DNA of 64,000 nucleotides from Acidimicrobiales bacterium (GTDB taxonomy: Bacteria > Actinomycetota > Acidimicrobiia > Acidimicrobiales > WLNW01). The position numbers were made by a program, and so were the translations under genes. The stretch lies in the NCBI GenBank assembly GCA_039934635.1, contig JBDTLT010000011.1:5118-69117 (forward strand), in the 5' to 3' direction. Within the stretch, counting starts at the first letter, position 1. Each line of letters begins with the position of its first letter. Below the pieces are notes generated by a model, which was not told the DNA's origin, searched no databases, and saw only the letters and a list, made by a program, of their open reading frames with translations. Positions 1-64,000 of the stretch are shown here, in pieces.

Positions 1-338
1 CGCAAGGTCGATTCGCCGCGCAACCCGCTGCCTTCGTAGAGCTTGCCGCCCGCCATCACCAACCCCTCGGTGAACGACCCTCGGTCGTGGGGCACTCGCG
101 CGACCACCTCGACGCGCAGCAGCTGGGCGTTAGCCGAAGCCGTGGTGGTGGGAGCGGTTGGCGTGGTCGCCGGTGCCGCGAGGGTCGACGGTGTCGAGGC
201 CGCGCTGCTCGTCGACACGGTCGCAAGCACCGTCGCCGATTTGTCCGCGGCGTCGCCGCACGAGATCACCGACACGGTGATGAGCAACGCCGCGACGACA
301 CGGCGTATCGAACTGTTCACGCGGGAAGCGATCGTCAT
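1..338 (-). CDS. Glutaminyl-peptide cyclotransferase (glutamine cyclotransferase) lipoprotein, partial (runs off the window start)
   Basis: Not in the ORF track because it has no stop in the window. Minus-strand translation from ATG at 338: MTIASRVNSSIRRVVAALLITVSVISC (signal peptide plus lipobox-like C), a T/P/A-rich linker, then LRVEVVARVPHDRGSFTEGLVMAGGKLYEGSGLRGESTL, matching the bacterial QC motif PHD..AFTQGL....LYESTG. Confidence 0.85.
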   Translation of the reverse strand, partial: MTIASRVNSSIRRVVAALLITVSVISCGDAADKSATVLATVSTSSAASTPSTLAAPATTPTAPTTTASANAQLLRVEVVARVPHDRGSFTEGLVMAGGKLYEGSGLRGESTL

Positions 339-366
339 AGGGTAAGGCGTCCGAAGAGGGGATCGC

Positions 367-1212
367 ATGCGCGGAGATGATCTGACCGGCAAGGTCGCGT
401 TGGTGGCCGGGGCCGTGCGCAAGCCGGGCATCGGGCGAGCGACGATCCTTCGCCTGGCAGAGATGGGCGCCGCGGTGGTGTGTGCCGACTCCGTCGCGGA
501 CGAGGCCGAGATCGATCCGCGCGGTGACACGATCAAGGTCAGCGCGAGCGACCTGCGCGCGGTCGTCGCCGAGGTCGAAGCGGCCGGCGGGCGCGCGGTC
601 GCGGTCAACCTCGATCAATCCGATCGTGAGTCGATCGACAACGCGGTGCGCCGCGCGGTGATGGAGTACGGGCGCCTCGACATCTTGTGTCATCTCGGCG
701 GCGGCACGTCGCCCGAACGTGACCGGCCGATCATGGAGCTCACGCCCGATGCATGGGATGACACCGTGGCGCTGATCCTCACGTCGGTGTTCCTCCTCAA
801 CCGTGCGGCGGCGAAGCAGATGATCACGCAGGGCGACGGCGGGGCCATCGTCAACCTGGGTTCGTTTGCCGGCGTGCGCCTGGCCGACGGTCCGCCGGCA
901 TTCTCGGCGCTCAAGGCCGGGGCCGAGGCGTTCACCAAGATGCTGGCCCGCGAACTTGCCCCGCACCGGATTCGCGTCAACATGGTGCATCCGCTCGGCG
1001 TCGATGCCGGCGATGGCGTCAAGAACCCGGGGCTGGCCCGCGCCGCGGAAAAGGCCGGGCGCTCGGTCGAGCAGTGGATGCGCGACATGATCCCGTTCGG
1101 GCGCTTCCAGGCGGCCGACGAGACCGCCGCAGTCGTGGCGTTCTTGTGCTCCGATGCCGCGTCGTTCACCTCGGGCCAGGCGATCTCCGTCGCCGGCGGG
1201 GCGACGCCCTAA
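367..1212 (+). CDS. SDR family NAD(P)-dependent oxidoreductase
   Basis: N-terminal GKVALVAGA..PGIG Rossmann motif, GRLDIL, IVNLGS, F-x3-K in place of YxxxK, IRVNMVHP, C-terminal FTSGQAISVAGG. Confidence 0.9.
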   Translation: MRGDDLTGKVALVAGAVRKPGIGRATILRLAEMGAAVVCADSVADEAEIDPRGDTIKVSASDLRAVVAEVEAAGGRAVAVNLDQSDRESIDNAVRRAVMEYGRLDILCHLGGGTSPERDRPIMELTPDAWDDTVALILTSVFLLNRAAAKQMITQGDGGAIVNLGSFAGVRLADGPPAFSALKAGAEAFTKMLARELAPHRIRVNMVHPLGVDAGDGVKNPGLARAAEKAGRSVEQWMRDMIPFGRFQAADETAAVVAFLCSDAASFTSGQAISVAGGATP

Positions 1213-1278
1213 CCCCCAGGTAACCGGTGGCGACCATTTTCCGAGCGCTGTCGAATGTTGCGGTTCCTTCAACGTATC

Positions 1279-1307
1279 TTGACAGTTGTGTTACGAACCG
1301 CTAGAAA
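1279..1307 (+). promoter_or_regulatory. Candidate sigma70-type promoter (TTGACA-17 nt-TAGAAA)
   Basis: Perfect -35 TTGACA at 1279-1284, 17-nt spacer, TAGAAA at 1302-1307, upstream of the 1340 ORF. Confidence 0.4.
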
Positions 1308-1339
1308 ATCCTTCCGTGCTACGCGATCGAGGTCCAAAG

Positions 1340-1654
1340 ATGCGACCATTTGACCCGCGCTCGTCCCTTCGGGAACCGGTGAGCCCGGCCGACATCGATG
1401 CCGCCATCGAGCAGTGGGACGTCGAACTCGCCCTCGAGATGGCGTTCCTCGCCACCGAGCGCGTCTCCGTCGCCCGTCGCATCGTGGGGTTCTTCGCCGC
1501 GCTGCTGGCATTCGTGGCCGGTGTCGCCGGCACGATCTGGGCGTTCCACAACGTCGGCCTCGGTTTGGCCTTGCTCAGCGCGTACTCGCTGCCGTTGTTC
1601 GTCCTACTGGTGATGCTCGGCGTCGAGCGCACGGTGCCACTCGGTAAGAACTGA
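1340..1654 (+). CDS. Small hypothetical membrane protein (2 TM)
   Basis: ORF 1286..1654; ATG 1340 preferred. Two hydrophobic stretches (IVGFFAALLAFVAGVAGTIWAF; VGLGLALLSAYSLPLFVLLVMLGV). Confidence 0.6.
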   Translation: MRPFDPRSSLREPVSPADIDAAIEQWDVELALEMAFLATERVSVARRIVGFFAALLAFVAGVAGTIWAFHNVGLGLALLSAYSLPLFVLLVMLGVERTVPLGKN

Positions 1655-1734
1655 GGCCCGAGCGGCCTGCAGATCGGAAACCCCAGCGGGCACGCTGCTT
1701 CGACACAACCCGCACTGCGAGCGAGACTGCGGCG

Positions 1735-2913
1735 ATGCGCATCGGTTACAGCGATGACAGTGAAGCGTTGCGGCAGACGCTGCGTTCGTATTACGACGAG
1801 TTGCTGAAACCCGAGGTCCGCGAACGACTCTCGCATTCGGAGGGCATCGGCCCCGACATGCGGGCGGTCGTGCGCCAGATGGGCCGCGACGGGTGGTTGG
1901 GCATCGGCTGGCCGCCCGAGTACGGCGGCCAGGGTCGCACGCCGATCGAACAGTTCGTCTTCTTCGACGAGTCGATGCGGGCGCAAGCGCCCGTGCCCAT
2001 GCTGACCGTCAACACGGTCGGCCCGACGATCATGCACTTCGGCACCGCCGCCCAAAAAGAGTTCTTCCTGCCCAAGATCGTCGCCGGCGAGATTCACTTC
2101 TGCATCGGCTACTCAGAGCCCGGCGCCGGTACCGATCTCGCGGCCTTGCAGACACGCGCGGTCAGGGATGGCGACGAGTACATCATCAACGGACAGAAGA
2201 TCTGGACGAGCTTGGCCTCCGATGCCGACTACTGCTGGCTGGCGGTGCGCACCAACGCCGAAGCCAAGAAGCACAAGGGCATCTCGATGATCATCGTCGA
2301 CATGAAGAACACGGACGGCATCACCGTTCGGCCCCTCGACCTGCTGCCGGGGCACAACGTATGCGAGGTCTTCTTCGACGATGTGCGCGTGCCGGTCGCG
2401 AATCGCGTCGGTGAGGAAAACGGCGGCTGGAATCTCATCACCAACCAGCTCAACCACGAGCGGGTCACGCTGTGCTCGCCGGGCATGATCGAGAATCACC
2501 TCGACGAGGTCAAGGCCTGGGCCAAAGCGACGGTCGGTGCGGACGGTCGCCGTGTGATCGACGACGAATGGGTACGCATCGCGTTGGCCCGGCTCTACGC
2601 GCGCCTCGAGTTCTTGCGGCTCATCAACTGGAAGGTTGCCTACAACGCGACGCAGAACACGCTGCATCCGGCCGACGCGTCGGCCACGAAGACGTTCGGC
2701 ACCGAGTTCTATCTCGAGGCCATGCGGTCCTTGATGGAGATCGTCGGTCAGGCGTCGTATCTGACTGCAGGCACCGCCGGCTCGGTGTTGCATTCACGAC
2801 TCGAGGCCGCGTACCGCGGCCTGTTGATCTTGACATTCGGAGGCGGCACCAACGAACTGCAACGTGATTTGATCGCGATGTTCGGCTTGGGCATGCCGCG
2901 GTCCGATCGATGA
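1735..2913 (+). CDS. Acyl-CoA dehydrogenase, FadE26/FadE29-like catalytic (alpha) subunit
   Basis: GWLGIGWPPEYGGQG, FCIGYSEPGAGTDLA, INGQKIWTS, catalytic-type LNHER, C-terminal TFGGGTNELQR. Confidence 0.92.
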   Translation: MRIGYSDDSEALRQTLRSYYDELLKPEVRERLSHSEGIGPDMRAVVRQMGRDGWLGIGWPPEYGGQGRTPIEQFVFFDESMRAQAPVPMLTVNTVGPTIMHFGTAAQKEFFLPKIVAGEIHFCIGYSEPGAGTDLAALQTRAVRDGDEYIINGQKIWTSLASDADYCWLAVRTNAEAKKHKGISMIIVDMKNTDGITVRPLDLLPGHNVCEVFFDDVRVPVANRVGEENGGWNLITNQLNHERVTLCSPGMIENHLDEVKAWAKATVGADGRRVIDDEWVRIALARLYARLEFLRLINWKVAYNATQNTLHPADASATKTFGTEFYLEAMRSLMEIVGQASYLTAGTAGSVLHSRLEAAYRGLLILTFGGGTNELQRDLIAMFGLGMPRSDR

Positions 2914-2923
2914 GGGGACATTG

Positions 2924-4027
2924 ATGGATTTCTCACTGAGCGAAGAACAAGAGACCACGCGTTCGCTGGCGCGCCAGATCCTCTCCGATCTCGTCACGCC
3001 CGAGCGCCACAAGGAACTCGAAGCCGACGGCCAATGGTTCGATCGCAAGGCGTGGTCTGCACTGGCCGACGCCGGGCTGCTCGGCATCGCGGCACCCGAA
3101 GCGCATGGCGGCTCGGCACTCGGGTTCCTCGAGGTCGCGCTCGTGCTCGAAGAAGTCGGGCGCACGGTCGCCAAAGTGCCCTATCTCGCATCCGTGGTGA
3201 TGGGCATTTTGCCGATCGCCCGCTTCGGTGACGCGACGGTGCAGGGCCAGTGGCTTCCGCGGCTCGTCTCGGGTGAGGCCATCGCCACGACCGCGCTGGT
3301 CGAAGAGCGCGCATCCGCCCGGTCGCCGGCCACGTCCGCCCGCAAGAAGGGCTCTGCTTGGGTGCTCGACGGCACGAAGACGTGCGTCCCGGCGGGCCTC
3401 GACGCCTCGATCGTGTTGGTGCCCGCGATGACGGGCAACCGCCGGGTCGGCGTGTTCGTCGTCGAGACCGACGGGCCCGGCGTCGAGATCGAGCGCCAGG
3501 ACACCACGACCGGCATTCCCGAAGCGCGGGTCGTGCTCGCGGGCGCCAAGGCGACATTGCTCGGCGACACCGTCGCGGGTGCAGAGATCGTCGATTGGAT
3601 CACGCTGCGGGCGACTGCGGCGCTGGCCGCCACCGCGGTCGGTGTCTGCGAAGCCGCCCTGCGCATCACCGCGGAGTACACGAAGACGCGCGAGCAGTTC
3701 GGCCGCCCGATCGCCACGTTCCAAGCAGTCGGCCAACGCGCCGCCGACGCCTACATCGACACCGAGGCGGTGCGGCTCACCGCGCTGCAGGCCGCGTGGC
3801 GCATCTCCGCCGATCTCCCGGCCGAGGCCGAGGTGGCCATCGCCAAGTTCTGGGCGGCGGACGGCGGGCAGCGCGTCGTGCACGCGGCGCAACACCTGCA
3901 CGGGGGCATGGGTGTCGACCGGGACTATCCCGTTCACCGCTATTTCCTGTGGGCCAAGCATCTCGAACTCTCGCTCGGCGGCGCCACCGAACAGCTTCTG
4001 CGCTTGGGCGACATCTTGGCCGGGTAA
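2924..4027 (+). CDS. Acyl-CoA dehydrogenase, FadE27/FadE28-like partner (beta) subunit
   Basis: MDFSLSEEQ start, REQFGRPIATFQAV, AQHLHGGMG..RDYPVHRYF. Adjacent to the alpha subunit, as in alpha2beta2 steroid ACADs. Confidence 0.9.
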   Translation: MDFSLSEEQETTRSLARQILSDLVTPERHKELEADGQWFDRKAWSALADAGLLGIAAPEAHGGSALGFLEVALVLEEVGRTVAKVPYLASVVMGILPIARFGDATVQGQWLPRLVSGEAIATTALVEERASARSPATSARKKGSAWVLDGTKTCVPAGLDASIVLVPAMTGNRRVGVFVVETDGPGVEIERQDTTTGIPEARVVLAGAKATLLGDTVAGAEIVDWITLRATAALAATAVGVCEAALRITAEYTKTREQFGRPIATFQAVGQRAADAYIDTEAVRLTALQAAWRISADLPAEAEVAIAKFWAADGGQRVVHAAQHLHGGMGVDRDYPVHRYFLWAKHLELSLGGATEQLLRLGDILAG

Positions 4028-4079
4028 CGGCGGAGGGAACCAGAGATACCCCGGCCCTCGTCGGGGAAATCCCGGGGCT

Positions 4080-4106
4080 ATTTGTTACTATGGCCGTAGT
4101 GGAAAT
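4080..4106. promoter_or_regulatory. Palindromic operator-like motif upstream of sufB
   Basis: ATTTGTTACTAT-GGCC-GTAGTGGAAAT; related motifs lie at 5969-5994 and 11818-11843. Confidence 0.6.
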
Positions 4107-4143
4107 TCTGGATTCCCGACGCGACGCAAAAGGAGCCTGACGC

Positions 4144-5541
4144 ATGGCTGACATTGGCGTTGATCTGAGCCGCTACGCCCTCGGGTGGCACGACGAAGTT
4201 GTTTCCGTCTTCGAGCCCAAGCGTGGCTTGAACGCCGACATCGTCAAAGAGATCTCCGGCATCAAGGGCGAGCCCCAGTGGATGCTCGACTTCCGGTTGA
4301 AGTCACTGCGCCAATTCGAAAAGCGGCCCATGCCCAATTGGGGCGGCGATCTCTCCGAGATCTACTTCGACAACATCTTCTATTACATCAAGCCGACCGA
4401 CCATCAGGTCGACGCGTGGGATGCCTTGCCCGAGTCGGTGAAAAAGACCTACGAAAAGCTCGGTATTCCCGAGGCCGAGCGCAAGTACCTCGCGGGGGTC
4501 ACCGCGCAGTACGAAAGCGAAGTCGTCTTCCATCGCAATCGTGAAGATCTCGCCGGTCTCGGTGTGATCTTCTGCGACATGGACACCGCGCTGCGCGAGT
4601 ACCCCGATGTCGTCAAGAAGCACATGGGCAAGATCATCCCGTCGAACGACAACAAGTTCTCTGCGCTCAACTCCGCCGCGTGGAGCGGTGGCTCGTTCAT
4701 CTACGTCCCACCGGGCGTCAAGGTGCCGATGCCGTTGCAGGCCTACTTCCGTATCAACTCGGAGAACATGGGCCAGTTCGAGCGCACGTTGATCATCGCC
4801 GACGAGGGCTCCGAAGTGCATTACATCGAGGGTTGCTCGGCACCGGTCTACACGACCGATTCATTGCATTCGGCGGTCGTCGAGATCTTCGTCGGCAAGT
4901 CGGCTCGAGTGACCTACACGACCATCCAAAACTGGTCCAACAACGTCTTCAACTTGGTCACCAAGCGCGCCCGGGTCGAGGCCGAGGGCCACATGGAGTG
5001 GATCGACGGCAACATCGGTTCGCGTCTCACGATGAAGTACCCCGGTGTCGTCATGGTCGGCCCCAAGGCATCCGGTGAGGTGCTGTCGGTCGCCTATGCG
5101 GGGCAGGGCCAACATCAAGATGCCGGCGCCAAGATGGTGCACGCCGCGCCCGAGACGACCTCCAAAATCGTGTCCAAGTCGATCTCCAAGGACGGCGGGC
5201 GCACCAGCTATCGCGGTCTGGTGCGGGTCGAAGGCGACGCCTACGGCTGCAAGAGTCATGTGCAGTGCGACGCGCTCATTCTCGATGACCATTCCATCTC
5301 CGACACGTTCCCCTACATGGAGATCGGCGCCAAAGATGCGGTCATCGGCCACGAGGCGACGGTGTCCAAGGTCGCGGACGATCAACTCTTCTACTTGATG
5401 AGCCGCGGGCTCTCGCACGAACAAGCCATGGGCATGATCGTCAACGGCTTCATCGAGCCGGTGACGCGCACGCTGCCGATGGAGTACGCGGTCGAGTGGT
5501 CACGCCTCATCGAACTACAGATGGAAGGCAGCGTCGGCTGA
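4144..5541 (+). CDS. sufB: Fe-S cluster assembly protein SufB
   Basis: [62 protein letters not shown]...LQMEGSVG. Confidence 0.98.
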
Positions 5542-5607
5542 GCCTGCGAAGCAGCGTGCCATGCCCCCCGCGTGCCGTGCACGCGGCGGGTTTGGCAAGA
5601 TGGGGTG

Positions 5608-5967
5608 ATGCCCATGCGGGAAGAGTGCAAGTTCTTCGAGAGTCGGACCTATAAGAACGGTGAGACCGTCCGCAAGTGCGACCTCGACCTTGCCCCCGAG
5701 GCGCCGTGGCGTTGTCCGGAGAACTGCGCGGCGTTCACGCCGCGGATGGCCGACGTCAATTGGGCCCACGGCACGCTCGTGACGCCGCCGACGCCCGCCG
5801 AGCCGAAGAGCCTCGAAGAAGATCCCGAATCGGTGGCCCGTCTGCTCGACGAAGCCGAGGACATCCTCAACGAAGCCGGACCGCGCATCGTCGACGAGGT
5901 CAATCGCCAGCAGGGTCGAGACCCGGCTCGGCGAAAGTGGTGGCCGTTCGGTCGCGCCGGGCGCTGA
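5608..5967 (+). CDS. Uncharacterised protein with a C-x16-C-x11-C-x3-C motif, between sufB and sufD
   Basis: ORF fills the sufB-sufD gap with typical codon usage; four Cys in the N-terminal 40 aa, acidic helical middle, basic/aromatic tail (RRKWWPFGR). Confidence 0.8.
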   Translation: MPMREECKFFESRTYKNGETVRKCDLDLAPEAPWRCPENCAAFTPRMADVNWAHGTLVTPPTPAEPKSLEEDPESVARLLDEAEDILNEAGPRIVDEVNRQQGRDPARRKWWPFGRAGR

Positions 5968-5968
5968 T

Positions 5969-5994
5969 ATTTCCCCTACGCGGATAGGATTATT
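5969..5994. promoter_or_regulatory. Degenerate copy of the suf operator-like palindrome directly before sufD
   Basis: ATTTCCCCTAC-GCGG-ATAGGATTATT, ending 3 nt before the sufD GTG. Confidence 0.45.
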
Positions 5995-5997
5995 TCC

Positions 5998-7266
5998 GTG
6001 GTTTCGGTCTTTGCCCCCGATGTAGCGCGCTCGCTCGACGGGCCCCAATGGCTTCGCGAATTTCGCCGTGGCGCGGCCGAGCGGGTTGCAGCGGGTTCCT
6101 TGCCCACCGCCGACGAAGAGGTGTGGCGCTACACCCGCATCGGTGATCTCGCCATCGACCGCTTTCACCTGAGCGACGGCGTCAGCGGTGATGCCCGCAC
6201 CGTTGCCCAGGTGCAGACCGTGCTCGGCGCCTACAGCGACACCGCCGCGGTAGTCGTCGTGCACAACGGACGGCTCGCGCATGTCTCGCAATCGGTCGCT
6301 CGCGGGCTCTACGTAGGGCCGCTGACCGGCTATCGCGGTGGCGAAACGCTGCTCGGCTCGGCGTCGCCCGCCGCCACCGATCTCTTCGCGGAGATGAACA
6401 ACGCATTCGCCGCAGAGCCTCTCGCAGTGGTCGTGGACGCGAACGCCGAGATCGACGCGCCGATTGTGGTCGTGCACTGGAACGACGGCGCCGACGCTGC
6501 GGTGTTTCCCCGTCTCGTCGTGCGGGCGGGCGCCAACAGTCACGCGCTGCTCGTCGAGCACGCGTTGTCGTCGGGCGACACGTTGATGCTGGCTCCCGTG
6601 GTCGAGATGGTGATCGAGCGCGACGCTCGCTTCGGCTATCTCAACGTGCAGCAGTTGGGTGCGAGCACCTGGCAACTGGCATCGCATTCTTCGACCGTCG
6701 ACACCGGTGCCACATTGACCGCGTCAGCCGCGGTTTTCGGTGGCGACTCGGCGCGTCAACGCACCGACTGCCGGCTCATCGGGCGGGGCGCCACCGGCGT
6801 GCTGCAAGCCTTGTATTTCGGCAGCGGTGACCAATTGCTCGACTTCCGCACCTTTCAAGATCACGCGGCGCGCGACACCACGAGCAATCTGTTGTTCAAA
6901 GGCGTCATCGACGATCGGGCCCGCTCGGTCTACACCGGGCTCATCCATGTGCGACCCGATGCCCGGGGGACCAACGCGTTCCAGACGAACCGCAACATCA
7001 AACTCTCTGACGAAGCATGGGCCGAGTCCGTGCCCAACCTCCAGATCGAGAACAACGACGTCAAGTGCAGCCACGCGTCGACCGTCGGCCCCGTCGACGA
7101 AGACCAACGCTTCTATCTGGAGAGTCGCGGTTTGCATCCCTCGCGAGCCGAGCGTTTCATCGTCGCCGGCTTCTTCGACGAGGTGCTCCACGCCCTGCCG
7201 GTCGCCGCCGCTCGTCCGATCGTCGCCGCGGCAATCACCGCCAAACTTGGCGAGGAGTCGAAGTGA
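5998..7266 (+). CDS. sufD: Fe-S cluster assembly protein SufD
   Basis: PTADEEVWRYT, LLFKGVI, AFQTNRNIKLS, SVPNLQIENNDVKCSHASTVG, FYLESRG. Confidence 0.95.
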   Translation: MVSVFAPDVARSLDGPQWLREFRRGAAERVAAGSLPTADEEVWRYTRIGDLAIDRFHLSDGVSGDARTVAQVQTVLGAYSDTAAVVVVHNGRLAHVSQSVARGLYVGPLTGYRGGETLLGSASPAATDLFAEMNNAFAAEPLAVVVDANAEIDAPIVVVHWNDGADAAVFPRLVVRAGANSHALLVEHALSSGDTLMLAPVVEMVIERDARFGYLNVQQLGASTWQLASHSSTVDTGATLTASAAVFGGDSARQRTDCRLIGRGATGVLQALYFGSGDQLLDFRTFQDHAARDTTSNLLFKGVIDDRARSVYTGLIHVRPDARGTNAFQTNRNIKLSDEAWAESVPNLQIENNDVKCSHASTVGPVDEDQRFYLESRGLHPSRAERFIVAGFFDEVLHALPVAAARPIVAAAITAKLGEESK

Positions 7267-7589
7267 AGCAGTTCTTATTGTGCGCCGTTGACGATCTCGC
7301 GCCCGCGACGGCGCGGCGCTTCGACGTAGACGCACACCGCATCGCGCTGGTGCGCATCGACGACGACTTCTACGCCATCGGCGACACGTGTTCGCACGCG
7401 GACTACTCGCTCTCCGAAGGCGAGGTCAACCTCGAAGAACGCACGCTCGAATGCTGGAAGCACGGCAGCCAGTTCAGCGTCGAAGACGGACATCCGGTGT
7501 CGCTACCCGCCACGCGGCCGGTGCCGGTCTACAAAGTCGTCGTCGAAGACGGCTCGGTCTACGTGTCGATCGAGGCCGGCGATGAGTGA
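7263..7589 (+). CDS. Rieske-type ferredoxin (non-heme iron oxygenase ferredoxin subunit)
   Basis: GTG start overlapping the sufD stop; CSH..(x17)..CWKHGSQF Rieske motif. Usual member of actinobacterial suf operons. Confidence 0.92.
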   Translation: MKQFLLCAVDDLAPATARRFDVDAHRIALVRIDDDFYAIGDTCSHADYSLSEGEVNLEERTLECWKHGSQFSVEDGHPVSLPATRPVPVYKVVVEDGSVYVSIEAGDE

Positions 7590-8370
7590 GCTCGTGATCA
7601 GGGGCCTGTACGCGTCGGTGCGGGGCGCGCCCATTCTGCGCGGCGTCGATCTGGTCGTGCGCAGCGGCGAAGTGCACGCGGTGATGGGCCCCAATGGGTC
7701 GGGCAAATCGACGTTGGCGCATGTGCTGATGGGTAAGCCCGGCTACGAGGTCACCGAGGGTTCGATCACGCTCGATGGTGTCGACCTCGTGGGCCTTGCG
7801 CCGTGGCAGCGGGCCCGGGCGGGGCTGTTCCTCGGCCTGCAGTATCCCGTCGAGGTACCCGGCGTGCACGTGGGCGAGGTTCTGGTCGAGGCCCTCGCGG
7901 CGGGCGGGCTTTCGCACGAGGCCGCCGACGAACGCATCGCGTCGGAGGCACCCCGCCTCGGACTCGACGACATGTTCTTCACGCGTGCGCTCAACGTCGA
8001 TCTCTCGGGCGGCGAGAAGAAGCGCGTCGAGACCTTTCAGCTCGCGGTGCTGCGGCCCAAGATCGCGGTGCTCGACGAGCTCGATTCGGGCCTCGATATC
8101 GACGCGTTGCGCCTCGTCAGCCGCCGTGTCGAAGACGCGACCAAAGAGTTCGATCTCGGCGTGCTCGCCATCACGCACTACCAGCGCCTGCTCGAAGTAC
8201 TGCACGCTGATCACGTGCACATCTTCGCCAACGGTCGCATCAAGGCCAGCGGCGGCCCCGAGCTGGCGTCCGAGCTCGAACGCACCGGCTATGCCGCGTG
8301 GGCCGACGCCGAGGCCGCGACCGTCGTCGCCGATCCGTTCGCGGATCCCTTCGCGGATCCCTTCGCCTGA
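7582..8370 (+). CDS. sufC: Fe-S cluster assembly ATPase SufC (copy 1), C-terminal (ADPF)3 tail
   Basis: Walker A GPNGSGKST, QYPVEVPG, LSGGEKKR signature, Walker B DELDSGLDID, ITHYQR. Confidence 0.95.
   Translation: MSELVIRGLYASVRGAPILRGVDLVVRSGEVHAVMGPNGSGKSTLAHVLMGKPGYEVTEGSITLDGVDLVGLAPWQRARAGLFLGLQYPVEVPGVHVGEVLVEALAAGGLSHEAADERIASEAPRLGLDDMFFTRALNVDLSGGEKKRVETFQLAVLRPKIAVLDELDSGLDIDALRLVSRRVEDATKEFDLGVLAITHYQRLLEVLHADHVHIFANGRIKASGGPELASELERTGYAAWADAEAATVVADPFADPFADPFA
8329..8364 (+). repeat. 12-nt tandem repeat x3 encoding (ADPF)3 at the SufC1 C-terminus
   Basis: gccgatccgttc gcggatcccttc gcggatcccttc, followed by gcc tga. Confidence 0.9.
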
Positions 8371-8433
8371 TTCGAACGCGTCGCCGCGGCTCGCCGTCTG
8401 GACGTACCGCGAACGTGTCGTAGGCTCGAAACC

Positions 8434-8733
8434 ATGCCGGTAGATCGCCGTCCCCTGTCCTCCGCCGAGGTCGCCCACCTCGTCGCGCCACTCGACGGAT
8501 GGGAGCTCGACGGCGACACGTTGCGGCGTCAGCTGGTCTTCGACTCGTTCGTGCAGGCCTTCGGCTTCATGGCCCAGGTGGCCCTCATCGCCGAGCGCCT
8601 CGACCATCACCCGAACTGGTCCAACGTGTACAACCGCGTCGACATCGCCGTCACGACGCACGATGCGGGCGGCTTGACCGCGCTCGACTTCGAGTTCGTG
8701 CGCCGGGTCGACGCGGTCTTGTCGCGAGCCTGA
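8434..8733 (+). CDS. phhB: Pterin-4-alpha-carbinolamine dehydratase
   Basis: F..AFGFM..VALIAERLDHHPNWSNVYNRV.I..TTHDAGGLT.LDF. Confidence 0.92.
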   Translation: MPVDRRPLSSAEVAHLVAPLDGWELDGDTLRRQLVFDSFVQAFGFMAQVALIAERLDHHPNWSNVYNRVDIAVTTHDAGGLTALDFEFVRRVDAVLSRA

Positions 8734-8734
8734 C

Positions 8735-9256
8735 ATGCGCCACGAAATCGAAGGCAGCATCGTCCGTCTGCGCGCGATGGAACTCGCCGATGTCCAGTGG
8801 TACGACAACTTGCCGATCACGAGTGAGTACGACGACTTTGGCCAGCAGCCGCCGTACAACTCAGTCGATCGCTGGCGCGCCGACAAGCTCGTCACCGCCG
8901 ACAACGGGTTGCTACTGGTCGAACAGATCGCGTCGCGCGAGCGACTGGGTTCTGTCGGGTGGCGCACCGTCACGTGGGGGCCGTCGTGGCTGTCCCGTTG
9001 TATAGAGATCGGCATCTCGCTCATTCCGAGTGCGCGGGGCCGCGGCCTCGGTACCGAGGCGCAGCGGTTACTCGCTCGATTTCTCTTCGCCGAGACCAAT
9101 GTGCAACGAATCCAGGCGGTCACCGACGTGACCAACCTTTCCGAGCAGCGTGCGCTCGAAAAAGCGGGCTTCATCGCCGAAGGAGTGCTGCGCAGCGCGC
9201 AACACCGGCGCGGCGACTATCACGACTTGGTGATCTACGCAGTAGTACGCGAATAG
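8735..9256 (+). CDS. GNAT N-acetyltransferase, RimJ/RimL family
   Basis: EIGISL..SARGRGLGTEA, RIQAVTDVTN..EQRALEKAGF..EGVLR. Confidence 0.88.
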   Translation: MRHEIEGSIVRLRAMELADVQWYDNLPITSEYDDFGQQPPYNSVDRWRADKLVTADNGLLLVEQIASRERLGSVGWRTVTWGPSWLSRCIEIGISLIPSARGRGLGTEAQRLLARFLFAETNVQRIQAVTDVTNLSEQRALEKAGFIAEGVLRSAQHRRGDYHDLVIYAVVRE

Positions 9257-9280
9257 TGCGTGCTAGTGGGGTGGTCTAAC

Positions 9281-9321
9281 CGCGGCGGCAGCCGCCCAGC
9301 GTTGCGGCGCCGCCGCACCAG
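9281..9321. repeat. Degenerate copy of the REP-like double-hairpin repeat (between convergent GNAT and sufU)
   Basis: cgcggcggcagccgcccagcgttgcggcgccgccgcaccag resembles 62357-62397 and keeps both GCGGC..GCCGC stems. Confidence 0.65.
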
Positions 9322-9332
9322 AACGACCGCCG

Positions 9333-9803
9333 CTAGGCGGTCGCGTCGTCGAGGCCGATGGCGAGGGTGTTCCAGGCCAACGTCGCACACTTGATGCGCG
9401 ATGCGAACTTGACCACGCCGCGGAGCGCTTCGAGGTCACCGAGCTTGATCTCGGCACCGTTGTCGTCGGTCTCGCTCGTCGTGCCGTCGAGCTCGTTTTC
9501 GTGGATCGACATCATCCCTTTGAAGGCACGCGTGGTCGAGCGCGCCTCGTTGACGCTCTTGCCCTTGACCGCGACGCTCATCATCGAGGCCGACGCCTTG
9601 CTGATCGAGCAGCCCTGACCGGTGATGCGCACGTCTCTGACACGGCCGTCGGCGACGTCGACGTAGACCGCCACCTCGTCACCGCACAGCGGGTTGAACC
9701 CCTCCGCACGATGCGCGGGCGGACACTCGAGGGTGCCGTTGTTACGGGGATTGCGGTAGTGATCGAGGATGATCTCGCGGTAGAGATCTTCGAGCCCAGG
9801 CAT
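9333..9803 (-). CDS. sufU: SufU (SUF system NifU-like scaffold / Zn sulfurtransferase)
   Basis: LYREIILDHYRNPRN, NPLCGDE, GQGCSISKASAS, F.SRIKCATLAW; ATG at 9803. Confidence 0.96.
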   Translation of the reverse strand: MPGLEDLYREIILDHYRNPRNNGTLECPPAHRAEGFNPLCGDEVAVYVDVADGRVRDVRITGQGCSISKASASMMSVAVKGKSVNEARSTTRAFKGMMSIHENELDGTTSETDDNGAEIKLGDLEALRGVVKFASRIKCATLAWNTLAIGLDDATA

Positions 9804-9819
9804 TTGTGACCTCGCGACG

Positions 9820-11049
9820 TCAGATGGCAAAGAATTGGCCGGCGGCCTCGAGCGCATCGGCGAGCCGATCGACATCGGACTCGTCGTTGTACACGTAGAA
9901 CGAAGCGCGGGCGGTTGCGGTGATACCGAGCTTGCGCATGAGTGGCTTTGCGCAGTGATGGCCCGCACGTACACAGACACCGTATTGATCGAGCACTTGG
10001 CTGATGTCGTGCGCGTGGATGTCTTTGTAGGTGAAGGAGAACACGGCACCGCGCTGCGCCGGCTCGGACGGGCCGTAGATGTGCAAGTCGTCGCCGAAGC
10101 GTTCGGTCAGTGTGCGCATGGTGTAAGCGGCGAGGGTGACTTCGTGCTCGCGCACCGCGTCCATGCCGAGGCCGCGGAGGTAGTCGACCGCCGCGCCCAG
10201 CCCGATGATCTCCGCGATGGGGGGAGTGCCCGCTTCGAATTTCCACGGCACGTCGTTGGTGGTGAATCCGTCGAAGCGCACGTCTCGGATCATTTCGCCG
10301 CCGCCCAAGAACGGCGGCATGGCGTCGAGGATCTCTTGGCGACCCCAGAGCACGCCGATGCCCGTCGGGCCGCACATCTTGTGTCCGCTGAACGCCAACA
10401 GGTCGGCGCCGAGTGCGTGCACATCGGTGGCGAGGTGGGGCACGTACTGGCAGGCGTCGATGCACACGGTGGCACCCGCGGCGTGCGCGGCGTCGGCGAT
10501 GCGGCGCATCGGAGTGAGCGTGCCGAGGACGTTGGACATCGCAGTGATCGACACGAGCTTGGCGCCGTCGAGGTAGCGATCGAGCTCGTCGACGCACAAC
10601 ATGCCGTCGTCCCGAATCGGTAGCCACCGCAGCTCGATGCCGCGCTCGGCGGCGAGCATGTGCCACGGCACGATGTTGGCGTGGTGCTCCATCTCGGTGA
10701 GCACGACGGCGTCGCCCTCTTTGAGGTTGGCCCGGCCCCAGGAATGCGCCACGAGGTTGAGCGACTCGGTGGCGTTCTTGGTGAAGACGACCTCGTTGTA
10801 GTCGCCACCGATGAACCCGGCGACCGCGCGGCGCGCGCCTTCCATCTGGTTGGTGGCTTCTTCGGCGATGCGATACACACCGCGGTGCACGTTGGCGTTG
10901 ATCGTCTCGTAGTAGGTCGTCATCGCGTCGATCACGACCCGCGGCTTTTGCGACGTCGCGGCGGAGTCGACGTAGACGATGGGGTGCCCGTCGACCTTTT
11001 GGTCGAGCAGAGGGAAGTCCTTCTTGATGCGCTCAGTGTCGAGTGCCAT
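9820..11049 (-). CDS. sufS: Cysteine desulfurase SufS
   Basis: YVDSAATSQKP, ANVHRGVY, MEHHANIVPW, FSGHKMCGPTGIG (PLP Lys), VRAGHHCA (catalytic Cys). ATG at 11049 overlaps the sufC2 stop. Confidence 0.97.
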   Translation of the reverse strand: MALDTERIKKDFPLLDQKVDGHPIVYVDSAATSQKPRVVIDAMTTYYETINANVHRGVYRIAEEATNQMEGARRAVAGFIGGDYNEVVFTKNATESLNLVAHSWGRANLKEGDAVVLTEMEHHANIVPWHMLAAERGIELRWLPIRDDGMLCVDELDRYLDGAKLVSITAMSNVLGTLTPMRRIADAAHAAGATVCIDACQYVPHLATDVHALGADLLAFSGHKMCGPTGIGVLWGRQEILDAMPPFLGGGEMIRDVRFDGFTTNDVPWKFEAGTPPIAEIIGLGAAVDYLRGLGMDAVREHEVTLAAYTMRTLTERFGDDLHIYGPSEPAQRGAVFSFTYKDIHAHDISQVLDQYGVCVRAGHHCAKPLMRKLGITATARASFYVYNDESDVDRLADALEAAGQFFAI

Positions 11050-11789
11050 CACCGCCAGCTTTCGTAGCCGTCTCTCTCGAGCCGCTCTACGAGCTCGAGG
11101 CCGCCGGTAGCGACGATGCGGCCGTCGATCATGATGTGAACGACATCGGGTACCAGCTCTTCGAGCAAGCGCTGATAGTGCGTGATCGCGAGCACGCCCA
11201 TCGAGGGGCGGTCGCGGTGAACTTCGTTGACGCCTTGGGCGACGATGCGCAGCGCGTCGATATCGAGACCCGAGTCGGTCTCGTCGAGGATCGCCAACTC
11301 GGGCTCGAGGATGGCGAGTTGCAGGACCTCGTTGCGTTTCTTCTCGCCACCGGAGAAGCCCTCGTTGAGGTAGCGATCGGCGAAGGACGAATCCATGCCG
11401 AGGCGTTGCATCCACTCCATGATCGACAGCCGCAACTCGAGCACCGAGAGATCGAGGCCCTTGCGGGCGGACAGCGCCTGGCGCAAGAAGTTGATGACCG
11501 AGACGCCGGCGATCTCTTGCGGGTACTGGAAAGCGAGGAACATGCCGGATTTGCCACGCACGTCGGCCGGCCAACTGGAGATGTCGTCGCCCTTGAAGAG
11601 GATCGAGCCTTCGGTCATCGCGTACTCGGGGTTGCCGAGTAGCACATTGGCCAGCGTCGACTTGCCCGAGCCGTTGGGACCCAAAAGCGCGTGGATCTCG
11701 CCGGGGGCGATCGTCAGGTCGACGCCCCGCAGGATCGGGGTGGAACCAGCGCCGGCATGCAGGTTGCGCACCTCGAAGAGCGGGGTCAT
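11049..11789 (-). CDS. sufC: Fe-S cluster assembly ATPase SufC (copy 2)
   Basis: GPNGSGKST, FLAFQYPQEI, RYLNEGFSGGEKKRNE, LDETDSGLDIDAL, ITHYQRLL. Start MTPLF at 11789 with TAGACT 7 nt upstream (leaderless-type). Confidence 0.96.
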   Translation of the reverse strand: MTPLFEVRNLHAGAGSTPILRGVDLTIAPGEIHALLGPNGSGKSTLANVLLGNPEYAMTEGSILFKGDDISSWPADVRGKSGMFLAFQYPQEIAGVSVINFLRQALSARKGLDLSVLELRLSIMEWMQRLGMDSSFADRYLNEGFSGGEKKRNEVLQLAILEPELAILDETDSGLDIDALRIVAQGVNEVHRDRPSMGVLAITHYQRLLEELVPDVVHIMIDGRIVATGGLELVERLERDGYESWR

Positions 11790-11817
11790 GGCCCGAAGTC
11801 TAGGCAAATCCGAGGGC

Positions 11818-11843
11818 ATTTGCACTATGCCGGTAGTGGTAAT
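11818..11843. promoter_or_regulatory. Best copy of the suf operator-like palindrome, over the predicted -35 of sufC2-sufS-sufU
   Basis: ATTTGCACTAT-GCCG-GTAGTGGTAAT; the minus-strand -10 TAGACT is at 11797-11802. Confidence 0.65.
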
Positions 11844-11872
11844 TGCGGTGTCGAGCGGGCGCGTCGCCGGCC

Positions 11873-12313
11873 TCAAACCGAGGCGAGCAGGTCTTGCTTC
11901 CACGCCCGGAATCGCTCGTGGTGACTGCCGCTAGGCCCCTCACCTTCGGCGGATCCGTCGGCATGCAGACGGAACAAGAACTGGCGCGTGAGGTCCTCGC
12001 GGTCCACCGCGAAATAGCGGGCGTCGGCCTCGACTGCAGGCCCAGCGCGCCAGAGCAACCAGCGGCCGATGCGGCGCTTGTACATCGCGACTTGGAACTG
12101 CGGGTCGCTGTGGCCGAGGTCGTCGCCCAATGTGAGTAGGGCGGCGGGCGCTTCGATCCATGCCGTCGCGGGGATGTTGCGGTCGCGAGTGGGGGTGTCG
12201 GGGAGGTCGGCCGTATGCCGCAACGTGTTGTCGATGGGGCGTTCGTCGTAGCGCAAGGCTCGTTCCACCCGGCCAGTCTGCCGCGCGATGAGTGGAGTAC
12301 ATCTCGGCGTCAT
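11873..12313 (-). CDS. Hypothetical protein
   Basis: Open frame filling the gap, globular-looking C-terminus (YKRRIGRWLLWRAGP...HERFRAWKQDL). Start uncertain. Confidence 0.6.
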   Translation of the reverse strand: MTPRCTPLIARQTGRVERALRYDERPIDNTLRHTADLPDTPTRDRNIPATAWIEAPAALLTLGDDLGHSDPQFQVAMYKRRIGRWLLWRAGPAVEADARYFAVDREDLTRQFLFRLHADGSAEGEGPSGSHHERFRAWKQDLLASV

Positions 12314-12381
12314 AGTAGAAAGTGCCAGCAGAGACGAGCGCACGCCGGCGTGGTTCCGGTGACGCAAGGAGCCCGACACGC

Positions 12382-13497
12382 ATGAATTTCGCGTTCAGCG
12401 AAGAACAAGAAGAGCTTCGGCGCATCACGCGCCAGTTCCTCGACGACAAGTCGGACGAACAGGCAGTGCGCGCATTGATGGCGACCGAGAAGGGTTTCGA
12501 CGACGCCGTCTGGCGGCAGATGGCCGATCAGATGGGCCTGCAGGGCCTCATCGTCCCCGAGGACTGCGGGGGCTCGGGCTACTCCTACGTCGAATTGATC
12601 GTCGTGCTCGAAGAGATGGGCCGGTCGTTGCTGTGCGCCCCCTACTTCTCGACCGTGGTGCTCGCGGCCAACTCGTTGATCCACAGCGGCGACGACGCGG
12701 CGAAGAAACAACACCTGCCGGGCATCGCGTCGGGCGAGACGATTGCGACGCTCGCGTTCACCGAGGACAACGGCCGGTGGGACGAGTCGGGCATCACGAT
12801 GGTCGCCACGGCGGCCGGTGACGGGTGGACGCTCAACGGCCACAAGATGTACGTGCTCGACGGCCACGTCGCGAACCTCATCATCGTCGCGGCACGCACC
12901 GGTAAGGGTGTCTCGTTGTTCACCGTCGATGCCGATGCCGCCGGACTGTCGCGCACTGCGTTGCAGACGATGGACCAGACCCGCAAGCAAGCCCGGCTCG
13001 AGTTCGACAACACACCGGCCAAGCTGCTCGGCGCGGATGGCGACGGTTGGAAAGTGCTCGAGCGAGTGCTCGATCTCGCGGCAGTTGCGCTGGCGGCCGA
13101 ACAGGTCGGTGGCGCGCAGAAGTGCCTCGACATGAGTGTCGAATACGCCAAGGTGCGCGTGCAGTTCGGTCGCCCGATCGGGAGCTTCCAGGCCATCAAG
13201 CACAAGTGCGCCGACATGCTGCTCGAGGTCGAGTCGGCCAAGTCCGCCGCGTACTACGCCGGCTGGTGTGCGTCCGAGCTCAACGACGAATTGCCGTCGG
13301 TGGCTTCGCTCGCCAAGGCCTATTGCTCCGAGGCCTACTTCCATGCGTCTGCCGAAAACATCCAGATTCATGGTGGTATCGGGTTCACCTGGGAGCACCC
13401 CGCGCACCTCTACTTCAAGCGGGCCAAGTCGTCAGAGCTGTTGTTCGGTGACCCGACGTATCACCGCGAGCTCCTCGCGCAGCGCATCGGTATCTAA
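12382..13497 (+). CDS. Acyl-CoA dehydrogenase, beta-subunit type (FadE27/IpdE2/FadE18-like)
   Basis: MNFAFSEEQEELR, RVQFGRPIGSFQAIKHKCADM, QIHGGIGFTWEHPAHLYFKRA; SD aagga upstream. Confidence 0.92.
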   Translation: MNFAFSEEQEELRRITRQFLDDKSDEQAVRALMATEKGFDDAVWRQMADQMGLQGLIVPEDCGGSGYSYVELIVVLEEMGRSLLCAPYFSTVVLAANSLIHSGDDAAKKQHLPGIASGETIATLAFTEDNGRWDESGITMVATAAGDGWTLNGHKMYVLDGHVANLIIVAARTGKGVSLFTVDADAAGLSRTALQTMDQTRKQARLEFDNTPAKLLGADGDGWKVLERVLDLAAVALAAEQVGGAQKCLDMSVEYAKVRVQFGRPIGSFQAIKHKCADMLLEVESAKSAAYYAGWCASELNDELPSVASLAKAYCSEAYFHASAENIQIHGGIGFTWEHPAHLYFKRAKSSELLFGDPTYHRELLAQRIGI

Positions 13498-13518
13498 CTT
13501 GGCGCAGCGGACGCGACG

Positions 13519-13974
13519 ATGACGATCGTCTTCGTCGTCATCGCCATCGTGATCGTGTTTGCGATCGCGGCGGCCACCGTCGGTACGGTCGTCGCCCGGC
13601 TCGCCGACGCGCCCCGGCCGACGGTGCTGAAGGTCGACGAATCGGTGGCGTGGATCGCCGAACGACTGCCGTTCGAGATCGCGGCCGAGGTCTCTTACGA
13701 GGACGTGCGCCGCATCCTCGACTGGCATCTCGACTACTTCGCCGATGTGGGCCTCGTGACCGACCACGGCCAGGAACTCGGTGGCGCCGCGGTCCCCGTG
13801 GGGCATGCCCCGGTCATCGGCTCGACCGAAGAATCGATCGATTACGTCGTGTCCCGGGCACTTGCTGCCGACTCGGAGATCACATCACTCCACGTCGTCG
13901 TGGTGCTCGACAAGCAGATGGAGTACTGGCAAGAAATTGGCGTTATCGGACCTCCCGCCGAGCCCGACGCATGA
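13519..13974 (+). CDS. Hypothetical protein with N-terminal membrane anchor
   Basis: Hydrophobic first 25 aa followed by an acidic soluble domain. Confidence 0.75.
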   Translation: MTIVFVVIAIVIVFAIAAATVGTVVARLADAPRPTVLKVDESVAWIAERLPFEIAAEVSYEDVRRILDWHLDYFADVGLVTDHGQELGGAAVPVGHAPVIGSTEESIDYVVSRALAADSEITSLHVVVVLDKQMEYWQEIGVIGPPAEPDA

Positions 13975-13989
13975 CACAATATTGGCACC

Positions 13990-14200
13990 AAGAGAGAGGA
14001 GGTGGTCCAAATCAGTAGTAGCAGTTCATTTGGGACCTTGGAGGTGGCTGGCCGCTAGTCGGCCGCTGGTCCAGCTGGCGAATCCCTGCCAGACCACCGC
14101 TATCGAAACCCGTCGAGTCCTGTCCCGCTCGGCACTGAAGGCGTTTCGATGGTTCACCAGAAATCCGAATTGCCGCGGGGGAGGGTTTACCCTCCCCCGT
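13990..14200 (+). ncRNA. Candidate structured RNA / micropeptide leader with two strong SD-like motifs
   Basis: AGGAGGTGG (13997-14005) and GGAGGTGG (14040-14047), plus a series of hairpins (14004-14037, 14050-14064, about 14067-14097, about 14103-14150, 14176-14199). No long ORF. Confidence 0.4.
14176..14199. other. Perfect 11-bp inverted repeat (hairpin/operator) 10 nt before the 14210 ORF
   Basis: cgggggagggt-tt-accctcccccg. Confidence 0.7.
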
Positions 14201-14209
14201 GTGCACGTT

Positions 14210-14419
14210 ATGGGAAGGAAATACGTGGTGGATCGACCGATCCGGTACGAACACAACCGCTTCCTCGGCGACAAGCGCCGCCAGTTCGTCTACGACCTCG
14301 ACGACGTGACCGAACGAGCCGTGATCGACGAACTCGTCGCGTCCGAGCAAGTCGCCACGTTCGGCCCCGACACCCTCTCCGAAGCGCGCAACCGCGGCTA
14401 CCGCCTGCGCCGAGCCTGA
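14210..14419 (+). CDS. Small hypothetical protein (69 aa)
   Basis: MGRKYVVDRPIRYEHNRFLGDKRRQFVYDLD...EARNRGYRLRRA, with strong GC3 bias. Confidence 0.7.
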   Translation: MGRKYVVDRPIRYEHNRFLGDKRRQFVYDLDDVTERAVIDELVASEQVATFGPDTLSEARNRGYRLRRA

Positions 14420-14426
14420 GGCGCGG

Positions 14427-15191
14427 ATGGCGGTGGCAACGGTCGACGTCGGCGGGCTGCGGCTCGCCGCGCACGTCGCTCGTCCCACCGGCGGCCCCCG
14501 CACCGGGCTGCCGGGTGTCGTTCTCGTACCCGGCTACCCGTCGGGCGCCGATCGGGGGGCGTCGGCGCCGGCGACGCATCCCGCGCTGGCCGACCGCATC
14601 GCCCAAGAGATGGGTTGGGTCGCACTGGCCCTCAATCCCCGCGGTACCAGCGGATCGCAGGGCAACTTCTCGCTCGACGGCTGGTTCGACGACGTGTTGG
14701 CGGCGGCCGAGCACCTCAACCGCACGGAGCGGGCCAACGGAGTGTGGCTCGCCGGGTTCGGTACCGGCGGCGCGATCAGCATCTGTGCCGGCGCCCGCGA
14801 CCTCCGAGTACGCGGCGTTGCGGCGCTGGGTGCGCCGGCCGATTTCGATGACTGGGCGCGGCACCCCAAGCGCCTCGTCGAGCACTCCCGGCTCGTCGGC
14901 ATCATCCGCGATGCGGACTTTCCGCCGTCGATCGACGAGTGGGCGGTCGGATTGCGCGAGCTGCGCGCCGCCGAGCACGCGGGTGAGCTCGCCCCCCGCG
15001 CGTTGTTGCTCGTGCACGGCAGCGAGGACCAGCTCGTGCCCGAGGCCGACGCCCGGACGATCGCCGAGGCCCACGGCACCGCCGATCTGCGGATCATCCG
15101 GGGCGCCGGTCACAACCTGCGCCAGGATCCACGGGCCATGGCCGTGTTGCTCGGTTGGCTCGACCGGCAGCGGCGGAGGGTTCCCTTCTAG
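14427..15191 (+). CDS. Alpha/beta hydrolase fold protein
   Basis: NPRGTSGSQG, nucleophile-elbow-like AGFGTGG (no canonical Ser), LLVHGSEDQLV, GAGHNL. Confidence 0.8.
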   Translation: MAVATVDVGGLRLAAHVARPTGGPRTGLPGVVLVPGYPSGADRGASAPATHPALADRIAQEMGWVALALNPRGTSGSQGNFSLDGWFDDVLAAAEHLNRTERANGVWLAGFGTGGAISICAGARDLRVRGVAALGAPADFDDWARHPKRLVEHSRLVGIIRDADFPPSIDEWAVGLRELRAAEHAGELAPRALLLVHGSEDQLVPEADARTIAEAHGTADLRIIRGAGHNLRQDPRAMAVLLGWLDRQRRRVPF

Positions 15192-15289
15192 CCCTCAACG
15201 ATGGGCGGAACTGGTCGCTCGCCTCATGCCCCGGCCGGGGCCACGCGGCATCATTGAGGTGACTTCAAACGCCGTAAGGGTCCTGGATC

Positions 15290-16111
15290 GTGACAGCACA
15301 GCCGACTACTCTCGGTGGATTACGTAGAGCGGCAGTGAACTTGCAACAGGACACCAGGCATTACACCGACCGGGCAAGGGAGGAGAGCGACGTGCCAGAG
15401 GCTTCTACGGCCGACGGGGTCGTATCGGTTCGCCGTGATCTGAACCCTGTTGCTGCGGTGGTCAACGGCGTTGCGCCGAGCTCGTCGGCCGATACCAACA
15501 TCGTTCGCTATGTCGGTGCCTACGATCGATTCTTCAAGCGCTGCATCGACCTCGTCGGTTCGGGCATCGCCCTCGTGATCCTGTTACCGGTCATCGCCGG
15601 TGTCGCTCTTGCGGTGCGCTTGATGCTCGGCCCCAACATCTTCTTTTGCCAAGAGCGCGTCGGTCGCAACGGCAAGACCTTCCGCATGATCAAGTTCCGT
15701 TCGATGCAGCACGACCGCCGCTCCGACAGCGCGGATTTCACGGGCAGCGATCGCCGGCAAACGCACAAAAGCCTCAACGATCCGCGCCACACTCCGGTGG
15801 GCCGCTTCATTCGCAAGTGGAGCCTCGACGAGTTGCCGCAGTTGTTCAATGTCCTCAAAGGCGACATGAGCCTCGTCGGCCCGCGGCCAGAGTTGGTGCG
15901 TGTCGCACAGGCCCACAATCTCATCGGGCATCCCCGCCATCTCGTGCGCCCAGGTATCACCGGCCTGTGGCAGGTCTCGCGTGAACGCAGTTCGTTGTTG
16001 CATGAGAACGTGCACATCGACACCGAGTACGTCACGCACGTGACCTTCCTCGGTGATGTAAAGATCTTGCTACGCACAGTGGGCGCAGTACTGCACGCAC
16101 GCGGACGCTGA
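15290..16111 (+). CDS. Sugar transferase (undecaprenyl-phosphate glycosyl-1-phosphate transferase family)
   Basis: KRCIDL, one TM, QERVG.NGK.F.MIKFRSM, GRFIRKWSLDELPQLFNVLKGDMSLVGPRP, RPGITGLWQV. True start probably downstream of 15290. Confidence 0.92.
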   Translation: MTAQPTTLGGLRRAAVNLQQDTRHYTDRAREESDVPEASTADGVVSVRRDLNPVAAVVNGVAPSSSADTNIVRYVGAYDRFFKRCIDLVGSGIALVILLPVIAGVALAVRLMLGPNIFFCQERVGRNGKTFRMIKFRSMQHDRRSDSADFTGSDRRQTHKSLNDPRHTPVGRFIRKWSLDELPQLFNVLKGDMSLVGPRPELVRVAQAHNLIGHPRHLVRPGITGLWQVSRERSSLLHENVHIDTEYVTHVTFLGDVKILLRTVGAVLHARGR

Positions 16112-16157
16112 GTGGTCTGCGGCGGCTTCCGCCACGCTTGGAAACTATCTGCTCGCG

Positions 16158-16182
16158 AAAACACACACGGAGTGTGCGTTTT
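16158..16182. terminator. Bidirectional intrinsic terminator between the sugar transferase and gmd
   Basis: aaaacacacac-gga-gtgtgcgtttt: stem flanked by A and T tracts between convergent genes. Confidence 0.6.
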
Positions 16183-16200
16183 TGGACGAAAGCGGCTGAT

Positions 16201-17235
16201 TCAATCGGGGGCTGCGAGGTCGGCGTCGACCATCATCGCCACGAGCTGATCGAATTTGACGGTCGGCTCCCATCCGAGATCGCGCTTCGCCTTGGCTGCG
16301 TCACCGAGCAAGATCTCGACTTCGGAAGGGCGGTGGTAGCGCGGGTGCACGCGAACGTGCTTTTCCCAGTCGAGCCCGACATGGCGGAACGCGGCTTCGC
16401 AGAACTCGCGCACCGTGTGTGCCTCGCCGGTGGCAACGACGTAGTCGTCGGGCGTGTCGACTTGCAGCATGCGCCACATCGCGTCGACGTAGTCGCCGGC
16501 GAAACCCCAGTCGCGACCCGCATCGAGGTTGCCGAGATAGAGGTGCTCTTGCTTGCCCTGCACGATGCGAGCAACGCCGCGCGTGATCTTGCGCGTCACG
16601 AATGTCTCTCCGCGTCGCGGACTCTCGTGATTGAAGAGGATGCCGTTCACCGCGAACATCCCGTAGGCCTCGCGGTAGTTGATCGTCGCCCAATACGCGA
16701 ACACCTTGGCGACACCGTAAGGACTGCGCGGATGGAACTTCGTGTCCTCGTTCTGCGGTGGCGGAGACGAGCCGAACATCTCTGACGACGACGCTTGGTA
16801 GAAGCGCACTGGTCCGCCGTATTGCCGGATGGCCTCGAGCACGCGCGTGGTGCCGACCGCGGTTGCCTCGGCCGTGTACTCGGGCATCTCGAAGCTGACC
16901 GCGACATGGCTCTGTGCTGCGAGGTGGTACACCTCGTCGGGCTGAATCTGTGCGAGCAGTCGCGTCAACAACGTCGAGTCGGTCACGTCGCCGTAGTGCA
17001 AGTAGAGGCGACGGTCTTCGTGATATGGATCTTGGTAGATGTGATCCAGGCGATGGGTGTTGATCATCGAGGACCGCCGGATGACGCCGTGGACCTCGTA
17101 ACCCTTTTGCATCAACTGTTCGGCGAGATACGAGCCGTCCTGGCCACCGATGCCGGTGATCAGTGCCCGCCGGCCGATCAGACCTGAACGCCGCTCGTGC
17201 CCCGCAGTTGCTCTTGGGTCTGACTGAGATACCAC
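16201..17235 (-). CDS. gmd: GDP-mannose 4,6-dehydratase
   Basis: [64 protein letters not shown]. Start uncertain (GTG 17235 or CTG 17181). Confidence 0.96.
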
Positions 17236-18149
17236 CGGTAGGTCTCCTCGATGCCTAGCCCTAGTCCAATCTTCGGCCCCCAGCCCAACTCCTTGAGCTT
17301 TGTGACGTCGAGAAGCTTGCGCGGCGTGCCGTCGGGCTTGGACAGGTCGTGTTCGATCGTTACCGACGGATAGACGATATCGCGCACCATGTGGGCCAGT
17401 TCGAGGATGGTGACGTCCTCACCCGTACCCACGTTGATGTGCTTGTCGCCGGTGTAATGATCCATGAGGAACATGCAGGCATCAGCAAGATCATCGACAT
17501 GTAGGAATTCGCGGCGAGGGCTGCCGGTGCCCCAGATGACGACGGAATCGGCACCGCTCACCCGGGCATCGTGGAATTTGCGGATCATCGCGGGCAACAC
17601 GTGGCTCGACTCGAGGTCGAAGTTGTCGTGGGGTCCGTAGAGGTTGGTGGGCATGGCCGAGATGAAGTCGCAGCCGTATTGGTGGGCGTAGGCCTGACAG
17701 AGCTTGATGCCCGCGATCTTCGCGATCGCGTAGGGCTCGTTGGTCGGCTCGAGTTGGCCGCTGAGCAACTCGTCTTCACTGATCGGCTGATGCGCGAGCC
17801 GCGGATAGATGCACGAGCTGCCGAGGTACAACAGCTTGCGCACGCCGGTCAGATACGAGGCGTGCACGACCGTGGCATGGATCATCATGTTGTCGTAGAG
17901 GAACTCGGCCGGATACGTCGCGTTGGCGAGGATGCCACCGACCTTGCCGGCGACGAGGAAGACGTACTCGGGCCGGTTCTGCTCGAACCAGACGTTGACC
18001 GCGGCCTGATCGCGGAGATCGAGCTCTCTGCGCCGCACGAGGAGCAGGTTGTCGTAGCCGGCGGAGCGGAGACGGCGCACGACGGCCGAGCCGACGAGGC
18101 CAGCGTGCCCGGCCACGAAGATCCGGGCGTCTTTCGGCATGGCGTTCAT
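17178..18149 (-). CDS. fcl: GDP-L-fucose synthase
   Basis: [66 protein letters not shown]. Confidence 0.96.
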
Positions 18150-18272
18150 AGCCATCTCAGAGTAGCCACGCGGCGCGGAATTTCGACACGGGCCGAACGG
18201 CTCTGCCGGGACCACCCAGGTGGGGTCGTGTCCCATTCGCCGCCCATGGGCCAAACGTGGTCTACTTTCGCC

Positions 18273-19262
18273 GTGAGCGAGACAATCGATACCGTCAACA
18301 CGCTCGAGTACCCCTACACCCGCACGACCGGCCCGTATATGGGACCGTTCCTCACCGCACTCCGTGACGGCAAGTTGATCGCCAACAAGATCGATGGCCG
18401 CACGTTTTGCCCGCCGCTGGAATACGACCCCGCTACCGGGGCCACGGCGCCGGCAGAGTTCGTAGAGGTCGGCCCGGGCGGTACGGTCGTCGGTTGGACG
18501 TGGATCGCCGAGCCGTCAGAAAAGCATCCCTTCGCGCATCCCTTCGCGTTTGCGTTGATCAAGATCGACGGGACCGACGTGCCGATGGTGCACGCGATCG
18601 ACGCCGGCTCGATCGACGAGATGGCAACGCTGATGCGGGTCTCGGCGCAGTACCGCGACGAGCGCCATGGCGCCATCACCGACGTGTACTTCGTGCCGTT
18701 GGCCAAGGCGCAGGCCCAGACGATCGCGCCCGGTGAGGGCACCGTCGAGATCACCGAGCATCTGATCTCACTCAAGGTCCGCGAGCAGCTGTACCCGCAC
18801 CGCCGACGCTTTGCCAACGGGTTGCTGGCCGGCAAGATCATCGGCCAGAAGAGCCCGGTGTCGGGCAAGGTCTACGTACCGGGTCGTGGCTACGACAATC
18901 TCGAGCGCGTGCCGCTGACCGAAGCCGACGAGGTCGAAGTTCCCTCCCGTGGCACGGTCGTTGCGTTCACGGTCATCACCCCGGTGCAGTACTACGGACA
19001 GAAAGAGACCGAGCCGTACATCCGTTGCTCGGTCCTGCTCGACAACAGCGATCAACCGATCATGGGGGTCGATGTGCGCGACATCCCGCTCGACGAATTC
19101 CGAGTGGGCATGCGACTCGGCGCCGAATGGAAGAAGCCAGAAGAGCGGTCCGTCGCCGGGCTCGACAACCGCGGCGGCGTATGGGATCAGGTGATCGATC
19201 GATGGACGCCCACCGGCGAGCCCGACGTCGATTTCGAGACGTTCAAAGAACATACGTGGTGA
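18273..19262 (+). CDS. Tandem DUF35/OB-fold protein (Rv3521-like partner of thiolase-like aldolases)
   Basis: Two repeats of (Y/E).Y...GP..F..L..G....V.VP...V...GTV..(W/F)T; directly upstream of two thiolase-like genes. Start 18246 or 18273. Confidence 0.85.
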
Positions 19263-19269
19263 CTGGCTG

Positions 19270-20340
19270 ATGACTGCATCCAACAACACCGACATCGCGA
19301 TCGTTGCGGTCTCACAGACCCCATCGCATCGTCGTTTCAACGACAGCGAACCGCGCCTGATCATGGACTGCGTCAACGACCTGTTGACGCAGACCGGCCT
19401 TGATCGCCACGACATCGGCTTCACCATCGCGGGTAGCTGCGACTACCTCTCGGGCATGCCGTTCGCCTTCGTGCAGAACATCGACGGGGTAGGCGCCTGG
19501 CCTCCGGTCTACGAAAGCCACGTCGAGATGGACGGCGCGTGGGCACTATTCGAGGCGTGGATTCGCCTGCAGTTGGGCGACATCGACATCGCGCTCGTCA
19601 GTGGTTCGGGCAAGTCATCGCCGGGCACCCCCCGCCACGTCTTCCCGTTGCAGTCCGACCCCTACGTGATGGCGCCGCTGGGCCTCGACTACGTGTCGCT
19701 GGCCGGCATCCAGGCGCGTGCACTCATCGAGGCGGGCAAGGCGACCGAACGTGATTTCGCCGAGGTCGTGTCGCGCAGCCGAGCCGCAGCGATGAACAAC
19801 CCCTACGCGCAGGTCAAGAACAACGTCTCGGTCGACGACTTGTTGGAGCGGCCGTACTTCGCCGCTCCGTTGCGCTTGCACGACCTGCCGCCCATCTCCG
19901 ATGGTGCTGCGGCCATGATCATCGCCCGCGGCGATCGGGCCCGTGAGCTCAGCGACAATCCGGTCTATATCCGCAACATGGATCACCGCATGGAGTCGCA
20001 CTATCCCGGTCTGCGTGATCTCACCACATCGGTTTCAACGAAGATGGCCGCGGCCAACACCGGCGTCAGCGATGGTCCGATCGACGTGGCCGAGTTGACG
20101 GTCAACTACAGCCACGAAGAGATCATCTTGCGTGAAGCGCTCGGTCTGCTCGATCACGCCAACGTCAATCCATCGGGCGGGCCGCTGGCCGGTCATCCCG
20201 TGATGGCAACCGGGCTCATCCGTGTCATCGAGGTTGCGCAACGAATCAAGAGCGGTGCGGCCAATCGAGGCGTCGCGCATGCTTCGAGTGGCGCCTGTCT
20301 TCAGCAAAATCTGGTCTGCGTGTTGGAAGGGAGCAACTGA
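19270..20340 (+). CDS. Thiolase-domain lipid-transfer protein (Ltp4-like)
   Basis: GSCDYLSG.PF.FV..ID..GAWPP.YESHVEMDGAWAL.EAW, DGAAA, VNPSGG.L...P.MATGL.R, HASSGACLQQN. Confidence 0.88.
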   Translation: MTASNNTDIAIVAVSQTPSHRRFNDSEPRLIMDCVNDLLTQTGLDRHDIGFTIAGSCDYLSGMPFAFVQNIDGVGAWPPVYESHVEMDGAWALFEAWIRLQLGDIDIALVSGSGKSSPGTPRHVFPLQSDPYVMAPLGLDYVSLAGIQARALIEAGKATERDFAEVVSRSRAAAMNNPYAQVKNNVSVDDLLERPYFAAPLRLHDLPPISDGAAAMIIARGDRARELSDNPVYIRNMDHRMESHYPGLRDLTTSVSTKMAAANTGVSDGPIDVAELTVNYSHEEIILREALGLLDHANVNPSGGPLAGHPVMATGLIRVIEVAQRIKSGAANRGVAHASSGACLQQNLVCVLEGSN

Positions 20341-21497
20341 TGGCTGTTCCTTGTGCAGTGATCGGCATCGGCCAAACGAAGTACAAGAGTCGCCGGCCCG
20401 ACGTTTCGCTCGAGGGTCTGGTTCGCGAAGCAGTTTTGCGGGCGCTCGACGACGCAGAGCTGACGTTCAAGGACATCGACGCCATCGTGGTCGGCAAGGC
20501 GCCCGACGCGCTCGAAGGTGTGATGATGCCCGAGCTGTCGCTGGCCGACGCGATCGGCGCGGTCGGCAAGCCCGTCCATCGCGTGCACACCGCAGGTTCG
20601 GTGGGCGCATCGACCGCGGTGTCGGGCGTGACCCTCGTCGAATCCGGTCGCTACGAGCGCGTCTTGGTGGTCTGCTACGAGAAGCAATCCGAAGGCAATG
20701 CCACCTGGGCGCTGTCGGGTGGGCGATCGGGCGGTCAAGGCGCGGGCGGCACGTTCGCACCGTGGATTCGCAACTACATCCAGCGCTCCAAAGCACCTGA
20801 GCACATCGGTTGGATGGTGGCCGTCAAAGACCGCAAGAACGCGCTCAAGAACCCCTATGCGCACTTGCAGCTGAAGGACATCTCGATCGAAAAGGTCAAA
20901 GAGTCCCCGATGCTGTGGGACCCGCTGCACTACCTCGAATCGTGCCCTTCTTCCGACGGCGCCGCGGCAGTCGTGCTCGGCAGCGAAGCCGCCGCCAAGA
21001 AAGCACCGCGGGCACCGGCGTGGGTCATCGCGCACGCCAAGCGCACCGAGTTCGGCCAATTCCCCGGCCGCGACACGGTCAAGCCTCAGGCGGGCGTCGA
21101 CTGCGCGCTCGAGCTCTACAAGAAGGCCGGCATCACCAACCCGCTCAAACAGGTCGACTGCGCCGAGCTCTACGTGCCGTTCTCGTGGTACGAGCCCATG
21201 TGGCTCGAAGGCCACCTCATCGTCGAGGAAGGCGAAGGTTGGAAGGTGACCGACCGCGGCGACACCGAGATCGGCGGGGCATTCCCCGTCAACATGTCCG
21301 GTGGTGTGTTGTCGTCCAACCCGATCGGCGCGTCAGGTCTCATCCGTTGTCTCGAGGCGGCCAATCAGGTGCGGGGCACCGCGGGCGACTACCAGGTCGA
21401 CGGAGCCAAGGTGGCCATCGGCCACGCCTACGGGGGTGCAGCGCAGTACTTCGCGATGTGGATCGTCAGCTCCGACCTGCAGCCGACCTTCAAGTAA
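20340..21497 (+). CDS. Thiolase-domain protein (Ltp3-like)
   Basis: GKAPDALEGVMMPEL, TAGSVG, ESCPSSDGA, AELYVPFSWYE, VNMSGGVLSSNPIGASG, GHAYGGAAQYF. Confidence 0.9.
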   Translation: MAVPCAVIGIGQTKYKSRRPDVSLEGLVREAVLRALDDAELTFKDIDAIVVGKAPDALEGVMMPELSLADAIGAVGKPVHRVHTAGSVGASTAVSGVTLVESGRYERVLVVCYEKQSEGNATWALSGGRSGGQGAGGTFAPWIRNYIQRSKAPEHIGWMVAVKDRKNALKNPYAHLQLKDISIEKVKESPMLWDPLHYLESCPSSDGAAAVVLGSEAAAKKAPRAPAWVIAHAKRTEFGQFPGRDTVKPQAGVDCALELYKKAGITNPLKQVDCAELYVPFSWYEPMWLEGHLIVEEGEGWKVTDRGDTEIGGAFPVNMSGGVLSSNPIGASGLIRCLEAANQVRGTAGDYQVDGAKVAIGHAYGGAAQYFAMWIVSSDLQPTFK

Positions 21498-21530
21498 CCG
21501 GCGTCAATAACCGGCATTCAAGTAACCGAC
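21489..21530 (+). repeat. Three 14-nt-period direct repeats spanning the ltp3-like stop codon
   Basis: TTCAAGTAACCGGC / GTCAA-TAACCGGC(A) / TTCAAGTAACCGAC. Confidence 0.7.
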
Positions 21531-21549
21531 GGCAGCAAGGTGCACACAC

Positions 21550-22449
21550 ATGGGTAGTTGTGACGGTCGCGTGGTCATCATCACCGGCGCCGGCCGCGGG
21601 CTCGGGCGCGCACACGCACTCGCGTTCGCGTCAGAGGGCGCGCGCGTCGTCGTGAACGATCTCGGCGTCGAACGCGACGGCACCGCAGCCGGCTCCGCCC
21701 CCGCGCAAGAAGTCGTGGCGGAGATCAAGGCCCAGGGCGGACAAGCCATCGCCAACGGCGCCGACGTCGCCGACTGGGATCAAGTCGGTGCGATGGTGCG
21801 CCAGGCGATCGACACGTTCGGGCGTCTCGACACCGTCGTCTGTAACGCGGGGTTCCTGCGTGATCGCATGCTCGCCAACATGTCGGTCGACGAATGGGAC
21901 GCGATCATGCGCGTGCACCTGCGCGGTCATTTCATACCGGCTCGCCACGCCATCGCCCATTGGCGCGATCTCGCCAAGGCGGGCGAAAGGGTCGAGGGTC
22001 GCATCGTCAACACCAGCTCCGGTGCGGGGCTCATGGGTTCGATCGGGCAGGGCAACTACGTGGCCGCCAAGGCCGGCATTGCTGCGCTGACCGTGCAGGA
22101 AGCCGCGGAGTGGGGCCGCTACGGGGTGCTCGCCAACGCCATCGCACCCGATGCGCGTACGCGTATGACCGAAGGCGTATTCGCGGACATGGCCGAACCT
22201 ACGGCCGACGAATTCGACATCAAAGATCCGGCCAACGCCTCACCACTCGTCGTTTGGCTCGGCTCGCCGCAATGCGACGTGACCGGCCGCGTCTTCGAGA
22301 TCGTCGGGGGCCGCGTCAACGTATGCGACGGATGGCAACACGGTCACGTCGTCGACATCGGTCGGCGCTACGAGGTGTCAGAGGTCGGCCCTGCGGTGCA
22401 CGAGTCGATCGCCAAGACGCTGTCGCCCGCGCCCGTCTACGGCACGTAA
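21550..22449 (+). CDS. SDR oxidoreductase (Rv3548c / 3-hydroxyacyl-CoA dehydrogenase-like)
   Basis: ITGAGRGLG, VVNDLG, NAGFLRDRM, NTSSGAGL.GS.GQGNYVAAK (YxxxK). Confidence 0.92.
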   Translation: MGSCDGRVVIITGAGRGLGRAHALAFASEGARVVVNDLGVERDGTAAGSAPAQEVVAEIKAQGGQAIANGADVADWDQVGAMVRQAIDTFGRLDTVVCNAGFLRDRMLANMSVDEWDAIMRVHLRGHFIPARHAIAHWRDLAKAGERVEGRIVNTSSGAGLMGSIGQGNYVAAKAGIAALTVQEAAEWGRYGVLANAIAPDARTRMTEGVFADMAEPTADEFDIKDPANASPLVVWLGSPQCDVTGRVFEIVGGRVNVCDGWQHGHVVDIGRRYEVSEVGPAVHESIAKTLSPAPVYGT

Positions 22450-22477
22450 GCGCATCGCGGCGCGAGAGGGACACGCG

Positions 22478-23704
22478 ATGGATTTCGACGACTCACCACA
22501 AGAGCAGGCGTACCGGGCCGAGGTGCGATCGTTTCTCGACGCGCACGCGGCACCGAAGACGGGTTCGAGCCTCGCCGACTCGTATTACGCAAAGGCGCCC
22601 GCCGCCGGTGAAGAGTCCGAGCACGTGCGGCAATGCAAGCATTGGCAACACCTGCTCTTCGACAACGGCTGGGCCGGCATTGCATGGCCGAAGGCCTATG
22701 GAGGCAGGGGCGAGACGGCCCGCCATCAAGGGATCTTCAACCAAGAGCAAGCGCGCTACGACGTGCATGCCGGCATCTTCTCGGTCGGCATCGGCATGAC
22801 GGGCCCGACGCTCATCGCCCACGGCACCGAAGAGCAAAAGCAGCGCTACCTGCGTCCGATGTTGGCCGGCGACGAAGTGTGGTGCCAGCTCTTCTCCGAG
22901 CCCGGTGCCGGATCCGATCTCGGTGGGTTGCGCACGACGGCCGTGCGTGACGGCGACGAATGGGTCGTCAACGGACAAAAGGTCTGGAACTCCGGGGCGC
23001 AATACAGCGACTGGGGCATCCTGCTGACGCGCTCCGACCCCGACGTGCCAAAGCACCGCGGCATCACCTACTTCGTGGTCGACATGCGCAGCGCGGGGGT
23101 CGACGTGCGGCCCTTGCGCCAGATCACGGGCGCCGCGCACTTCAACGAGGTCTTTCTCACCGACGTGCGTATCCCGCACGAGAACATCGTCGGTGAGATC
23201 AACGCAGGGTGGGGTCCGATGATGACCACCCTCGCCAACGAGAGGACGCTCATCGGGTCGTCGCAGTCGATGGTCACCTTCGACGACATCGTGGCGTTCG
23301 CCCGTCATCAAGGCGTCGCGGGTGATCCGGCGATCCGCCAAGAGCTCATTCGGCAACTGTCGTTCGCGGAGACCATCAAGTACTTGGGCTACCGCACGCA
23401 GACGGCCGCGTCACGGGGCAAGCTCCCCGGCCCCGAAAGCTCGGTCATCAAGCTGGCGGCGTCGCGACGGCTCGAGCATCAGGGCAACCTCGTGATGAGC
23501 ATTGCCGGCGCTTCGGGCATGTTGTGGGAAGAAAGCGCCTATCTCGGTGGCTTCTGGCAGAACCAGTTCCTGGGCCAGTGGATGTCGCGCATCGGCGGTG
23601 GCACCGATCAGATCCAGCGCAACACGATCGGCGAAAAGGTGCTCCAGCTCCCGCCCGAGCCGAGAGTCGACAAGGGCATCCCGTTCAAGGACGTCCCCAA
23701 ATAG
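22478..23704 (+). CDS. Acyl-CoA dehydrogenase (alpha type; tandem paralog A)
   Basis: WCQLFSEPGAGSDL, NGQKVW, HFNEVF, TTLANER, IGGGTDQIQRNTIGEKVL. Confidence 0.93.
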   Translation: MDFDDSPQEQAYRAEVRSFLDAHAAPKTGSSLADSYYAKAPAAGEESEHVRQCKHWQHLLFDNGWAGIAWPKAYGGRGETARHQGIFNQEQARYDVHAGIFSVGIGMTGPTLIAHGTEEQKQRYLRPMLAGDEVWCQLFSEPGAGSDLGGLRTTAVRDGDEWVVNGQKVWNSGAQYSDWGILLTRSDPDVPKHRGITYFVVDMRSAGVDVRPLRQITGAAHFNEVFLTDVRIPHENIVGEINAGWGPMMTTLANERTLIGSSQSMVTFDDIVAFARHQGVAGDPAIRQELIRQLSFAETIKYLGYRTQTAASRGKLPGPESSVIKLAASRRLEHQGNLVMSIAGASGMLWEESAYLGGFWQNQFLGQWMSRIGGGTDQIQRNTIGEKVLQLPPEPRVDKGIPFKDVPK

Positions 23705-23762
23705 CAGTGCGCGTTCAGGCGCCGTTGGCACGGTTCGTCGACGTGGTCGTAGGTTGCTGACC

Positions 23763-24986
23763 ATGGACTTCGATGAGACTCCGGACGAAGCAGCGTTTCG
23801 GGCCGAGGTGAAGGCATTTCTGGACGAGCACGTGCCGGCGTCGCGGTCGAATGAACGGGACCAGAACTCGATCTTCATCACCGATCACGACAAGGAGCTC
23901 GCGCACGTGCAGCGTTGCCGCGATTGGCAGCGCGTCAAGTTCGATCACGGCTGGGCGGGCATCACGTGGCCCAAGGCGTATGGCGGTCGCGGCGGCACGT
24001 CCATCCAAGACGGCATCTTCAAGCAGGAAGAAGCCAAGGTCATCGCGGCGTCAGGCGTGTTCGCCGTCGGCATCGGCATGGCGGGCCCGATGTTGATCGC
24101 CCACGGCACCGACGAACAGAAAGAGCGCTACCTGCGTCCGATGTTGCAGGGCGAAGAGGTGTGGTGCCAGCTGTTCTCCGAGCCCGGTGCCGGATCTGAT
24201 CTCGGCGGGTTGCGCACGACGGCCGTGCGCGACGGCGACGAGTGGATCGTCAACGGACAAAAGGTCTGGACATCGGGCGCGCACTACAGCGACTGGGCGA
24301 TCTTGCTGACCCGCACCGACCCGTCGGCGCCCAAGCACCGCGGCATCACCTACTTCCTCGTCGACATGCGCGCGCCGGGCATCGACGTGCGGCCGCTGCG
24401 CCAGATCACCGGCGCCGCGCACTTCAACGAAGTGTTCCTCTCGGACGTGCGTATCCCGCACGAGAACATCGTCGGCGAGATCAACGCAGGGTGGGGTCCG
24501 ATGATGACCACGCTGTCGAACGAGCGCACGCTCATCGGTGGCGGGCAGGGTCGCACGGGCATCGAAGATCTGATCGGGCTCGCGCGCGACACGGGCACCG
24601 ATGACGACGCCGTCATTCGTCAAGAATTGGCCAAGGCATACACGCGCATGCAGATCCAGACCTACCTCGGCTACCGCGTACGCACCGCTGCTTTGCGGGG
24701 CGAACAACCCGGCCCCGAGAGCTCGGTGATGAAGCTCGCCGTGTCACTGCACCTGCACGAGATCGGCAATTTGGTCATGGCCATGCAACACGCTGCGGGG
24801 ATGTTGTCCGGTGCGAGCGCGATCGACGACGGGCGCTGGCAGATGGAGTTCCTCGGCCAGTTCGGGGCGCGTATCGGCGGCGGCACCGACCAGATTCAAC
24901 GCAACACGATCGGCGAAAAAGTTCTGCGCCTGCCTCCCGAGCCGCGCGTCGATAAGGGCATACCATTTCGCGACATACCAGGTTGA
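23763..24986 (+). CDS. Acyl-CoA dehydrogenase (alpha type; tandem paralog B)
   Basis: Same motifs as 22478, with long near-identical DNA blocks; ATG at 23763. Confidence 0.93.
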   Translation: MDFDETPDEAAFRAEVKAFLDEHVPASRSNERDQNSIFITDHDKELAHVQRCRDWQRVKFDHGWAGITWPKAYGGRGGTSIQDGIFKQEEAKVIAASGVFAVGIGMAGPMLIAHGTDEQKERYLRPMLQGEEVWCQLFSEPGAGSDLGGLRTTAVRDGDEWIVNGQKVWTSGAHYSDWAILLTRTDPSAPKHRGITYFLVDMRAPGIDVRPLRQITGAAHFNEVFLSDVRIPHENIVGEINAGWGPMMTTLSNERTLIGGGQGRTGIEDLIGLARDTGTDDDAVIRQELAKAYTRMQIQTYLGYRVRTAALRGEQPGPESSVMKLAVSLHLHEIGNLVMAMQHAAGMLSGASAIDDGRWQMEFLGQFGARIGGGTDQIQRNTIGEKVLRLPPEPRVDKGIPFRDIPG

Positions 24987-25015
24987 GTCATTCACCGGGA
25001 CTAGGGGGACAGCGC

Positions 25016-25807
25016 ATGCGTGATGTGAAGATTCTCGTCGCCGAGTTGGTCGGAACGATGATCCTGATACTCGCAGGACCGGGCAGTGCCATCCTCGCGG
25101 CCGACAGGATTCACACTGCCGGGGTCGCTGTCGCATTTGGTCTGGCGCTGCTCATTGCGGCGTACACGATCGGTCCGATCTCCGGTTGCCACATCAACCC
25201 GGCGGTGACGCTGGCGATGTGGATCGCACGCAAGATTCCGACGCGCACCCTGCCGGCGTACATCATCGGACAGATCCTCGGTGCGTTCGCCGGCGCAGCG
25301 GTGATCTTCTCGATCGCGAACGGCATCGACGGGTTCAGTGCAAAGAACAATTTCGCGGCCAACGCGTGGGGATCGAAGAATGGCTTCTATCCGGTCGGTT
25401 CGATGATCATCGTCGAGATCGTCTTCACCGCACTGCTGGTTTTCGTCGTGTTGTCGACGACGACGCAGAAGTTCACGGCGTCGCAGGGCGGCCTCGTCAT
25501 CGGCCTCACGCTGACCTTGATCCACTTGATCACGATCCCCGTCGACAACACGTCGGTGAATCCTGTGCGCAGTCTTGCGACGGCTGTGTTCCAACGAGGC
25601 GATGCCCTCGAGCAGGTCTGGGCATTCGTCTTGTTCCCGCTCGTCGGTGCCGTCGTCGGCGTGTTGGTGTGGCTCGCGGTCGACGATGCCCGCCTCGAGG
25701 ACACGTTGCTCAAGAGCGATGTACTCGTCAGCGCGCGCGACCAGATGACCAAGGTTGCCGACTCGGTCGAGGGTGCACTCGACAAAGCCGGCGACGAACT
25801 CAGCTGA
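25016..25807 (+). CDS. aqpZ: Aquaporin (MIP family)
   Basis: ISGCHINPAVT (NPA1), LIHLI.IPVDNTSVNPVRS (second motif NPV), six hydrophobic helices. Confidence 0.92.
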   Translation: MRDVKILVAELVGTMILILAGPGSAILAADRIHTAGVAVAFGLALLIAAYTIGPISGCHINPAVTLAMWIARKIPTRTLPAYIIGQILGAFAGAAVIFSIANGIDGFSAKNNFAANAWGSKNGFYPVGSMIIVEIVFTALLVFVVLSTTTQKFTASQGGLVIGLTLTLIHLITIPVDNTSVNPVRSLATAVFQRGDALEQVWAFVLFPLVGAVVGVLVWLAVDDARLEDTLLKSDVLVSARDQMTKVADSVEGALDKAGDELS

Positions 25808-25828
25808 CCCCGCGACCGTCGGTTCAAT

Positions 25829-25881
25829 CCGTTCTCGCTGTCAAACGTCGCTAGATGCGCGACGTTCGACAGCGAGAACGG
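25829..25881. terminator. Long hairpin (23-bp stem, 1 mismatch, 7-nt loop) between convergent aqpZ and nitroreductase
   Basis: ccgttctcgctgtcaaacgtcgc-tagatgc-gcgacgttcgacagcgagaacgg. Confidence 0.7.
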
Positions 25882-25894
25882 GCGGTTTTGGCGG

Positions 25895-26550
25895 TTACCA
25901 GTTGTCCCAGTGCAGCACCCGGTCGAGGGGTTCGCGCGTGGCTTGCTTGAAGTTGGTGCCGACGGTGTAACCGAAGGGGATCAACGCGACCTGTGAGACC
26001 GACGGATAGGGGATGCCCAAGAGTTCTGCGATCTCGCCTTCGAGCGCGAGGTGCACCGTCGTCCAAACGGTGCCGATGCCGCGGTTACGGGCGGCCAGCA
26101 TGAAGCTCCACGCTGCTTGGATCACCGAACCGGCGAGGCTGAACAATGGTGCGCCGGAGAGCTCGGCGAAGTTGCCTTCGACGCACGGGATGAGTACGCC
26201 CGGCACACGATCGATGATCTCGCCGAGATAACTCGCGGAGTCCATGACGCGTGCCGTTTGTGCGTCGTAGTACGACGCGTTGCTCGGCTCGATGCGCCCC
26301 AGCACACTCACTTGTTGCTTGGCCAGCGTCATGGCGCGCCGATAGATGTCGCCGAGTTTGGCGATCGTCGCGGGATCGGTGACTACGACGAAGTGCCAGA
26401 CCTGTCGGTTGGATCCGGTCGGTGCCTGCAACGCGATCTCGAGGCAATCACGGATGTCGACAGGATCGACGGAACGACCGAGTTCGAGCCGTTTGCGCAC
26501 GGCCCGCGTGGTCGTGAGCACTTCGTCGGCCGAAAGGTTGAGGTGCATGT

Positions 26551-26554
<4 letters not shown>
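25895..26554 (-). CDS. Nitroreductase family protein
   Basis: LTTTRAVRKRL, ALQAPTGSNRQ.WHFVVV, SFMLAARNRGIGTVWT, R.PLDRVLHWDNW. Confidence 0.9.
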
Positions 26555-27486
<932 letters not shown>

Positions 27487-28341
27487 TCAGCGGCCTTGCA
27501 GTAGTTCCTTGCTGGCATCCCACAGTCGACCTGCGGCGGTCATATCGATCGCCTGCCGGTTGGTGGGTGCCGGCATGGACTCTGCGAAATACGCTCCGGT
27601 GATCGATTCGAGTTCGGGCGCGGACGCGACATAGATCGACGTCCGCGCTCCCTGCTCGGGAGTCTTGAAAAAGGGCCGAGCGAGTGTCATCGCAAGATCG
27701 CCGATTCGACCCGTGTCGCCGTCACTTGCGAGCCGAGTGGCCACGACGCCCGGATGAACTGCATTGGCGGTGACACCCGAGCCGTCGAGACGCCGAGCAA
27801 GCTCACGCGTGAACAAGATGTTGGCCAGCTTCGAGCGGCAATATGCCCGGAACGGACCATAGCGGGTGTGCTCGAGGTTGAGGTCGTCGAAGTCGAGGCC
27901 CCGCCGGGCTCCCTTGTAAGCCTCGGACGCCACGACGACGATGCGCGACGGTGCTCCTCGCTCGAGGAGATCGTGGAGGAGTTCGGTCAGTAGGAAGTGG
28001 CCGAGATGATTCACGCCGAACGTCATCTCGAAGCCGTCGCTCGTGGTCTGACGATGCCGCAGGATGACGCCGGCGTTGTTGATGAGCACCGAGACGTGGT
28101 CGGTGGTAGCCGTGAGGGCCGCCGCGAAGTTGCGGATCGACGTGAGCGACGCAAGGTCGAGGCCCAATTGCTCGACCGCAGTGGAACCGCTGCGCGCGAC
28201 GATGTCATCGACCGCCGCCGCCCCGCGTGCCGGGTCGCGGACCGCGATGATCACACGGGCACCCTCTCGGGCGAGAGCGATCGCAGTCTCCTTGCCGAGA
28301 CCGCTGTTACCTCCGGTGATCACCACCGTCTTACCCTGCAT
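27487..28341 (-). CDS. SDR oxidoreductase (retinol dehydrogenase/WWOX-like)
   Basis: VITGGNSGLG, LDLASL, LINNAG, FGVNHLGHFLLT, YCRSKLANILF, HPGVVAT. Confidence 0.92.
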   Translation of the reverse strand: MQGKTVVITGGNSGLGKETAIALAREGARVIIAVRDPARGAAAVDDIVARSGSTAVEQLGLDLASLTSIRNFAAALTATTDHVSVLINNAGVILRHRQTTSDGFEMTFGVNHLGHFLLTELLHDLLERGAPSRIVVVASEAYKGARRGLDFDDLNLEHTRYGPFRAYCRSKLANILFTRELARRLDGSGVTANAVHPGVVATRLASDGDTGRIGDLAMTLARPFFKTPEQGARTSIYVASAPELESITGAYFAESMPAPTNRQAIDMTAAGRLWDASKELLQGR

Positions 28342-28421
28342 GCGTGTTCCCTGTGGAAGTTGGCGGCTCGCTAGGTCGAGGGTACGGTGCGCGCAGCATC
28401 GATTGTGCGATCCGAGGCCCG

Positions 28422-29600
28422 ATGTATCTCCAAGAGACGACCGAGCAACGCGCGTTGCGCACGACATTGCGCGAGTACTTCCGCGGCCTCATGACCCCTG
28501 AGGTCACCCGAGCGCTGCGCGACGATGGCGAGTCGGGCCCGGCGCGCCGTCGTGTGTTGCGCCAGATGGGCGCGGACGGGATGCTCGGCATCGGTTGGCC
28601 CAAGGAGTACGGCGGGCAGGGCCGTCCCGCCACCGATCAGTTCATCTTCTTCGACGAAGCACAACGGGCCCAGGCGCCGCTGCCGTTCGTCACGCTGAAC
28701 ACGGTTGGGCCGACGCTCATCGAATACGGCACGGACGAGCAGAAGCAGCGTTTCCTGCCGCGGATCCTCGCCGGCGAGATCGTGTTCGCCATCGGCTACA
28801 GCGAGCCTTCTGCCGGCACCGACCTTGCGTCATTGACGACGCGTGCCGTGCGCGACGGCGATCAATGGGTCATCAACGGGCAAAAGATCTTCACCTCGGG
28901 AGCTGACGGCGCGGACTACGTGTGGTTGGCGTGCCGCACGAATCCCGACGTTAAAAAGCACCAGGGCATCTCGATCATCATCGTGCCGACGGCATCGCCC
29001 GGGTTCAGCTCGACGCCGATCAAGACGGTCGGCAACCCCACCACGACGTCCACCTACTACGACGAGGTGCGCGTGCCGGTGGGCAACCTCGTCGGCGACG
29101 AAAACGGCGGTTGGAAGCTCATCACGACGCAGCTCAATCACGAGCGAGTCGGGCTGGCCGCGCTCAGTGCTCGCGCGTTCGAGCTCTACGACGCCGTGGT
29201 TGCGTGGGCGGCGGCGACCGACTCGGGCGAAGGCGGGTTGATGATCGATCTGCCGTGGGTGCAGACCGAACTCGCAACGTGTCGCGCCAAGCTCCAAGCG
29301 ATGTATTTGCTGAATTGGCGAATGACGCTCGACGTCGGTCGGGGCCAGCTCAAACCGCAGACCTCGTCCGCGGTAAAGGTCTTCGGCACCGAGGCGACCG
29401 CTGACGTTTACCACCGCTTGTTGAACATCCTCGGTCCTGAAGCGCACATGAGAAGCGGAAGCGCCGACGCACCCATCGACGGCGAGGTCGAAGCGATGGG
29501 CCGCACTGCGCAGATCAACACGTTCGGGGGCGGAGTCAACGAAGTCCAGCGAGAGATTGTCGCTTGGGTGGGTCTCGGCATGACCCGCGTCTCGCGCTGA
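28422..29600 (+). CDS. Acyl-CoA dehydrogenase, FadE29/FadE26-like alpha subunit
   Basis: GIGWPKEYGGQG, FAIGYSEPSAGTDLA, LNHER, NTFGGGVNEVQRE. Confidence 0.92.
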   Translation: MYLQETTEQRALRTTLREYFRGLMTPEVTRALRDDGESGPARRRVLRQMGADGMLGIGWPKEYGGQGRPATDQFIFFDEAQRAQAPLPFVTLNTVGPTLIEYGTDEQKQRFLPRILAGEIVFAIGYSEPSAGTDLASLTTRAVRDGDQWVINGQKIFTSGADGADYVWLACRTNPDVKKHQGISIIIVPTASPGFSSTPIKTVGNPTTTSTYYDEVRVPVGNLVGDENGGWKLITTQLNHERVGLAALSARAFELYDAVVAWAAATDSGEGGLMIDLPWVQTELATCRAKLQAMYLLNWRMTLDVGRGQLKPQTSSAVKVFGTEATADVYHRLLNILGPEAHMRSGSADAPIDGEVEAMGRTAQINTFGGGVNEVQREIVAWVGLGMTRVSR

Positions 29601-29614
29601 CGGAGGGTCGAAAT

Positions 29615-30754
29615 ATGGATTTCTCGTTCACCGAAGAGCAGCAGGCCCTGCGCGGCCTGGCTGCGCAGATCTTTGCGGACAAGGCGACCGTCGAGCGCGT
29701 CGTCGAAATCGAACGACATACCGACGACCGCATCGATCGCGAACTCTGGGCGGCGCTGGCAGAGGCACAGTTGCTGGGCGTCGCCATACCCGAGCAATTC
29801 GGGGGATTGGGCTTCACGATGCTCGAGTTGACGTTCGTGCTCGAGCAGCAAGGGCGATTCGTCGCTCCTGTTCCGCTGCTGCCGACGCTCGTACTCGCGG
29901 CGCCGGCGATCGCCGAGTTCGGCACCGCTCACCAAAAAGATCAATGGCTGCGCGCGGTGGTAAAGGGCGGTGCCGTGCTCACTGCCGCGTTCGCCGAACG
30001 CGGCGCGAACAACGTGCGTCGATCATCGGTTCGGGCAGTGCCAGTGGCGGGTGGCTGGGCGCTGTCGGGCCACAAGATCGCCGTGCTCGCGGGTCACGTC
30101 GCGGACGCCGTACTCGTGCCCGCGGAGACTCACGACGGCCTCACGGTGTTCATCGTCGACCCGAACGCGCTGGGTGTACGACGAACCCGATACGAAACGA
30201 CGGCGCGCGACGTTCAATGCTCGTTGCAGTTGTCGAATGTGTTCGTCAGCGACGACGACGTTCTCGGTGCCGTGGGGCAAGGCACCGCGATCGCGGCATG
30301 GTCGATCGATCGCGCCGACATCGCCGCTGCGGCCATCGCCGTCGGCTGTTGTGAACAGGCACTCGCGCTCACTGCGAAATACGTGTCGGAGCGACAGCAG
30401 TTCGGACGCCCGCTGTCGACCAACCAGGGCGTTGCGATCCGGGCCGCCGATGCGTACATCGACATCGATTGCATGAGGGTCACGATGTGGCAGGCGGCAT
30501 GGCGACTCGCCGAAGGGCTACCAGCGCGCGAAGAGATCGACATCGCGAAGTACTGGTCGGCCGAGGCAGGGCAGCGCGTCGTACACGCGACGCAACACCT
30601 CCACGGTGGGATGGGTGCCGACATCGACTACCCGGTGCACCGCTACTTCCTCTGGGTGAAGCAACTCGAGAACATGTTCGGCAGTGGGCCCCAACAACTC
30701 GCTCGCCTCGGCCGATCGATCGCCGAGGCCGCTACGACCGGTCAGCCCGCCTGA
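29615..30754 (+). CDS. Acyl-CoA dehydrogenase, FadE28/FadE27-like beta subunit
   Basis: MDFSFTEEQ, RQQFGRPL...Q.V, QHLHGGMG.DIDYPVHRYF. Confidence 0.9.
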   Translation: MDFSFTEEQQALRGLAAQIFADKATVERVVEIERHTDDRIDRELWAALAEAQLLGVAIPEQFGGLGFTMLELTFVLEQQGRFVAPVPLLPTLVLAAPAIAEFGTAHQKDQWLRAVVKGGAVLTAAFAERGANNVRRSSVRAVPVAGGWALSGHKIAVLAGHVADAVLVPAETHDGLTVFIVDPNALGVRRTRYETTARDVQCSLQLSNVFVSDDDVLGAVGQGTAIAAWSIDRADIAAAAIAVGCCEQALALTAKYVSERQQFGRPLSTNQGVAIRAADAYIDIDCMRVTMWQAAWRLAEGLPAREEIDIAKYWSAEAGQRVVHATQHLHGGMGADIDYPVHRYFLWVKQLENMFGSGPQQLARLGRSIAEAATTGQPA

Positions 30755-31994
30755 CGGCGCGGAGTGTTGCTCGCGTGATCAGCCCGACGGCGATTGCTGC
30801 AGCGCCCGTGGCGATCGACGCGCCCGGCAGGGTGACCGCAAGCACGACACAACCGACGAGGCCGAAGACAGCGATCGCCGGGGGCCACCGTCGTTGATCG
30901 CGTGGCAGACGCAGCGCCGCGGCGTTGGTGACCGCGTAGTAGCCGAGCACGCAGAAGCTCGAGAAACCGATGGCGTGGCGCACATCGCTCGTGAGTACGA
31001 CGATGAACACGATGGTGCCGACGGCGATCTCGGCGAGGTCGGGCACTTTGGTGCGCGGGTGGACGTGGACGAGAACATGAGGCAGATCTCGTTCGGCGGC
31101 CATGGCGAACATCGTGCGGCTCACACCCACGAGTAACGACAGCAATACGCCGAGCGAAGCGGTACTTGCTCCGATGCGCACGAGCGGTACCAACGCGTGC
31201 CACGAACCTGCATCGATCACCGTCGCCAGCGGCGCCGAACTGCGCGCCAATGCGTCAGATCCGACGGCCGAGAGAGCGGACAGCGCGACCAACGCGTAGA
31301 CGATCAGTGTGATGCCGAGTGCGATCGGTATGGCCCGCGGAATTGTCCGCGCGGGGTCTCGTACTTCTTCGCCGAGCGTCGCGATGCGCGCGTAGCCGGC
31401 GAACGCGAAGAACAACAGTGCGCCGGCGCGCAGGCAGTCGTACGGCGATGCACCGCCGAGGCCGATGCGATCGATATCGGCAGTGCCGCCGCCAAAGCCC
31501 GCGCCGACGACGACGGCGAGGACGCACAAGACGACCACCACGATGACCCGTGTCAGCCACACGGTCTTGGTGACCCCGGCCAGGTTCACCGCGACGAGGG
31601 CGACCACGGCCAGCGCCGCCGTGAACCGCGGATGATCGGGCCACGCATAGGAGCCGAAGGTGAGAGCCATTGCCGCGCAGCTCGCGGTCTTGCCGACGAC
31701 GAATCCCCAGCCCGCGGCGAACCCCCACACGGGCGCGAGTCGCGCTCGACCGTAGACGTAAGTTCCGCCCGCCTGAGGATGGAGCGCCGCGAGTTGTGCC
31801 GACGACGTGGCGTTGGCGAACGCCACTGCCGCGGCGATCGCCAGGCCGACGAGCAGTCCGCCTCCCGCGCTCTGTGCCGCGGGCGCGAGCGCGGCGAACA
31901 CCCCGGCGCCGATCATCGATCCGAGTCCGATCACTACCGCATCGGCGGTGCCGATGCGACGGTCGAGCCGCGTCGGTGGTTGCGGTGTAGGCAC
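30732..31994 (-). CDS. APC family amino acid permease
   Basis: GLGSMIGAGVF, P.AGG.Y.Y, LFFAFAGYARIATLGEEV, about 12 TM segments. Start approximate. Confidence 0.9.
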   Translation of the reverse strand: MPTPQPPTRLDRRIGTADAVVIGLGSMIGAGVFAALAPAAQSAGGGLLVGLAIAAAVAFANATSSAQLAALHPQAGGTYVYGRARLAPVWGFAAGWGFVVGKTASCAAMALTFGSYAWPDHPRFTAALAVVALVAVNLAGVTKTVWLTRVIVVVVLCVLAVVVGAGFGGGTADIDRIGLGGASPYDCLRAGALLFFAFAGYARIATLGEEVRDPARTIPRAIPIALGITLIVYALVALSALSAVGSDALARSSAPLATVIDAGSWHALVPLVRIGASTASLGVLLSLLVGVSRTMFAMAAERDLPHVLVHVHPRTKVPDLAEIAVGTIVFIVVLTSDVRHAIGFSSFCVLGYYAVTNAAALRLPRDQRRWPPAIAVFGLVGCVVLAVTLPGASIATGAAAIAVGLITRATLRAVRRADRS

Positions 31995-32022
31995 GGAGGC
32001 AGCGTCGTCGCCGGGGATGGGC

Positions 32023-33693
32023 TCAGACCTTGTCGAGTTCGCCCAGGCGATCACGCGCCGCGAACTCGGCGCGGATGGACTCGACGTCGTCTGGTGTGAG
32101 GCGGCGTAGCGGCTCGCCCTTCTTCGGGCGGAAGTAGACGGGGTCGGCGCACTGCCAGCGTTGCGCCCGCAGCTGTCGCTTGATGACCTTCGACGTTTCG
32201 GTCAGCGGCAACTCGGTCGCGACGCGGACATAACGGGGCGACCATTTGGTGCCCAAGTCGCTTTGATTGACAAGGAACTCGTCGAAGTCCTCGGGGTCGA
32301 AGGCCGACGGATCGGCAACCTGCAGCGCGACCATCACCTGATCGCCTACCTCTTCGTCGGGCACTGCATAGACGGCGTCGAGAATGACGCCCGGATAACT
32401 GGCGACGATGCGTTCGATCGGCGCGGCCGCGAAGTTTTCACCGTCGACGCGCAGCCATTCGTAGTCGCGGCCGGCGAAGTAGAACCAGCCGTCCTTGTCG
32501 CGGTAGCCGAGGTCGCCCGACCAGTACCACCCGTTGCGGATGCGTTGCGCGTTTGCTTCTTCGTTCTTGTAGTAGCCCTCGAAGCTGACGGCGTTGCTCT
32601 TGTTGACGATCTCGCCGATGCACTGGTCGGGATTGAGCAACCGGCCGTTGGCGTCGAACTCCGCCGGCGGCTTCTCTTCGAGCGTCTCCGCGTCGAGTAC
32701 GACCGTGCCCTCGGGACCGCGCCCGAGTGCCCCTTTTGGTTGCTCGGGTACGCGCTGGACCGACGCGCCGGATTCGGTCGAGCCATAGTTGTCCTGCACG
32801 GGCACGCCGAACCGGTCGCTGAAACGTTTCAGATCTCTCTCCGCGCCTTCGTTGCCGAAGACGCTGCGCAGCGCGTGGTTCTTGTCGTCGGGGGACTCGG
32901 GTGTGGCGAGGATGTACGTCAGTGGTTTGCCGACATAGTTGAAGTAGGTGGCTTTGAACTTGCGGATGTCGGGCAGGAATCCCGACGCCGAGAACCGCCG
33001 CCGCAGTGCGAGCGTGCCTCCCACGTAGACGACCGGGCTGAAGCCGGCGAACAGCGCGTTGGAATGGAACATCGGCATGGCCATGTAGCCGACCGACTCT
33101 TCGTCGAGGTCTTGCGTCATCGAGATGGTGCGCCCGGTGCGCGCCCACTTGCCTTGCGACGTGATCACGGCCTTTGGCGCGCCCGAGGTACCCGAGGTGA
33201 AGAGCAGCAGCGCGGTGACGCGTGGGTCGACGGCCGCGTCGGGCAGGCCCGCGTTGGCATAGGGGCGCAGCGCCACGTCGTACTGCGGCGTGTCGACAAC
33301 GAGTATGCGGTCGTCGGTGAGCCCGAGGTCGAGGCCATGCAACATGTCGTAGAAGCGTGACTCGGTGACGATCATCTGACAGTCGGTGTAGGTGATATCG
33401 CGCGCGAGCTCACCGCCCTGACGAGTGGGGTTGATGCCGACCATCGTGGCGCCGCTCACCGAGCCGGCGGCCAACCACAGGCACAACTCGGGAATGTTCT
33501 CGAAGAGAAATCCGATGTGGAACGGTCCCGGTCGCTTGGTGTCGATGGCGAACGCGGCGCGGGTGGCTGCAGCCTGCACCGTCTCGCGCCAGCTGTATGA
33601 CTCGTCCTCGAACAAAATCGCGGCACGCTCGGACTGCGCGTGCGCTCGGATCATCTGATCGACGGTGTCGAATTCATTGCGTGTCATCGGCAT
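32023..33693 (-). CDS. Acyl-CoA synthetase, FadD17/FadD1-like
   Basis: LLLFTSGTSGAPK, LRRRFSASGFLPDIRKFKATYFNYVGKPL, DNYGSTE, WYWSGDLGY, RVDGENF. Confidence 0.92.
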   Translation of the reverse strand: MPMTRNEFDTVDQMIRAHAQSERAAILFEDESYSWRETVQAAATRAAFAIDTKRPGPFHIGFLFENIPELCLWLAAGSVSGATMVGINPTRQGGELARDITYTDCQMIVTESRFYDMLHGLDLGLTDDRILVVDTPQYDVALRPYANAGLPDAAVDPRVTALLLFTSGTSGAPKAVITSQGKWARTGRTISMTQDLDEESVGYMAMPMFHSNALFAGFSPVVYVGGTLALRRRFSASGFLPDIRKFKATYFNYVGKPLTYILATPESPDDKNHALRSVFGNEGAERDLKRFSDRFGVPVQDNYGSTESGASVQRVPEQPKGALGRGPEGTVVLDAETLEEKPPAEFDANGRLLNPDQCIGEIVNKSNAVSFEGYYKNEEANAQRIRNGWYWSGDLGYRDKDGWFYFAGRDYEWLRVDGENFAAAPIERIVASYPGVILDAVYAVPDEEVGDQVMVALQVADPSAFDPEDFDEFLVNQSDLGTKWSPRYVRVATELPLTETSKVIKRQLRAQRWQCADPVYFRPKKGEPLRRLTPDDVESIRAEFAARDRLGELDKV

Positions 33694-33702
33694 CTCTGCA
33701 TT

Positions 33703-34683
33703 TCAGTAGTTGAGGGCGAGTCCGGCACGCGGCCATTCGACTTCGAGCACTTGACCCGAGCCGGACAGTGTCACGAAAGCAGTGCGACGATCGGGTCCAC
33801 CGAAGCACACGTTGGTGGTCATGGGATCAGGCATGGCCACGTAGTGGAGGTCGGATGCGTCGGGCGCGATCACGCACAAACCATCGGAGATGGCCGCGAC
33901 GACGATGTTGCCCCCGGCTTCGACCGCCAGCGAATCGAAGTGCCCGAGCGTGTTGGCCAGACAGCGCCCTCCGTGGCCTCGCTCGGCCGGAGCGATGACG
34001 CCAGGACCAGCGAGGTCGAACGCCCACAACCGTCCGGTCATGGACTCCGCGACGTACAACGTGGAGTCGTCGGGCGACAGGCCTACCCCGTTGGGCATCC
34101 ACATCGGCCATATCTTGCGTTCGACCATCGACCCGTCGGGCTGCGCGTAGTACACAGCGCCCTTGTCGATCATTCGTTCATGGCTCTTGCCCAGATCGGT
34201 GAACCAGAAGCCGCCCTGCGCGTCGAACACGATGTCGTTCGGCCCGGTGAATCGATGACCATCGCAGTCGCGGTACAGGACCTGTGCCTCGCCGGTGGCG
34301 AGGTCGACGCGATTGATCCAACCCCCCTCGTAGGTGGGCGGCAGATTGGCACCAGTGACGAAGTTGGTCGGGATCTCGATGCCATTGCGCTCAGACCAGT
34401 AGAAGCCCCCGTTGTTGGTGATGTACACCGCACCGTCGGGGCCGATCGCGGCACCGTTGGCACCGCCGAACCCGGCGGGATTGACCTCTGCGACGACGGT
34501 GACGCTGCCGTCGGGAGCGCACCGGCTGAGGGTGCCTCCGCGCACCTCGACCGCGAGCACCGAGCCGTCGTCCATCGCCACCGGCCCTTCGGGAAAGCGC
34601 AGGCCACGGGCAAAGACTCTGTTTTGGGGCGTCGGTAAGCGGCGAATCGAAGTGTCGGTCATCACGGCCCCCGTCGACGTCAT
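33703..34683 (-). CDS. SMP-30/gluconolactonase/LRE family protein
   Basis: FPEGPV, GPNDIVFD..GGFWFTD, PNGVGLSPD, TTNVCFGG. Confidence 0.9.
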   Translation of the reverse strand: MTSTGAVMTDTSIRRLPTPQNRVFARGLRFPEGPVAMDDGSVLAVEVRGGTLSRCAPDGSVTVVAEVNPAGFGGANGAAIGPDGAVYITNNGGFYWSERNGIEIPTNFVTGANLPPTYEGGWINRVDLATGEAQVLYRDCDGHRFTGPNDIVFDAQGGFWFTDLGKSHERMIDKGAVYYAQPDGSMVERKIWPMWMPNGVGLSPDDSTLYVAESMTGRLWAFDLAGPGVIAPAERGHGGRCLANTLGHFDSLAVEAGGNIVVAAISDGLCVIAPDASDLHYVAMPDPMTTNVCFGGPDRRTAFVTLSGSGQVLEVEWPRAGLALNY

Positions 34684-34737
34684 TTCGGCAACGGGCGGAG
34701 ACTAGCCTGCGGCCGCTGTCGAGACGGAGGTCGTGCA

Positions 34738-35553
34738 ATGGCTGTCGAAGAAGATCTGCTGTACCGCATCGAAAATGGTGTTGCCTGGCTGACGATGAAT
34801 CGTCCGCAGGTCGGCAACGCGATGACGCCCGAGGTCCGCGATCGCATGCGCGACATCATCAACGACCTCAACGTCAGCTACGAAGCGCGCGCGATCGTCA
34901 TCACCGCGACGGGCGAAAAGATGTTCTGCCCTGGCGCCGACATCTCCACTGATCGCGCGGTGGTCCGGCCCCAAGGCGCGCCCGAACGCATCGTCGGACA
35001 GAACCGGCGCATGATGCTCAACGGCCAACTGCAACTGATGCCGGCGATCATCAATTCCGAGTTGCCCATCATCGCTGCGGTCAATGGCACGGCCGCCGGC
35101 GTGGGCGCGCACCTGGCGCTCGTGTGCGATCTCGTGATCATGGCCGACAACGCCAAGTTCATCGAGGTGTTCGCCCGCCGCGGTCTGATTCCCGATGGTC
35201 TCGGCACATGGATCCTGCCGCGGTTGATCGGTCTGCAGAAGGCCAAAGAGCTCTGCTTCTTTGCGGACGACGTGCCCGCGCAACGAGCCCTCGAGATCGG
35301 CCTGTGCAACAAGGTCGTGCCCAAGGCGGAATTGCAGTCGACGGCGCGCGAGTGGGCCGAACGGCTCGCCGGTGGCCCTACACGGGCGTACATGCTGATG
35401 AAGTGGTTGCTCAATCGCAGCCTCGACGTCGACATGCGCACCATCATGGAAGAAGAAGCATGGGCGGTCGAGGCCGTGACCCAGACCCAGGACATGACCG
35501 AAGGCGTGGCCAGCTTCCGGGAGAAGCGCCCGCCGCAGTGGACCGGCTTCTGA
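34738..35553 (+). CDS. Enoyl-CoA hydratase/isomerase family protein
   Basis: FCPGADI, IIAAVNGTAAGVG..LALVCD, F..RGLIPDG, EGVASFREKRPP. Confidence 0.92.
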   Translation: MAVEEDLLYRIENGVAWLTMNRPQVGNAMTPEVRDRMRDIINDLNVSYEARAIVITATGEKMFCPGADISTDRAVVRPQGAPERIVGQNRRMMLNGQLQLMPAIINSELPIIAAVNGTAAGVGAHLALVCDLVIMADNAKFIEVFARRGLIPDGLGTWILPRLIGLQKAKELCFFADDVPAQRALEIGLCNKVVPKAELQSTAREWAERLAGGPTRAYMLMKWLLNRSLDVDMRTIMEEEAWAVEAVTQTQDMTEGVASFREKRPPQWTGF

Positions 35554-35599
35554 CCCGGAAGTCGCTCATGAGAGGCCTCTGCAGGCCGATATAGCGGGG

Positions 35600-36496
35600 A
35601 TGGTGTTCGCACTGCTTCTGCGACAGGCGTCCGGCGCGGAGCCCACCGAGACTGCGTTCGATCGGATGCCGACCTGGGGCAAGTACGGCATCCTCGCGCT
35701 CCTGTTGTTGTTCGCCGTCGCGATGATCGAGACGGTCCGCCGCCATGGCTTGCGGGACCGCGAGGTGAAGCTGGCCGCGCTCAGCGCCGGCTTTCAGTAC
35801 AACCAGACTGATCCAGCCGGTGTCGGCGAACTGCGCTTTGCTGCATTCGGTCGCGGCAAGGGTACGCGCATCAGCAACGTGGTGAGCGGCAAGTCGCATA
35901 CCGGTGCCGTCGTGCGCGCGTTCGACTTCTCGAGCTACATGGAACACGCCGTGTCCGAGAGTCAGCGCGAGTCGGAGTTCGTCGACTACCTGTGGGGCAT
36001 GGACGGCTGGGGCGAGAGCAGCGGATATTCCAGCAACAAAATGAGGACTTACTCGAAGGCACGATCCGGGGCGGTCGTCAAGCTCGACGCCTTCCTGCCG
36101 TCGATGGTGGTTGCTCCGTCGAATCTGATCACGCGTGCGTTCGAGATGGTGGGTGCGGAGGACATCGACTTCGAATCCGAAGAGTTCAACCGTGGCTACG
36201 ACGTGCGCTGCTCGGACAAGCGGTTTGCGTCGTTGTTCCTCGACGCGCAGATGATCGACTTCATCCTCGGCTTCGACCGTCACTTCGCCTTCGAGACGTT
36301 CGGTAACTACGTGCTGTGTCACGCCAAGATGTGTGAACCTCGTCAACTGCCGGCGCTCGCGGCGAAGATGGGCGAACTGCTGCCGTTGGTCAACCAACTG
36401 GTCTACGACGAGTATCCGACCGTGGCCGGCGTCGAGTACCGCGACGCGATCAGCGATTGGAACCATCGCCCGGGCGGAGCTCGCGGCTACTACTGA
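35600..36496 (+). CDS. Hypothetical membrane-anchored protein (DUF3137-like)
   Basis: One TM near the N-terminus; D.DFESEEFN..Y.V...D..FA....D motif. Confidence 0.7.
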   Translation: MVFALLLRQASGAEPTETAFDRMPTWGKYGILALLLLFAVAMIETVRRHGLRDREVKLAALSAGFQYNQTDPAGVGELRFAAFGRGKGTRISNVVSGKSHTGAVVRAFDFSSYMEHAVSESQRESEFVDYLWGMDGWGESSGYSSNKMRTYSKARSGAVVKLDAFLPSMVVAPSNLITRAFEMVGAEDIDFESEEFNRGYDVRCSDKRFASLFLDAQMIDFILGFDRHFAFETFGNYVLCHAKMCEPRQLPALAAKMGELLPLVNQLVYDEYPTVAGVEYRDAISDWNHRPGGARGYY

Positions 36497-36810
36497 GGCA
36501 CGGGCCGGTGCAGCACTGCCTTGGTCGGCGTCATCCGCAACTGCGAACCTTCGACGGCGGCGTCGGCATCGACGATGAGGCTGAAGCCGTCGGCTTCGTG
36601 AGGGGGCCAGAGCACGGCGATCTGTGCGCGTGTGGCCGCGTTCTCGGCGCTGCGCCGGCCGACCGTGCACGTCAGCACGCCGCCGTCGTGCGTGACAACC
36701 ACGTGGCTGATGTGGGGGCGCCCGTCGTCGCTGGTGGTGAGTACGAAGGCACTGGCGCCGAAGCGCGCCATCTCGTCGCCCAGGTGATCGAGCGCGACGG
36801 CGATGCTCAT
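36490..36810 (-). CDS. Pyridoxamine 5'-phosphate oxidase-like (split barrel) protein
   Basis: FVLTTSDDGRPHISHV, SAENA......LWPP....FSLIVD. Confidence 0.75.
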   Translation of the reverse strand: MSIAVALDHLGDEMARFGASAFVLTTSDDGRPHISHVVVTHDGGVLTCTVGRRSAENAATRAQIAVLWPPHEADGFSLIVDADAAVEGSQLRMTPTKAVLHRPVPQ

Positions 36811-37439
36811 CGGGGCGCCGCGGCCTTGCGAGCAATGCCGATGTAGTGGGCGACGAATGGCTTGGGACCCTTGCCGTACTCGCGGTCGAGTCGTTCGATC
36901 TCGAAACCCGCGTCCGTCAGTTCGCGGTCATGCGCCCGAGTGAGTTGGCAGCCGCCGAAGACGCGACTGCTGATGGGTTGGATGCGATGCTGCCACTTGT
37001 TCACGTTGTCGTCGGGCGACAGGCCGTGTTCCACGAAATGCAGCGCGCCACCCGGTTTGAGCACGCGGTGCACTTCGCGCAGCGCGCGCCCTTCGTCGGG
37101 GATCGTGCACAGCGTGAAACTCGAGACGGCGTTGTCGACCGATTCGTCGGCGAGTGGAATGTCCTCACCGTCGAGGCCGATGAACTCCACCGGGATTTCG
37201 GATCGACCGATGCGGTCGGCCGCCAGCTTGCGCCCGATGGTCGCCGGATCGACCGCGTAGACCTTGGTGACCGCGGGTGGATAGAGCGGCACATTGAGCC
37301 CCGAGCCGAAACCGATCTCGAGTACTACGCCGCTGATGCCCTCGAGCGACTGGCGCCGCAGCGCGCGGATGTCGTCGTTGTCCATCACCTTGTCGATCAG
37401 CCGAGGCAGGACCTGGTCGCCGTAGACACCCACGGGCAT
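36807..37439 (-). CDS. Class I SAM-dependent methyltransferase (PmtA-like)
   Basis: VLEIGFGSGLN, AVDP, FTLCTIPD...AL.E..RVLKPGG..HF.EHG. Confidence 0.9.
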   Translation of the reverse strand: MPVGVYGDQVLPRLIDKVMDNDDIRALRRQSLEGISGVVLEIGFGSGLNVPLYPPAVTKVYAVDPATIGRKLAADRIGRSEIPVEFIGLDGEDIPLADESVDNAVSSFTLCTIPDEGRALREVHRVLKPGGALHFVEHGLSPDDNVNKWQHRIQPISSRVFGGCQLTRAHDRELTDAGFEIERLDREYGKGPKPFVAHYIGIARKAAAPR

Positions 37440-37505
37440 GAGTCTGACACGTCGCCGCGGGCAGGGCCCGAGCGGCCCTCGGAGCGGGAGCTAGGGTCAG
37501 CCCCC

Positions 37506-39365
37506 ATGTACGTGCGGGTGGATCTGGGCTCGGGCGCCGTCGCACTGGCCGAGCCCGACAACTTCAAGCAGTTCCACGTGACGGCGAGCGGGCCTGGCCT
37601 CGACGACGATGTCGCGGACGCGCTCGGTGACGGTGGGCGCCGGTGTGACGAGCCGAGCCACGTCTACGTCGCGATCGAACTCGTGCGACGGCTCGCGGCC
37701 CCCCAAATGGGTGACGAGTGGGAGGCGGGATTCGACAAGATGCTGGGTTTCGCCCAGAAGATGGGTTGGATCGACCCGAGCGGCGAGTTCATCAAGGCGC
37801 ACACCGAGTGGCCGCTGTGCGACGGCCGCAACCTCTGGGAGTTGATCGAGGCGCGGGTCGCGGCCACGCCCGATATCGAGATGGCGTGCGACGAATCGGG
37901 CAATCGCCTGACGTTTCGGCAATTCGAGGACCGGGCCGAACGCATGGCGGCGGGCCTCATGACGATGGGCATCGCCGCGAACGACGTCGTCTCGTGGGAG
38001 CTGCCCAGTTGGATCGAGTCGATGGTGTTGAGCGCGGCCATCAATCGGCTCGACGCGGTGCAGAACCCGATCATCGCGATCTACCGGGAACGCGAGGTCG
38101 CGTTCTGCACGAAGCAGGCCGGCGCCAAGCTGTTGATCGTGCCCGGCGTCTGGCGCGGCTACGACTACACGGCGATGGCCAACGCTGTCGCGGCGGCCAA
38201 CGACGGTCTCGAAGTCCTCACGGTCGAGCGGGGCGCGTTTCCCGATGGTGATCCGACGACATTGCCGCCGCCCCCACGGCCGTTGGCGTCGGGCGAACTG
38301 CCGATGCGCTGGTTGATGTACACGTCCGGTACGACCAGCGATCCCAAGGGCGCGCGGCACACCGATGCCGCCAATGCGATCGTGGCTCGCACGACCGGTC
38401 AGCGCTTCGATGTCCGTCACGGTGACCGGCCCTCGCTCGTGTTTCCGTTCCCGCACATCGGCGGCATCATGTGGATGGTGCTGTCGTTGCAGTTCGGGGC
38501 AACTCTGCTGTTCGAAGAAGCCTTCGACGCCAATCGCACGCCGCGGTATCTCTCGCGCGAGGGGTGCACGCATCCGGGGTCGGGCACGCCGTTCCATGTG
38601 GCGTATCTCAACGTGCAGCGCGAGCAGCCCGACGTGCCGTTGTTCCCGCGGGCGAAGTGTTTTCCGGGAGGCGGTGCACCCAAGCCGCCGCAACTGACCT
38701 ACGAGGTCAAGGACGAGTTGGGCGCAGTGGTCGTGTCGGGCTGGGGTCTCACCGAGGTCCCGATCCTCACGATGGCGTCGACCAAGGATTCGCTCGAACG
38801 GCTCGCGCAGACCGAAGGTTTCGTCATGCCGGGTGTCGAATTGATCGTCGTCAAGCTCGACGGCACACGGGCTGCCCCTGGCGAAGAGGGCGAACTGCGC
38901 GCGAAGGCACCACAGATGATGTTGGGCTATCTCGACGAGCGCCTCGACGCGGAGGCGTTCGACGAAGAGGGCTACTTCCGCACCGGCGACCTGGGCACGC
39001 TCGATGCCGACGGCTACGTGGTCATCACGGGCCGGTCCAAGGACGTCATCATCCGCAACGCGGAGAACATCTCGGCCAAAGAGGTCGAAGATGTGCTCTA
39101 CACGCACCCCAAGGTGCACGACGTCGCCGTCATCGGATTGTCCGATGCGAAGACGGGCGAACGCGTGTGCGCGGTGGTGTCGAGCACCGACGTCCAGGAT
39201 CCGTTGACCTTTGCCGCCATGCGCGATTTCCTGATCCAGCACGGCTTGCGCAAGCAGGCGATTCCCGAGCAGTTGGAGCTGGTCGACGTCATTCCCCGCA
39301 ATGCGGCGGGCAAGATAACCAAGAACGTGCTGCGCGACCGATTCAATGGTGCAGATCGACAATGA
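37506..39365 (+). CDS. AMP-binding acyl-CoA ligase (cyclohexanecarboxylate-CoA ligase-like) fused to an N-terminal ~100-aa uncharacterised domain
   Basis: ATG 37506; N-domain ending WEAGFDKMLGFAQKMGW...IKAHTEW runs in frame into LWELIEARV..TPD; YTSGTTSDPKG, GWGLTE, YFRTGDLG, RNAAGKI.K. Confidence 0.85.
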   Translation: MYVRVDLGSGAVALAEPDNFKQFHVTASGPGLDDDVADALGDGGRRCDEPSHVYVAIELVRRLAAPQMGDEWEAGFDKMLGFAQKMGWIDPSGEFIKAHTEWPLCDGRNLWELIEARVAATPDIEMACDESGNRLTFRQFEDRAERMAAGLMTMGIAANDVVSWELPSWIESMVLSAAINRLDAVQNPIIAIYREREVAFCTKQAGAKLLIVPGVWRGYDYTAMANAVAAANDGLEVLTVERGAFPDGDPTTLPPPPRPLASGELPMRWLMYTSGTTSDPKGARHTDAANAIVARTTGQRFDVRHGDRPSLVFPFPHIGGIMWMVLSLQFGATLLFEEAFDANRTPRYLSREGCTHPGSGTPFHVAYLNVQREQPDVPLFPRAKCFPGGGAPKPPQLTYEVKDELGAVVVSGWGLTEVPILTMASTKDSLERLAQTEGFVMPGVELIVVKLDGTRAAPGEEGELRAKAPQMMLGYLDERLDAEAFDEEGYFRTGDLGTLDADGYVVITGRSKDVIIRNAENISAKEVEDVLYTHPKVHDVAVIGLSDAKTGERVCAVVSSTDVQDPLTFAAMRDFLIQHGLRKQAIPEQLELVDVIPRNAAGKITKNVLRDRFNGADRQ

Positions 39366-39378
39366 GGAGAAGGCGACA

Positions 39379-39741
39379 ATGGCGAAAGTGACCATCTACC
39401 ACAACGGCAATTGAAACTCGTCCAATAGCGCCTTGGCGGTCGCCAAGGATCTGGGTGTCGATGCCGAGATCGTGCAATACCTCAAGACTCCACCCGACAA
39501 AGCGACGCTCGAAAAGATCATCGGCATGCTCGAAGATCCCGTGGAGGACCTCGTCCGCAAGGATGCCAAATTCGAAAAGCTGGGCCTCGACCCCGCCACG
39601 TTCGTGGGCAAGCCGAAGGCGGTCGTCGACATCTTGTTGAAGCACAAAGAACTGATGCAACGACCGGTCATCGTCAAAGGCAACAAGGCGATCATCGGCC
39701 GACCGAAGGACAAGGCCGCAAAGTTCCTCGAGGCCAAATAG
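39379..39741 (+). CDS. arsC: ArsC-family arsenate reductase with in-frame TGA at catalytic Cys12 (probable selenoprotein, UxxS)
   Basis: SD gaggag, then ATG 39379: MAKVTIYHNGN-TGA(39412-39414)-NSSNSAL...LVRKD...LMQRPVIV...IIGRP. His8, Ser15, Arg60, Arg95 and Arg108 line up with R773 ArsC H8/C12/S15/R60/R94/R107. Confidence 0.9.
39412..39448 (+). other. UGA-Sec codon plus bacterial SECIS-like hairpin
   Basis: CCTTGGC-GGTC-GCCAAGG (39431-39448); apical loop starts 23 nt after the UGA; the GGUC loop resembles the E. coli fdhF SECIS apical loop. Confidence 0.8.
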
Positions 39742-39755
39742 AAGGGCTCGCACCT

Positions 39756-41096
39756 ATGGCGATCACCGAGTACACCGACGATGCACCGGTCGGCACGACC
39801 ATCACCACGGTCGCGCGCCGGCGCACCCCGGTGCGCATTCCTGCCGCGCGCTACACCGACCCTGCGTGGGCCGAGCTCGAAGAGCAGCGAGTGTGGACCA
39901 AGACATGGCAACTGGCGTGCACACTCGACCACTTGGCCAATGCCGGCGACTGGTTCGAATACACCGTCGCCAAGTACTCGGTGCTCATCGTGCGCGATGA
40001 CGACGGCGCGTTGCGGGCCTATCAAAACGTGTGCCTGCATCGTGGCAACGAGCTGTGTCACGGCGCGGGCAGTGGGCTCACCGAGATTCGCTGCCCCTAC
40101 CACCGGTGGTCGTGGGATCTGCAAGGTCGGTTGCGGGAGGTGCCCTCGCGCAAAGGGTTCGGTGCTTTGCGCAACGAAGAGTTCCCCCTCATCTCGGTGC
40201 TCGTCGACACGTGGGGACCATTCGTCTTCGTCAACCTCGACACCGACGCCATGCCGTTGGGCGAATACCTCGCACCGGTGCCCGACGACATCGCGTGGGC
40301 AGGCATCGACGAGTTTCGTTGCCGCGCCCTCGTCACGGTGCCCTTGCCGGCCAACTGGAAGGTCTGCATCGAGGCGTTCAGCGAGACCTATCACGTGCAG
40401 GGCATCCATCGCGAGATGCTGCCGATGTGCGACGACGTCAATTCTCCGCAGGCAATCTGGGAGCATTCCGGCCGCTTGGTGCAACCCTACGGGGTGCCGT
40501 CACCTCGCCTGCGGCAGAGGCCGGACGATCAGCAGGTCTGGGATGCGTTCATCGAAGTGATGGGCGGCCGGATCGGCATCTCCGACAAGGCGGCGGCCGG
40601 CACCGTGCCCGAGGTTCCCGCCGGGCAGACGCTGCGCGATGTCCTCGCTCAAGGCGTGCGCGACGTAGGAGCGGCACAAGGGCTCGACTTCACATTGTTC
40701 AGCACGACGGAGCTGATGGATCTCAACCAGTACAACTTCTTCCCCAACATCACCGTGCTCGTGTTCCCCGATCTGTTGAGCGTCATCCGCGCCCGGCCGG
40801 GCGCGAACCCCGATGAATGCTTCATGGATTCGTTCGCGTTCGTACGCGTGCCAAAGGGCTCGACCGCACCACGCGTCCAACCGGCGGCGCTCACCATGAG
40901 CCCCGATCAGCCCGTCTTCGGCCTCGTGATCAACCAAGACGTCGGCAACTTGCAACACGCGCAGCGGGGTCTGCACCAACCGGGCTTCACCCACCTCGCG
41001 ATCTCGGGCGAGGAGTGCCGCATCATCAATCTGCACCGCAACCTCGAGAAGTACATCGGCGTACGCGAGATGTACGGCGGTGACGAAGGGGACTAG
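39756..41096 (+). CDS. Rieske non-heme iron oxygenase alpha subunit (aromatic ring-hydroxylating family)
   Basis: NVCLHRG...CPYHRWSWDLQG Rieske motif; ANWK...EAF.ETYHV..IH mononuclear Fe motif; late D..N...Q.G. Confidence 0.92.
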   Translation: MAITEYTDDAPVGTTITTVARRRTPVRIPAARYTDPAWAELEEQRVWTKTWQLACTLDHLANAGDWFEYTVAKYSVLIVRDDDGALRAYQNVCLHRGNELCHGAGSGLTEIRCPYHRWSWDLQGRLREVPSRKGFGALRNEEFPLISVLVDTWGPFVFVNLDTDAMPLGEYLAPVPDDIAWAGIDEFRCRALVTVPLPANWKVCIEAFSETYHVQGIHREMLPMCDDVNSPQAIWEHSGRLVQPYGVPSPRLRQRPDDQQVWDAFIEVMGGRIGISDKAAAGTVPEVPAGQTLRDVLAQGVRDVGAAQGLDFTLFSTTELMDLNQYNFFPNITVLVFPDLLSVIRARPGANPDECFMDSFAFVRVPKGSTAPRVQPAALTMSPDQPVFGLVINQDVGNLQHAQRGLHQPGFTHLAISGEECRIINLHRNLEKYIGVREMYGGDEGD

Positions 41097-41108
41097 TCGT
41101 GCGGCCGA

Positions 41109-41149
41109 CTTGTGCGGCTCCGCCGCAACGGATTGGCGGCTTCGCCGCG
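41109..41149. repeat. REP-like double-hairpin repeat, exact inverted copy of 62357-62397
   Basis: cttgtgcggctccgccgcaacggattggcggcttcgccgcg; 41/41 match to the reverse complement of 62357-62397. Confidence 0.9.
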
Positions 41150-41185
41150 GAATGAAGTCGCGGGAATCAGATCGTGAACACTCTG

Positions 41186-41222
41186 GTAGCAAGAGTGCAC
41201 GGTGGGAGTGCACTCTTGCTAC
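41186..41222. terminator. Perfect 15-bp hairpin between the convergent Rieske oxygenase and DUF445 genes
   Basis: gtagcaagagtgcac-ggtggga-gtgcactcttgctac. Confidence 0.7.
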
Positions 41223-41277
41223 GAAAGATCGGGGCGCAGCCACCCCGCGGTTGTGAGACGGTCCCGCGAGTGCACCG

Positions 41278-42537
41278 TCAGCCGATGAGGCGGCCGAAGG
41301 AGTAGATGGCGAGGCCGGCGAGACCGCCGACGAGCGTGCCGTTGATGCGGATGAACTGGAGATCGCGGCCGACCTGCAACTCGATGCGCTCCGCGGCTTC
41401 GTCGGCGTCCCATTTGGCGACTGTCGTCTCGATCAGGTCGGCGACCTCGTGGCGGTAGGCCTCGATGATGTAGCCGGCCGCACCTTCGATCCAACGATCG
41501 ACCTTTGCCCGCAGCGATGGGTCGTTGTTGAGGGACGTGCCGAACGCCAACGCCGTTTGTTCGATGCGACGGCGCAGTTCGGAATCGGGATCGTTGCTCT
41601 GATCGACGAGCGAGCGTTTGAGATCGCCCCACAGCGAGCCCATCCAGTTGCGTACCGCCGGATGCTCGAGGATCTCCTCTTTCAACTTCTCGCCCCGGGC
41701 GATGAGTGCGGGGTCCGACCCGAGCCGTTCGACCAGATCGGCCAATCGCGTGTCGAGGTGTTGGCGTAGCTCGTGTGACGGGTCGTCGATGACCTGTTGC
41801 AAGAACGTCGCCAGGCCGCGGTAGATCTTGTCGAAGATGCGATCATCGATCGGTTCGGGAACCCACCACGGCGATTCGCTGGAAAAGCGTCCGCGCAGCT
41901 CGCCCCGGTTCTCTTCGAGGAACCGAGCAGCGCCCTTTGCCAGCGCGTCGACCAGTTCGCGGTGGCGACCGTCGGCCGTCGCGATGGCGAGTACACGAGC
42001 GGCGGCTCGTGATGCCTCGATCTGTCGCAGACGCGATGTGATGCCGTGTTCGAGTGCGCTCTGCACATCGTCGTCGTGAAGCACGTCGAGTGCGCCCGCC
42101 AACGCCGCGCTCGTGTGTTGGCTCACGGTCTGCGCATGCGTGCTGTCGCCGAGCCAGACGCCGAGGCGCTCGCCGATGCGGGCGTGGCGCAGTTTCTCGG
42201 CGACCACTTCACGAGCGAGGAAGTTCTCTTGTACGAACTCACCGAGGCTGTGACCGAGTTGTGCTTTGCGCGTCTTGATGACCGCGGTGTGGGGGATGGG
42301 CAGGCCGAGCGGATGGCGAAACAGTGCGGTCACTGCAAACCAGTCGGCGAGCCCGCCGACCATCGAGGCCTCCGCGGTTGCTCGGATGAACCCCAACCAC
42401 GAGTGATCGGACTCGAAGATGCGGGTCACGACGAACACTGCCGCGGCGACGATGAGCATGCCGGTGGCGCGCCACTTCATGCGGCTCAGTTGCCGGGCGC
42501 GTTCGCTGTCGCGCTCCATGGTCGTGACCGTCTTCAC
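41278..42537 (-). CDS. DUF445 family membrane protein
   Basis: AEASMVGGLADWFAVTALFRHPLGLPIPHTA.I...K, C-terminal VGRDLQFIRINGTLVGGL.G; leaderless TAGGCT 6 nt upstream. Confidence 0.92.
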   Translation of the reverse strand: MKTVTTMERDSERARQLSRMKWRATGMLIVAAAVFVVTRIFESDHSWLGFIRATAEASMVGGLADWFAVTALFRHPLGLPIPHTAVIKTRKAQLGHSLGEFVQENFLAREVVAEKLRHARIGERLGVWLGDSTHAQTVSQHTSAALAGALDVLHDDDVQSALEHGITSRLRQIEASRAAARVLAIATADGRHRELVDALAKGAARFLEENRGELRGRFSSESPWWVPEPIDDRIFDKIYRGLATFLQQVIDDPSHELRQHLDTRLADLVERLGSDPALIARGEKLKEEILEHPAVRNWMGSLWGDLKRSLVDQSNDPDSELRRRIEQTALAFGTSLNNDPSLRAKVDRWIEGAAGYIIEAYRHEVADLIETTVAKWDADEAAERIELQVGRDLQFIRINGTLVGGLAGLAIYSFGRLIG

Positions 42538-42546
42538 CGGGGCAGC

Positions 42547-45018
42547 CTACGGCGCGCGCCTCGGCCGTTTGACGCCTCGCGACGGCGCGGCCTTGGTCGG
42601 GTCCTCGGGCCAATCGTGCTTGGGATAGCGCCCGCGCATCTCGGCCCGGACTTGCGGATACGAACCTTGCCAGAACCCGCCCAGATCGGCTGTGACCTGG
42701 AGCGGTCGCCCGGCCGGCGAAAGCAGATGCAGTACGACCGGCACCCGCCCGCCGGCCACTCGTGGTGTGTCACTCCAACCGAATACCTCTTGAAGGCGTA
42801 CTCGTAACACCGGCTGGTCGCTGCCGTAGTCGAGCGCGATCGTCGAGCCGCTCGGCACCGTGAGGACGCGGGGCGCGAGCGTGTCGAGCTGAGCGAGGAG
42901 CGCCCTCGGCACGAGCGTCTGTAGCGCTCGCGTCACGTCGATGCGCTCGAGGTCGGCGCGTCGGCGGGCTGTCCCGACGAACGGCGTGAGCCAGGTGTCG
43001 AGCGTCGCCAACAGGGCGTCGTCGGACAGGTCGGGCCACGCATCGTTGCCCAGCATCCGTCGACAGAACGTCACGCGAGATCGCAGCGCGTCGGCTTCAC
43101 CCAGACGCGTCAGCAGGCGCAGACCGTCCCGGCCGACGCCGTCGAGAAGGGCGGATTGCGCCGCGCCGGCGTCGTCGAGGGGCTGGCGCGCAACGACGAT
43201 GGCACCGAGTCGCCGATCGCGCGTCGCTCGCACGTCGTGCGTTTGCTGATCCCACACGACTTCGTCGACGGCTGTCATCTGCTCGGAGAACAGCTGCTCG
43301 ACGTCGTCTCGGTCGATGGCCGCCGCCGCGAATATCCGCGCATCTTGTGCGCGCGCTTCGACGTCGGCGACGGCGATCCACTCGGAAGCGGCCAGAGGAT
43401 CGTGCGGAGGTAGCACCGCCCCGATGCCGTTGGCCAACAGATAGCGCAACGAACCGGTCTTCGCTCGGCGTCGCGCAACGCGGTCGGGATACGCGAGCGC
43501 GACGACCACTCCCGTCGCCGTGACATCGACAGGGCTGTCGACGACCTTGATGATCGACCGCACACGCCGCGCGATGGTGTCGGCCCGTCGCTCGATCTGC
43601 GGTCGCCGCCGCGCTTGCGCCACCTGTTCGGCAAGGTCGGCCGTGGCCGTCTTGGTCGGCAGCCGATCGCTCAAGAGGGCCGCGATCGTGCACGCGAGCG
43701 AACCATGGCCCAACGCGTATGCGCCGAGCACACAGTGCGCGAGCCGCGGATGAAGCGGTAGTGCGGCGCAGTGCCGGCCGTGCTCGGTGAGTCGGGCATC
43801 GGCGTCGATGATGCCGAGTTCGCGCAGCAGTCGCTGGGCTTCGTGCAAACCGTCGGGCGGAGGCGCGTCGAGAAACCGTAGATGGGTGCCGGCGGCGTCG
43901 CCCCATGAAACGAGGTCGAGGGCGAGCGACGCCAAGTCGGCGTGGGCGATTTCGGGAGTCGTCTGCTCGCGCAATCGCTCGTGCTCGAGTTCGGACCACA
44001 GGCGATAACAACGGCCGGGCGCCGTGCGACCGGCCCGTCCTCGCCGTTGATCGGCCGATGCCCGTGAAACACGGACGGTCGTCAGCCCGCCCATGCCGCG
44101 GCGTGGATCGAAACGCGACGTTCGGGCGAATCCACTGTCGACGACGGCACCGACCCCCTCGATCGTGAGGCTCGTTTCGGCGATCGACGTCGCGACGATC
44201 ACTCGGCGCCGCGACGGCGACGGCGTGAGCACGCGGTCCTGTTCGGCGGGTGGCAACGAACCGTGCAGCGCGAGGACCTCGACCGAAGCGTCGTTGGAAT
44301 GGTCTCGCTGCAACGACCGCATGACCTGACCGATCTCGTACACGCCGGGCGCGAACACGAGCACGTTGCCGTCGCCTTCACGCAGGGCTTGCCGGGTGGC
44401 CCGGGCGACGTGGTCGGCGTCGAACGATGCCGACGTCGATGCGAGGTAGGTAGTGGTGATCGGATATTGGCGCACGGTGCAGTCGATGATCGGTGCATCG
44501 TCGAGCAACCGCGCGACTGCCGCACCGTCGAGCGTGGCCGACATGACGACCACGCGTAGCTCCGGATGCAGCGCGGCGCGTGCGTCGAGCGTGAAGGCCA
44601 ACCCGATATCGGCGTCGAGGCTGCGTTCGTGGAACTCGTCGAAGACGACCGCCGAGACATCGCTGAGTGCGGCATCCGAATGGAGCATCCTTGTGAGCAC
44701 GCCTTCGGTCACGACTTCGATACGCGTGGTCTTCGAGACGTTTGTGTCGTCGCGCATGCGCCAGCCGACTCCGCGGCCCACTCGTTCATTGCGCAGCGCG
44801 GCCATGCGCGTCGCCGCCGCGCGGGTCGCGACGCGCCGTGGCTCGACGACAAGAACTTTGCCGTCACACCATGCCTGCTCTTCGAGCAGGAGTGGGACGA
44901 TCGTGCTCTTCCCCGCTCCTGGCGGGGCCACGATCACGGCGGCCGAGCCGGGCGGGCGAAGCGCGTGAGCGATCTCGTCGAGGACCGCCTTGATCGGAAG
45001 GTCGGTCGAGAGCATCAC
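42547..45018 (-). CDS. hrpB: ATP-dependent RNA helicase HrpB
   Basis: APPGAGKST, EPRRVATRAAA, DEFHERSL, MSATL, ATSIAETSLTI.G, QRRGRAGR..PG, LQE.FG, LLSPAGRP.QVT.DL..FW. Confidence 0.96.
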   Translation of the reverse strand: MMLSTDLPIKAVLDEIAHALRPPGSAAVIVAPPGAGKSTIVPLLLEEQAWCDGKVLVVEPRRVATRAAATRMAALRNERVGRGVGWRMRDDTNVSKTTRIEVVTEGVLTRMLHSDAALSDVSAVVFDEFHERSLDADIGLAFTLDARAALHPELRVVVMSATLDGAAVARLLDDAPIIDCTVRQYPITTTYLASTSASFDADHVARATRQALREGDGNVLVFAPGVYEIGQVMRSLQRDHSNDASVEVLALHGSLPPAEQDRVLTPSPSRRRVIVATSIAETSLTIEGVGAVVDSGFARTSRFDPRRGMGGLTTVRVSRASADQRRGRAGRTAPGRCYRLWSELEHERLREQTTPEIAHADLASLALDLVSWGDAAGTHLRFLDAPPPDGLHEAQRLLRELGIIDADARLTEHGRHCAALPLHPRLAHCVLGAYALGHGSLACTIAALLSDRLPTKTATADLAEQVAQARRRPQIERRADTIARRVRSIIKVVDSPVDVTATGVVVALAYPDRVARRRAKTGSLRYLLANGIGAVLPPHDPLAASEWIAVADVEARAQDARIFAAAAIDRDDVEQLFSEQMTAVDEVVWDQQTHDVRATRDRRLGAIVVARQPLDDAGAAQSALLDGVGRDGLRLLTRLGEADALRSRVTFCRRMLGNDAWPDLSDDALLATLDTWLTPFVGTARRRADLERIDVTRALQTLVPRALLAQLDTLAPRVLTVPSGSTIALDYGSDQPVLRVRLQEVFGWSDTPRVAGGRVPVVLHLLSPAGRPLQVTADLGGFWQGSYPQVRAEMRGRYPKHDWPEDPTKAAPSRGVKRPRRAP

Positions 45019-46007
45019 GAAGAGTCACCAGCGACCAATGCGTACTCGACGATGATCGGGCGATGGTCGCTGCCTCGCCCCGTGCCGTAGGTTGCTTTGA
45101 CCGGTACGAGTTGCTTCGAGCTCAACGCGTGATCGATGCGAAGAAGCGGCGGGAAGGGTTTGTCGCGGGGCCACGTTCCGGTGAGGCCGGTGCCACGCGC
45201 CGAATGTGCGTCGGTGAGCCCCGTGTCGAGGAGATCGTCGAATCGAGAGTGGTAAATGGTCGCGTTGAAATCGCCGATCAGCAGCAGCGGTGTTGTTCGT
45301 TGTTCGGCGAGGCCGTGAAGCGCATCGAGCATCTGACGCCATCGCCTGATGGACTTGTCGTCAGTCGGCGCAATGGTGTGAACGGCGACGATTTCGACGG
45401 TGCCTATGGCCGTGGACACGCGGGCGCGAGCCATCGGTCTCGAGGGCTCGTACCAGATCTCGCTCGATTCAAAGGGCAACCGCGAGAACAGAGCGGTGTC
45501 GCTGTCGCTCGAGATGACGCGATTGGTGAAGGCGGCCAGGGCGGGATCTCGCTCCAGGCGCGAGCGGAAGGCGCGCGTCACCTCATGAAATACGGCGATG
45601 TCGGGGTCGTTGCTGCGCACTTCTTCCATGATCCCCGACAGGTCGGGGTTGCCGTAAAAGAGGTTGGCGGAAAAAGTACGGAGTCGAGGCGCTCCTTTGA
45701 CCTCGGCGCTGAGACGATCGGGAGGCTTGATGTCAGGCCAGACCGTCACGACATGCACCATCACCACGACGACGGTCAATGCGAGTAGGAGCCAGCGCCG
45801 AGCGCTGAACGCGAACCCGACTGCGAAGTACACGGGCAGGAATAGCCAGGGGGTGATGCCGTAGAGGGCGAGTGCGGCCTCGCCCTCGTACCCGGCCGAG
45901 CGGACGTAGGCGAACAAGAGCAAACACGCGCAGCCGAGATACGCCATCGCGCTCAGTTGTCTGAGGATGAGTAGCTCGCGTCTCGTTGCCGGGGCCGCAG
46001 AACTCAC
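45015..46007 (-). CDS. Endonuclease/exonuclease/phosphatase family protein with N-terminal TM helices
   Basis: SANL, FHEV, LLIGDFNAT, LRIDHAL, GSDHRPI; TAGCCT 6 nt before the GTG. Confidence 0.88.
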   Translation of the reverse strand: MSSAAPATRRELLILRQLSAMAYLGCACLLLFAYVRSAGYEGEAALALYGITPWLFLPVYFAVGFAFSARRWLLLALTVVVVMVHVVTVWPDIKPPDRLSAEVKGAPRLRTFSANLFYGNPDLSGIMEEVRSNDPDIAVFHEVTRAFRSRLERDPALAAFTNRVISSDSDTALFSRLPFESSEIWYEPSRPMARARVSTAIGTVEIVAVHTIAPTDDKSIRRWRQMLDALHGLAEQRTTPLLLIGDFNATIYHSRFDDLLDTGLTDAHSARGTGLTGTWPRDKPFPPLLRIDHALSSKQLVPVKATYGTGRGSDHRPIIVEYALVAGDSS

Positions 46008-46056
46008 CGATGCAGGCTAGGCCCGACCGGCCCTCAGCTTGCGTCGCGCTCCGCGG

Positions 46057-47346
46057 TCACCGATGGCCGTAGCCCGCCTTGTCGCCGGTGGCGGCCGACC
46101 CGAGTCGATCCATCGGCTGCGTGTTCGTCGATGGCGTCGGTGTGTATTGCACGGGCATGTGCTTGACGCCACCGATGAAGTTGGACCGCAGATACTGCGG
46201 TTCGCCGGCAAGCGAGATGTCGGGTAGGCGTTCGGCCAGCTCGCGGAACATCAGGCGCAACTCCATGCGGGCGAGGTTGGCCCCCAAGCAGAAGTGCGGG
46301 CCGCCCCCACCGAACGCGACGTGCTCGTTGGGATGGCGCTCGATGTCGAATCGGAACGGGTCGGCGAAGTAGCGGTCGTCACGGTTGGCCGAGATGTGCC
46401 AGATGACGAGCTTGTCGCCTTCTTTGATCTTGACGCCACCGAGGTCGTAGTCGCGTAGAGCGGTGCGGCGGAAATGCAGTACGGGCGTCGCCCAGCGCAA
46501 GATCTCTTCGAGGGCGCCGGCCATGTGGCGATCGGGGTCGTTGCGGAACTTCTCCCATTGGTCGGGATGCTGGATGAAGCCATGCATCCCGTGGCTCATC
46601 GAGTTGCGGGTTGTCTCGTTGCCCGCGACCGACAGCAGCAGGAAGAACATGTCGAATTCGATCTCGCTGAGCTTGTCGTCGTCGATCGATGCGTTGAGCA
46701 ACGTGGTGACGATGTCTTGCGCCGGCTTGTCGCGCCGGTCCATCTGCAGCACATGCGAGTACTGGTACAGCTCGAGGAAGGCTTGATCGACTTCTTCGTC
46801 AGACCCGACGAACTCGGGGTCGCTGCGGCCGATCATCTTGTTGGTCCAGTCGAAGATCTTCATCCGGTCTTCGACCGGCACACCCATCATCTCGGCGATG
46901 GCCTGCAGGGGTAGCTCGGCGGCGATGTCGGTCACGAAGTCGCACTGGCCCTTGTCGGACACCCCGTCGACGATGATCCGCGTGCGGTTGAGGAGATAGT
47001 CGTCGAGCAGTCCGATCATCCGGGGGGTGAACCCGCGGTTGACGAGCTTGCGATAGCGCGTGTGCTTGGGCGGGTCCATGTCCAGCATCAGGTAGTCGCG
47101 GTTGACCGCGGCGCGCATGTCGCCCGGAGGAGGGTCGGCGATCTGCGTGCCGCCGGCATTGGACGAGAACACGTCGGTGTTGCGGTTCACCTCGTGGAGA
47201 TGGTCGATGCGGGTGACTGACCAAAAGCCGGTGCCGCCCGGCTCGTCGTGCCAGTGGATGCCAGGGTCGGTATCGCGCAGGACCTTGAACATCTCGTGGT
47301 GTTCGCCCCGCTGGAAGCGATCAGGATCGAGTAGGTCGATGTCCAT
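46057..47346 (-). CDS. Cytochrome P450 (CYP125/CYP142/CYP124-like)
   Basis: MDPPKHTRYRKLV, AGNETTR (I-helix), EEILR (ExxR), FGGGGPHFCLGANLAR (heme Cys); ATG 47346. Confidence 0.95.
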   Translation of the reverse strand: MDIDLLDPDRFQRGEHHEMFKVLRDTDPGIHWHDEPGGTGFWSVTRIDHLHEVNRNTDVFSSNAGGTQIADPPPGDMRAAVNRDYLMLDMDPPKHTRYRKLVNRGFTPRMIGLLDDYLLNRTRIIVDGVSDKGQCDFVTDIAAELPLQAIAEMMGVPVEDRMKIFDWTNKMIGRSDPEFVGSDEEVDQAFLELYQYSHVLQMDRRDKPAQDIVTTLLNASIDDDKLSEIEFDMFFLLLSVAGNETTRNSMSHGMHGFIQHPDQWEKFRNDPDRHMAGALEEILRWATPVLHFRRTALRDYDLGGVKIKEGDKLVIWHISANRDDRYFADPFRFDIERHPNEHVAFGGGGPHFCLGANLARMELRLMFRELAERLPDISLAGEPQYLRSNFIGGVKHMPVQYTPTPSTNTQPMDRLGSAATGDKAGYGHR

Positions 47347-47387
47347 CGTGGTCCCCTCACCGTCGATGACCGCGCAGAATAGCGGAG

Positions 47388-48395
47388 TCAGTCGTCGCGA
47401 AAGGCCGTGACCAGCGCGGCGAGTGTTGCCGGTGCGATGCGGTAGGGGACCGACAGCGATACGCGGTCGGCGATACCCGCGTAGCGCTGGCGCAGGGCGC
47501 GACCCGCTTCGGCCGGGGTGCCCCGGACGCACAGGGCATCGAGGAGGGCATCGTCGATGAGTTGCGGCATCTCCGCCCATCGACCGGTCTTGGTCATGCG
47601 GTTGAGTTCGGGTTGCAGCTCGCCCCAGCCGTGCACGTCGAGCGTCACGCGATACGACGGCGTCGACGCATAGAACGCGAGGTTGGTGCGACAGCCGTTC
47701 TCGGCGATGACCCTCTCCGCTTCGTCGCCGTAGACGCACGCCATGACGTCGATGCCGAGTGTGAAGTCCGCCCGGCTTCGTCCGGTGGTAGCCAGCCCGG
47801 CCTCGACGCGCGGCATCGTCACGGTGCGCAGGAACCGTTCGCTGTTGAACGGATGAATGAGCACGCCATCGGCCACCTCGGCTGCCATCTGCGTCATGCG
47901 CGGACCGAGGGCACCGACCCATATCGGAGGCGGCTCGCACCCGAGGGGCGCAGGGATGAACGTCGGCGTCATCAATGTGTGCGTGTAGTACTCGCCTCTG
48001 AACTCGAGCCGTTCGCCTTCGTGAAAACAACGGAAGATGGCGTGCAACGCCTGCACCAGCTCCTTCGTGTGCGCGACTGGGTTGCCGAAGCGGGCGCTGA
48101 AGCGCTTTTCGATGTGCGGTCGGATCTGGCTGCCGATGCCGAGCGCGAAGCGTCCGTTGGACGCCCGTTGCAGGTCGAACGCGGCGTAGGCGAGATGCAT
48201 CGGGCTGCGGGGGAACGCGATCGCCACGTTCGTGTAGATGTCAACGGCGGCGGCCTGCGCCGCCAACAACAACGGGAAGGTCACGTCGCTGTTGGCTTCC
48301 TGCGTATAGACGCCGTCGAACCCCATCGCGTGCAACTGGCGGGCCTGATCGGCCACTGCGTCGAGGCCGGCGTTGAGCACCATGTCGATCTTCAT
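47388..48395 (-). CDS. F420-dependent LLM-class oxidoreductase (TIGR03617-like)
   Basis: T.VAIAFPRSPM..AY.A.DLQ..S.GRF.LG.GSQI..HIEKRF, ADG...HPF, FYASTPSY. Confidence 0.9.
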   Translation of the reverse strand: MKIDMVLNAGLDAVADQARQLHAMGFDGVYTQEANSDVTFPLLLAAQAAAVDIYTNVAIAFPRSPMHLAYAAFDLQRASNGRFALGIGSQIRPHIEKRFSARFGNPVAHTKELVQALHAIFRCFHEGERLEFRGEYYTHTLMTPTFIPAPLGCEPPPIWVGALGPRMTQMAAEVADGVLIHPFNSERFLRTVTMPRVEAGLATTGRSRADFTLGIDVMACVYGDEAERVIAENGCRTNLAFYASTPSYRVTLDVHGWGELQPELNRMTKTGRWAEMPQLIDDALLDALCVRGTPAEAGRALRQRYAGIADRVSLSVPYRIAPATLAALVTAFRDD

Positions 48396-48485
48396 CGCCC
48401 CGATTCTGAGCGAAATCGCCCGCAACGTCACCTTCTACGGCCTATGGATGTCTCTCGGCCGCTTCTGCACCGCTAGGTTGCGGCG

Positions 48486-49241
48486 ATGTCGTCGCGCCGC
48501 ATGCCGCCGTCGCAGGCGCGGGCAGCGGTCTCGCTGACCCTCCTGCTGCTCGCCGCCGCCGGCTGCGCGGCGTCGGCGGCTCCATCGAGCGCCCCGCCCA
48601 TATCGGCCGCGTCGTTGGCCGTTTCGCGCGAACTGGCGGTGGCCGACCTGCTGCCGGCGTTCGACTGGCCCCCCGCGACGACGGTCTCGCAAGAAGTTGC
48701 GGCCGCGCCAGTTGCGGACGCGCCGGCCACCGTCGCGCCCACCACGACTGCCGCCGCGAGCGCAGCGCCGGCGACCGTCGTCGACGAAGCGGCGGTGACC
48801 GGCGATCCCCGCGGCACCGACGCGATGGCGCTGATCACGTATGCCTGGCGCCGCACATTGCCGGGATGGTCGATTGTCTTCCTGCCGTCGCGTGTCGGGC
48901 TGCGCGGGCTGACCAAGGTGGACGATCGGCGCATCGAGATCTATGTGCGAGACAGTGATTCGGCCCCGTCGTTGGCCCACGTCGTCGCCCACGAGTTGGG
49001 CCACGCCGTCGACGTCGAGCTGAATTCGCCCGCCGACCGCGACCGATGGCGCGCGCTCCGCGGGGTGGGGCCGACGGTGAGTTGGTGGCCGGGTAACGCC
49101 GTATCCGACTTCGACACGCTGGCGGGCGACTTCGCCGAAGCGTTCGCGACGATGTTGACCGCGTCGGTGAGCCTGTCGCGTGTGGCGCCGCCGCCGCAGC
49201 CCGCGGAGTTGGCGGTCTTGGCCGAGCTCGCGGCTCGCTGA
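48486..49241 (+). CDS. Putative lipoprotein with a zincin-like HExxH domain
   Basis: Signal peptide with LAAAGC lipobox, A/P/T linker, AHVVAHELGHAVD, later GDFAEAFA; TAGGTT 6 nt upstream. Confidence 0.75.
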   Translation: MSSRRMPPSQARAAVSLTLLLLAAAGCAASAAPSSAPPISAASLAVSRELAVADLLPAFDWPPATTVSQEVAAAPVADAPATVAPTTTAAASAAPATVVDEAAVTGDPRGTDAMALITYAWRRTLPGWSIVFLPSRVGLRGLTKVDDRRIEIYVRDSDSAPSLAHVVAHELGHAVDVELNSPADRDRWRALRGVGPTVSWWPGNAVSDFDTLAGDFAEAFATMLTASVSLSRVAPPPQPAELAVLAELAAR

Positions 49242-49308
49242 AAAAGGGCGACGACCAGGTGGAAAATGTAGGCCGTTCGGCTCAAGGCACCCGCGGAACG
49301 GCCGATGG

Positions 49309-49539
49309 ATGTGCGTGAAGATCTTTCGAAAGAACGATGATCTGCGCCAGCTCGTAGAGCATCAACGTCTCCTCCGTGCGCTCGGGACCATCGTTGCGCC
49401 GGCCCCACCAGTGGAGCCACCGGCCCCCGTCGCAGCTGAGCTCGCGCCGGTGGTTTCTCTTGCCGCGTTGCGAGCCCGTCGCGTGGGGCACCCGTCGGCC
49501 GGCGGCCGATCCAGCGCACCGGTTACCGCTCGCAGCTGA
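49309..49539 (+). CDS. Small hypothetical protein (low complexity)
   Basis: Open frame in the gap (VKIFRKNDDLRQLVEHQRLL...VVSLAALRARR); no recognisable motif. Confidence 0.35.
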   Translation: MCVKIFRKNDDLRQLVEHQRLLRALGTIVAPAPPVEPPAPVAAELAPVVSLAALRARRVGHPSAGGRSSAPVTARS

Positions 49540-49603
49540 GCGAGCGCCCCTTCACGCTGCGCGCGGACTACGCTGCCGCCGCGCGAGAGCAAATGAGGGG
49601 ACC

Positions 49604-50686
49604 ATGCACGCTGCAATCCTGCGTAAAGTCGGTGACACCGACCTCGACATCGTCGATGACTGTGAGCTGCGGGCCATGGGCCCCGGCGACGTCAAGGTAC
49701 GCATAACCCACTCCGGCGTATGCCATTCCGATCTGTCGGCAATGAACGGCACCATCCCTCAGCCGCCGCCGGCAGTGCTCGGTCACGAGGGTGCCGGCAT
49801 CGTCGAAGAAGTCGGCGAAGGCGTCACGACCGTCGCGCCCGGCGATCACGTGATCATCGCATGGTCACCACCATGCGGCGCATGCAAGTACTGCGTCGAC
49901 TTCAAACAGCCCAATCTGTGCCTCAACATGATGTTCGTCATGGGCGGTAACCCGCAGTTCCGCCATCGCGGCGACACGATCGGCGCAATGGCCGGCGCGG
50001 GCACGTTCGCCGAATACACGATCGTGCCGCAGCAGGCATCGATCAAGATCGATGCCGACATTCCGCTCGAAGTTGCCGCCTTGATCGGGTGCGGCGTGAT
50101 GACCGGCGCGGGTGCCGCGATCAACACAGCCAAGGTTCGCCCGGGCTCGTCGGTCATCGTGTTCGGCGCCGGCGGCGTCGGCATCAGTGCGATCCAGGGT
50201 GCGCGCATCGCGGGCGCCGCCGAGATCTTGGCGGTCGACGTCAACGTCGCCAAGCTCGAAGAGGCCAAGGCCTTCGGTGCGACGCACGCGTGCACGCCGG
50301 AGCAGGTCAACGACCTCAAAGTGCAGATCACCGGGGGCGACGGTTTCGACTACGCGCTCGAGTGCATCGGCAAGCCGGTCACCATGCGAGCGGCGTACGA
50401 CACGACCCGGCGCGGTGGCACGTGCTGCATCGTGGGCGTCGGTCGCATGGAAGAGATGGTCAACTTCTCTGCATTCGAGTTGTTCTTCAACGAGAAGATC
50501 CTCGTCGGTTCGTACTACGGCGGCACCGACGTGCGGGTCGACTTCCACCGCTTGCTGCGTCTCTACCGTTCGGGCAAGCTCGACCTCGATCGTATGATCT
50601 CGCGGCGCATCAAGATCGGCGAGGTCAATGACGCCATGCGCGAAATGGAAAAAGGTAACGTCGTGCGCCAAGTGATCGAATTTTGA
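49604..50686 (+). CDS. Zn-dependent alcohol dehydrogenase (class III-like)
   Basis: GVCHSD, LGHEG.G, CG.C.YC...PNLC, LIGCGVMTG.GA, GAGGVG; SD gagggg. Confidence 0.94.
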   Translation: MHAAILRKVGDTDLDIVDDCELRAMGPGDVKVRITHSGVCHSDLSAMNGTIPQPPPAVLGHEGAGIVEEVGEGVTTVAPGDHVIIAWSPPCGACKYCVDFKQPNLCLNMMFVMGGNPQFRHRGDTIGAMAGAGTFAEYTIVPQQASIKIDADIPLEVAALIGCGVMTGAGAAINTAKVRPGSSVIVFGAGGVGISAIQGARIAGAAEILAVDVNVAKLEEAKAFGATHACTPEQVNDLKVQITGGDGFDYALECIGKPVTMRAAYDTTRRGGTCCIVGVGRMEEMVNFSAFELFFNEKILVGSYYGGTDVRVDFHRLLRLYRSGKLDLDRMISRRIKIGEVNDAMREMEKGNVVRQVIEF

Positions 50687-50735
50687 GATCGCCCGGCAAG
50701 CACAGCATCGAGTTCTGAGGAGAACGGCCGTGGGA

Positions 50736-50930
50736 ATGCGAATCGTGGTCGATTACGACCTGTGTGAGTCCAACGCGATCTGTATGCAGGTGGCACCCGA
50801 CATCTTCGAAGTGCGCGATGACGACTTCATGTACGTCCTCAACGAGACGCCGGCCGAAGAAGCCCGCGCCCGCGTCATCGAAGCTGTGCAACGTTGCCCG
50901 AAACAGGCCATCAAAGTCGTCGACGAGTGA
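50736..50930 (+). CDS. Ferredoxin (3Fe-4S, P450-type)
   Basis: VDYDLCESNAICMQVAPDIF...CPKQAI. Confidence 0.92.
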   Translation: MRIVVDYDLCESNAICMQVAPDIFEVRDDDFMYVLNETPAEEARARVIEAVQRCPKQAIKVVDE

Positions 50931-51442
50931 TCTCTGGCGAACTCGTCGAGGTCGTCGACCTCGACGGGCGAGTCGTCGAGATCGTGTCACGGGCCGAGAT
51001 GCGTCGCCGCAACCTGGCGCACCGTGCGACGTACGTGATGGTGTTCGCGGCTCGCGGTGACCTGCTTGCCCATCAGCGAGCATCGTGGAAGGACATCTGG
51101 CCGAGCCGGTGGGACCTCGCGTTCGGCGGCGTCTGCGCGGTCGGCGAGCCTTGGGACCAAGCTGCGTCGCGTGAGCTCGCCGAGGAAGCAGGCGTGAGGA
51201 CACCCTTGCGAGCGCTGTCCGACGTCGTGTTCGACAGCGACGAGACGCGTGTCGTCGGACGGCTCTACGAGACCACTCACGACGGTCCGTTCGACTTCGC
51301 CGACGGAGAAGTGGTCGATCACTGCTGGGTGCCGCTCGACCAACTCGACACCTGGGCCGCGACGCACCAGCTCTGCGACGACACCCGCGCTGTCGTGCTG
51401 CCGTATCTCCGCAGTCGCGGTGGCGCCCGAGCGAAGAGTTAG
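50927..51442 (+). CDS. NUDIX hydrolase (YfcD/IPP isomerase-like)
   Basis: HQRASWKD.WP..WD...GG, Nudix box AASRELAEEAG; GTG overlaps the ferredoxin stop. Confidence 0.85.
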   Translation: MISGELVEVVDLDGRVVEIVSRAEMRRRNLAHRATYVMVFAARGDLLAHQRASWKDIWPSRWDLAFGGVCAVGEPWDQAASRELAEEAGVRTPLRALSDVVFDSDETRVVGRLYETTHDGPFDFADGEVVDHCWVPLDQLDTWAATHQLCDDTRAVVLPYLRSRGGARAKS

Positions 51443-51445
51443 CCG

Positions 51446-52648
51446 ATGCCCGACTCGATCACGATCGTGGGCGCCTCGCTCGCGGGGCTCCGCGGTGCCG
51501 AGGCACTGCGCAACGATGGCTACGACGGGCGCATCACGGTGATCGGTGACGAGACCGGGGTTCCCTACGACCGGCCACCGCTGTCGAAGCAGCTGCTGGC
51601 GGGCAAATGGGAGATCGACCGCACGACGCTCTACCGCCCCGAACGATTGGCGGAGCTCGACCTCGACCTTCGGCTCGGTGTGCGGGCGACCGGTCTCGAT
51701 CTGCGCGATCGATCGATCGAGCTCGATGGCGGCCGGCGACAACCATTCGACGCGTTGCTCGTGGCCACTGGCTCCTCGCCGCGACAACTGCCCAACACGC
51801 CTTCGTTCGCCGGGCTCTACACGCTGCGCACGCTCGCGGACTCGTTGGCGATCCGGGGCGAGTTCGAGCGCGGCCCGAAGGTGGTGGTCGTCGGGGCCGG
51901 GTTCATCGGCGCCGAAGTCGCGGCGACGGCCCGCGAGCGCGGGCTCGATGTCACGATGATCGAAGCGCTACCCGTGCCCCTCGGGCGGGTGTTGGGCGAC
52001 GAGTTGGGCGCGTTGTGCGGGGACATCCATCGCGATCACGGGGTCGACCTACGTCTCGGCGTCGGTGTCGACGGCTTCGACGGCCACGAGCGGGTCGAGC
52101 GCGTGCGCCTGTCTGATGGCAGTGTCGTCGAGGCCGATGTCGTCATCGTCGGTGTCGGTGTTGCTCCGAACACCGCGTGGCTCGAAGGTTCGGGCCTCAC
52201 GATCGACAACGGCGTCGTGTGCGACGCGTCGTGTCTCGCGGCGCCCGGGGTCACCGCCGCGGGTGACGTTGCTCGTTGGCCGAATCACCGTTTCGACGAA
52301 GTGGCGAGGGTCGAACACTGGGACCACGCGATCGAGATGGGCGCGCACGCGGCACGTCGTCTTCTCCAAAGCGACGACGAAGCCACTGCGTTCAGCCCGG
52401 TTCCGTTCTTTTGGAGCGACCAGTACGACCGCAAGATCCAACTCGCGGGCCGCCCGCGCCCCGACGACACGGTGCACATCGCCACGGGGTCGCTCCAAGA
52501 GCGACGCTTCGCCGCGCTCTATGGGCGCGGCGGCAAGTTGGTGGCGGTGCTCGGTATCAACCGGCCGCGCCACGTAGCGCAGTACCGCCAACTCATCGTC
52601 GACGGCGCCAGCTTCGACGACGCGTTGGCGTTCTCGCGCGAGAGCTAG
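51446..52648 (+). CDS. FAD-dependent ferredoxin reductase
   Basis: IVGASLAG, YDRPPLSK, VVGAGFIG.E.A, AAGDVA, EHW, FFWSDQY. Confidence 0.93.
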   Translation: MPDSITIVGASLAGLRGAEALRNDGYDGRITVIGDETGVPYDRPPLSKQLLAGKWEIDRTTLYRPERLAELDLDLRLGVRATGLDLRDRSIELDGGRRQPFDALLVATGSSPRQLPNTPSFAGLYTLRTLADSLAIRGEFERGPKVVVVGAGFIGAEVAATARERGLDVTMIEALPVPLGRVLGDELGALCGDIHRDHGVDLRLGVGVDGFDGHERVERVRLSDGSVVEADVVIVGVGVAPNTAWLEGSGLTIDNGVVCDASCLAAPGVTAAGDVARWPNHRFDEVARVEHWDHAIEMGAHAARRLLQSDDEATAFSPVPFFWSDQYDRKIQLAGRPRPDDTVHIATGSLQERRFAALYGRGGKLVAVLGINRPRHVAQYRQLIVDGASFDDALAFSRES

Positions 52649-53763
52649 CCCCAGCGGTGCACGAAGCACCGGTCACGGAGCGCGCCGGGAGAGAACATCT
52701 TCCACGCGCCGAGCATCACGCTACGGGTCTTGTCGGTCCATTCGAGGCAGTCGGTGGGAGAGACGCGCCGCACGACCTGTCGCAGGCCACCCTCGTGCAC
52801 GACGTAGCCCGCCCATGCACCGGGGTAGTCCTTGACCGAGCCGACCTCGACGTGGGGCACTCCATCGATGAGGCGTCTGCGGTGACGGTGCGAGTGACCC
52901 GATGTGATCACGAGCTTCGGGTTGGCGCGCCGCAACCCTCGTACGAAGCGGTTGCCGCTGCGCGAGTCGATGCCAGGGGGCCAGAACGTCGGCACGGGCA
53001 GCCGCTGTATGTGGTGGTGGATCACGACGAGGCAGGGCAGCTTGGTCTCGCCGACCGCATCGGCGGCGGCCGCGGCGTCACGCACGCGTCCGTGGCCGCG
53101 GTCGTCGATGGCGGTCTCGACGAGCACCACGCGTAGCCCCGGAAGGTCGGTGGCGCGCACCGCGGCCGTCGGTAGCCCCATCTCGGTCAAGACGTCCTCT
53201 GCGCGCAGACGATCACGCTTCATCGTCTCGTGGTTGCCGAGCATCAGCGTCCATGGTTGGGGCACCGTGGCGAGCAGCGACGCCAGAGTGTCCCACTCGG
53301 CGCGCGTGCCGTGGTCGACGAGGTCGCCCTTGAACACGACGTGCCGCGAACCCCAGTGCGTCCATTCGTCGATCGCGGCAGACGCGCAGCGCATGGTGTG
53401 CGGCACTGCGGGTTCGGGGCGCTCGGACACCCGCGGCAACTGCCCGAAGAATCGCTCGCCGATGTGGATGTCACTGATCGTCGACAGGCGGGTGAGCTCT
53501 GCGCCGGGCAGTGTGGGCAGTGTGCGCACTTTGTGAGGCCGGGTCGCCTTTGCCCCTTTCGGGGTGACCGTGATGCGGTAGTCGGTATCGGCCTCGAGTT
53601 CGTCGACGACAACTGCACCCGGGCCGGCTTCACCAGTGGCCTCGATCGTTCGAGTCGAGCGTGCGTCGCTCACGGTGATCGTGACGGGACCGGTCGGTGC
53701 GCCGCGCCAGGTGAGCTGTACGGCGGTGTCTTCGGTTGCGAACACTTCGGCGCTGAACCGCAT
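52645..53763 (-). CDS. Calcineurin-like metallophosphoesterase with an N-terminal FN3-like domain
   Basis: SDIH, KGDLV, GNHE, IHHH, SGHSH motifs; beta-rich N-terminus. Confidence 0.85.
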   Translation of the reverse strand: MRFSAEVFATEDTAVQLTWRGAPTGPVTITVSDARSTRTIEATGEAGPGAVVVDELEADTDYRITVTPKGAKATRPHKVRTLPTLPGAELTRLSTISDIHIGERFFGQLPRVSERPEPAVPHTMRCASAAIDEWTHWGSRHVVFKGDLVDHGTRAEWDTLASLLATVPQPWTLMLGNHETMKRDRLRAEDVLTEMGLPTAAVRATDLPGLRVVLVETAIDDRGHGRVRDAAAAADAVGETKLPCLVVIHHHIQRLPVPTFWPPGIDSRSGNRFVRGLRRANPKLVITSGHSHRHRRRLIDGVPHVEVGSVKDYPGAWAGYVVHEGGLRQVVRRVSPTDCLEWTDKTRSVMLGAWKMFSPGALRDRCFVHRWG

Positions 53764-53805
53764 ACGTTGCCTATCGACCTTCTCGGCGTCGGGCTGAGGA
53801 CAGAT

Positions 53806-56343
53806 TCAGCGAATCAGGTTGATACCGAGGCGCTCCCGCTCGCGAATGCGCAACGCAGCTTGCACCAACAGTCGCTCTCGGTGTTGACGGATCTGCAGCT
53901 GACCTTGCTCGGGAGGATTTGCGTCGAGGAACGCCTCGATATTGTGCACCTGGTCCGGCTCGGCAAGGGCGACGATGCCGGCCAGCATGCGCGAGATGCT
54001 GTTGCTTGGGAACCGCGCGACGACGAGGTCCCACTTCGAAGTTACGAACAACCAGGCGTCGAATCCACAAAATCGATTCTGCATGGCGCGCGCAAGGAGG
54101 TAAGGGCCGTCTTGGGTTCGAATACGTCCGTCAGCGCACATTGCCAATGTGTTGGCGAACAACTTCGGATCGGCGACATCGGCAAGCGCGCTGCGGAAGC
54201 GCTCTTCGTCCTGTGGCGAGGTGGCGTGCTGCATGCGGCGAATCAACTCGCCATACTCGTCGCTGGTGGCGTGGATCGCGACGACACCGATCGATGCGGC
54301 CAGTAGCGCTGGGTCGTCGTCGCCGTCGCGGACCACGGTTCGTGCGCGATCGATCGTCGCCGGATCGTCGGCGAGGCGACCGAGTGCTCCGAATAGTGTG
54401 GCCCGAAGCTGTCTCGATCGATCGTCGCCGAGCGCGCGCTGCGACAGTGCGTCGTACGCTGGCCTCACCAGAGCATCGACACGCTGCTGGAACCGCGGCC
54501 GATCGCTCGGCGCGACGACTCGCCAGAGTGTGTCGAGGGCCCCGATTATGCGCTGCCAGACCGAGAGATCGCGGTCGTCGCGAAAGCCATCCAGGATCTC
54601 GATGAAGCGTGTCGCTTCGAGGCGGCTGGATACGGTCAACGCCCACGCGTCGTCGATGAAGCTGTAACGCTCGATTGGCGAGAGGCCACTCGGTCCGTTG
54701 GCGATGACGTCATCCAAAACGGCCTCGGGCAACTGCGCGCGGTAGAAGCCAGAGCTGTCGACGTTGAGATTGATGATGCCGTTACCCCGCACGCGTGCTC
54801 CTTCGGGCATGGCGATCGTCATCGAGCGATCTTCGAGCAAGACCCGCGACTCGTGAGGGCCCGAAGGGGTCGACACTCGCAGTCGCAGAGGGATCGACCA
54901 CCGCGAATCGTCGAGCGGGCTGTCAAACGCGAAGCGCGCCTGCTCCACGGTGATGGCATCGTCCGCGAGCGAGTTGATGGCGATCACGGGATAGCCACCT
55001 TGGAAAATCCAGCTTTCCATCGTGCGTCGTACCGGCTCGCCACTCGCCGCCTCGAGCGCGACCCACAAGTCGCTCGTCTCGGTATTGCCGTACGCATGTT
55101 GCTGCATGTACTGGCGGATGCCGAGACGGAACTGCTCCTCACCCAGAAATTGCTCGAGCATGCGGACGACCGCCGCACCCTTCTCGTAGGTCAAGACGTC
55201 GAACATCGCTTCGGCATCGGTTGGCGAGAGCACTTCGAATTCGATCGGTCGAGTGGACACGAGGCTGTCGACGTCGAACGCCGCAGTACGCGAGAGGCCG
55301 AAGTCGGTCCATCGTTGCCAGTCGGGTCGATAGGCGTCGGTGGCCTTCATCTCCATGAAGGTGGCAAATGCTTCGTTGAGCCAGATGCCGTTCCACCATT
55401 GCATCGTCACGAGGTCGCCGAACCACATGTGCGCGAGTTCGTGCGCGATGACGTCGACCACGCGTTGCAACTCGGGTTGCGTCGCGGCGTCGGGGTCGAC
55501 GAGCAACGCCGTCTCGCGGAACGTGACGCAACCCAAGTTCTCCATCGCACCGAATGCGAAGTCGGGAATGGCGACGAGGTCGAGCTTGTCGCCCGGGTAT
55601 GGCCGGTCGAAGTAGTCGGCGAAGTAGCGCAGGCAGAACTGCGCGACGTCGAGTGCGAACGGCGTCAGGTGTGCGCGATCGGGACGAGCAACGACCCGCA
55701 GCGGCGTGCCGGCGACGTCGACCGCCGGCGTGACCGACAGCGGACCGACGATGAACGCCACCAGGTAGGTCGACATGGGCATCGTGGTCGCGAATTCGAC
55801 GCGGCGCCGGCCGTCCCCAGTGGGTGTGGAGCGCGTCTCGAGCGCGTTGGAAACCACCGTCGCCGATTCGTCGACGACCATCGTGATCGCGAAGGTGGCC
55901 TTGAAATCGGGCTCGTCCCAGCACGGGAAGGCGCGTCGGGCGTCGGTCGCCTCGAATTGCGTGGTGGCGAGGACCTGCTCGGTGCCTCCGTCGTCGACGA
56001 AAGTGCTGCGATAGAAGCCTCGCAGGCGGTCGTTGAGTCCACCGGCGAACTCGAGGTGGATGCGCAGCGGGCCAGGGGTCAGTGTGCGAGACGGATCGAG
56101 GTGGAGGCGCTCGTCGGCGGCGTCGATCGTGGGGCGCAGCGCCACGCGCTCACCGGCGACCTCGAGCCACGCATCGCGGATCTCGAGATCGAGCGCGTTG
56201 AGCGAGATCGTCGCGGTCTCGGTGGCAACCGTGGCGTCGATGTCGACGGTGCCGTCGAACACACCCGCTACGAGATCGGGGGCGAGTACGAGCGAGTAGT
56301 GCGAGGGAACGACCGCACGAGGCAGCCGGTAGGCGTTGGTCAT
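53806..56343 (-). CDS. pepN: M1 family aminopeptidase (PepN / ERAP1-C type)
   Basis: TQFEATDARRAFPCWDEP, GAMEN, HELAHMWFG..V...WW..IWLNE, YEKG. Confidence 0.96.
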   Translation of the reverse strand: MTNAYRLPRAVVPSHYSLVLAPDLVAGVFDGTVDIDATVATETATISLNALDLEIRDAWLEVAGERVALRPTIDAADERLHLDPSRTLTPGPLRIHLEFAGGLNDRLRGFYRSTFVDDGGTEQVLATTQFEATDARRAFPCWDEPDFKATFAITMVVDESATVVSNALETRSTPTGDGRRRVEFATTMPMSTYLVAFIVGPLSVTPAVDVAGTPLRVVARPDRAHLTPFALDVAQFCLRYFADYFDRPYPGDKLDLVAIPDFAFGAMENLGCVTFRETALLVDPDAATQPELQRVVDVIAHELAHMWFGDLVTMQWWNGIWLNEAFATFMEMKATDAYRPDWQRWTDFGLSRTAAFDVDSLVSTRPIEFEVLSPTDAEAMFDVLTYEKGAAVVRMLEQFLGEEQFRLGIRQYMQQHAYGNTETSDLWVALEAASGEPVRRTMESWIFQGGYPVIAINSLADDAITVEQARFAFDSPLDDSRWSIPLRLRVSTPSGPHESRVLLEDRSMTIAMPEGARVRGNGIINLNVDSSGFYRAQLPEAVLDDVIANGPSGLSPIERYSFIDDAWALTVSSRLEATRFIEILDGFRDDRDLSVWQRIIGALDTLWRVVAPSDRPRFQQRVDALVRPAYDALSQRALGDDRSRQLRATLFGALGRLADDPATIDRARTVVRDGDDDPALLAASIGVVAIHATSDEYGELIRRMQHATSPQDEERFRSALADVADPKLFANTLAMCADGRIRTQDGPYLLARAMQNRFCGFDAWLFVTSKWDLVVARFPSNSISRMLAGIVALAEPDQVHNIEAFLDANPPEQGQLQIRQHRERLLVQAALRIRERERLGINLIR

Positions 56344-56503
56344 ATCGGGCTCCTGCGCGCGGGGGCACGCGAAACCCTGAAGGCTACGGGCCTGGCGCGA
56401 CTGTCATCGGATATTCACACAATTGATGGTCGTCTGTGATCGAATAGAACGTAATAACGCCTGTTGGCACCGCCTTCTTCAACCGGACAAGAGTGAGGCA
56501 CCG

Positions 56504-56692
56504 GTGAAGCTCTTCCCTCGTAAGCGTCACCCTTCCATCGAGACCGACCCCGAACTACGCGCCGCGTTCGACGATCCTCGAGAAGCCACCCGCGAGGCCG
56601 CCGACGACTTCGACGACGACGCGTTCGCACGCGCCATCGAGGAAGGACGGGCCCGCGATCCCGAGGGCTACGGCGACCAAAAGATCGCCTGA
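56504..56692 (+). CDS. Small acidic hypothetical protein (62 aa)
   Basis: SD gagg then GTG; MKLFPRKRHPSIETDPELRAAFDDP... Confidence 0.5.
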   Translation: MKLFPRKRHPSIETDPELRAAFDDPREATREAADDFDDDAFARAIEEGRARDPEGYGDQKIA

Positions 56693-56748
56693 GGGCCGGT
56701 CGCCGTCTACCCTTCGTCCCCGGGCGAACGAGAGCGGAGACCGAGCCA

Positions 56749-57726
56749 GTGCAACAGAACAAGTTCGACGTGGTTGGCGTCGGCAACGCGATTGTCGATG
56801 TCATCTCCAACGTCGACGACGACTTCGTGGCTCGGCACGGGCTCAACAAGGGCGCGATGACGCTCATCGACCAGGAGCGCGCCATCGAGCTCTATGCCTC
56901 CATGCCACCGGGCATCGAGGCGTCCGGTGGGTCCGCGGCCAACACGATGGCCGGTCTGGCCTCCTTCGGGGGGCGAGCGGGCTACATCGGCAAGGTTCGC
57001 GACGACCAGCTCGGTGACGTCTTCCGCCACGACATCCGCGCGAGCGGGGTGGCCTACGACGTCGATCCGGGCAATTCCGGCCCGTCGACCGCTCGGTGCC
57101 TCATCCAGGTGACACCCGACGCGCAACGCACGATGAACACCTTTCTCGGCATTTCCGCGCTGTTGAGCCCCGACGACGTCGACGCCGACCTCGTCGCTTC
57201 GGCGAGCGTCGTCTATTGCGAGGGCTACCTGTGGGACGTCGACATCGCCAAACAGGCGATTCGCAAGGCGATGGACATCGCCCAGCAGGCTGGCCGCAAG
57301 GTCGCCTTGACGCTGTCCGACTCGTTCTGCGTCGACCGCCACCGAGGTGAGTGGCGCGAGCTCATCAGGGACAAGGTCGACATCGTGTTCGCCAACGAGG
57401 CCGAGCTCTGCGCGCTGTACGAATGCGACTGGACGAATGCAGCGCGTCACATCACGGCCGAGGTCGAGGTCGGCTGCCTGACGCGCAGCGAGCGGGGCTC
57501 CACGATCGTGGTGGGCCGCGAGCGCTTCGATGTCGACGCGCATCCCGTCCACCGCGTGGTCGATACCACCGGCGCCGGCGACCTCTACGCGTCGGGCTTC
57601 CTGTTCGGCTACACCCGCGGTTACGACATGCGCCGCTGCGCCGAGCTGGCCGGCCTCGCGGCGGCCGAGATCATCGGCCACCTGGGCGCCCGCCCGGCCC
57701 GGCCCCTCACCGCACTGGTCGGCTGA
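56749..57726 (+). CDS. Adenosine kinase (PfkB family)
   Basis: GVGNAIVD, GGSAANT, QRTMNTFLG, EGYLWD, FANEAE, VDTTGAGDLYASGF. Confidence 0.92.
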   Translation: MQQNKFDVVGVGNAIVDVISNVDDDFVARHGLNKGAMTLIDQERAIELYASMPPGIEASGGSAANTMAGLASFGGRAGYIGKVRDDQLGDVFRHDIRASGVAYDVDPGNSGPSTARCLIQVTPDAQRTMNTFLGISALLSPDDVDADLVASASVVYCEGYLWDVDIAKQAIRKAMDIAQQAGRKVALTLSDSFCVDRHRGEWRELIRDKVDIVFANEAELCALYECDWTNAARHITAEVEVGCLTRSERGSTIVVGRERFDVDAHPVHRVVDTTGAGDLYASGFLFGYTRGYDMRRCAELAGLAAAEIIGHLGARPARPLTALVG

Positions 57727-57740
57727 CCGCTCGCAGCGTG

Positions 57741-57761
57741 CGATAATAACCGTTATCATCG
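57741..57761. promoter_or_regulatory. Palindromic operator immediately upstream of the TetR gene
   Basis: CGATAATAAC-C-GTTATCATCG (9/10 arm symmetry), ending 5 nt before ATG 57767. Confidence 0.7.
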
Positions 57762-57766
57762 GGTCG

Positions 57767-58372
57767 ATGGACCCGAATGGTGACGACACCCGCGCCCGCC
57801 TGCTGCGGGCGGCGGCCGACGTGTTCGCCGAGCGCGGCTATGCCGGTGCGGGCGTCGCCGAGATCGCCCGCCGCGCCGGGCTGACCACGGGTGCCATCTA
57901 CAGCCAGTTCGCGGACAAGTCGGGGTTGCTGCTCGAAGCCATCGACGCCGTGTCGACCCACGAGGTGCGCGCCGTGCTGCAAGGCGCGCGTCCGCCGCAC
58001 GATCGAGCGACCGACATCTTGGCCACGATCGGCAGCCACCTCGTCGAGCCCGCCACCGACGGCGGACAGTCGCTATTGCTCGAAGCGTTCGTGGCTGCGA
58101 GACGTGATCCCGAGCTCGCAGCCATGTTGCGCCAGCGCATCGGCGATCAAGACCATTGGTTGGCCAAGTTGGTCGATGCGGCAAAAGCCGATGGCACCGT
58201 CGACCCCGCGCTCGATACCGATGCGATCGTGACGTTGTGCCATTCGATCGCGCTGGGCTTCCTGCTCTTCCGCTCGATCGAACGTGAACTGCCGTCGCCG
58301 GTGGCGTGGCGCGACGTCATCGATCGACTCGTCGTCGCCGCCGCGACCAATTCGTTACAGATGGAGACATGA
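57767..58372 (+). CDS. TetR/AcrR family transcriptional regulator
   Basis: TRARLLRAA..VFAERGY....VAEIARRAGLTTGAIYSQF..K..LL. Confidence 0.93.
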   Translation: MDPNGDDTRARLLRAAADVFAERGYAGAGVAEIARRAGLTTGAIYSQFADKSGLLLEAIDAVSTHEVRAVLQGARPPHDRATDILATIGSHLVEPATDGGQSLLLEAFVAARRDPELAAMLRQRIGDQDHWLAKLVDAAKADGTVDPALDTDAIVTLCHSIALGFLLFRSIERELPSPVAWRDVIDRLVVAAATNSLQMET

Positions 58373-58373
58373 C

Positions 58374-59480
58374 ATGTCCGAGCAATTCATGGACCGCGAT
58401 GTCAACGATGTCGAAGCGATCATCGCAGTCGTCAACACCGATGTCGATGCCGTCGAGCATTCCGTTGCCGATCATGCCGAGGCCATCTTCACGTGGGACT
58501 ACGAGAAGGGCGCGCGACCGGCGCTGCAAAAGCTTTACGAAAAGGCCAAGCGCAGTCAATGGAATGTCGAGACCGACATCGACTGGTCGATCGACGTCGA
58601 CCCTGCGCATGTATTGGCGTTCTTGACCGACGGCAAGGGCGAGGCGATACCGCGGTCGATTCGCGAGAACCCGGATCTGCCGATGCGGCTCTGGGGCGAC
58701 GCCGAATGGGTCGAGTTCGGTATCGAATCGCTCAACTGGCGTATCTCGCAGTTCCTGCACGGCGAACAAGGCGCGCTGATGTGCACTGCCAAGATCGTCG
58801 AGACCTGCCCGTGGATCGACGCCAAGTACTACGCGGCGACGCAGGTGATGGACGAGGCGCGCCACGTCGAGGTCTTCGCCAAGTATCAGCGAACCAAGCT
58901 CACCGGCTCGTATCCCGTAAACCCCCACCTTCGTTCACTGCTCGACGACATCATCTCGGACAGCCGCTGGGACGTGACCTACCTCGGCATGCAGATTATG
59001 GTCGAGGGCCTGGCGCTGGCCGCGTTCGGGTTCATGTACAACTTCGCCGACGACCCGTTGATCAAGCAGATCTTGAAGTACGTGATGAGCGACGAGGCCC
59101 GGCACGTCGCGTTCGGTGTCATCACGCTGAAAGAGTTCTACGAACAACTCAGTGCCGCGGAGATCAAAGAGCGCCAAGAGTTCGCGTTCGACGCCGCCGT
59201 GCGCATGCGCAACCGATTCCTGCAGCAGGAAGTGTGGGAGCGAATGGGCGTCGATGTGCGCCGCGTCGTCCACGGCATGCTCAACGTGCCGCCCGACGAC
59301 CTCATCTTCCAACAGATGTTGTTCTCCAAGATCGTCCCGAACTGTCGCAAGCTGGGGCTGCTCGATGCGGGCGACGGGTGGCTGCGCCAAAAATTCACCG
59401 AAATAGGTGTGATCCAGTACGAACACCACGCCGACACCGAGGAGGAGTACGAGACGTTCGAGGCGGTCACAGCGGCATGA
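58374..59480 (+). CDS. Ferritin-like diiron protein (AurF/N-oxygenase-like)
   Basis: QFLHGEQGAL, DEARHVEVF, IMVEGLA, DEARHVAFG: two ExxH diiron motifs. Confidence 0.88.
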   Translation: MSEQFMDRDVNDVEAIIAVVNTDVDAVEHSVADHAEAIFTWDYEKGARPALQKLYEKAKRSQWNVETDIDWSIDVDPAHVLAFLTDGKGEAIPRSIRENPDLPMRLWGDAEWVEFGIESLNWRISQFLHGEQGALMCTAKIVETCPWIDAKYYAATQVMDEARHVEVFAKYQRTKLTGSYPVNPHLRSLLDDIISDSRWDVTYLGMQIMVEGLALAAFGFMYNFADDPLIKQILKYVMSDEARHVAFGVITLKEFYEQLSAAEIKERQEFAFDAAVRMRNRFLQQEVWERMGVDVRRVVHGMLNVPPDDLIFQQMLFSKIVPNCRKLGLLDAGDGWLRQKFTEIGVIQYEHHADTEEEYETFEAVTAA

Positions 59481-60313
59481 GCAAACGCTGCTTCACCGTC
59501 GAGGTGACCGATCGCGTCGGGCACATCGTTCTTGCGCGACCCGACGAACTCAACACCATGATCCCCGCGTTCTGGAGCGAGCTGCCGACCATCGTCAACG
59601 AGCTCAGCGATTCCGGAGAGGTGCGGGTGATCGTCGTCTCGTCGAGCGGCAAGCACTTCACCGCCGGCATGGATCTGTCCGTGTTCGGTGGTGACCATTT
59701 GGCGGGCACGGGCGAAGTCGGTCGCGTGCGCGCCAACCTCCGGCTGAATGTGCTGCACCTGCAAGAGGCGTTCACCGCCTTCGAGCGCGCCCGCGTGCCG
59801 GTGATCGCCGCAGTGCAGGGCGGGTGCATCGGCGGCGGCGTCGACATGGTGTGCGCGTGCGACATGCGCTACGCGACCGCCGACGCGTTCTTCTGCATCC
59901 AAGAGATCAACATCGGCATGACCGCCGACGTCGGCACGCTGCAGCGCCTGCCCAAGTTGATCCCAGAGGCGATCGCACGCGAATACGCGTACACCGGACG
60001 ACGCCTGCCCGCGGCCCGCGCCTACGAGCTCGGGTTCGTCAACGGTGTCTACGACACGCACGACCAGATGATCGAAGGCGTGATGGCAGTCGCCCACGAG
60101 ATCGCGGCGCGCTCACCGCTGGCGGTGTGGGGATCCAAAGAGATGATCACCTACGCGCGCGATCACTCCGTGGCCGACGGCCTCAACTACATCGCGACAT
60201 GGCAGACGGGCATGTTCCAACCGGCCGACATGACCGAGGCGTTTGTCGCCCGTGCCGAGAAACGTGACCCGCTCTACGACGACCTCTACCCGGTGCGGCG
60301 CGGGCTCGAATAG
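59477..60313 (+). CDS. Crotonase family protein (dienoyl-CoA isomerase ECH1-like)
   Basis: FTAGMDL, VIAAVQGGCIGGGVD, EINIGMTADVGTLQRLP; ATGA overlap with the diiron gene. Confidence 0.9.
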   Translation: MSKRCFTVEVTDRVGHIVLARPDELNTMIPAFWSELPTIVNELSDSGEVRVIVVSSSGKHFTAGMDLSVFGGDHLAGTGEVGRVRANLRLNVLHLQEAFTAFERARVPVIAAVQGGCIGGGVDMVCACDMRYATADAFFCIQEINIGMTADVGTLQRLPKLIPEAIAREYAYTGRRLPAARAYELGFVNGVYDTHDQMIEGVMAVAHEIAARSPLAVWGSKEMITYARDHSVADGLNYIATWQTGMFQPADMTEAFVARAEKRDPLYDDLYPVRRGLE

Positions 60314-60321
60314 CGGACCGC

Positions 60322-60927
60322 TCAGTCTTCGTCGGATTGGTCAGGCGGGCGATAAGTGAACTTGAGGTCGCCGAGGCGAACGAGTGTCGAGCTGATCCAT
60401 CCGCCCATCGCGGAGAAGTCTTTGTCGAGCGCCGTGCCGTCGGACAGGCCTTCTTCTTCGAGCTCGTAGGTGCCCTCGTAGGAAACCTCGATGGCGTACT
60501 CGGGGTCGGTCTCGTCGCCGGTGAAGATGGTCTCGAGCGTGTGGCCGATGCGCGAGAGCGACTCGGTGCCGATCGGCGGGCTGGCTTCGGGAAGCACCGA
60601 CAGCACCTGCTGAGGGTCGACCGGCTCGGCCAGCCGTTGGATGCGCAGCACGATCTCGATGTCGATGCGCGGCGGCTCGTCGACCGATTCTCCGATGTAC
60701 CAGTTGCGATACGAGGTCTGCGACCACGTCGGCCACAGCAGGCTGATGTCGGCGCGAACGCGCGGGGGTAGGCCTTCACCGGGCAGGCCGTAGGTCGTTT
60801 CCCACGTGGTGTCACCGAGGAGGATGTCGGTCTGAAACCGTTCTTCGAATGCCTGGCGTTCGAGGAGGGCGTTTTCGAGCGCCTCGCGGAGCGCGCCGAT
60901 GGCATCGGTGAATACGTGGTCGAGCAT
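60322..60927 (-). CDS. Hypothetical acidic protein
   Basis: Clean 201-aa ORF with typical codon bias; no motif recognised. Confidence 0.75.
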   Translation of the reverse strand: MLDHVFTDAIGALREALENALLERQAFEERFQTDILLGDTTWETTYGLPGEGLPPRVRADISLLWPTWSQTSYRNWYIGESVDEPPRIDIEIVLRIQRLAEPVDPQQVLSVLPEASPPIGTESLSRIGHTLETIFTGDETDPEYAIEVSYEGTYELEEEGLSDGTALDKDFSAMGGWISSTLVRLGDLKFTYRPPDQSDED

Positions 60928-60970
60928 GCCGCATTGAGGCTACCGGTGCTGGCTGTGCCACGATGCGCGA

Positions 60971-61792
60971 ATGGCAACAGATCCTTTTCGGCTGGCCGAG
61001 GAGGCCGCAGAGTCGCTGCGCAGTCGCTTCAACGGTGCTCAGCCTGACGTGGCCGTGGTGCTCGGGTCGGGTTGGGGCCCGGCCGCGGACGGGCTGGGCG
61101 ATTCGTTGGCAGAGTTCCCCGCAGAAGAGATGCCGGGGTTCCTGCCGTCGACCGTGCCCGGCCATGGCGGCACCGTGCGGCTCGCGCGCGCGGGTCGACG
61201 CGACGTCTTGATTTTCAAGGGGCGTGTGCATCTCTACGAGGGGCACGATCCGTCGGTCGTCGTGCACGGCGTGCGCACTGCGATCCTCGCCGGTTGTCGC
61301 ATCGTATTGCTCACCAACGCCGCCGGGTCGATCAACGCGGACTTCCCGGTGGGTACACCGGTCACGTTGAGCGATCACATCAACCTCACGGCGCGCTCGC
61401 CGCTTTTCGGCCCGCCGCCACCATCGCCTTACGGCATTCGTTTTGTCGACCTCACCGAGGCGTACTCGTTGCGCTTGCGCGCGATCGCACGCGAGGTCGA
61501 CGCGGGCGTCGGCGAAGGCGTCTATGCCGCGCTGCTTGGACCCAACTACGAAACGCCCGCGGAGATTCGCATGCTGCGTCTGTTGGGCGCTGATCTCGTG
61601 GGCATGTCGACGGCGCTCGAATGCATCGCGGCGCGCCATCTCGGCGCCGAAGTGATGGGCCTGTCGCTCGTGACCAATCTGGCCGCCGGCCTCGGTGCAG
61701 CCACCCTCGACCACGCAGAGGTCGTCGAAGCCGGTGCCGCCGCGGGCGATCGAGTCGGCCGTCTGCTGCGCGGCGTCATCGACCGCGCATAG
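60971..61792 (+). CDS. punA: Purine nucleoside phosphorylase (PNP, family 2)
   Basis: VVLGSGWG, GH.G, GRVHLYEG, LTNAAG, GP.YETPAE, GADLVGMST..E, TNLAAG. Confidence 0.95.
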   Translation: MATDPFRLAEEAAESLRSRFNGAQPDVAVVLGSGWGPAADGLGDSLAEFPAEEMPGFLPSTVPGHGGTVRLARAGRRDVLIFKGRVHLYEGHDPSVVVHGVRTAILAGCRIVLLTNAAGSINADFPVGTPVTLSDHINLTARSPLFGPPPPSPYGIRFVDLTEAYSLRLRAIAREVDAGVGEGVYAALLGPNYETPAEIRMLRLLGADLVGMSTALECIAARHLGAEVMGLSLVTNLAAGLGAATLDHAEVVEAGAAAGDRVGRLLRGVIDRA

Positions 61793-61908
61793 CTATGGGC
61801 CGTCACTCGGTTGGCGGTTGATTTCTGAATTCCGGGAGCATGTCTGGCAACACGTCGGTCATCCGGTGCAATGTAACTACCAGCCTCAGTCACAGGAAGA
61901 GAGTCGAC

Positions 61909-62319
61909 ATGAGCACTGTCGTATGGCGTCGTCCCGATGGGGGGCCTTCGCTCGACCCGCGGACCGTGATCCACATCGATGAGGTGTTGCCGGCCGAGCA
62001 CGAAGGCGCTTCGGCCATCACCCTGCAGCCGCTGACCGGTCCCGAGTGCGGCCTCACCGTATTGATCTTCACGTTCCCGCCGAATTACGTGGGCAAGGTG
62101 CACTCACACCCGACCGATACCGTCTATGTGATCCGGCGCGGTGAGTTCATCGTGCACGGCGAGGGGACCTTCAGGGAAGGCGACATCCGGTGGGTCAAGT
62201 CGGGAACGCCGTACGGGCCCGAATCAGCCGGCCCCGAGGGCTGCGAAGTCATGCTGATCGGCGCGGGCAAGTTTCCACTGCCGACCCAAGTCGCCGACGC
62301 CGCCGCACCCCACACGTGA
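61909..62319 (+). CDS. Cupin domain protein (ChrR-like)
   Basis: HSHPTDTVYVI..G, GD.RWV..G..YGPE; SD aggaagag. Confidence 0.75.
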   Translation: MSTVVWRRPDGGPSLDPRTVIHIDEVLPAEHEGASAITLQPLTGPECGLTVLIFTFPPNYVGKVHSHPTDTVYVIRRGEFIVHGEGTFREGDIRWVKSGTPYGPESAGPEGCEVMLIGAGKFPLPTQVADAAAPHT

Positions 62320-62356
62320 AGCTGCGCGCGAATGGTGCCCGCCGCGAATCTCTTTT

Positions 62357-62397
62357 CGCGGCGAAGCCGCCAATCCGTTGCGGCGGAGCCGCACAAG
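62357..62397. repeat. REP-like double-hairpin repeat (between convergent cupin and Qng1 genes)
   Basis: cgcggcgaagccgccaatccgttgcggcggagccgcacaag; hairpins GCGGC-GAA-GCCGC and GCGGC-GGA-GCCGC. Confidence 0.9.
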
Positions 62398-62401
62398 AAG
62401 G

Positions 62402-63361
62402 TCAGTAGAAGACGGTGCGCGAGCGGTGGCGGGGGATGGCTTTGTAGCGCGCGCCGGCGCCGCGATTCCACAGCACAGAATCGATCTCGCCGGATGTCAT
62501 CGACGCGCCGAGTGCGGTGACCGTTTGTTGCAGCAATTCGACCGCGTGCAGGCCCACTGCGCGGATCTCGACTTCGGGTTCTGAGCCGGCCTCGATGTTG
62601 TCGACCCGCTCGATCCGCGCCAGGAGGTCGTCGGAAAAGCGAAGGACACCGTCGACACGCAACACGTGAGGGACGAGGTTGTCGGCGAACATCGTCAGGC
62701 GATGCAGATCGTCGAACCGCGCCAATTCGTTGTCGGCGAATGCCTGCGCGAGGTCGAACGCAGTGATCTGCGCGCGCTTGTACAGCGGCACCGACAGGCC
62801 TCGGTACGTCGCAACGTCACGAAAGAACGGCATCCGATCGAGTTGCTCGACGAGGCTTGCCGCGGAGTGATCCGCCGAACGCACGAACGTCACGAAGGAG
62901 TCGTCGAACCCGCCGACGAATTCGCCGAGGTCGCGCAGCGCGGTAGCGAAGAGCCTCATCAGTTCTTGTGCGAGCTCGGTATCGGGTTGGTCGAAAATCT
63001 CGTTGCAGGTGCCGATATCGACGCGGCGCAGCCAGGGGCCGGTGATGGGCCCGTGCCCGGTCACCCGATCGCGCAGCGCGGCGGCGACCGTGTGATACCC
63101 CGACATACCGTCGCGTTTGCGGAGGTAGGGAAAATAGCCCGATCCGAAGTTGATGGCGTCCAGAGCGATCACGAACGCGGCCGCAGACTCGTCGTCACCG
63201 ACGCGTTGCCGTCCCGGATCTTCGGCCGCGACCTGGCCGTCTGCCTGCAACAAGGTGCGCGCGTAGCGATCAAGTCGCTCGTGGTCGATGTGAACATACG
63301 TGGCTTGTGCGGTTACCTGAGCACATGCCGTGCGGATCCGCGCGAGCACATCCGTTGTCAT
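62402..63361 (-). CDS. qng1: Queuosine salvage protein (queuosine 5'-phosphate N-glycosylase/hydrolase, DUF2419/Qng1)
   Basis: LDAINFGSG, FRD...Y.G..V..YKRAQI, LTMFADNLVPHVLR..GVL, EVEIRA, D..LW; TAGCCT 7 nt upstream of ATG 63361. Confidence 0.85.
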   Translation of the reverse strand: MTTDVLARIRTACAQVTAQATYVHIDHERLDRYARTLLQADGQVAAEDPGRQRVGDDESAAAFVIALDAINFGSGYFPYLRKRDGMSGYHTVAAALRDRVTGHGPITGPWLRRVDIGTCNEIFDQPDTELAQELMRLFATALRDLGEFVGGFDDSFVTFVRSADHSAASLVEQLDRMPFFRDVATYRGLSVPLYKRAQITAFDLAQAFADNELARFDDLHRLTMFADNLVPHVLRVDGVLRFSDDLLARIERVDNIEAGSEPEVEIRAVGLHAVELLQQTVTALGASMTSGEIDSVLWNRGAGARYKAIPRHRSRTVFY

Positions 63362-63379
63362 TCGGGTAAGGCTAGGGGC

Positions 63380-64000
63380 ATGGACCTGCCCGACGACCTC
63401 AAACCGGCCGTACACGGATGGCTGGCGCACGATCCTGACCCTGTGACGAGAGCCGAGATCGAGTCGTTACTGGCGGCGAAGGACCTCGATGGCCTGCACG
63501 CCCGCTTCGACGAGCGACTGGTCTTCGGCACCGCGGGGCTACGCGGCGAGCTGGGCGCCGGCCCCAATCGCATGAACCGGGTGGTCGTGCGCATGGCGGC
63601 CGCGGCGTTGGTGCGCCATCTACTGGCCGAAGGCAAGAAGCGTCCGTCGATCGTCATCGGCTTCGATGCCCGTCGCAATTCACGCGTGTTCGCGCGCGAT
63701 AGCGCCGCGGTCATCGCATCGTTGGGTGGGCACGCGATCGCGCTCGAAGGCCCGTTGCCGACGCCGGTGCTGGCGTTCGCAGTGCGCCGTCTCGCGGCTG
63801 ACGCGGGCGTCATGGTGACGGCGTCGCACAACCCGCCGAAGGACAACGGGTACAAGGTCTACCTGGCCGATGGTGCACAGCTGATTCCGCCCCACGATGT
63901 CGAGATCGAGGAGCTGATCGCCAACTCGTCGCTGCCCGACGCTCATATCCCGCCTCCCTCGGCCGGCGGGCACATCGAGAACTATCGCGGCGACATCATC
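63380..64000 (+). CDS. Phospho-sugar mutase (PGM/PMM/phosphopentomutase family), partial
   Basis: FGTAGLRG..G.GPNRMN, IGFDAR.NS..FA, LPTP.LAF, VTASHNPPKDNGYKVY (catalytic Ser). Confidence 0.93.
   Translation, partial: MDLPDDLKPAVHGWLAHDPDPVTRAEIESLLAAKDLDGLHARFDERLVFGTAGLRGELGAGPNRMNRVVVRMAAAALVRHLLAEGKKRPSIVIGFDARRNSRVFARDSAAVIASLGGHAIALEGPLPTPVLAFAVRRLAADAGVMVTASHNPPKDNGYKVYLADGAQLIPPHDVEIEELIANSSLPDAHIPPPSAGGHIENYRGDII

Follow-up and report, generated by a model that had tools for sequence, protein, structure and literature searches.

Three copies of a 26-bp palindrome (consensus ATTTCYCCTAY-N4-RTAGKRGAAAT), found in a 64,000-nucleotide stretch of DNA from an Acidimicrobiales bacterium (the window), are real sites, most likely bound by one Fe-S-sensing repressor that coordinates scattered suf genes. 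They probably act as operators for a dimeric COG2345 repressor of SufR-like type, called P1 below, which has a winged helix-turn-helix (wHTH), an AT-hook and a putative [4Fe-4S] sensor.

The palindrome at suf promoters and its conservation

The source organism is a soil Acidimicrobiales bacterium, assembled as a metagenome bin (estimated contamination 4.7%) in which P1 is encoded on a different contig from suf. The suf genes of the window, the operators (O-sufB, O-sufD and O-sufC2) and the inferred promoter elements are listed in Table 1. The conserved 4-Cys protein encoded in the suf operon has homologues in 39 of the 41 relatives, beside sufB where checked (for example, G039, G012 and G030). 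All three palindrome sequences quoted in a preliminary description of the window were recovered, with the copy at sufB, placed there at 4080-4106 (27 nt), shifted to 4081-4106, in line with the register of the other two copies; the start codon of sufC2, previously assigned to 11792, lies at 11789-11787.

Table 1. Operators, inferred promoter elements and genes of the window, with the candidate regulator gene (coordinates are those of the window unless a contig is named)
Feature	Position	Strand	Remarks
O-sufB, operator	4081..4106	.	TTTGTTACTAT-GGCC-GTAGTGGAAAT; sufB ATG 37 nt downstream; 34.7 bits
Putative extended -10 of sufB promoter	4083..4091	+	TGT-TACTAT, inside left half-site
sufB	4144..5541	+	Pfam SUFBD_core, 289 bits
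119-aa 4-Cys protein	5608..5967	+	Conserved, in suf operon; no Pfam or NCBIfam family
O-sufD, operator	5969..5994	.	ATTTCCCCTAC-GCGG-ATAGGATTATT; 30.6 bits
Putative -10 of internal leaderless sufD promoter	5985..5990	+	TAGGAT, read from sequence
sufD	5998-7266	+	Pfam; sufD-Rieske-sufC1 span 5998..8370
Rieske [2Fe-2S] protein	7263-7589	+	Pfam
sufC1	7582-8370	+	Pfam
sufU	9830-9333	-	Pfam NifU_N
sufS	11058-9820	-	Pfam Aminotran_5
sufC2	11789-11049	-	Pfam ABC_tran; sufC2-sufS-sufU span 9333..11789
Putative -10 of leaderless sufC2 promoter	11797..11802	-	TAGACT, 7 nt before ATG
O-sufC2, operator	11818..11843	.	On the gene's strand: ATTACCACTAC-CGGC-ATAGTGCAAAT; 35.3 bits
P1, 257-aa HTH protein	G000:C20:7483-8256		Divergent from apbC/mrp (Fe-S carrier gene); iscS/nifS-like cysteine desulfurase gene next

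With at most one mismatch allowed, the pattern ATTN4CTAYN4RTAGN4AAT matched three times in the window, compared to 0.00 matches in 100 dinucleotide-preserving shuffles. A genome-wide scan for the motif, which had been proposed as a check, was done with a weight matrix trained solely on the sites of relatives (this genome's own sites being excluded). The scan of the 6.56-Mb assembly returned four sites only (30.6-35.3 bits, the range also of the three window copies), followed by a next-best match of 11.3 bits, and the best match in the reversed genome scored 18.2 bits. The fourth site (C20:7451-7476, 35.2 bits), absent from the training set, is situated on another contig, in the space that separates apbC/mrp from P1, 7 nt 5' of the P1 start codon. 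The arms of the operator are conserved in sequence, CTAY and RTAG being nearly invariant, and the 4-nt centre is free to vary. Most sites have the outer ATTT and AAAT arms, with a few departures (for example, TATT as right arm of the sufD copy), and by our arithmetic 22 bp separate the centres of the A/T arms. As in SufR-type operators, A/T tracts 4 bp or more in length occur on both sides of a site lying over a putative promoter for Fe-S assembly genes.

Upstream of P1, sufC2 and sufD, hexamers resembling a -10 box were found 6-7 nt from the start codon. The operators were placed over the inferred -10 at sufB, sufD and P1, and over the -35 position at sufC2, where the palindrome ends 15 nt upstream of the TAGACT hexamer. 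The earlier proposal that the copy at 11818 covers the -35 of a leaderless promoter agrees with the position of this hexamer (minus strand, 11802-11797; 7 nt 5' of the ATG), and a -10-like hexamer 6-8 nt 5' of the sufC2 start is conserved among relatives. The proposed internal promoter before sufD was also supported, as O-sufD sits on an apparently leaderless promoter in which TAGGAT is followed, 7 nt later, by a GTG start at 5998 that lacks a Shine-Dalgarno sequence and has the same position in relatives. At sufB, the putative extended -10 within the left half-site is suggested by TTGTTACTAT, which almost every relative retains, a stricter conservation than the palindrome by itself would demand. 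The overlap of the operators with the -10 or -35 of mostly leaderless inferred promoters is consistent with repression. None of the RNA runs searched contained this sequence.

The view of the preliminary description that a shared operator unites the split suf units as a single regulon is supported. In a test set in advance, that of conservation upstream of orthologous suf genes, operators were kept at sufB in 26 of 29 relatives, at sufC2 in 28 of 30, and at sufD in 9 of 29 (a pattern count; its own family plus G039, G021 and G019). G009 and G023 have further operator sites close to the gene of the 4-Cys protein. Within the order, the pattern produced 102 matches in 41 genomes versus 7 for a reversed-pattern control, all 7 confined to two genomes (G024 and G028), and those pattern matches that were compared with gene coordinates fell at the sufB, sufC2, sufD and P1 classes of site.

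P1 as candidate regulator

The regulator gene had been expected to lie outside the window; none was found within it, and the best candidate, P1, is located on contig C20 between apbC and iscS (suf being on C11), an unlinked arrangement with the same layout across the order. P1 was the sole DNA-binding protein found linked to an operator site, and the matrix scan revealed no other regulator genes beside operator sites in this genome. Its sequence marks P1 as a divergent member of the SufR-like proteins (COG2345), with an ArsR-type HTH and a Cys-rich sensor domain. It matched Pfam HTH_20 and MetOD1 and, weakly, the SufR model TIGR02702; at 23 bits, relative to a cut-off of 178.8, P1 is not a SufR sensu stricto by this equivalog (a canonical suf-linked SufR scored 86 bits, and the paralogue P4 89 bits). 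Homology to SufR encoded next to sufB extends over the full length: a profile of 13 P1 orthologues aligned to a Streptomyces-like SufR whose gene immediately precedes sufB (hhalign probability 96.7%, E 4.2e-10, 195 columns), and BLASTP of P1 against suf-linked SufR gave about 22% identity (E 1e-5 to 1e-7).

The elements expected of such a regulator were recognised in P1. In the winged HTH, NVARHHLDKL is invariant in the 13 orthologues, its ARH pairing in hhalign with the RRH of suf-linked SufR, so that the first Arg is replaced by Ala. A GRP AT-hook is present as GAGRPSK (G95-R96-P97 invariant), aligned with RGRPAK. The ligand spacing C205-x12-C218-x2-D221-x29-C251 is likewise invariant in the 13 orthologues and pairs column for column with the C/C/E/C of suf-linked SufR, the acidic position being Asp, not Glu.

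The distribution of P1 follows that of the palindrome. The genomes without a P1 orthologue (G024, G029, G032 and G033) are those without an operator at sufB or sufC2, and the operator was present in every P1-bearing genome, in G027 at two mismatches only (Fisher p = 1.5e-4 for co-occurrence). In G006 (71% complete) and G040 the site was present and P1 was undetected. In a phylum-wide sample, the pattern exceeded the control only in the four Acidimicrobiia genomes, and no others had a P1 homologue at E <= 1e-40. The fourth copy in P1's own promoter, together with this matching distribution, favours a SufR-like binder over one of the Rrf2 family. The operator was detected at the P1 promoter in 52 of 81 P1 loci; the 29 loci without it indicate that autoregulation is not universal, which weakens the argument drawn from it.

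Other candidate binders and readings of the palindrome

Both the co-occurrence and the site at the P1 promoter would suit a member of the regulon equally well as its regulator, and the site is missing at the same 29 P1 loci, as might be expected if another transcription factor of the same phyletic distribution bound the palindrome and P1 were a co-regulated Fe-S gene acting elsewhere. This is considered unlikely, given that P1 stands alone among DNA-binding proteins in its linkage to a site, that no second regulator gene adjoins a site in this genome, and that the family of P1 is known to regulate suf via A/T-flanked palindromes of equal span. A more specific proposal, with P1 again merely a gene of the regulon, assigns the binding to P4 (G000:C431:121-789), a SufR paralogue of canonical type. 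Among the paralogues, P4 is nearest to the suf-linked SufR of actinobacteria (31-32% identity, E about 1e-20). Its AT-hook reads RGRP, its ligands are spaced C-x12-C-x2-E, and it scores on TIGR02702 like genuine suf-linked SufR. Its orthologues, however, were found in 12 of 41 relatives (5 of 29 high-quality genomes), as opposed to 37 of 41 for the operator; nearly complete genomes, among them G012, G019, G034 and G038, carry three to four operators and no P4, and the two showed no association (Fisher p = 0.30). Since nothing outside the four suf and P1 sites exceeded 11.3 bits, there is also no operator near P4, and its role as binder appears quite improbable.

The preliminary description had suggested a regulator of Rrf2/IscR type. 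Three Rrf2 genes are present in this genome, IscR controls suf in proteobacteria, and IscR sites are long A/T-flanked palindromes similar to the motif. This assignment was not supported by the comparison of distributions, as Rrf2 genes occur in the motif-less G024, G029 and G032 but are lacking in G028, where both sufB and sufC2 carry the motif. The co-occurrence test is a weak one here, because it was made at family level with Rrf2 paralogues pooled, and the genome-wide matrix scan revealed no motif near any of the three Rrf2 genes of this genome; an Rrf2-family binder is very improbable. Finally, half-sites containing -10-like hexamers (TACTAT, TAGAAT and TAGGAT), in a palindrome that might fold as RNA, could represent plain promoter sequence (-35/-10) or a 5' UTR hairpin rather than a protein operator. 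The position of the palindrome relative to the -10 varies (over it at P1, sufD and sufB, approximately 15 nt upstream at sufC2, within its own family), and at the putatively leaderless promoters it would be untranscribed, as it lies 5' of the start codon, the inferred TSS. Both arms are conserved in sequence around a free 4-nt centre, no compensatory changes were seen, and the palindrome is lost together with one regulator gene, all of which make this reading extremely improbable.

Related systems, proposed mechanism and implications

The closest parallel to P1 as repressor is M. tuberculosis SufR (Rv1460), also of COG2345, in which a wHTH is joined by a GRP AT-hook and a Cys-rich domain (a [4Fe-4S] sensor in SufR, predicted in P1), and which represses suf and its own gene, as proposed for P1. 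The DNA-binding and cluster-ligand positions of SufR, with which the ARH, AGRP and C205/C218/D221/C251 positions of P1 correspond, have been defined in a cryo-EM preprint, the first structural description of its AT-hook mechanism (December 2025; 10.64898/2025.12.26.696629). The M. tuberculosis site, ATTTTGTCACACT-N5-TGTGAAAAT (bioRxiv 10.1101/2020.08.10.245365), is likewise a palindrome of approximately 26-27 bp over a promoter, with outer A/T tracts approximately 22 bp apart; these tracts are essential for binding, while the ACACT-N5-TGTGA core tolerates mutation (10.64898/2025.12.26.696629), in contrast to the nearly invariant CTAY-N4-RTAG core here. The [4Fe-4S] ligands of M. tuberculosis SufR are C179, C192, E195 and C220, and its E195D mutant loses the cluster and is inactive, although Asp is among the residues occurring at the fourth-ligand position in the COG2345 family, in which the RRH motif of helix alpha3 is also variable (10.64898/2025.12.26.696629). 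Relative to M. tuberculosis SufR, P1 has AGRP rather than RGRP, ARH rather than RRH, and Asp in place of Glu195; the identity of about 22% is to a suf-linked SufR of the canonical, Streptomyces-like kind rather than to the M. tuberculosis protein. The P1 gene lies between apbC and iscS, away from suf, whereas M. tuberculosis SufR is encoded by the first gene of sufRBDCSUT, and three to four operators serve the split suf genes here, compared to one in M. tuberculosis.

The SufR proteins of cyanobacteria (Synechocystis sll0088; TIGR02702) and Streptomyces avermitilis are similarly [4Fe-4S] suf repressors with A/T-flanked palindromes, but their genes adjoin suf, which that of P1 does not. Their published cores are CAAC-N6-GTTG, and the CTAY-N4-RTAG core equals neither this sequence nor ACACT-N5-TGTGA. 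Corynebacterium glutamicum ArnR, which represses narKGHJI and hmp, illustrates that paralogues within COG2345, alike in fold, AT-hook and cluster ligands, bind A/T-flanked sites of approximately 30 bp; its regulon comprises nitrate respiration and NO detoxification, while P1 sites were found at Fe-S assembly genes only. Proteobacterial IscR resembles the system proposed here in sensing Fe-S status and coordinating Fe-S assembly genes via long palindromes, but belongs to an unrelated protein family (Rrf2), whose genes do not co-vary with the motif.

Cluster-loaded P1 would bind the four operators (at sufB, sufD-Rieske-sufC1, sufC2-sufS-sufU and P1/apbC); by analogy with M. tuberculosis SufR, its AT-hooks would read the outer ATTT/AAAT arms in the minor groove and its HTH helices the inner CTAY-N4-RTAG core. 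We infer that P1 is the binder, that it carries a cluster and that it acts negatively: bound P1 is proposed to block RNA polymerase, since the operators overlap the -10 (sufB, sufD and P1) or the -35 position (sufC2). Fe-S shortage, or damage to the cluster by oxidants, NO or iron limitation, would release P1 from the DNA, which may lead to joint derepression of all suf units, apbC, P1 and probably iscS. Opinion is evenly balanced on the wider proposition that Acidimicrobiia control a fragmented SUF system not via canonical operon-linked SufR, but via the separate COG2345 lineage of P1 (unlinked, accompanied by apbC and iscS, and with a natural Asp) and a class-specific CTAY-N4-RTAG operator. 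On that view, the canonical-type P4, retained by roughly one genome in three, would have some other target.

The literature searched contained no description of this site or of the divergent regulator; control of the SufR kind is already known, and no new kind of regulation is revealed. The analysis provides a testable Fe-S assembly regulon for a large and mostly uncultured actinobacterial class, in which each genome has one operator sequence at three to four promoters and a candidate repressor is named, and would account for the coordination of split suf genes with two sufC paralogues. The P1 clade, annotated just as 'ArsR family / helix-turn-helix', could receive a function, and it offers a contrast case to M. 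tuberculosis SufR in its strictly conserved operator core and its Asp ligand. If Acidimicrobiia do rely on the P1 lineage, P1 would represent a natural experiment on how an unusual carboxylate ligand tunes Fe-S sensing.

Operator copies at the suf genes and across genomes

The three palindromes quoted in the preliminary description before sufB, sufD and sufC2-sufS-sufU were all found in the window (table), and their six half-sites, read inward, gave the consensus it had proposed, ATTTSCACTAY. For the sufB copy the sequence stood as quoted and the span, 27 nt long, did not, the register matching the other copies being 4081-4106. With the pattern ATTN4CTAYN4RTAGN4AAT and at most one mismatch, the three operator places were matched with no other match in the window, and 100 shuffles gave 0.00 matches. 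Scanning the source genome (G000, a metagenome bin of 6.56 Mb and 65.6% G+C, in which the window lies on contig C11) with a matrix built from the six half-sites of the window copies returned a fourth, untrained site on contig C20 at 25.4 bits (next best 15.0). A second matrix, from which the genome's own sites were excluded and only those of relatives used, scored the four sites at 30.6-35.3 bits, with the best match in the reversed genome at 18.2; the next match in the genome reached 11.3 bits, and the genome-wide scan suggested in the preliminary description thus singled out four high-scoring sites.

Conservation upstream of orthologous suf genes, another check suggested there, was found before sufB in 26 of 29 relatives, where the site reads (A/G)TTGTTACTAT-N4-RTAGGAGAAAT, and before sufC2 in 28 of 30. 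The sufD site was present in 9/29 relatives by pattern count (the genome's own family and the compared genomes G039, G021 and G019), with near-matches also in G015, G009 and G023. Genome-wide, 41 genomes of the order gave 102 pattern matches versus 7 for the control (1-5 sites per genome), and the matches compared with gene coordinates fell at four gene classes: sufB, sufC2, sufD and the gene of P1, a 257-aa HTH protein encoded beside the fourth site. Across the phylum, sampled evenly with 61 genomes, pattern matches outnumbered control matches only in the four Acidimicrobiia genomes (4 sites in each), and a P1 homologue at E <= 1e-40 was likewise found only in those four; they include two of another order, whose sufB sites were read directly. 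The operator of the split suf genes is a real feature.

Operators, genes and other features of the suf locus (window coordinates) and of contigs C20 and C431, with predicted promoters
Feature	Coordinates	Strand	Sequence	Predicted promoter; element under the operator
Operator before sufB	4081-4106		TTTGTTACTAT-GGCC-GTAGTGGAAAT	Left half-site = extended -10 (TGT-TACTAT), 5' UTR of ~45 nt with AAGGAG; -10
Operator before sufD	5969-5994		ATTTCCCCTAC-GCGG-ATAGGATTATT	TAGGAT within right half-site, GTG start 7 nt on, no Shine-Dalgarno; -10
Operator before sufC2	11818-11843		ATTTGCACTAT-GCCG-GTAGTGGTAAT	TAGACT 7 nt before ATG, operator ends 15 nt upstream; -35 position
Operator before P1	C20:7451-7476		ATTTCTCCTATCCCGATAGGTAGAAT	TAGAAT within right half-site, GTG start 6 nt on; -10
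Terminator-like hairpin at sufB operator	4061-4075	+		
Terminator-like hairpin at sufD operator	5945-5963	+		
sufB	4144-5541	+		
119-aa 4-Cys ORF	5608-5967	+		
sufD	5998-7266	+		
Rieske protein	7263-7589	+		
sufC1	7582-8370	+		
Pterin-4a-carbinolamine dehydratase	8434-8733	+		
GNAT acetyltransferase	8735-9256	+		
sufC2	11789-11049	-		
sufS	11058-9820	-		
sufU	9830-9333	-		
566-aa ORF (spurious)	7474-9174	-		
P4 (canonical-type SufR paralogue)	C431:121-789	-		
DUF3107 protein and ArsA/BagA-like ATPase genes	L001 (C20) 5012-6235	-		
BagA-like ATPase	L001 (C20) 5012-5953	-		

The pterin-4a-carbinolamine dehydratase and GNAT genes (8434-9256, +) probably share a transcript with sufD-Rieske-sufC1. 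A 566-aa frame on the opposite strand was rejected as spurious, the plus strand there encoding the Rieske, sufC1, dehydratase and GNAT proteins; it had no family match and is an artefact of the high G+C content, liable to be miscalled by gene callers. The 119-aa protein encoded between sufB and sufD carries four Cys within its first 40 residues, without a match in Pfam or NCBIfam. It is kept in 39/41 Acidimicrobiales genomes at 44-93% identity, and its gene adjoins sufB in the relatives whose coordinates were compared; the protein may act as an accessory, so far uncharacterised, of the SUF system. Terminator-like G+C-rich hairpins end right at the sufB and sufD operators, the ATTT arm of which forms their T-run; the count of such hairpins around the suf genes was not above that in shuffles.

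A SufR-like protein and its co-occurrence with the operator

The preliminary description had placed the regulator gene outside the window, and a candidate was indeed found on C20, the suf genes being on C11. The fourth site lies in a 70-bp spacer, with apbC/mrp (encoding an Fe-S carrier, minus strand) on one side and the P1 gene on the other, and an iscS/nifS-like cysteine desulfurase gene begins 16 nt past the P1 stop codon. Downstream of apbC, in locus L001, the genes for a DUF3107 protein and ArsA/BagA-like ATPases form an actinobacterial gene neighbourhood beside the P1-apbC control region. P1 matched Pfam HTH_20 and MetOD1 and, weakly, TIGR02702 (SufR); NVARHHLDKL, GAGRPSK and C205-x12-C218-x2-D221-x29-C251 were invariant in 13 orthologues. 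A SufR from a Streptomyces-like genome of 9.2 Mb, where its gene lies immediately before sufB, served as reference; the P1 profile aligned with it by hhalign over 195 columns (probability 96.7%, E 4e-10), with ARH/RRH, AGRP/RGRP and C/C/D/C with C/C/E/C in the same columns. Identity to canonical SufR was 22%, and since P1 falls below the TIGR02702 cut-off and its gene is unlinked to suf, it is, by sequence, best filed as a divergent SufR-like protein (COG2345) rather than a canonical SufR orthologue. Homologue searches with P1 returned generic names only (for example, 'predicted ArsR family transcriptional regulator'), and a PDB sequence search with P1, the P1-orthologue profile and canonical SufR as queries matched no SufR structure. 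The fourth candidate ligand of P1, Asp (D221), is unusual; in M. tuberculosis SufR, E195D abolishes the cluster, and Asp is among the residues listed at the Glu195-equivalent position across the family (10.64898/2025.12.26.696629).

P1 orthologues were missing from four genomes (G024, G029, G032 and G033; 94-96% complete), and these are the genomes in which the site was lacking upstream of sufB or sufC2. The site was present in every P1-bearing genome, in G027 only at 2 mismatches, and two genomes, G006 (71% complete) and G040, were exceptions with a site and no detected P1; for co-occurrence, Fisher p = 1.5e-4. On this distribution, the protein that binds the suf operator most likely belongs to the P1 clade. 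Within 1.5 kb upstream of sufB in the P1-less G024, G032 and G033, no regulator gene was found. Among the three further COG2345 paralogues of the source genome, P4 is closer than P1 to canonical SufR (31-32% identity, an RGRP hook and a Glu ligand, C-x12-C-x2-E), and its TIGR02702 score was 89 bits versus 86 bits for the suf-linked SufR; its gene is unlinked to suf and without an operator. P4 is ruled out as a general binder by its distribution: orthologues occur in only 12/41 relatives (p = 0.30 for association with the operator), and the genomes lacking them include nearly complete ones that carry 3-4 operators. The Rrf2/IscR-type regulator suggested in the preliminary description was excluded in the same way, at the level of the whole family: of the 41 genomes, 39 have Rrf2 genes, among them three that are motif-less, whereas the motif-bearing G028 has none, and no operator site was found near the three Rrf2 genes of the source genome. 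The 4-Cys protein was rejected as the DNA binder, having no recognisable DNA-binding domain and being present in the motif-less G024, G032 and G033.

Upstream of P1 itself, the site was found in most of the 41-genome set and in 52/81 of the wider loci. The remaining 29/81 have no operator at their own promoter, so autoregulation of P1, as predicted from these sites, appears to be common and not obligatory. Twelve of these 29, an Acidimicrobiales P1 subgroup (loci L124-L130, L138, L139, L144, L150 and L153), carry CGTAAACTTACCGG instead, and in two genomes of a sister order (L203/L204; G057 and G087) the palindrome AAACTATAGTTT lies upstream of P1 while sufB keeps the normal operator; through these sequences the regulator gene may be controlled in a variant or additional way.

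Promoter architecture and proposed control

Leaderless actinobacterial transcripts are recognised, from mycobacterial TSS maps, by a -10 hexamer lying 6-7 nt ahead of the start codon. The predicted promoters agreed with the earlier proposals of an internal promoter before sufD and of a leaderless TAGACT promoter whose -35 position lies under the 11818 copy. Most other families have the sufC2 operator immediately next to the -10 (alignment A4, of sufC2 upstream regions); an insertion of ~17 nt between operator and hexamer in the source genome's own family (window 11797-11843) has thus shifted it from over the -10 to over the -35 position. Half-sites that double as a -10 differ from the ideal half-site, and the differences are conserved, which fits a compromise of promoter and operator function. 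A sigma-70 consensus scan of 3900-12000 gave 0 promoter-like sites, as expected where actinobacterial promoters lack a -35. Since the window sequence was found in DNA metagenomes only (rhizosphere, soil and sediment) and none of the RNA runs contained it, we infer the TSS positions and the leaderless promoters at P1, sufD and sufC2 from sequence. Operators placed over a -10 or -35 imply that the bound regulator would repress by occluding RNA polymerase.

The M. tuberculosis SufR site determined by DNase footprinting is ATTTTGTCACACT-N5-TGTGAAAAT (10.1101/2020.08.10.245365). Like it, the operator here is a palindrome of 26-27 bp with outer A/T tract centres ~22 bp apart (computed here); unlike it, the core is CTAY-N4-RTAG. 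Mutations in the core of the M. tuberculosis site are tolerated, while its A/T tracts are essential (10.64898/2025.12.26.696629), whereas the CTAY-N4-RTAG core is nearly invariant over >100 sites, which suggests base-specific reading of the Acidimicrobiales operator.

If P1 behaves as SufR does, its holo form would bind the suf and P1 operators, and loss of the cluster from P1 would release all units together. Repression of suf promoters by an Fe-S-sensing COG2345 protein through an A/T-flanked palindrome is already known, and a literature search returned no paper naming SufR together with Acidimicrobiia. The present analysis adds a likely binder, the P1 clade, and excludes the canonical-type paralogue P4 and, at family level, Rrf2 by how they are distributed across genomes.

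Follow-up and report, generated by a model that had tools for sequence, protein, structure and literature searches.

Two conserved SufC paralogues at a split, convergent SUF locus of Acidimicrobiia

To our knowledge, both SufC subunits of the SUF scaffold come from one gene in all characterised SUF systems. The locus described here lies in a 64,000-nucleotide stretch of an Acidimicrobiales bacterium genome (the window) and contains two sufC genes together with one copy each of sufB and sufD, raising the question of whether the two ATPases have become distinct proteins and, if so, how they would be placed on one scaffold.

Locus layout and the two SufC proteins

An earlier note on this DNA described sufB-orf-sufD-Rieske-sufC1(-phhB-GNAT) on the forward strand facing sufC2-sufS-sufU on the reverse strand. 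The genes, their order and their strands agree with that description, apart from a small correction to sufS: it most likely begins with the ATG at 11049, where its start and the stop of sufC2 overlap in the sequence TGATG. The features are as follows.

4087..4100, unstranded: operator-like palindrome ACTATGGCCGTAGT, 44 bp upstream of sufB, exact match to MCTAYNNNNRTAGK
4144..5541, forward: sufB (TIGR01980, 708 bits), the sole SufB match in the genome
5608..5967, forward: small four-cysteine (4-Cys) orf between sufB and sufD, no Pfam/NCBIfam match
5975..5988, unstranded: second palindrome CCTACGCGGATAGG, 10 bp upstream of sufD, exact motif match
5998..7266, forward: sufD (TIGR01981, 229.5 bits), the sole SufD in the genome
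7263..7589, forward: Rieske [2Fe-2S] ferredoxin gene (PF00355, 68 bits)
7582..8370, forward: sufC1 (262 aa), the derived paralogue (TIGR01978, 261 bits)
8302..8367, forward: SufC1 C-terminal tail, residues 241-262, ending ADPFADPFADPFA, predicted to be disordered
8434..8733, forward: PCD/phhB gene (PF01329)
8735..9256, forward: GNAT gene (PF13302)
9333..9779, reverse: sufU (TIGR01994, 135 bits)
9820..11049, reverse: sufS (TIGR01979, 552 bits)
11049..11789, reverse: sufC2 (246 aa), the conservative paralogue (TIGR01978, 303 bits)
11824..11837, unstranded: third palindrome ACTATGCCGGTAGT, 34 bp upstream of sufC2, exact motif match

The Rieske gene overlaps its neighbours on both sides: its beginning runs into the end of sufD, and its stop and the sufC1 ATG share 8 nt. 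Homologues of the 4-Cys orf occur at 22/54 in-class loci; among the 40 loci other than those of named MAGs, they fall in the window's own order. The PCD (phhB) and GNAT genes in the convergent spacer are probably not SUF genes; among relatives the sufC1-sufU spacer varies from 97 to 8691 bp, and PCD is found at 9 loci. Genome-wide tblastn returned SufB, SufD, SufS and SufU once each, and sufB is likewise present once in each of 14 relatives. With its single sufB and single sufD, the genome does not carry a duplicated whole SUF/SMS system.

Only the two sufC genes exceed the curated cut-off of the SufC equivalog TIGR01978 (212.8 bits) genome-wide. Their products share 53% identity across 239 residues, and Walker A, Q-loop, signature, Walker B with its catalytic Glu, D-loop and H-loop are intact in both, so that the two copies are, as had been claimed, complete in motifs yet clearly divergent. 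The SufC forms of these motifs (Walker A GPNGSGKST, Q-loop QYP, signature SGGEKKR, Walker B LDExDSGLD, H-loop ITHY) are kept, and the ABC ATPase motifs are conserved throughout 40 SufC1 and 41 SufC2 orthologues. Many ABC heterodimers have a degenerate ATP site; here this is ruled out by the consensus motifs of both paralogues. The AF2 model of SufC1 (pLDDT 86) finds its best Foldseek matches in the SufC structures 2D2F, 5AWF, 2ZU0 and 2D3W (TM 0.77-0.89) and superposes on E. coli SufC (5AWF) with a TM of 0.83-0.89 and an rmsd of 2.1 Å, while SufC2 matches T. thermophilus SufC (PDB 2D2E) with a phmmer E-value of 2.5e-82.

Exact matches to MCTAYNNNNRTAGK number three in the 64 kb window, against 0.03 expected, and all of them lie at the SUF locus. 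Within the class the motif precedes sufB at 18/19 loci, sufC2 at 35/49 and sufD at 13/44, the background rate in this upstream comparison being 2.4%. Since this class-specific palindromic candidate operator is common to both units, the convergent SUF units appear to be co-regulated as one regulon. Transcript support from public metatranscriptomes is weak: matches are mostly to conserved parts of relatives, and just one contig, of 255 nt and with 3 differences, falls in sufC1.

Distribution and origin of the paired sufC genes

The named relatives of the locus are Acidimicrobiia, and two sufC genes are present in 109/121 sampled genomes of this class, whereas 118 of the 119 SufC-bearing genomes of the phylum outside it have one. 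The pair occurs in most of the 35 families of the order and is retained even by genomes of about 1 Mb, bearing out the ancient co-retention that the earlier note had proposed for checking. It had also named a lineage-restricted or decaying copy as the outcome that would tell against specialisation; this is ruled out by the class-wide occurrence of the pair, by the intact genes and by dN/dS values of 0.089 for SufC1 and 0.054 for SufC2, which indicate purifying selection on both. Seven single-copy genomes of the class were inspected, a set that includes 3 of the 11 single-copy genomes of the class sample. Of the seven, four are contig-end artefacts, and in three, which carry a foreign sufB-sufC-sufD operon, both native sufC copies have gone together.

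The convergent arrangement is found at 48/48 loci with both sufC copies, and the order sufD-Rieske-sufC1 at 51 of the 52 in-class loci containing sufD and sufC1, while sufB is located elsewhere in several in-class lineages. Other Actinomycetota have the order sufB-sufD-Rieske-sufC-sufS-sufU. Before the Acidimicrobiia diversified, this ancestral operon had become two convergent units, [sufB]-sufD-Rieske-sufC1 and sufC2-sufS-sufU, each with its own sufC. The two genes have been passed on vertically ever since, under purifying selection and beside one sufB and one sufD. The SufU-type operon of Mycobacterium and Streptomyces, sufR-sufB-sufD-(Rieske)-sufC-sufS-sufU-sufT, shares with the present locus its gene families, the gene order inside the halves, a Rieske gene placed between sufD and sufC, and SufS/SufU as sulfur donor. 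It differs in that the locus here is broken at sufC to give two convergent units with a sufC each, has no sufR adjoining its SUF genes, carries a class-specific palindrome before each unit and has lost the linkage of sufB in some lineages. The earlier suggestion that SufC2 belongs with SufS and SufU is for the most part a matter of gene order, and sufC2 lies beside sufS and sufU because the ancestral sufC-sufS-sufU order was inherited; a modest SufC2-SufS rate covariation (0.33) speaks in its favour.

SufC1 and SufC2 form separate clades (support 100/97 and 100/99) that mirror one another in sharing the same three major subclades. The simplest origin would be a tandem sufC duplication at the operon junction, after which one half was inverted. 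In the maximum-likelihood tree, however, SufC1 is not the sister of SufC2 and falls outside all other SufCs, basal to a 98/90-supported group of SufC2, other Actinomycetota, Thermus and E. coli, and in a broader tree it stands apart from the SufCs of at least 12 phyla, as would be expected of a horizontal acquisition from an unsampled lineage. Neither homology matches nor the broader tree disclosed an identifiable donor: beyond its orthologues SufC1 matches many phyla equally, at 48-54% identity, and an accelerated paralogue would likewise be placed at the base. SufC1 also sits exactly at the ancestral sufC position behind sufD-Rieske, and a SufC1+SufC2 clade is not rejected by the AU test (p=0.27), so that duplication within the class is compatible with the sequences and horizontal acquisition seems very improbable.

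Divergence of SufC1 and rate covariation

Divergence is one-sided, with 11 derived positions in SufC1 against 1 in SufC2, and the derived states of SufC1 are conserved class-wide; SufC2 is the conservative, ancestral-like copy and SufC1 the derived one. The changes in SufC1 fall in three places. One affects α3, the helix after the Q-loop, which in E. coli SufC is part of the SufB/SufD-binding surface. Another concerns residues beside the signature and Walker B motifs, at the ATPase dimer face. The third is a new C-terminal tail, predicted to be disordered (residues 245-262 have pLDDT < 50 in the AF2 model), with an acidic-aromatic DPFxDPF motif. Tails of the type DPFxDP[FL] or DFFTDTPFD occur in about 30/40 SufC1 orthologues, and in no SufC2 orthologue or outgroup SufC compared; about a quarter of SufC1 orthologues do without, suggesting the tail is dispensable in some lineages. 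Genome-wide the motif is found in SufC1 alone, which rules out a DPF docking tail common to other proteins.

SufC1 and SufC2 covary in evolutionary rate by two methods (0.37-0.42, p=0.0006), a coupling equal to that of the known partners SufB-SufD (0.40, p=0.001) and SufS-SufU (0.37-0.55), with the caveat that paralogues of the same fold could share constraints instead of contact. Pairwise distances couple SufB with SufC2 (0.36 versus 0.06) and SufD with SufC1 (0.31 versus 0.06), a pairing not reproduced by the branch-based method (SufB-SufC2 0.19 versus 0.21; SufD-SufC1 0.23 versus 0.15). As the two methods disagree, a partner assignment by rate covariation is not robust. In-class SufB and SufD retain positions common to both. 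A shared LFYL motif is altered in SufD (to R[FY]YL) and not in SufB; no clean pattern emerged when this change was compared with the SufC1 α3 helix. The proposal that the paralogues have specialised, one per partner, thus stands in part: retention, absence of decay, the 11 versus 1 derived positions and the single sufB and sufD support specialisation, and the one-per-partner assignment depends on the method.

Possible arrangements on one SufB-SufD scaffold

Taken together, the sequence evidence suggests that the normally identical SufC motor pair has been turned into two specialised proteins. E. coli SufBC2D (PDB 5AWF; SufC2D2, PDB 2ZU0) is built from the same four protein families as are encoded here, and consists of a pseudo-symmetric SufB-SufD heterodimer in which each half binds one SufC through C-terminal helices. 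The present locus differs from it in having, instead of one gene, two SufC paralogues conserved across a class, one with an altered α3 and an extra C-terminal tail. The SufCs of E. coli dimerise transiently and in an ATP-dependent manner (PMC6006206). In the present system an ATP-dependent SufC1:SufC2 heterodimer may act in one machine on a single SufB-SufD heterodimer, making the scaffold a fully asymmetric SufB-C2/C1-SufD complex with both ATP sites competent, a reading to which we give about even chances. Support for contact between the paralogues is indirect and comes from their rate covariation, from the palindrome common to the units, and from their co-retention and joint loss. With less confidence, SufC1 may be assigned to SufD, the genes being always linked, and SufC2 to SufB, and the SufC1 tail may be a docking peptide for some further partner. 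The full version, an obligate heterodimer with SufC2 on SufB, SufC1 on SufD and a partner-recruiting DPFxDPF tail, is put forward only tentatively. Its tail would recruit the SufS-SufU donor, the Rieske protein or client proteins, and it would complete a course of symmetry breaking from SmsB2C2, through SufB-SufD with a SufC homodimer, to a heterodimeric motor.

Three other arrangements were weighed against a shared heterodimer. The proteins may form two sub-complexes, SufC2 with SufB as a SufB2C2-type scaffold that would resemble a minimal SMS/SufBC, and SufC1, SufD and the Rieske protein together as a SufC2D2-like accessory, which would serve, for example, in iron or electron delivery. Such a division fits the invariant sufD-Rieske-sufC1 linkage group beside a sufB found elsewhere in several lineages, the distance-based pairing of SufB with SufC2 and of SufD with SufC1, and the SufB2C2 and SufC2D2 complexes of E. 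coli known in vitro (PMC6006206). It is nevertheless unlikely, given that branch-based covariation of SufB with SufD (0.40, p=0.001) and of SufC1 with SufC2 (0.42) looks as if all four cooperate, that positions common to SufB and SufD are kept in the class and that one operator-like palindrome is common to all units. The same palindrome, lying before the sufC2 unit and before the sufB and sufD units (including sufC1), gives no evident sign of the differential regulation expected of alternative isoforms, in which either SufC would homodimerise on SufB-SufD according to condition or client protein. Complete catalytic motifs in both SufCs, and their positions at the end and the head of separate transcription units, would suit isoforms, but these are usually lost from streamlined genomes when condition-specific, and genomes of ~1 Mb keep both copies; together with the rate covariation of SufC1 and SufC2 this makes isoforms improbable.

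The two proteins may also be equivalent, each operon half having kept a sufC for 2:1:1 stoichiometry while divergence was neutral. The ancestral gene order indeed accounts for a sufC that ends one unit and another that heads the other, and no catalytic residue differs between the two. Dosage or redundancy is nonetheless quite improbable in view of a strongly one-sided divergence with derived states held across the class, a tail motif restricted to SufC1, and no reversion to a single native copy among the inspected genomes save three whole-system replacements.

More than one sufC gene per genome is also found in Methanosarcina acetivorans (sufC1B1/sufC2B2; PMC10500019) and Paenibacillus polymyxa (sufC2D2B2; PMC8038749), but there whole operons are duplicated, every sufC being accompanied by a sufB (and sufD) of its own, in contrast to the one sufB and one sufD here. 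Our full-text literature search returned no account of two SufCs serving one SufB/SufD in Acidimicrobiia.

Heterodimeric ABC ATPases are familiar among membrane transporters, in which paralogous nucleotide-binding subunits, such as EcfA/EcfA' of ECF transporters and OppD/OppF, are each fitted to half of an asymmetric partner, while LptB2 is homodimeric on LptF/LptG; many of the heterodimeric systems have one degenerate ATP site. The putative SufC heterodimer would differ from EcfA/EcfA' and OppD/OppF in that both ATP sites look competent and its partner is a soluble Fe-S scaffold. Both genes are annotated simply as 'SufC', and the distinction is lost to pipelines and pathway surveys.

The role of ATP binding and hydrolysis at each half of the scaffold is a standing question of the SUF field, and where SufC comes from one gene, mutating the SufB-bound SufC necessarily mutates the SufD-bound one. 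If Acidimicrobiia do possess two distinct, co-evolving SufCs, the SufB-side and SufD-side positions would become separable both genetically and biochemically, and the two ATP sites would have separable roles, each open to separate study. The class-wide palindromic operator candidate and the SufC1-specific tail offer two additional testable handles, and the system would provide a clean case of an ABC motor that passed from homodimer to heterodimer once its partner had become asymmetric.

Layout of the SUF locus in the window and in relatives

The split, convergent SUF layout described in an earlier note is borne out by the open reading frame list and family scans, as are its two intact, mutually divergent SufC copies: both score above the curated SufC model cut-off (212.8 bits), they are 53% identical to one another, and their catalytic motifs are kept.

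Genes of the SUF locus
4144-5541, + strand: sufB (TIGR01980, 708 bits)
5608-5967, + strand: 119-residue open reading frame with four N-terminal Cys, between sufB and sufD (no Pfam or NCBIfam match)
5998-7266, + strand: sufD
7263-7589, + strand: Rieske ferredoxin gene
7582-8370, + strand: sufC1 (261 bits, SufC model)
8434-8733, + strand: pterin-4a-carbinolamine dehydratase (PCD/DCoH) gene
8735-9256, + strand: GNAT acetyltransferase gene
11789-11049, - strand: sufC2 (303 bits, SufC model), first in transcription order
11049-9820, - strand: sufS, second in transcription order
9779-9333, - strand: sufU, third in transcription order

The start of sufC1 and the end of the Rieske gene share 8 nt, and the sufC2 stop overlaps the sufS ATG (TGATG), which couples each sufC translationally to its neighbours. 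The source, a metagenome-assembled genome of 6.56 Mb (496 contigs, 96.5% complete), encodes these two SufCs only, with sufB, sufD, sufS and sufU present once each genome-wide; two SufCs serve one SufB and one SufD.

Mapping the window proteins onto 40 in-class loci and 14 named Acidimicrobiia loci revealed a near-universal arrangement of sufD-Rieske-sufC1 facing sufU-sufS-sufC2, convergent in all 48 loci with both sufC copies. Other Actinomycetota, in contrast, have one sufC, in the order sufB-sufD-Rieske-sufC-sufS-sufU or sufC-sufB-sufD-Rieske-sufS-sufU. Among relatives the sufC1-sufU spacer is anywhere between 97 bp and 8.7 kb long, which identifies the PCD and GNAT genes of the window as filler. 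In nine loci (including L039, L040, L043, L044, L058, L107 and L113), spread over several families of the order, sufC1 is followed by a PCD gene, which may belong to the same transcript as sufD-Rieske-sufC1. A homologue of the four-Cys frame occupies the same position in 22 of the 54 in-class loci; in the 40-locus set its carriers belong to the window's own taxonomic order. Single copy throughout, sufB lies directly upstream of sufD in most lineages; several others carry it on a different contig or at a distance of hundreds of kilobases. In L059, L063 and G052:C10:152357-154924, sufB carries inserts of ~1.1-1.2 kb inside one open frame, which are probably inteins. Inteins are known in mycobacterial SufB. 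At L041 (genome G009) SufC1 ends in a long Pro/Arg-rich extension and sufS is in several fragments, probably through frameshift errors of that assembly.

Distribution and origin of the sufC pair

Copy number was counted by whole-genome searches with the SufC model. Within the window's order, sampled across 35 families, exactly two matches pass the cut-off in 35 of 41 genomes, and one further genome has a single passing match plus a fragment; the paired matches comprise one high- and one lower-scoring copy, mostly on the same contig and on opposite strands. Two matches were found in 109 of the 121 genomes sampled across the class, many of them of ~1 Mb, with one match in 11 and three in 1. The 140 genomes taken from the phylum's other classes divide into 118 with one match, 21 with none and a single genome with two, both of the ordinary kind. 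L091 (genome G257, from another class of the phylum) is an independent two-sufC case with the order sufC-sufB-sufD-Rieske-sufC-sufS-sufU; both of its copies are ordinary, and its sister genomes within the family carry a single sufC. Named relatives with SufC1 orthologues fall in Acidimicrobiia, Acidimicrobiales, Acidimicrobiaceae and Ilumatobacteraceae. Seven single-copy in-class genomes were inspected, and four are explained by contig ends. The other three (G104, G134 and G068, loci L099, L100 and L101) contain a foreign-looking sufB-sufC-sufD operon of a different type, whose SufB is just 42-43% identical to that of the window, and both native sufC copies are gone together; it looks as though the whole SUF system was replaced by horizontal transfer.

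In a tree of 105 SufC sequences (LG+C20+F+G4), SufC1 and SufC2 each form one clade (support 100/97 and 100/99, respectively), and the same three major subclades recur in both, as expected if the two had been co-inherited since before the class diversified. The pair is ancient and class-wide. SufC1 is not sister to SufC2 and falls outside a group (98/90) of SufC2, other Actinomycetota, Thermus and E. coli, a placement that a horizontal origin of SufC1 could account for. It is also the pattern that a paralogue accelerated after duplication would show. A SufC1 plus SufC2 clade is not rejected by the AU test (p=0.27), and a broader tree with 32 named genomes added (at least 12 phyla) again set SufC1 apart and contained no donor lineage for it. 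The simplest history is that sufC was duplicated at the junction and one half of the locus then inverted, which would leave one sufC in each half. Synteny argues for duplication, short of proof.

A shared palindrome and evidence of transcription

The two sufC genes are co-regulated. Within the 64 kb window the pattern MCTAYNNNNRTAGK occurs just three times (0.03 expected), in the palindromic form MCTAY-N4-RTAGK and only before sufB, sufD and sufC2.

Palindrome sites
4087-4100: 44 bp before sufB
5975-5988: 10 bp before sufD
11824-11837: 34 bp before sufC2

With one mismatch allowed and the search limited to the 150 bp before each start codon, the motif precedes sufC2 in 35/49, sufB in 18/19 and sufD in 13/44 in-class loci. 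It precedes sufC1, sufS, sufU and the Rieske gene in none of the 47-51 in-class loci scored for each; the background is 2.4% of random 150-bp windows, and outside the class it precedes 6 of 156 suf genes. Conserved at these positions across Acidimicrobiia and not in other Actinomycetota, the palindrome looks like the operator of a SUF regulator, and the transcription units thus share one class-specific putative operator. No sufR is adjacent to the window's SUF locus.

What public metatranscriptomes contain is mostly conserved sequence of relatives. A single contig, of 255 nt, lies inside sufC1 (7859-8113, three differences), and contigs of related organisms span the Rieske-sufC1 junction, giving weak support for expression of SufC1-type genes.

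Divergence of the paralogues and their partners

All catalytic motifs are retained in both paralogues and in every orthologue, so an arrangement with a degenerate ATP site is ruled out. The two have diverged asymmetrically: scored against the consensus of outgroup SufCs, 11 positions kept in SufC2 and outgroups are changed or relaxed in SufC1, and SufC2 has changed one. The SufC1 changes fall in the helix after the Q-loop, the residues preceding the signature and the residue after the catalytic Glu. NFLRQAL, following the Q-loop, is near-invariant in SufC2 and outgroups and variable in SufC1, at sites (E. coli positions F98 and Q100) that are Arg in outgroups and SufC2. In the AF2 model of SufC1, whose folded part superposes on E. 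coli SufC within SufBCD with TM 0.83-0.89, the altered helix is α3 (residues 97-107); the SufD-binding surface in the SufC2D2 structure comprises the Q-loop, α2, α3 and β6 (PMC6006206). The changes NEGFSGG to NVDLSGG, in the three residues immediately N-terminal to the signature, and DETD to DE[IL]D lie near the ATPase dimer face. SufC1 also has a 20-40 residue tail, predicted to be disordered, ending in DPFADPF[A], DPFADPLA or DFFTDTPFD in ~30 of 40 orthologues; its motif is unique in the window's genome and such a tail is absent from all SufC2 and outgroup SufCs compared. On the partner side, of 27 positions common to SufB and SufD in outgroups, in-class SufB has changed none and SufD three. 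One of these is LFYL to R[FY]YL in the C-terminal domain, a change that is non-uniform in the class and does not track the SufC1 α3 sequence.

Rate covariation was analysed in two ways across 34 genomes holding all six proteins. Partial correlations of pairwise distances gave 0.55 for the known partners SufS-SufU (positive control) and 0.37 for SufC1-SufC2, with SufB favouring SufC2 over SufC1 (0.36 vs 0.06) and SufD favouring SufC1 over SufC2 (0.31 vs 0.06). In a stricter analysis of branch lengths on one fixed tree, as residuals against the other proteins, only 3 of 15 pairs passed Bonferroni correction: SufC1-SufC2 (0.42, p=0.0006), SufB-SufD (0.40, p=0.001) and SufS-SufU (0.37, p=0.003); SufB-SufC2 and SufB-SufC1 (0.19 vs 0.21), and SufD-SufC1 and SufD-SufC2 (0.23 vs 0.15), were indistinguishable. 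Taken together, the assignment of one paralogue per partner is not robust, while the SufC1-SufC2 coupling is, and is comparable with that of known partner pairs, although paralogues of the same fold may covary without contact.

Four rival readings are less favoured. Two of them, separate sub-complexes and alternative homomeric isoforms, have this coupling against them. A third, pure dosage, has the asymmetric divergence against it, and the fourth is a horizontal origin of SufC1. Both copies are under purifying selection (dN/dS against a same-genus relative 0.089 for sufC1 and 0.054 for sufC2, with 0.03 to 0.15 for the remaining suf genes).

Whole SUF or SMS operons are duplicated in Methanosarcina (PMC10500019) and Paenibacillus (PMC8038749). 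Our literature search returned no report of two SufCs per one SufB and SufD, and nothing on Acidimicrobiia; we regard the arrangement as a variant of the known SUF system without an earlier report in the literature searched. That SufC1 is dedicated to SufD and SufC2 to SufB, with the SufC1 tail as a docking peptide, is a tentative and rather doubtful proposal. The broader reading, to which we give an even chance, is that in Acidimicrobiia SufC1 and SufC2 would work jointly, forming a heterodimeric motor on a single scaffold.

Follow-up and report, generated by a model that had tools for sequence, protein, structure and literature searches.

The SUF system is the main, and often essential, Fe-S assembly system of Actinomycetota, and to our knowledge the picture of what donates iron and electrons to it, and of which accessories are lineage-specific, is still incomplete. 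In the 64,000-nucleotide stretch of DNA analysed here (the window), the genes for the scaffold proteins SufB and SufD are separated by a short open reading frame for a four-cysteine protein, which we call X, and this raises the question of what such a protein does between two scaffold genes. The original prediction, made from the sequence, had proposed a new SUF accessory or an Fe-S sensor; the part that stood is that X belongs to a new four-cysteine family outside the known Suf families, whereas an accessory or sensor role in SUF is plausible only. The locus contains the following features.

4144..5541, plus strand: sufB (TIGR01980, 707.9 bits; PF01458)
5557..5597, plus strand: GC-rich hairpin in the 66-nt spacer between sufB and X (77-nt fold, -41 kcal/mol, z -2.4)
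5608..5967, plus strand: X, the 119-residue four-cysteine protein (open reading frame and translation; stop codon TGA at 5965-5967)
5998..7266, plus strand: sufD (TIGR01981, 229.5 bits; PF01458)
7263..7589, plus strand: Rieske-type [2Fe-2S] ferredoxin (PF00355), whose GTG start, inferred from the translation of the reading frame, overlaps the sufD stop (GTGA)
7582..8370, plus strand: sufC, copy 1 (TIGR01978, 261 bits)
8434-8733, plus strand: pterin-4a-carbinolamine dehydratase (PF01329)
9333-~9800, minus strand: sufU (family scan)
11049-~11800, minus strand: sufC, copy 2 (TIGR01978, 302 bits)

The site claimed for X between sufB and sufD was correct, with the TIGR01980 match (708 bits) on one side and the TIGR01981 match (229.5 bits) on the other. 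The window also encodes a GNAT acetyltransferase beside the pterin-4a-carbinolamine dehydratase, and a minus-strand sufC2-sufS-sufU unit faces these genes. One of the two sufC paralogues follows sufD and the Rieske gene and the other heads the convergent sufC2-sufS-sufU unit, a split that recurs in many related loci. The pterin-4a-carbinolamine dehydratase gene immediately follows sufC1, both in the window and in most related loci, and is a conserved neighbour of the SUF scaffold unit. The hairpin in front of X is not a canonical terminator because it has no U-tract, and it lies outside the three terminator-like sites returned by a terminator scan; attenuation or a role in mRNA stability is possible.

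X is a genuine gene, beyond a chance reading frame, as judged by the GC pattern of its codons, its 6,393 database matches and its four invariant cysteines. GC content at codon positions one, two and three (0.68, 0.51 and 0.81) resembles that of sufB and sufD, and this gene-like pattern is absent from the alternative frames overlapping X. Translation of 5608-5967 on the plus strand gives MPMREECKFFESRTYKNGETVRKCDLDLAPEAPWRCPENCAAFTPRMADVNWAHGTLVTPPTPAEPKSLEEDPESVARLLDEAEDILNEAGPRIVDEVNRQQGRDPARRKWWPFGRAGR, 119 residues with cysteines at C7, C24, C36 and C40, which bears out the earlier claim of a 119-residue frame with the pattern C-x16-C-x11-C-x3-C. An alternative start, ATG at 5614 (M3), would give 117 residues and has GGGG 7 nt upstream. 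Relatives of X are often called from M3, although in one Ca. Poriferisocius chromosome (L072) M1 overlaps the sufB stop; ATG 5614 may be the start used by X in the window. The protein divides into four parts:

5608..5781, plus strand: N-terminal four-cysteine module, residues 1-58, with C7, C24, C36, C40, G18 and the LDLAPEAPWRCP motif as invariant or nearly invariant columns
5782..5823, plus strand: Pro-rich linker, residues 59-72, TPPTPAEPKSLEED, with P66 conserved in 91%
5824..5919, plus strand: acidic helix, residues 73-104, with L80 and E84 nearly invariant and an AF2 helix at pLDDT 89-97
5920..5964, plus strand: basic, aromatic C-terminal tail, RDPARRKWWPFGRAGR, with composition kept and sequence variable across the family

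The Pro-rich linker (TPPTPAEP), acidic segment and RRKWWPF tail described beforehand are all present in the translation, the tail being both basic and aromatic, and AF2 predicts the claimed acidic helix at residues 73-104. Charge is distributed in the same way across the family, with median net charges of 0 for the N-terminal module, -8 for the middle segment and +6 for the last 25 residues. Nearly every tail is basic, with a net charge from 0 to +15 (median +6), 94 of 115 tails contain an aromatic residue, and in some clades the tail is a pure Lys/Arg run; X of the window ends in RRKWWPFGRAGR, a tail that includes Pro and Gly. Modeled at full length from the family alignment, X reached a pLDDT of 78, with a beta-hairpin (residues 10-14 and 20-24) and cysteine-bearing loops predicted at moderate confidence only (pLDDT 67-88). 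The cysteine module alone (residues 1-58) reached a pLDDT of 48 and was unusable for a fold search. This weak model of the module would be compatible with a fold that requires a cofactor, and proves nothing.

We searched for known families that could explain X by running hmmscan against Pfam at E<=0.01 and at E<=10, bearing in mind that the HMMER filters drop most matches above about 0.1. Neither the Pfam nor the NCBIfam scans, including those at E<=10, assigned X to a family, and they returned only sub-threshold noise (DUF2880, DUF1163). A PDB profile search with X gave as its best match a C2H2 zinc-finger consensus at E 0.2, aligned via 'P-x-x-CPE-C' only. The original prediction had named structure prediction and Foldseek as a check; run on the full-length AF2 model, Foldseek found no PDB fold below E 2, the remainder being WW domains and RbpA noise at probability <=0.2. 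A profile search that combined long and short members of the family with outgroup members returned only the X family among its best 120 matches. No known family is related to that of X, which is itself undescribed; the system that hosts it is the well-known SUF pathway.

The individual candidates among Fe-S proteins fared no better. X has no profile match to the A-type carriers SufA/IscA (PF01521), which are marked by a C-terminal C-x(n)-C-x-C, and matches none of SufU/IscU (PF01592), SufT/DUF59 (PF01883), Nfu (PF01106) or SufE (PF02657) in Pfam and NCBIfam. As for SufR (COG2345), X has no helix-turn-helix family match, and its AF2 model consists of a beta-hairpin and a single long helix. The earlier statement that X is none of SufA, SufE, SufT, SufU or SufR agrees with these scans, which gave no Pfam, NCBIfam or helix-turn-helix match, and with a model that contains no winged helix. 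X gives no profile match to the WhiB-like family (PF02467) at E<=0.01 or E<=10, and both the WhiB cysteine motif and the GVWGG turn are absent from its sequence. There are no CxxC (CPxC) pairs of the kind that form knuckles on beta-hairpins in zinc ribbons and rubredoxin-like proteins, and the CxxCxxCxxxCP motif of 2x[4Fe-4S] bacterial ferredoxins is also absent, the C36-P37 pair alone recalling it.

Two further explanations were rejected. X as a fusion partner (X-SufD, X-SufB or X-GGDEF) proved to be mostly frameshifted Arg/Pro-rich wrong-frame translations or assembly chimeras when we read the apparent fusions (P0151, P0209, P0249, P0165, P0140, P0129 and others), with P0186 and P0129 undecidable. 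X as a stand-in for a missing Fe-S carrier was ruled out by the genome of the window, in which other loci encode one A-type carrier (PF01521), three Nfu domains and two proteins with DUF59, leaving no obvious gap in SUF for X to fill.

The family to which X belongs is large and taxonomically narrow. A word-indexed search matched 6,393 database proteins to X at E<=1e-3, all unnamed or 'hypothetical', with records from Acidimicrobiia such as Dermatobacter hominis, Ilumatobacter fluminis, Microthrixaceae and Ca. Poriferisocius, and in an exhaustive phmmer scan against 1.84 billion representatives the matches amounted to only 242 clusters at 50% identity. Within the class Acidimicrobiia, X is present in 77 of 151 genomes and 53 of 82 genera, and in the order of the window it is present in 34 of 36 sampled genomes. 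The two exceptions in the order suggest assembly gaps, because one is without any sufD match and the other has a partial sufD only. The remaining 74 of the 151 sampled class genomes are without X, and the twelve genomes of about 1 Mb among those listed all belong to this group; any such genome that keeps SUF would show X to be dispensable for SUF. When the cysteine-module profile was searched against 401 genomes of the phylum, we found one solid match outside the class (in genome G153, E 3e-14), the rest being marginal. The family is almost confined to Acidimicrobiia.

Conservation of the cysteines had been set beforehand as a test, and it was upheld. Among 30 diverse members, C7, C24, C36, C40, A29, P30, P33 and P37 are invariant. 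We drew 120 sequences from independent loci and counted the 115 that were correctly oriented, leaving out five wrong-strand extractions; exactly four cysteines with identical spacing occur in 115 of 115 orthologues. The conserved core spans residues 1-57 (MxMRxDC[KR]H[FY]ESRTYxxGExxRxCxLDLAPEAPWRCPxxCxx[FY]xxR...W..G.L). The same spacing extends to a paralogous family of about 60 residues (55-65), MGVREDCRHYSSRS...CPEDCLFFEPR...GW, which also retains G18 and has 167 database matches, all unnamed and all from Acidimicrobiia (L044-L056, L137, L138); both of its loci with called genes adjoin amt-glnB-glnD and not suf. It is kept as well in the G153 homologue from another class (L150:5998-6417), in which a basic linker joins the four-cysteine module to two C-terminal segments that are hydrophobic and TM-like, and which lies beside a DnaE-like polymerase and a metallophosphoesterase and not near suf. 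Judged from this conservation pattern, the most likely role of the four cysteines is to coordinate a metal ion or an Fe-S cluster.

We then asked how tightly X is bound to suf, analysing 102 loci of the window's order. SufB is encoded upstream of X on the same strand in 80 of the 102 loci (within 150 nt in 49 of these, with a median of 31 nt), and sufD lies downstream on the same strand in 80 of 102 (70 within about 300 nt). No other feature of the locus is as stable as the X-sufD junction, which persists despite genes inserted between sufB and X, among them a divergent PAS-GGDEF gene in Dermatobacter and Microthrixaceae. In one genus a 323-residue polytopic membrane protein is encoded between sufB and X (L012:1839-2810, minus strand), with a one-base overlap between its stop and the X start. 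The Ca. Poriferisocius chromosome L072 shows the closest packing, the sufB stop and X start sharing a base (TAATG) and the X stop overlapping the sufD start (GTGA). Gap calculation gave 1-nt junctions on both sides of X in 8 further loci, several of them titled Ca. Poriferisocius, and sufB, X and sufD are translationally coupled in this clade. The exceptions in the order are of three kinds: in five loci X is inverted at its usual place, pointing away from sufD; in two it lies beside sufU-sufS; and in a few only the pterin dehydratase is nearby.

Outside the order the picture differs. We found a suf gene near X in 0 of 20 loci that represent further orders and families of the class (flanks of about 5 kb on each side, less at contig ends), so that the sufB-sufD synteny implied by the original prediction holds within the window's order and fails in the class's other orders, and homologues are unlinked to suf over roughly half of the family's phylogenetic range. 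X there closes a conserved string of housekeeping genes for murI, a metallo-beta-lactamase-fold protein, RNase PH (rph), Ham1/RdgB, an Abhydrolase_3 esterase and a 185-residue protein that has no family match. A copy of the last, with 63% identity, is present in the genome of the window on a different contig, which rules it out as an obligate partner of X. In these other orders no gene separates sufB from sufD, which are about 70-80 nt apart, and X is roughly 0.4 Mb away from them or on another contig. Because X is unlinked to suf and sufB-sufD is contiguous in these orders, the family predates its SUF linkage, the gene having relocated into the sufB-sufD junction in one order. In some other-order genomes the SufB matches (G080:C3:413168-413599 and G025:C1:896941-897807) lie in open frames of about 1,000-1,100 residues, which may be intein-containing sufB.

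A second recurrent neighbour of X is a PAS-GGDEF gene, which encodes a diguanylate cyclase. It diverges from X within 600 nt in 10 of the 102 in-order loci and diverges from it in two other-order loci (L033, L043), and in a distant family 6 of 9 loci have it convergent with X at a distance of 1-3.7 kb. The divergent arrangement is seen in and out of suf context (L001-L003, L033, L043, L057, L059, L060, L073, L081, L089, L107). Inside the order this link is weaker than the link to suf, yet it crosses orders.

The regulation of the locus bears on whether X belongs to the SUF regulon. We identified a palindromic suf operator, [AC]CTA-N6-TAG[GT] with AT-rich flanks, by motif match at three places in the window:

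4083..4104, unstranded: operator copy upstream of sufB (TGTTACTATGGCCGTAGTGGAA)
5971..5992, unstranded: operator copy between the X stop and the sufD start (TTCCCCTACGCGGATAGGATTA)
11820..11841, unstranded: operator copy upstream of the minus-strand sufC2-sufS-sufU unit

Across about 130 related loci, approximately 66 of 76 occurrences of the operator lie just upstream of sufB, sufD or sufC2-sufS-sufU, and only in L007 and L008 does X have such a site upstream of it. Since one copy follows the X stop, sufD-Rieske-sufC1 has its own putative control, and X of the window, lacking an operator, could share the regulation of SUF only if it is read as second gene on a joint sufB-X transcript; the conserved operator at sufB implies that such a transcript would be co-regulated. 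An operator-like site also lies just upstream of sufB in 3 of 4 other-order genomes examined, in which X is unlinked. The strict operator pattern gave too few matches in 17 genomes, no more than the control, for an other-order regulon to be defined.

Could X itself be the repressor that binds this palindrome? It is cysteine-rich, has a basic tail and is encoded within the regulon, and ORF and family scans revealed no regulator gene in the window. We nevertheless regard this explanation as highly improbable because X has no helix-turn-helix or other DNA-binding domain, and the sites upstream of sufB in genomes where X is unlinked also argue against it. Recognition by SufR (COG2345) involves a palindrome with AT-rich flanks (bioRxiv 10.64898/2025.12.26.696629), and by analogy the shape of the suf operator is consistent with SufR-type sites.

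Taken together, we favor the reading that X is a lineage-specific four-cysteine protein, probably binding a metal or an Fe-S cluster, which one order recruited into SUF, where it would be a non-core component (an accessory, an adaptor or a sensor) that may be anchored at the membrane; we give this a probability of roughly 0.45. On this reading X would be a small cytoplasmic protein of Acidimicrobiia in which the four-cysteine module and the acidic helix are followed by a tail that is polybasic and in many members aromatic. It would have moved between sufB and sufD in the ancestor of Acidimicrobiales, the order of the window, and it would have been retained there since, transcribed with sufB, with sufD or with both, and translationally coupled to both in some clades. 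X might then serve as a cluster- or metal-binding adaptor or sensor that is co-produced with the SufB/SufD scaffold, its acidic helix contacting a partner protein and its basic tail attaching to an anionic surface such as a membrane. Metal or Fe-S binding, scaffold interaction and the role of the tail are all things that we infer from the sequence and its context. The tether idea is supported indirectly by the MinD-like tails of some family members and by the hydrophobic C-terminal segments of the G153 homologue. A dedicated role in SUF is weakened by the unlinked position of X in other orders, by the recurrence of PAS-GGDEF and by the operator after the X stop, and the five inversions of X relative to sufD also count against an accessory function.

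A stronger version of this proposal makes X an extra subunit of the SufBC2D complex in Acidimicrobiales, an Fe or Fe-S adaptor whose acidic helix would dock on SufB or SufD and whose basic-aromatic tail would hold the scaffold at the membrane. We consider it unlikely. If it were true, a tethered scaffold might receive iron or electrons there or deliver clusters to membrane complexes, and the finding would bear on how SUF obtains iron and reducing equivalents.

Two explanations place X outside the SUF machine. X may be a stand-alone signalling protein that senses redox state, iron or Fe-S status, an analogue of WhiB-like proteins with PAS-GGDEF as a possible partner, in which case the Arg/Trp tail might be a c-di-GMP ligand or a DNA contact and the sufB-sufD site would be inherited from a single relocation. 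The age of the family, which predates its suf link, its separation from suf in other orders, the recurrent PAS-GGDEF neighbour within and beyond the order, and the absence of a suf operator belonging to X all fit this explanation, and the arrangement of four cysteines followed by a basic tail in an actinobacterial lineage recalls the Wbl proteins. It stays as a rival because the PAS-GGDEF link crosses orders. Yet X has no Wbl signature, with PF02467 giving no match and the cysteine spacing differing, and no c-di-GMP, DNA or sigma-binding motif was identified in it; the GGDEF neighbour is absent from most in-order loci, the window included, and the coupling of X to sufB and sufD in one clade favors co-production with the scaffold. 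On balance we find a signalling role somewhat unlikely.

Alternatively, X may be a structural zinc-binding or cofactor-independent housekeeping protein, for example one that binds membranes or nucleic acids through its polybasic tail, and a neutral passenger of the suf locus that has remained there through slow decay of gene order. This would sit well with an ancestral context in the housekeeping string murI-MBL-rph-rdgB, with the pure Lys/Arg tails of some clades, with the 60-residue paralogue that adjoins amt-glnB-glnD instead of suf, and with the inversions and insertions around X, which show that operon integrity is not required. Slow decay is harder to reconcile with the sufB-sufD position being kept across many families of the order despite local rearrangements, and with the clade in which X overlaps the sufB stop and the sufD start. 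Zinc ribbons typically carry paired CxxC knuckles, and the widely spaced single cysteines of X (x16, x11, x3) are unlike these. We judge a passenger improbable and retain recruitment into SUF, as a non-core accessory, adaptor or sensor, as the preferred reading.

Whichever reading is correct, a strictly conserved four-cysteine protein that has no detectable relative and is translationally locked between scaffold genes in some genomes is a cheap biochemical target, its 119 residues being amenable to expression in E. coli. The family merits a domain-of-unknown-function entry, having more than 6,000 members together with a 60-residue paralogous family that shares its module. The age of the family, its unlinking in sister orders and the recurrence of PAS-GGDEF also warn against a 'Suf' annotation from gene context alone.

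Among known systems, X most readily invites comparison with the WhiB-like (Wbl) [4Fe-4S] proteins. Like them it is small (about 80-120 residues), restricted to an actinobacterial lineage and plausibly a cluster-dependent sensor, with exactly four invariant N-terminal cysteines followed by helical and basic C-terminal parts. The WhiB-like motif is C-x(14-31)-C-x2-C-x5-C plus a G[V/I]WGG turn; in contrast, X has the spacing C-x16-C-x11-C-x3-C, not C-x(n)-C-x2-C-x5-C, and no GVWGG turn, its N-terminal module is predicted to be a beta-hairpin with loops and not a helical bundle, and it is encoded in a SUF scaffold operon. X shares with the small SUF and ISC proteins (SufA/IscA, SufT/DUF59, SufE, SufU/IscU, Nfu and IscX) its size, its place in an Fe-S assembly operon, a putative co-expression with the scaffold and cysteine ligands that suggest cluster or sulfur handling. 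It differs from them in having homology to none, in occurring in one class only and in being linked to suf in one order.

SufR combines an N-terminal winged helix-turn-helix with a C-terminal 3-Cys/Glu [4Fe-4S] site. X resembles it as a putative cysteine-ligated sensor associated with suf in Actinomycetota, and the suf operator of the window resembles SufR-type sites; however, X lacks a winged-helix domain, reaches only half of SufR's size, differs in its cysteine pattern and is not preceded by an operator. Finally, several tails of the X family (GLKRFFRRR, FFKRLFRRS and GFWGRLFGRE) resemble the basic-aromatic tail of MinD, a likeness to C-terminal amphipathic membrane-targeting sequences of the MinD/FtsA type for which we claim no homology. 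Unlike these sequences, the tail of X in the window (RRKWWPFGRAGR) contains Pro and Gly, and the tails of some clades are pure Lys/Arg.

Follow-up and report, generated by a model that had tools for sequence, protein, structure and literature searches.

A predicted selenocysteine-containing ArsC homolog within an old acyl-CoA catabolic gene cluster of Acidimicrobiales

What is the gene of a predicted selenocysteine (Sec)-containing ArsC homolog doing between those of an acyl-CoA ligase and a Rieske oxygenase, and does such company say anything about what the selenoprotein itself does? The question is raised by a 64,000-nucleotide stretch of DNA from an Acidimicrobiales bacterium (the whole of which is referred to as "the window" below), in which an earlier note had placed the Sec-ArsC gene in a catabolic operon rather than an ars operon, and had considered a selenoenzyme coupled to a Rieske/ligase module. 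The G- and f-numbers used below are our handles for the genomes and families of the order.

An ArsC homolog of the UxxS family

Judging from its sequence, the 120-aa product of positions 39379-39741 (plus strand) belongs to the "UxxS arsenate reductase" selenoproteins, a family already known from publications (PMC2398784, PMC9312934), and is predicted to have the glutaredoxin-type ArsC fold, with selenocysteine instead of the nucleophilic Cys12 and with an intact triad of arsenate-binding Arg residues. It matches PF03960 and TIGR00014, and can be aligned end to end with the glutaredoxin-coupled ArsC of the E. coli plasmid R773 (1I9D, 1JZW; residues 1-112), whereby U12 falls on Cys12, and R60, R95, and R108 fall on Arg60, Arg94, and Arg107, respectively. 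The differences from R773 ArsC are the Sec in place of Cys, the location of the gene outside an arsRDABC operon, and a TIGR00014 score (93.8 bits) that is under the trusted equivalog cut-off of that model (106.05).

The presumed Sec codon is an in-frame TGA (39412-39414, plus strand; residue 12) within the motif YHNGN-U-NSS, i.e., U-x-x-S, and is conserved in 19 of 61 relatives and in approximately 104 of the 150 order-wide matches listed, while more distant homologs have Cys in the same column. A SECIS-like hairpin, CCUUGGC-GGUC-GCCAAGG (39431-39448, plus strand), starts 16 nt past the UGA codon; 15 orthologs retain its stem (5-7 bp), two of the five consensus pairs showing compensatory changes, and its GGUC loop is conserved in most orthologs. 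The single-sequence z of this hairpin is only -1.5, and an Rfam scan of the window returned no match, the hairpin included. The pfam03960/COG1393 fold, the UxxS motif, in which Sec takes the place of the catalytic Cys, and a hairpin within the ORF after the UGA are all shared with the "Arsenate reductase (ArsC) 1" family of the Sargasso Sea and GOS selenoproteomes (PMC2398784, PMC9312934), which was, however, listed from metagenome reads without genomic context, whereas the gene discussed here is set in a conserved acyl-CoA/oxygenase cluster of soil Acidimicrobiales.

The operon, its cluster, and the arsenic genes of the genome

Three co-directional ORFs on the plus strand make up the trio: ligase (37506-39365; 619 aa), ArsC, and the Rieske oxygenase alpha subunit (39756-41096; 446 aa). 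They are separated by gaps of 13 nt (39366-39378, with GGAGAAGG inside) and 14 nt (39742-39755), just as the earlier note had described them. Neither promoter-like sites nor the terminators between the genes for which that note had suggested looking were found within the trio, and a strong hairpin lies 3' of the Rieske gene (intergenic fold z = -3.0), where a perfect 15-bp inverted repeat (41186-41222, not assigned to a strand), flanked by the Rieske gene and a DUF445 gene convergent with it, is a probable bidirectional terminator. Given the gap lengths, the lack of an internal terminator among the sites found, and the hairpin after the Rieske gene, the three genes are very likely co-transcribed.

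The ligase consists of an N-terminal extra domain ("Ndom"; 37506-37820, plus strand) and an acyl-CoA ligase body (37821-39365, plus strand), the AMP-binding (PF00501, E = 1e-52) and AMP-binding_C (PF13193) domains of which span residues 115-603. The extra 105 residues match no Pfam or other family, and a search for Ndom homologs returned close fragments only. The earlier description of the ligase as "fused" is apt, as Ndom is a stand-alone gene in G059, G082, and the f23 genomes G028, G202, and G385, and is fused to the ligase in f1 and f70. The top NCBIfam match of the ligase is cyclohexanecarboxylate-CoA ligase, at 333 bits under a cut-off of 792.

The Rieske protein (PF00355, PF00848) shows, in its translation, the CLH..CPYH motif of a [2Fe-2S] center and YHVQGIH, a His-x4-His iron site. 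Its best sequence matches are the CntA/GbcA-type monooxygenases (carnitine, glycine betaine), with which it shares an alpha-subunit-only make-up of Rieske and Ring_hydroxyl_A domains: carnitine monooxygenase CntA is the nearest solved structure (6Y9C; E = 1e-26, residues 28-218) and GbcA the top NCBIfam match (120 bits). Unlike in that type, there is no adjoining reductase gene, and the match is confined to the N-terminal half, with scores far under the family cut-offs. Since relatives of the protein, as well as its paralog in the same genome, adjoin ECH, thiolase-like, and SDR genes, acyl or CoA-thioester substrates are suggested rather than quaternary amines. A ferredoxin-NAD+ reductase encoded further along the window (51446-52648, plus strand; Pyr_redox_2 and Reductase_C; HcaD-like at 268 bits, under the cut-off) is a possible electron donor, be it for the Rieske oxygenase, as we infer, or for a P450.

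Upstream, the conserved cluster begins with an enoyl-CoA hydratase/isomerase gene (ECH; 34738-35553, plus strand; PF00378, E = 1e-58), orthologs of which (62-79% identity) are found directly upstream of Ndom/ligase or of g35600 beside ArsC in G004, G003, G059, G355, G321, G387, G105, and G082. The next gene, g35600 (35600-36496, plus strand), encodes a membrane-anchored protein with no Pfam or PDB match, the homologs of which are all "hypothetical" and share an invariant D-x-D-F-E-S-E-E-F-N block; the order ECH-g35600-ArsC is kept in f28 (G355, G321, G387, G105). Between g35600 and the ligase, this genus has an opposite-strand insert (36490-37439, minus strand) of a 106-aa ORF (g36490; 36490-36810) and a SAM methyltransferase (36807-37439; Methyltransf_11, E = 9e-20), which is absent from G004, where ECH abuts the ligase. 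The methyltransferase was considered as a candidate ArsM and rejected (210 aa, two Cys, generic class-I similarity only). Divergent from ECH is the gene of an SMP-30/gluconolactonase-like protein (SGL; 33703-34683, minus strand; PF08450), and this arrangement, with either ECH or Ndom-ligase as the partner, is kept in G003, G059, G028, and G242.

As for arsenic, the same genome has a complete, canonical actinobacterial ars island, arsC-acr3-arsI/cadI-arsR, on another contig (C84). The Sec-ArsC gene is unlinked to this island, the reductase of which is of another fold (LMW-PTP) and without Sec; it was located with an approximate pI258 ArsC probe, and Pfam and NCBIfam then gave independent confirmation of the match. 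When the genome's own C84 proteins were used as tblastn queries (E <= 1), no Acr3, ArsR, or LMW-PTP ArsC homolog was found in the window, which agrees with the claimed absence of acr3 and arsR and, the immediate neighbors being ligase and Rieske genes, with the placement of the selenoprotein gene in a catabolic acyl-CoA/oxygenase cluster. A MIP channel of the window (24983-25807) was considered as an arsenite channel and rejected, being AqpZ-like and not an aquaglyceroporin. The upstream regions of the operon and the ars island have no 9-mer or palindrome in common.

The neighborhood across the order

Sec-ArsC is single-copy in approximately 100 of the 401 sampled genomes of the order (about a quarter). 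At 22 of the 48 Sec-ArsC loci examined, it is surrounded by variants of ECH-(g35600)-Ndom-ligase-ArsC-Rieske, these loci representing five of the approximately 19 families examined (f1, f28, f38, f54, f77); the order and orientation of ligase-ArsC-Rieske, or of parts thereof, are the same throughout these families (in two genera in the case of f1), at ArsC identities of 54-70%. The gene sits inside an old acyl-CoA cluster comprising ECH, g35600, Ndom-ligase, ArsC, and Rieske oxygenase. The conservation in relatives, which the earlier note had proposed to check, nevertheless holds in part only: unrelated genes (Bax1-I, CoaE/IMPase, MiaB/FtsK, amidase, GGDEF-EAL, P-II, TruA/L13/S9, ABC) flank Sec-ArsC at the remaining 26 loci, which belong to 14 further families and to genus g29 of f28.

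Even where the cluster can be recognized, it seems to have decayed piecemeal around ArsC, with G082 lacking the Rieske gene, G059 the ligase body, and G321, G387, and G105 both. The Rieske family itself is found in 47 of the 401 genomes, most Sec-ArsC genomes being without it, and in eight of those 47 there is no ArsC homolog. ArsC and Rieske genes may also both be present yet unlinked (G105, G242, G273, G062, G295, and G397, as well as the f59 genomes G064, G368, G399, and G261); in f39, the Sec-ArsC of G044 has unrelated neighbors, and the Rieske loci of G116 and Poriferisocius have no ArsC. Close relatives of the ligase, complete with Ndom, occur without ArsC in f23 and f70. The suggested coupling of the selenoenzyme to the Rieske/ligase module accordingly finds no support as an obligate system.

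The lineages in which the genes are adjacent do not form one clade on the rpoB species tree (for which G003 stands for family f1, as the assembly of the present genome has no rpoB, and in which four wrong-frame ORF rows were disregarded). Resolution at the base is poor in the ArsC, Rieske, and ligase trees, so that those of ArsC and Rieske neither demonstrate nor exclude that the adjacency arose only once.

Readings of the linkage

The explanation we favor, with a probability of roughly 55%, is that of an autonomous arsenate/oxyanion reductase gene that has its home in an ancient cluster for acyl-CoA catabolism and is transcribed together with it. The linkage would then be an inherited gene order that decayed differently from lineage to lineage, and the selenoprotein would not depend mechanistically on the ligase or oxygenase, nor they on it. 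Because each of the three genes is widely found without the other two, an old shared neighborhood is more likely than a new selenium-dependent pathway, and the active-site motifs of ArsC, which are identical across genomic contexts, also speak for autonomy. On its own, Sec-ArsC would reduce arsenate, or a tetrahedral oxyanion like it, in a thiol-coupled reaction: after attack on the oxyanion by the selenolate, the adduct would be resolved by a low-molecular-weight thiol together with a redoxin, and As(III) would exit through the Acr3 encoded on the other contig. Several points count against this. To our knowledge, arsenate reductase activity has never been demonstrated for any Sec-ArsC, the family having had no biochemical study and being known from sequence catalogues only. 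At none of the loci examined in the order (48 Sec and 4 Cys) does the gene lie inside an ars operon, and, with a full ars island and its own LMW-PTP ArsC in the genome, it is not obvious why resistance should call for another reductase that is unlinked to the first.

The same ars island can be held in favor of a rather unlikely, although tenable, alternative, namely that of a facultative functional module, in which Sec-ArsC has been retained in the ECH-ligase-ArsC-Rieske operon for its service to that pathway. It might reduce a pentavalent arsenic or other oxyanion group carried by an acyl substrate, whether ahead of CoA activation and oxygenolytic cleavage or following them, or it might repair a pathway enzyme in which a thiol has become oxidized. 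Such a module would be consistent with several further observations, all of which were counted against autonomy as well. The tight co-directional linkage of ArsC in the five families persists while the outer flanks differ (the core is kept despite scrambled flanks in G043, G355, and G082), and the scatter of the adjacency-bearing lineages on the rpoB tree requires at least three gains or losses. The ArsC-adjacent ligases fall into two separate subgroups, f38 genomes also having an L1-clade ligase elsewhere, and ArsC homologs are present in 39 of the 47 Rieske-family genomes vs. 181 of 401 (45%) overall, in a raw comparison that ignores kinship. However, every partner is widely present without the others, members were lost singly around ArsC, and the base of the ligase and ArsC trees is too poorly resolved to help. 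The cluster has no arsenic-related gene, its methyltransferase and the MIP channel resembling neither ArsM nor an arsenite channel, and it shares no operator with the ars island. Furthermore, we know of no chemistry connecting a single-selenol ArsC fold with a one-electron Rieske center, and a literature search for a Rieske-organoarsenical link returned nothing relevant.

A more specific and considerably more doubtful version would have Sec-ArsC function within an ancestral catabolic module of the Acidimicrobiales (ECH, Ndom-ligase, Sec-ArsC, Rieske) for the degradation of carboxylic acids carrying an arsenic(V) or similar oxyanion group, in which the ligase would activate the acid, the selenoenzyme would reduce the pentavalent group, and the Rieske enzyme would cleave or hydroxylate the product. 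If true, this organo-arsenical/organo-oxyanion module would constitute a selenium-dependent catabolic pathway of a kind so far undescribed, and, with it, new selenium-dependent chemistry.

It is highly improbable that the TGA is a true stop and the ArsC-fold protein a Spx-like regulator or a pseudogene, which would leave an operon of, effectively, ligase and Rieske oxygenase only. In its favor, Spx models match weakly (40.8 bits for TIGR01617, the cut-off being 75), and neither aragorn nor RF01852 found a tRNA-Sec in the assembly of 496 contigs, the best matches being tRNA-Ser, tRNA-Leu, and tRNA-Gly; the missing selC is, however, uninformative, because the assembly is fragmented and rpoB is absent from it as well. 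The ArsC models far outscore the Spx ones, the Arg triad is intact, and the motif is UxxS and not the CxxC redox switch expected of a Spx/MgsR-like protein, while a pseudogene is at odds with the conservation of the TGA and the downstream frame in approximately 100 genomes and with the presence of selA, selB, and selD in this one, each above its own cut-off. Least probable of all is that ArsC recently landed between two catabolic genes by a genus-specific accident, without history or meaning: a recent rearrangement did insert g36490 and the methyltransferase between ECH/g35600 and the ligase in this genus, but the synteny across five families contradicts such a reading.

In these bacteria, Sec-ArsC is found outside ars operons at all loci examined, alongside a full conventional ars island, and is, in several families, embedded in an acyl-CoA/oxygenase operon. 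The data do not call for a "selenoenzyme-Rieske system", so that effort in that direction can be spared, and the context of the gene leads to a concrete and testable question instead: is this abundant selenoprotein truly an arsenate reductase?

Layout and identity of the probable selenoprotein operon

The acyl-CoA ligase gene (37506-39365, 619 aa), the selenocysteine-containing (Sec-) ArsC gene (39379-39741, 120 aa, its TGA at 39412-39414 being codon 12) and the Rieske oxygenase gene (39756-41096, 446 aa) all lie on the forward strand, separated by 13 nt (ligase/ArsC) and 14 nt (ArsC/Rieske), which reproduces the ORFs, strand and gaps of the three co-directional genes described in an earlier note. 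As neither promoter-like nor terminator-like sites were seen inside the trio, and as a perfect 15-bp inverted repeat (41186-41222) stands 3' of the Rieske gene, before the convergent DUF445 gene, the three genes are, judging from the sequence, very likely co-transcribed.

The ArsC matches PF03960 and TIGR00014 (93.8 bits against a cut-off of 106) and aligns end to end with R773 ArsC, U12 falling on Cys12, and R60, R95 and R108 on the arsenate-binding Arg60, Arg94 and Arg107. Of the 61 relatives sampled, 19 retain the in-frame TGA, the most divergent at 45% identity, and farther homologues have Cys at this position; a conserved hairpin with a GGUC loop and some compensatory changes begins 16 nt past the UGA codon, and selA, selB and selD are present in the genome. 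The selenoprotein is real and a member of a known family, and the gene itself is not new, since catalogues of selenoproteins in marine metagenomes already list “Arsenate reductase (ArsC) 1, UxxS” (PMC2398784, PMC9312934). A tRNA-Sec was searched for in the genome's own 496-contig assembly and not recovered; the same assembly lacks rpoB too, despite an estimated completeness of 96.5%, and one relative (G039) has two different rpoB genes, suggesting a mixed bin.

An ArsC homologue (E<=1e-20) was found in 181 of the 401 sampled genomes of the order, single-copy in all but 2 of them, with a single TGA in about 104 of the 150 matches listed. One and the same family may contain both Sec and Cys forms (G311 of family f7 has Cys at 58% identity, other f7 genomes TGA), a pattern that suggests repeated switching.

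The reported lack of arsR and acr3 stands: no homologue of Acr3, ArsR or the LMW-PTP-type ArsC was found in the window, where the MIP is AqpZ-like and the divergent methyltransferase is not ArsM-like. A complete ars island lies on another contig, C84 (12563-15695), comprising an LMW-PTP-type arsC with a three-helix N-terminal domain (12563-13177), acr3 (13282-14271), a 73-aa ORF, an ArsI/CadI-family gene running the opposite way (this and acr3 scoring above cut-off) and arsR with AT-rich palindromes upstream. A single ORF at 127072-127941 of contig C1 fuses an ArsR-type HTH to an LMW-PTP (ArsC-like) domain. The contexts of Cys-type ArsC homologues varied, none being an ars operon.

Modular conservation of the neighbourhood

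The trio's neighbourhood shows partial conservation of a modular kind. Two genomes of the same genus (G001, G002) have a layout identical to the window; in the sister genus, an enoyl-CoA hydratase/isomerase (ECH) gene, the ligase with its extra N-terminal domain (Ndom), ArsC and Rieske are contiguous in G004, and the methyltransferase is inserted in G003. Family f28 has ECH, the membrane-anchored protein g35600, ligase, ArsC and Rieske in G355, and only ECH, g35600 and ArsC in G321, G387 and G105; G082 (f77) has ECH, Ndom, ligase and ArsC without Rieske, and G059 (f54) ECH, a stand-alone Ndom, ArsC and Rieske without the ligase body. Four genera of f38 have ligase and ArsC, joined by Rieske only in genus g39 (G043, G115, G212, G328, G393). 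In f28 and f38, a convergent luciferase-like monooxygenase gene directly follows ArsC or ArsC-Rieske (L145 8400-9407, L146 6929-7936, L147 2889-4157, L148 8541-9605, L047 5557-6633). Outside these variants of f1 (the window's family), f28, f38, f54 and f77, synteny fails: at 26 Sec-ArsC loci in 14 other families and genus g29 of f28, the neighbours are unrelated and heterogeneous. In f40, the gene directly upstream of Sec-ArsC encodes a P-II protein (L056 of G045, 7361-8371); in the window, a gene for a P-II-like protein extended at its N-terminus (26884-27486) lies 12 kb upstream.

By coordinates, ArsC is immediately followed by Rieske in 13 of the 47 Rieske-family genomes, plus one more split over contigs. 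Eight of the 47 have no ArsC homologue (G052, G067, G085, G120, G171, G216, G348, G358), and the two genes are unlinked in G105, G242, G273, G062, G295 and G397, as well as in G064, G368, G399 and G261 of f59. In f39, the genes flanking the Sec-ArsC of G044 are unrelated, and ArsC is absent from the Rieske loci of G116 and Poriferisocius, as it is from those of Microthrixaceae; close Ndom-bearing ligase relatives occur without ArsC in f70 and, beside an SMP-30/gluconolactonase-like (SGL) protein and an acyl-CoA dehydrogenase, in f23. This independent occurrence, together with ArsC active-site motifs that are the same across genomic contexts, argues against obligate coupling. Of the earlier note, the observation of a catabolic setting holds, and the interpretation finds partial support.

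The catabolic partners

Residues 115-603 of the ligase are AMP-binding and AMP-binding_C (Pfam, NCBIfam), the top model, cyclohexanecarboxylate-CoA ligase, scoring well under its cut-off. Its Ndom (105 aa; 37506-37820 in the window, 2912-3223 in L048 of G059, 1394-1696 in L156 of G082) found no family match in Pfam or NCBIfam and only close homologues in a homologue search; it is a separate gene in some families and fused to the ligase in others (f1, f70). The g35600 protein (35600-36496), encoded directly after ECH in several families, has one N-terminal membrane helix, an invariant D-x-D-F-E-S-E-E-F-N...D-x-R-F-A block and no match in Pfam or PDB.

The Rieske oxygenase (Rieske and Ring_hydroxyl_A domains; top model GbcA) has carnitine monooxygenase CntA as its nearest solved structure. 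At C1:76053-80494, the genes after a 58% identical paralogue are those of a thiolase-like protein (TLP1_add_C), an SDR-like protein (assigned by eye) and ECH, with no ArsC nearby; these neighbours hint that the family acts on acyl or CoA-thioester substrates.

Acyl-CoA catabolic genes abound elsewhere in the window, including a ChsH2-like OB-fold protein, thiolase-like proteins, short-chain dehydrogenases (SDRs), several acyl-CoA dehydrogenases, a second ligase, a lactonase-like SGL protein, a P450 and a ferredoxin reductase. At 17571-23704, the ChsH2-like protein, two thiolase-like proteins, an SDR and an acyl-CoA dehydrogenase are clustered, resembling gene sets for steroid or branched side-chain beta-oxidation. 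The P450 ORF (46057-48030, 657 aa, domain from about residue 236) has either a long N-terminal extension or a start called too far upstream.

What the linkage may mean

A facultative functional link between Sec-ArsC and the ligase/Rieske cluster seems rather unlikely to us, even if several observations speak for it. The adjacency-bearing lineages are scattered on the rpoB tree (G321, the sister of G355, has neither the ligase nor the Rieske gene, and G043 lies inside f38 beside genera without Rieske), requiring at least three gains or losses; the core of the cluster persists despite scrambled outer flanks; and the ars island brings a reductase of its own. There are, moreover, two ArsC-adjacent ligase groups: the supported clade L1 (f1, f77, G355), which also takes in non-adjacent f23 members, and that of f38, outside L1, in genomes with an L1-type ligase elsewhere. 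ArsC is commoner among Rieske-family genomes (39 of 47) than in the whole sample (181 of 401), raw counts uncorrected for phylogeny or genome size. Against such a link, however, an operator common to the trio operon and the ars island was sought without result, as was a Rieske-organoarsenical connection in the literature.

We lean, at a probability of roughly 0.55, towards Sec-ArsC being an autonomous and widespread protein, whose gene is resident in, and transcribed together with, an ancient gene cluster for acyl-CoA catabolism, eroded in different ways from lineage to lineage. The conserved catabolic context of Sec-ArsC appears, from the literature searched, to be undescribed.
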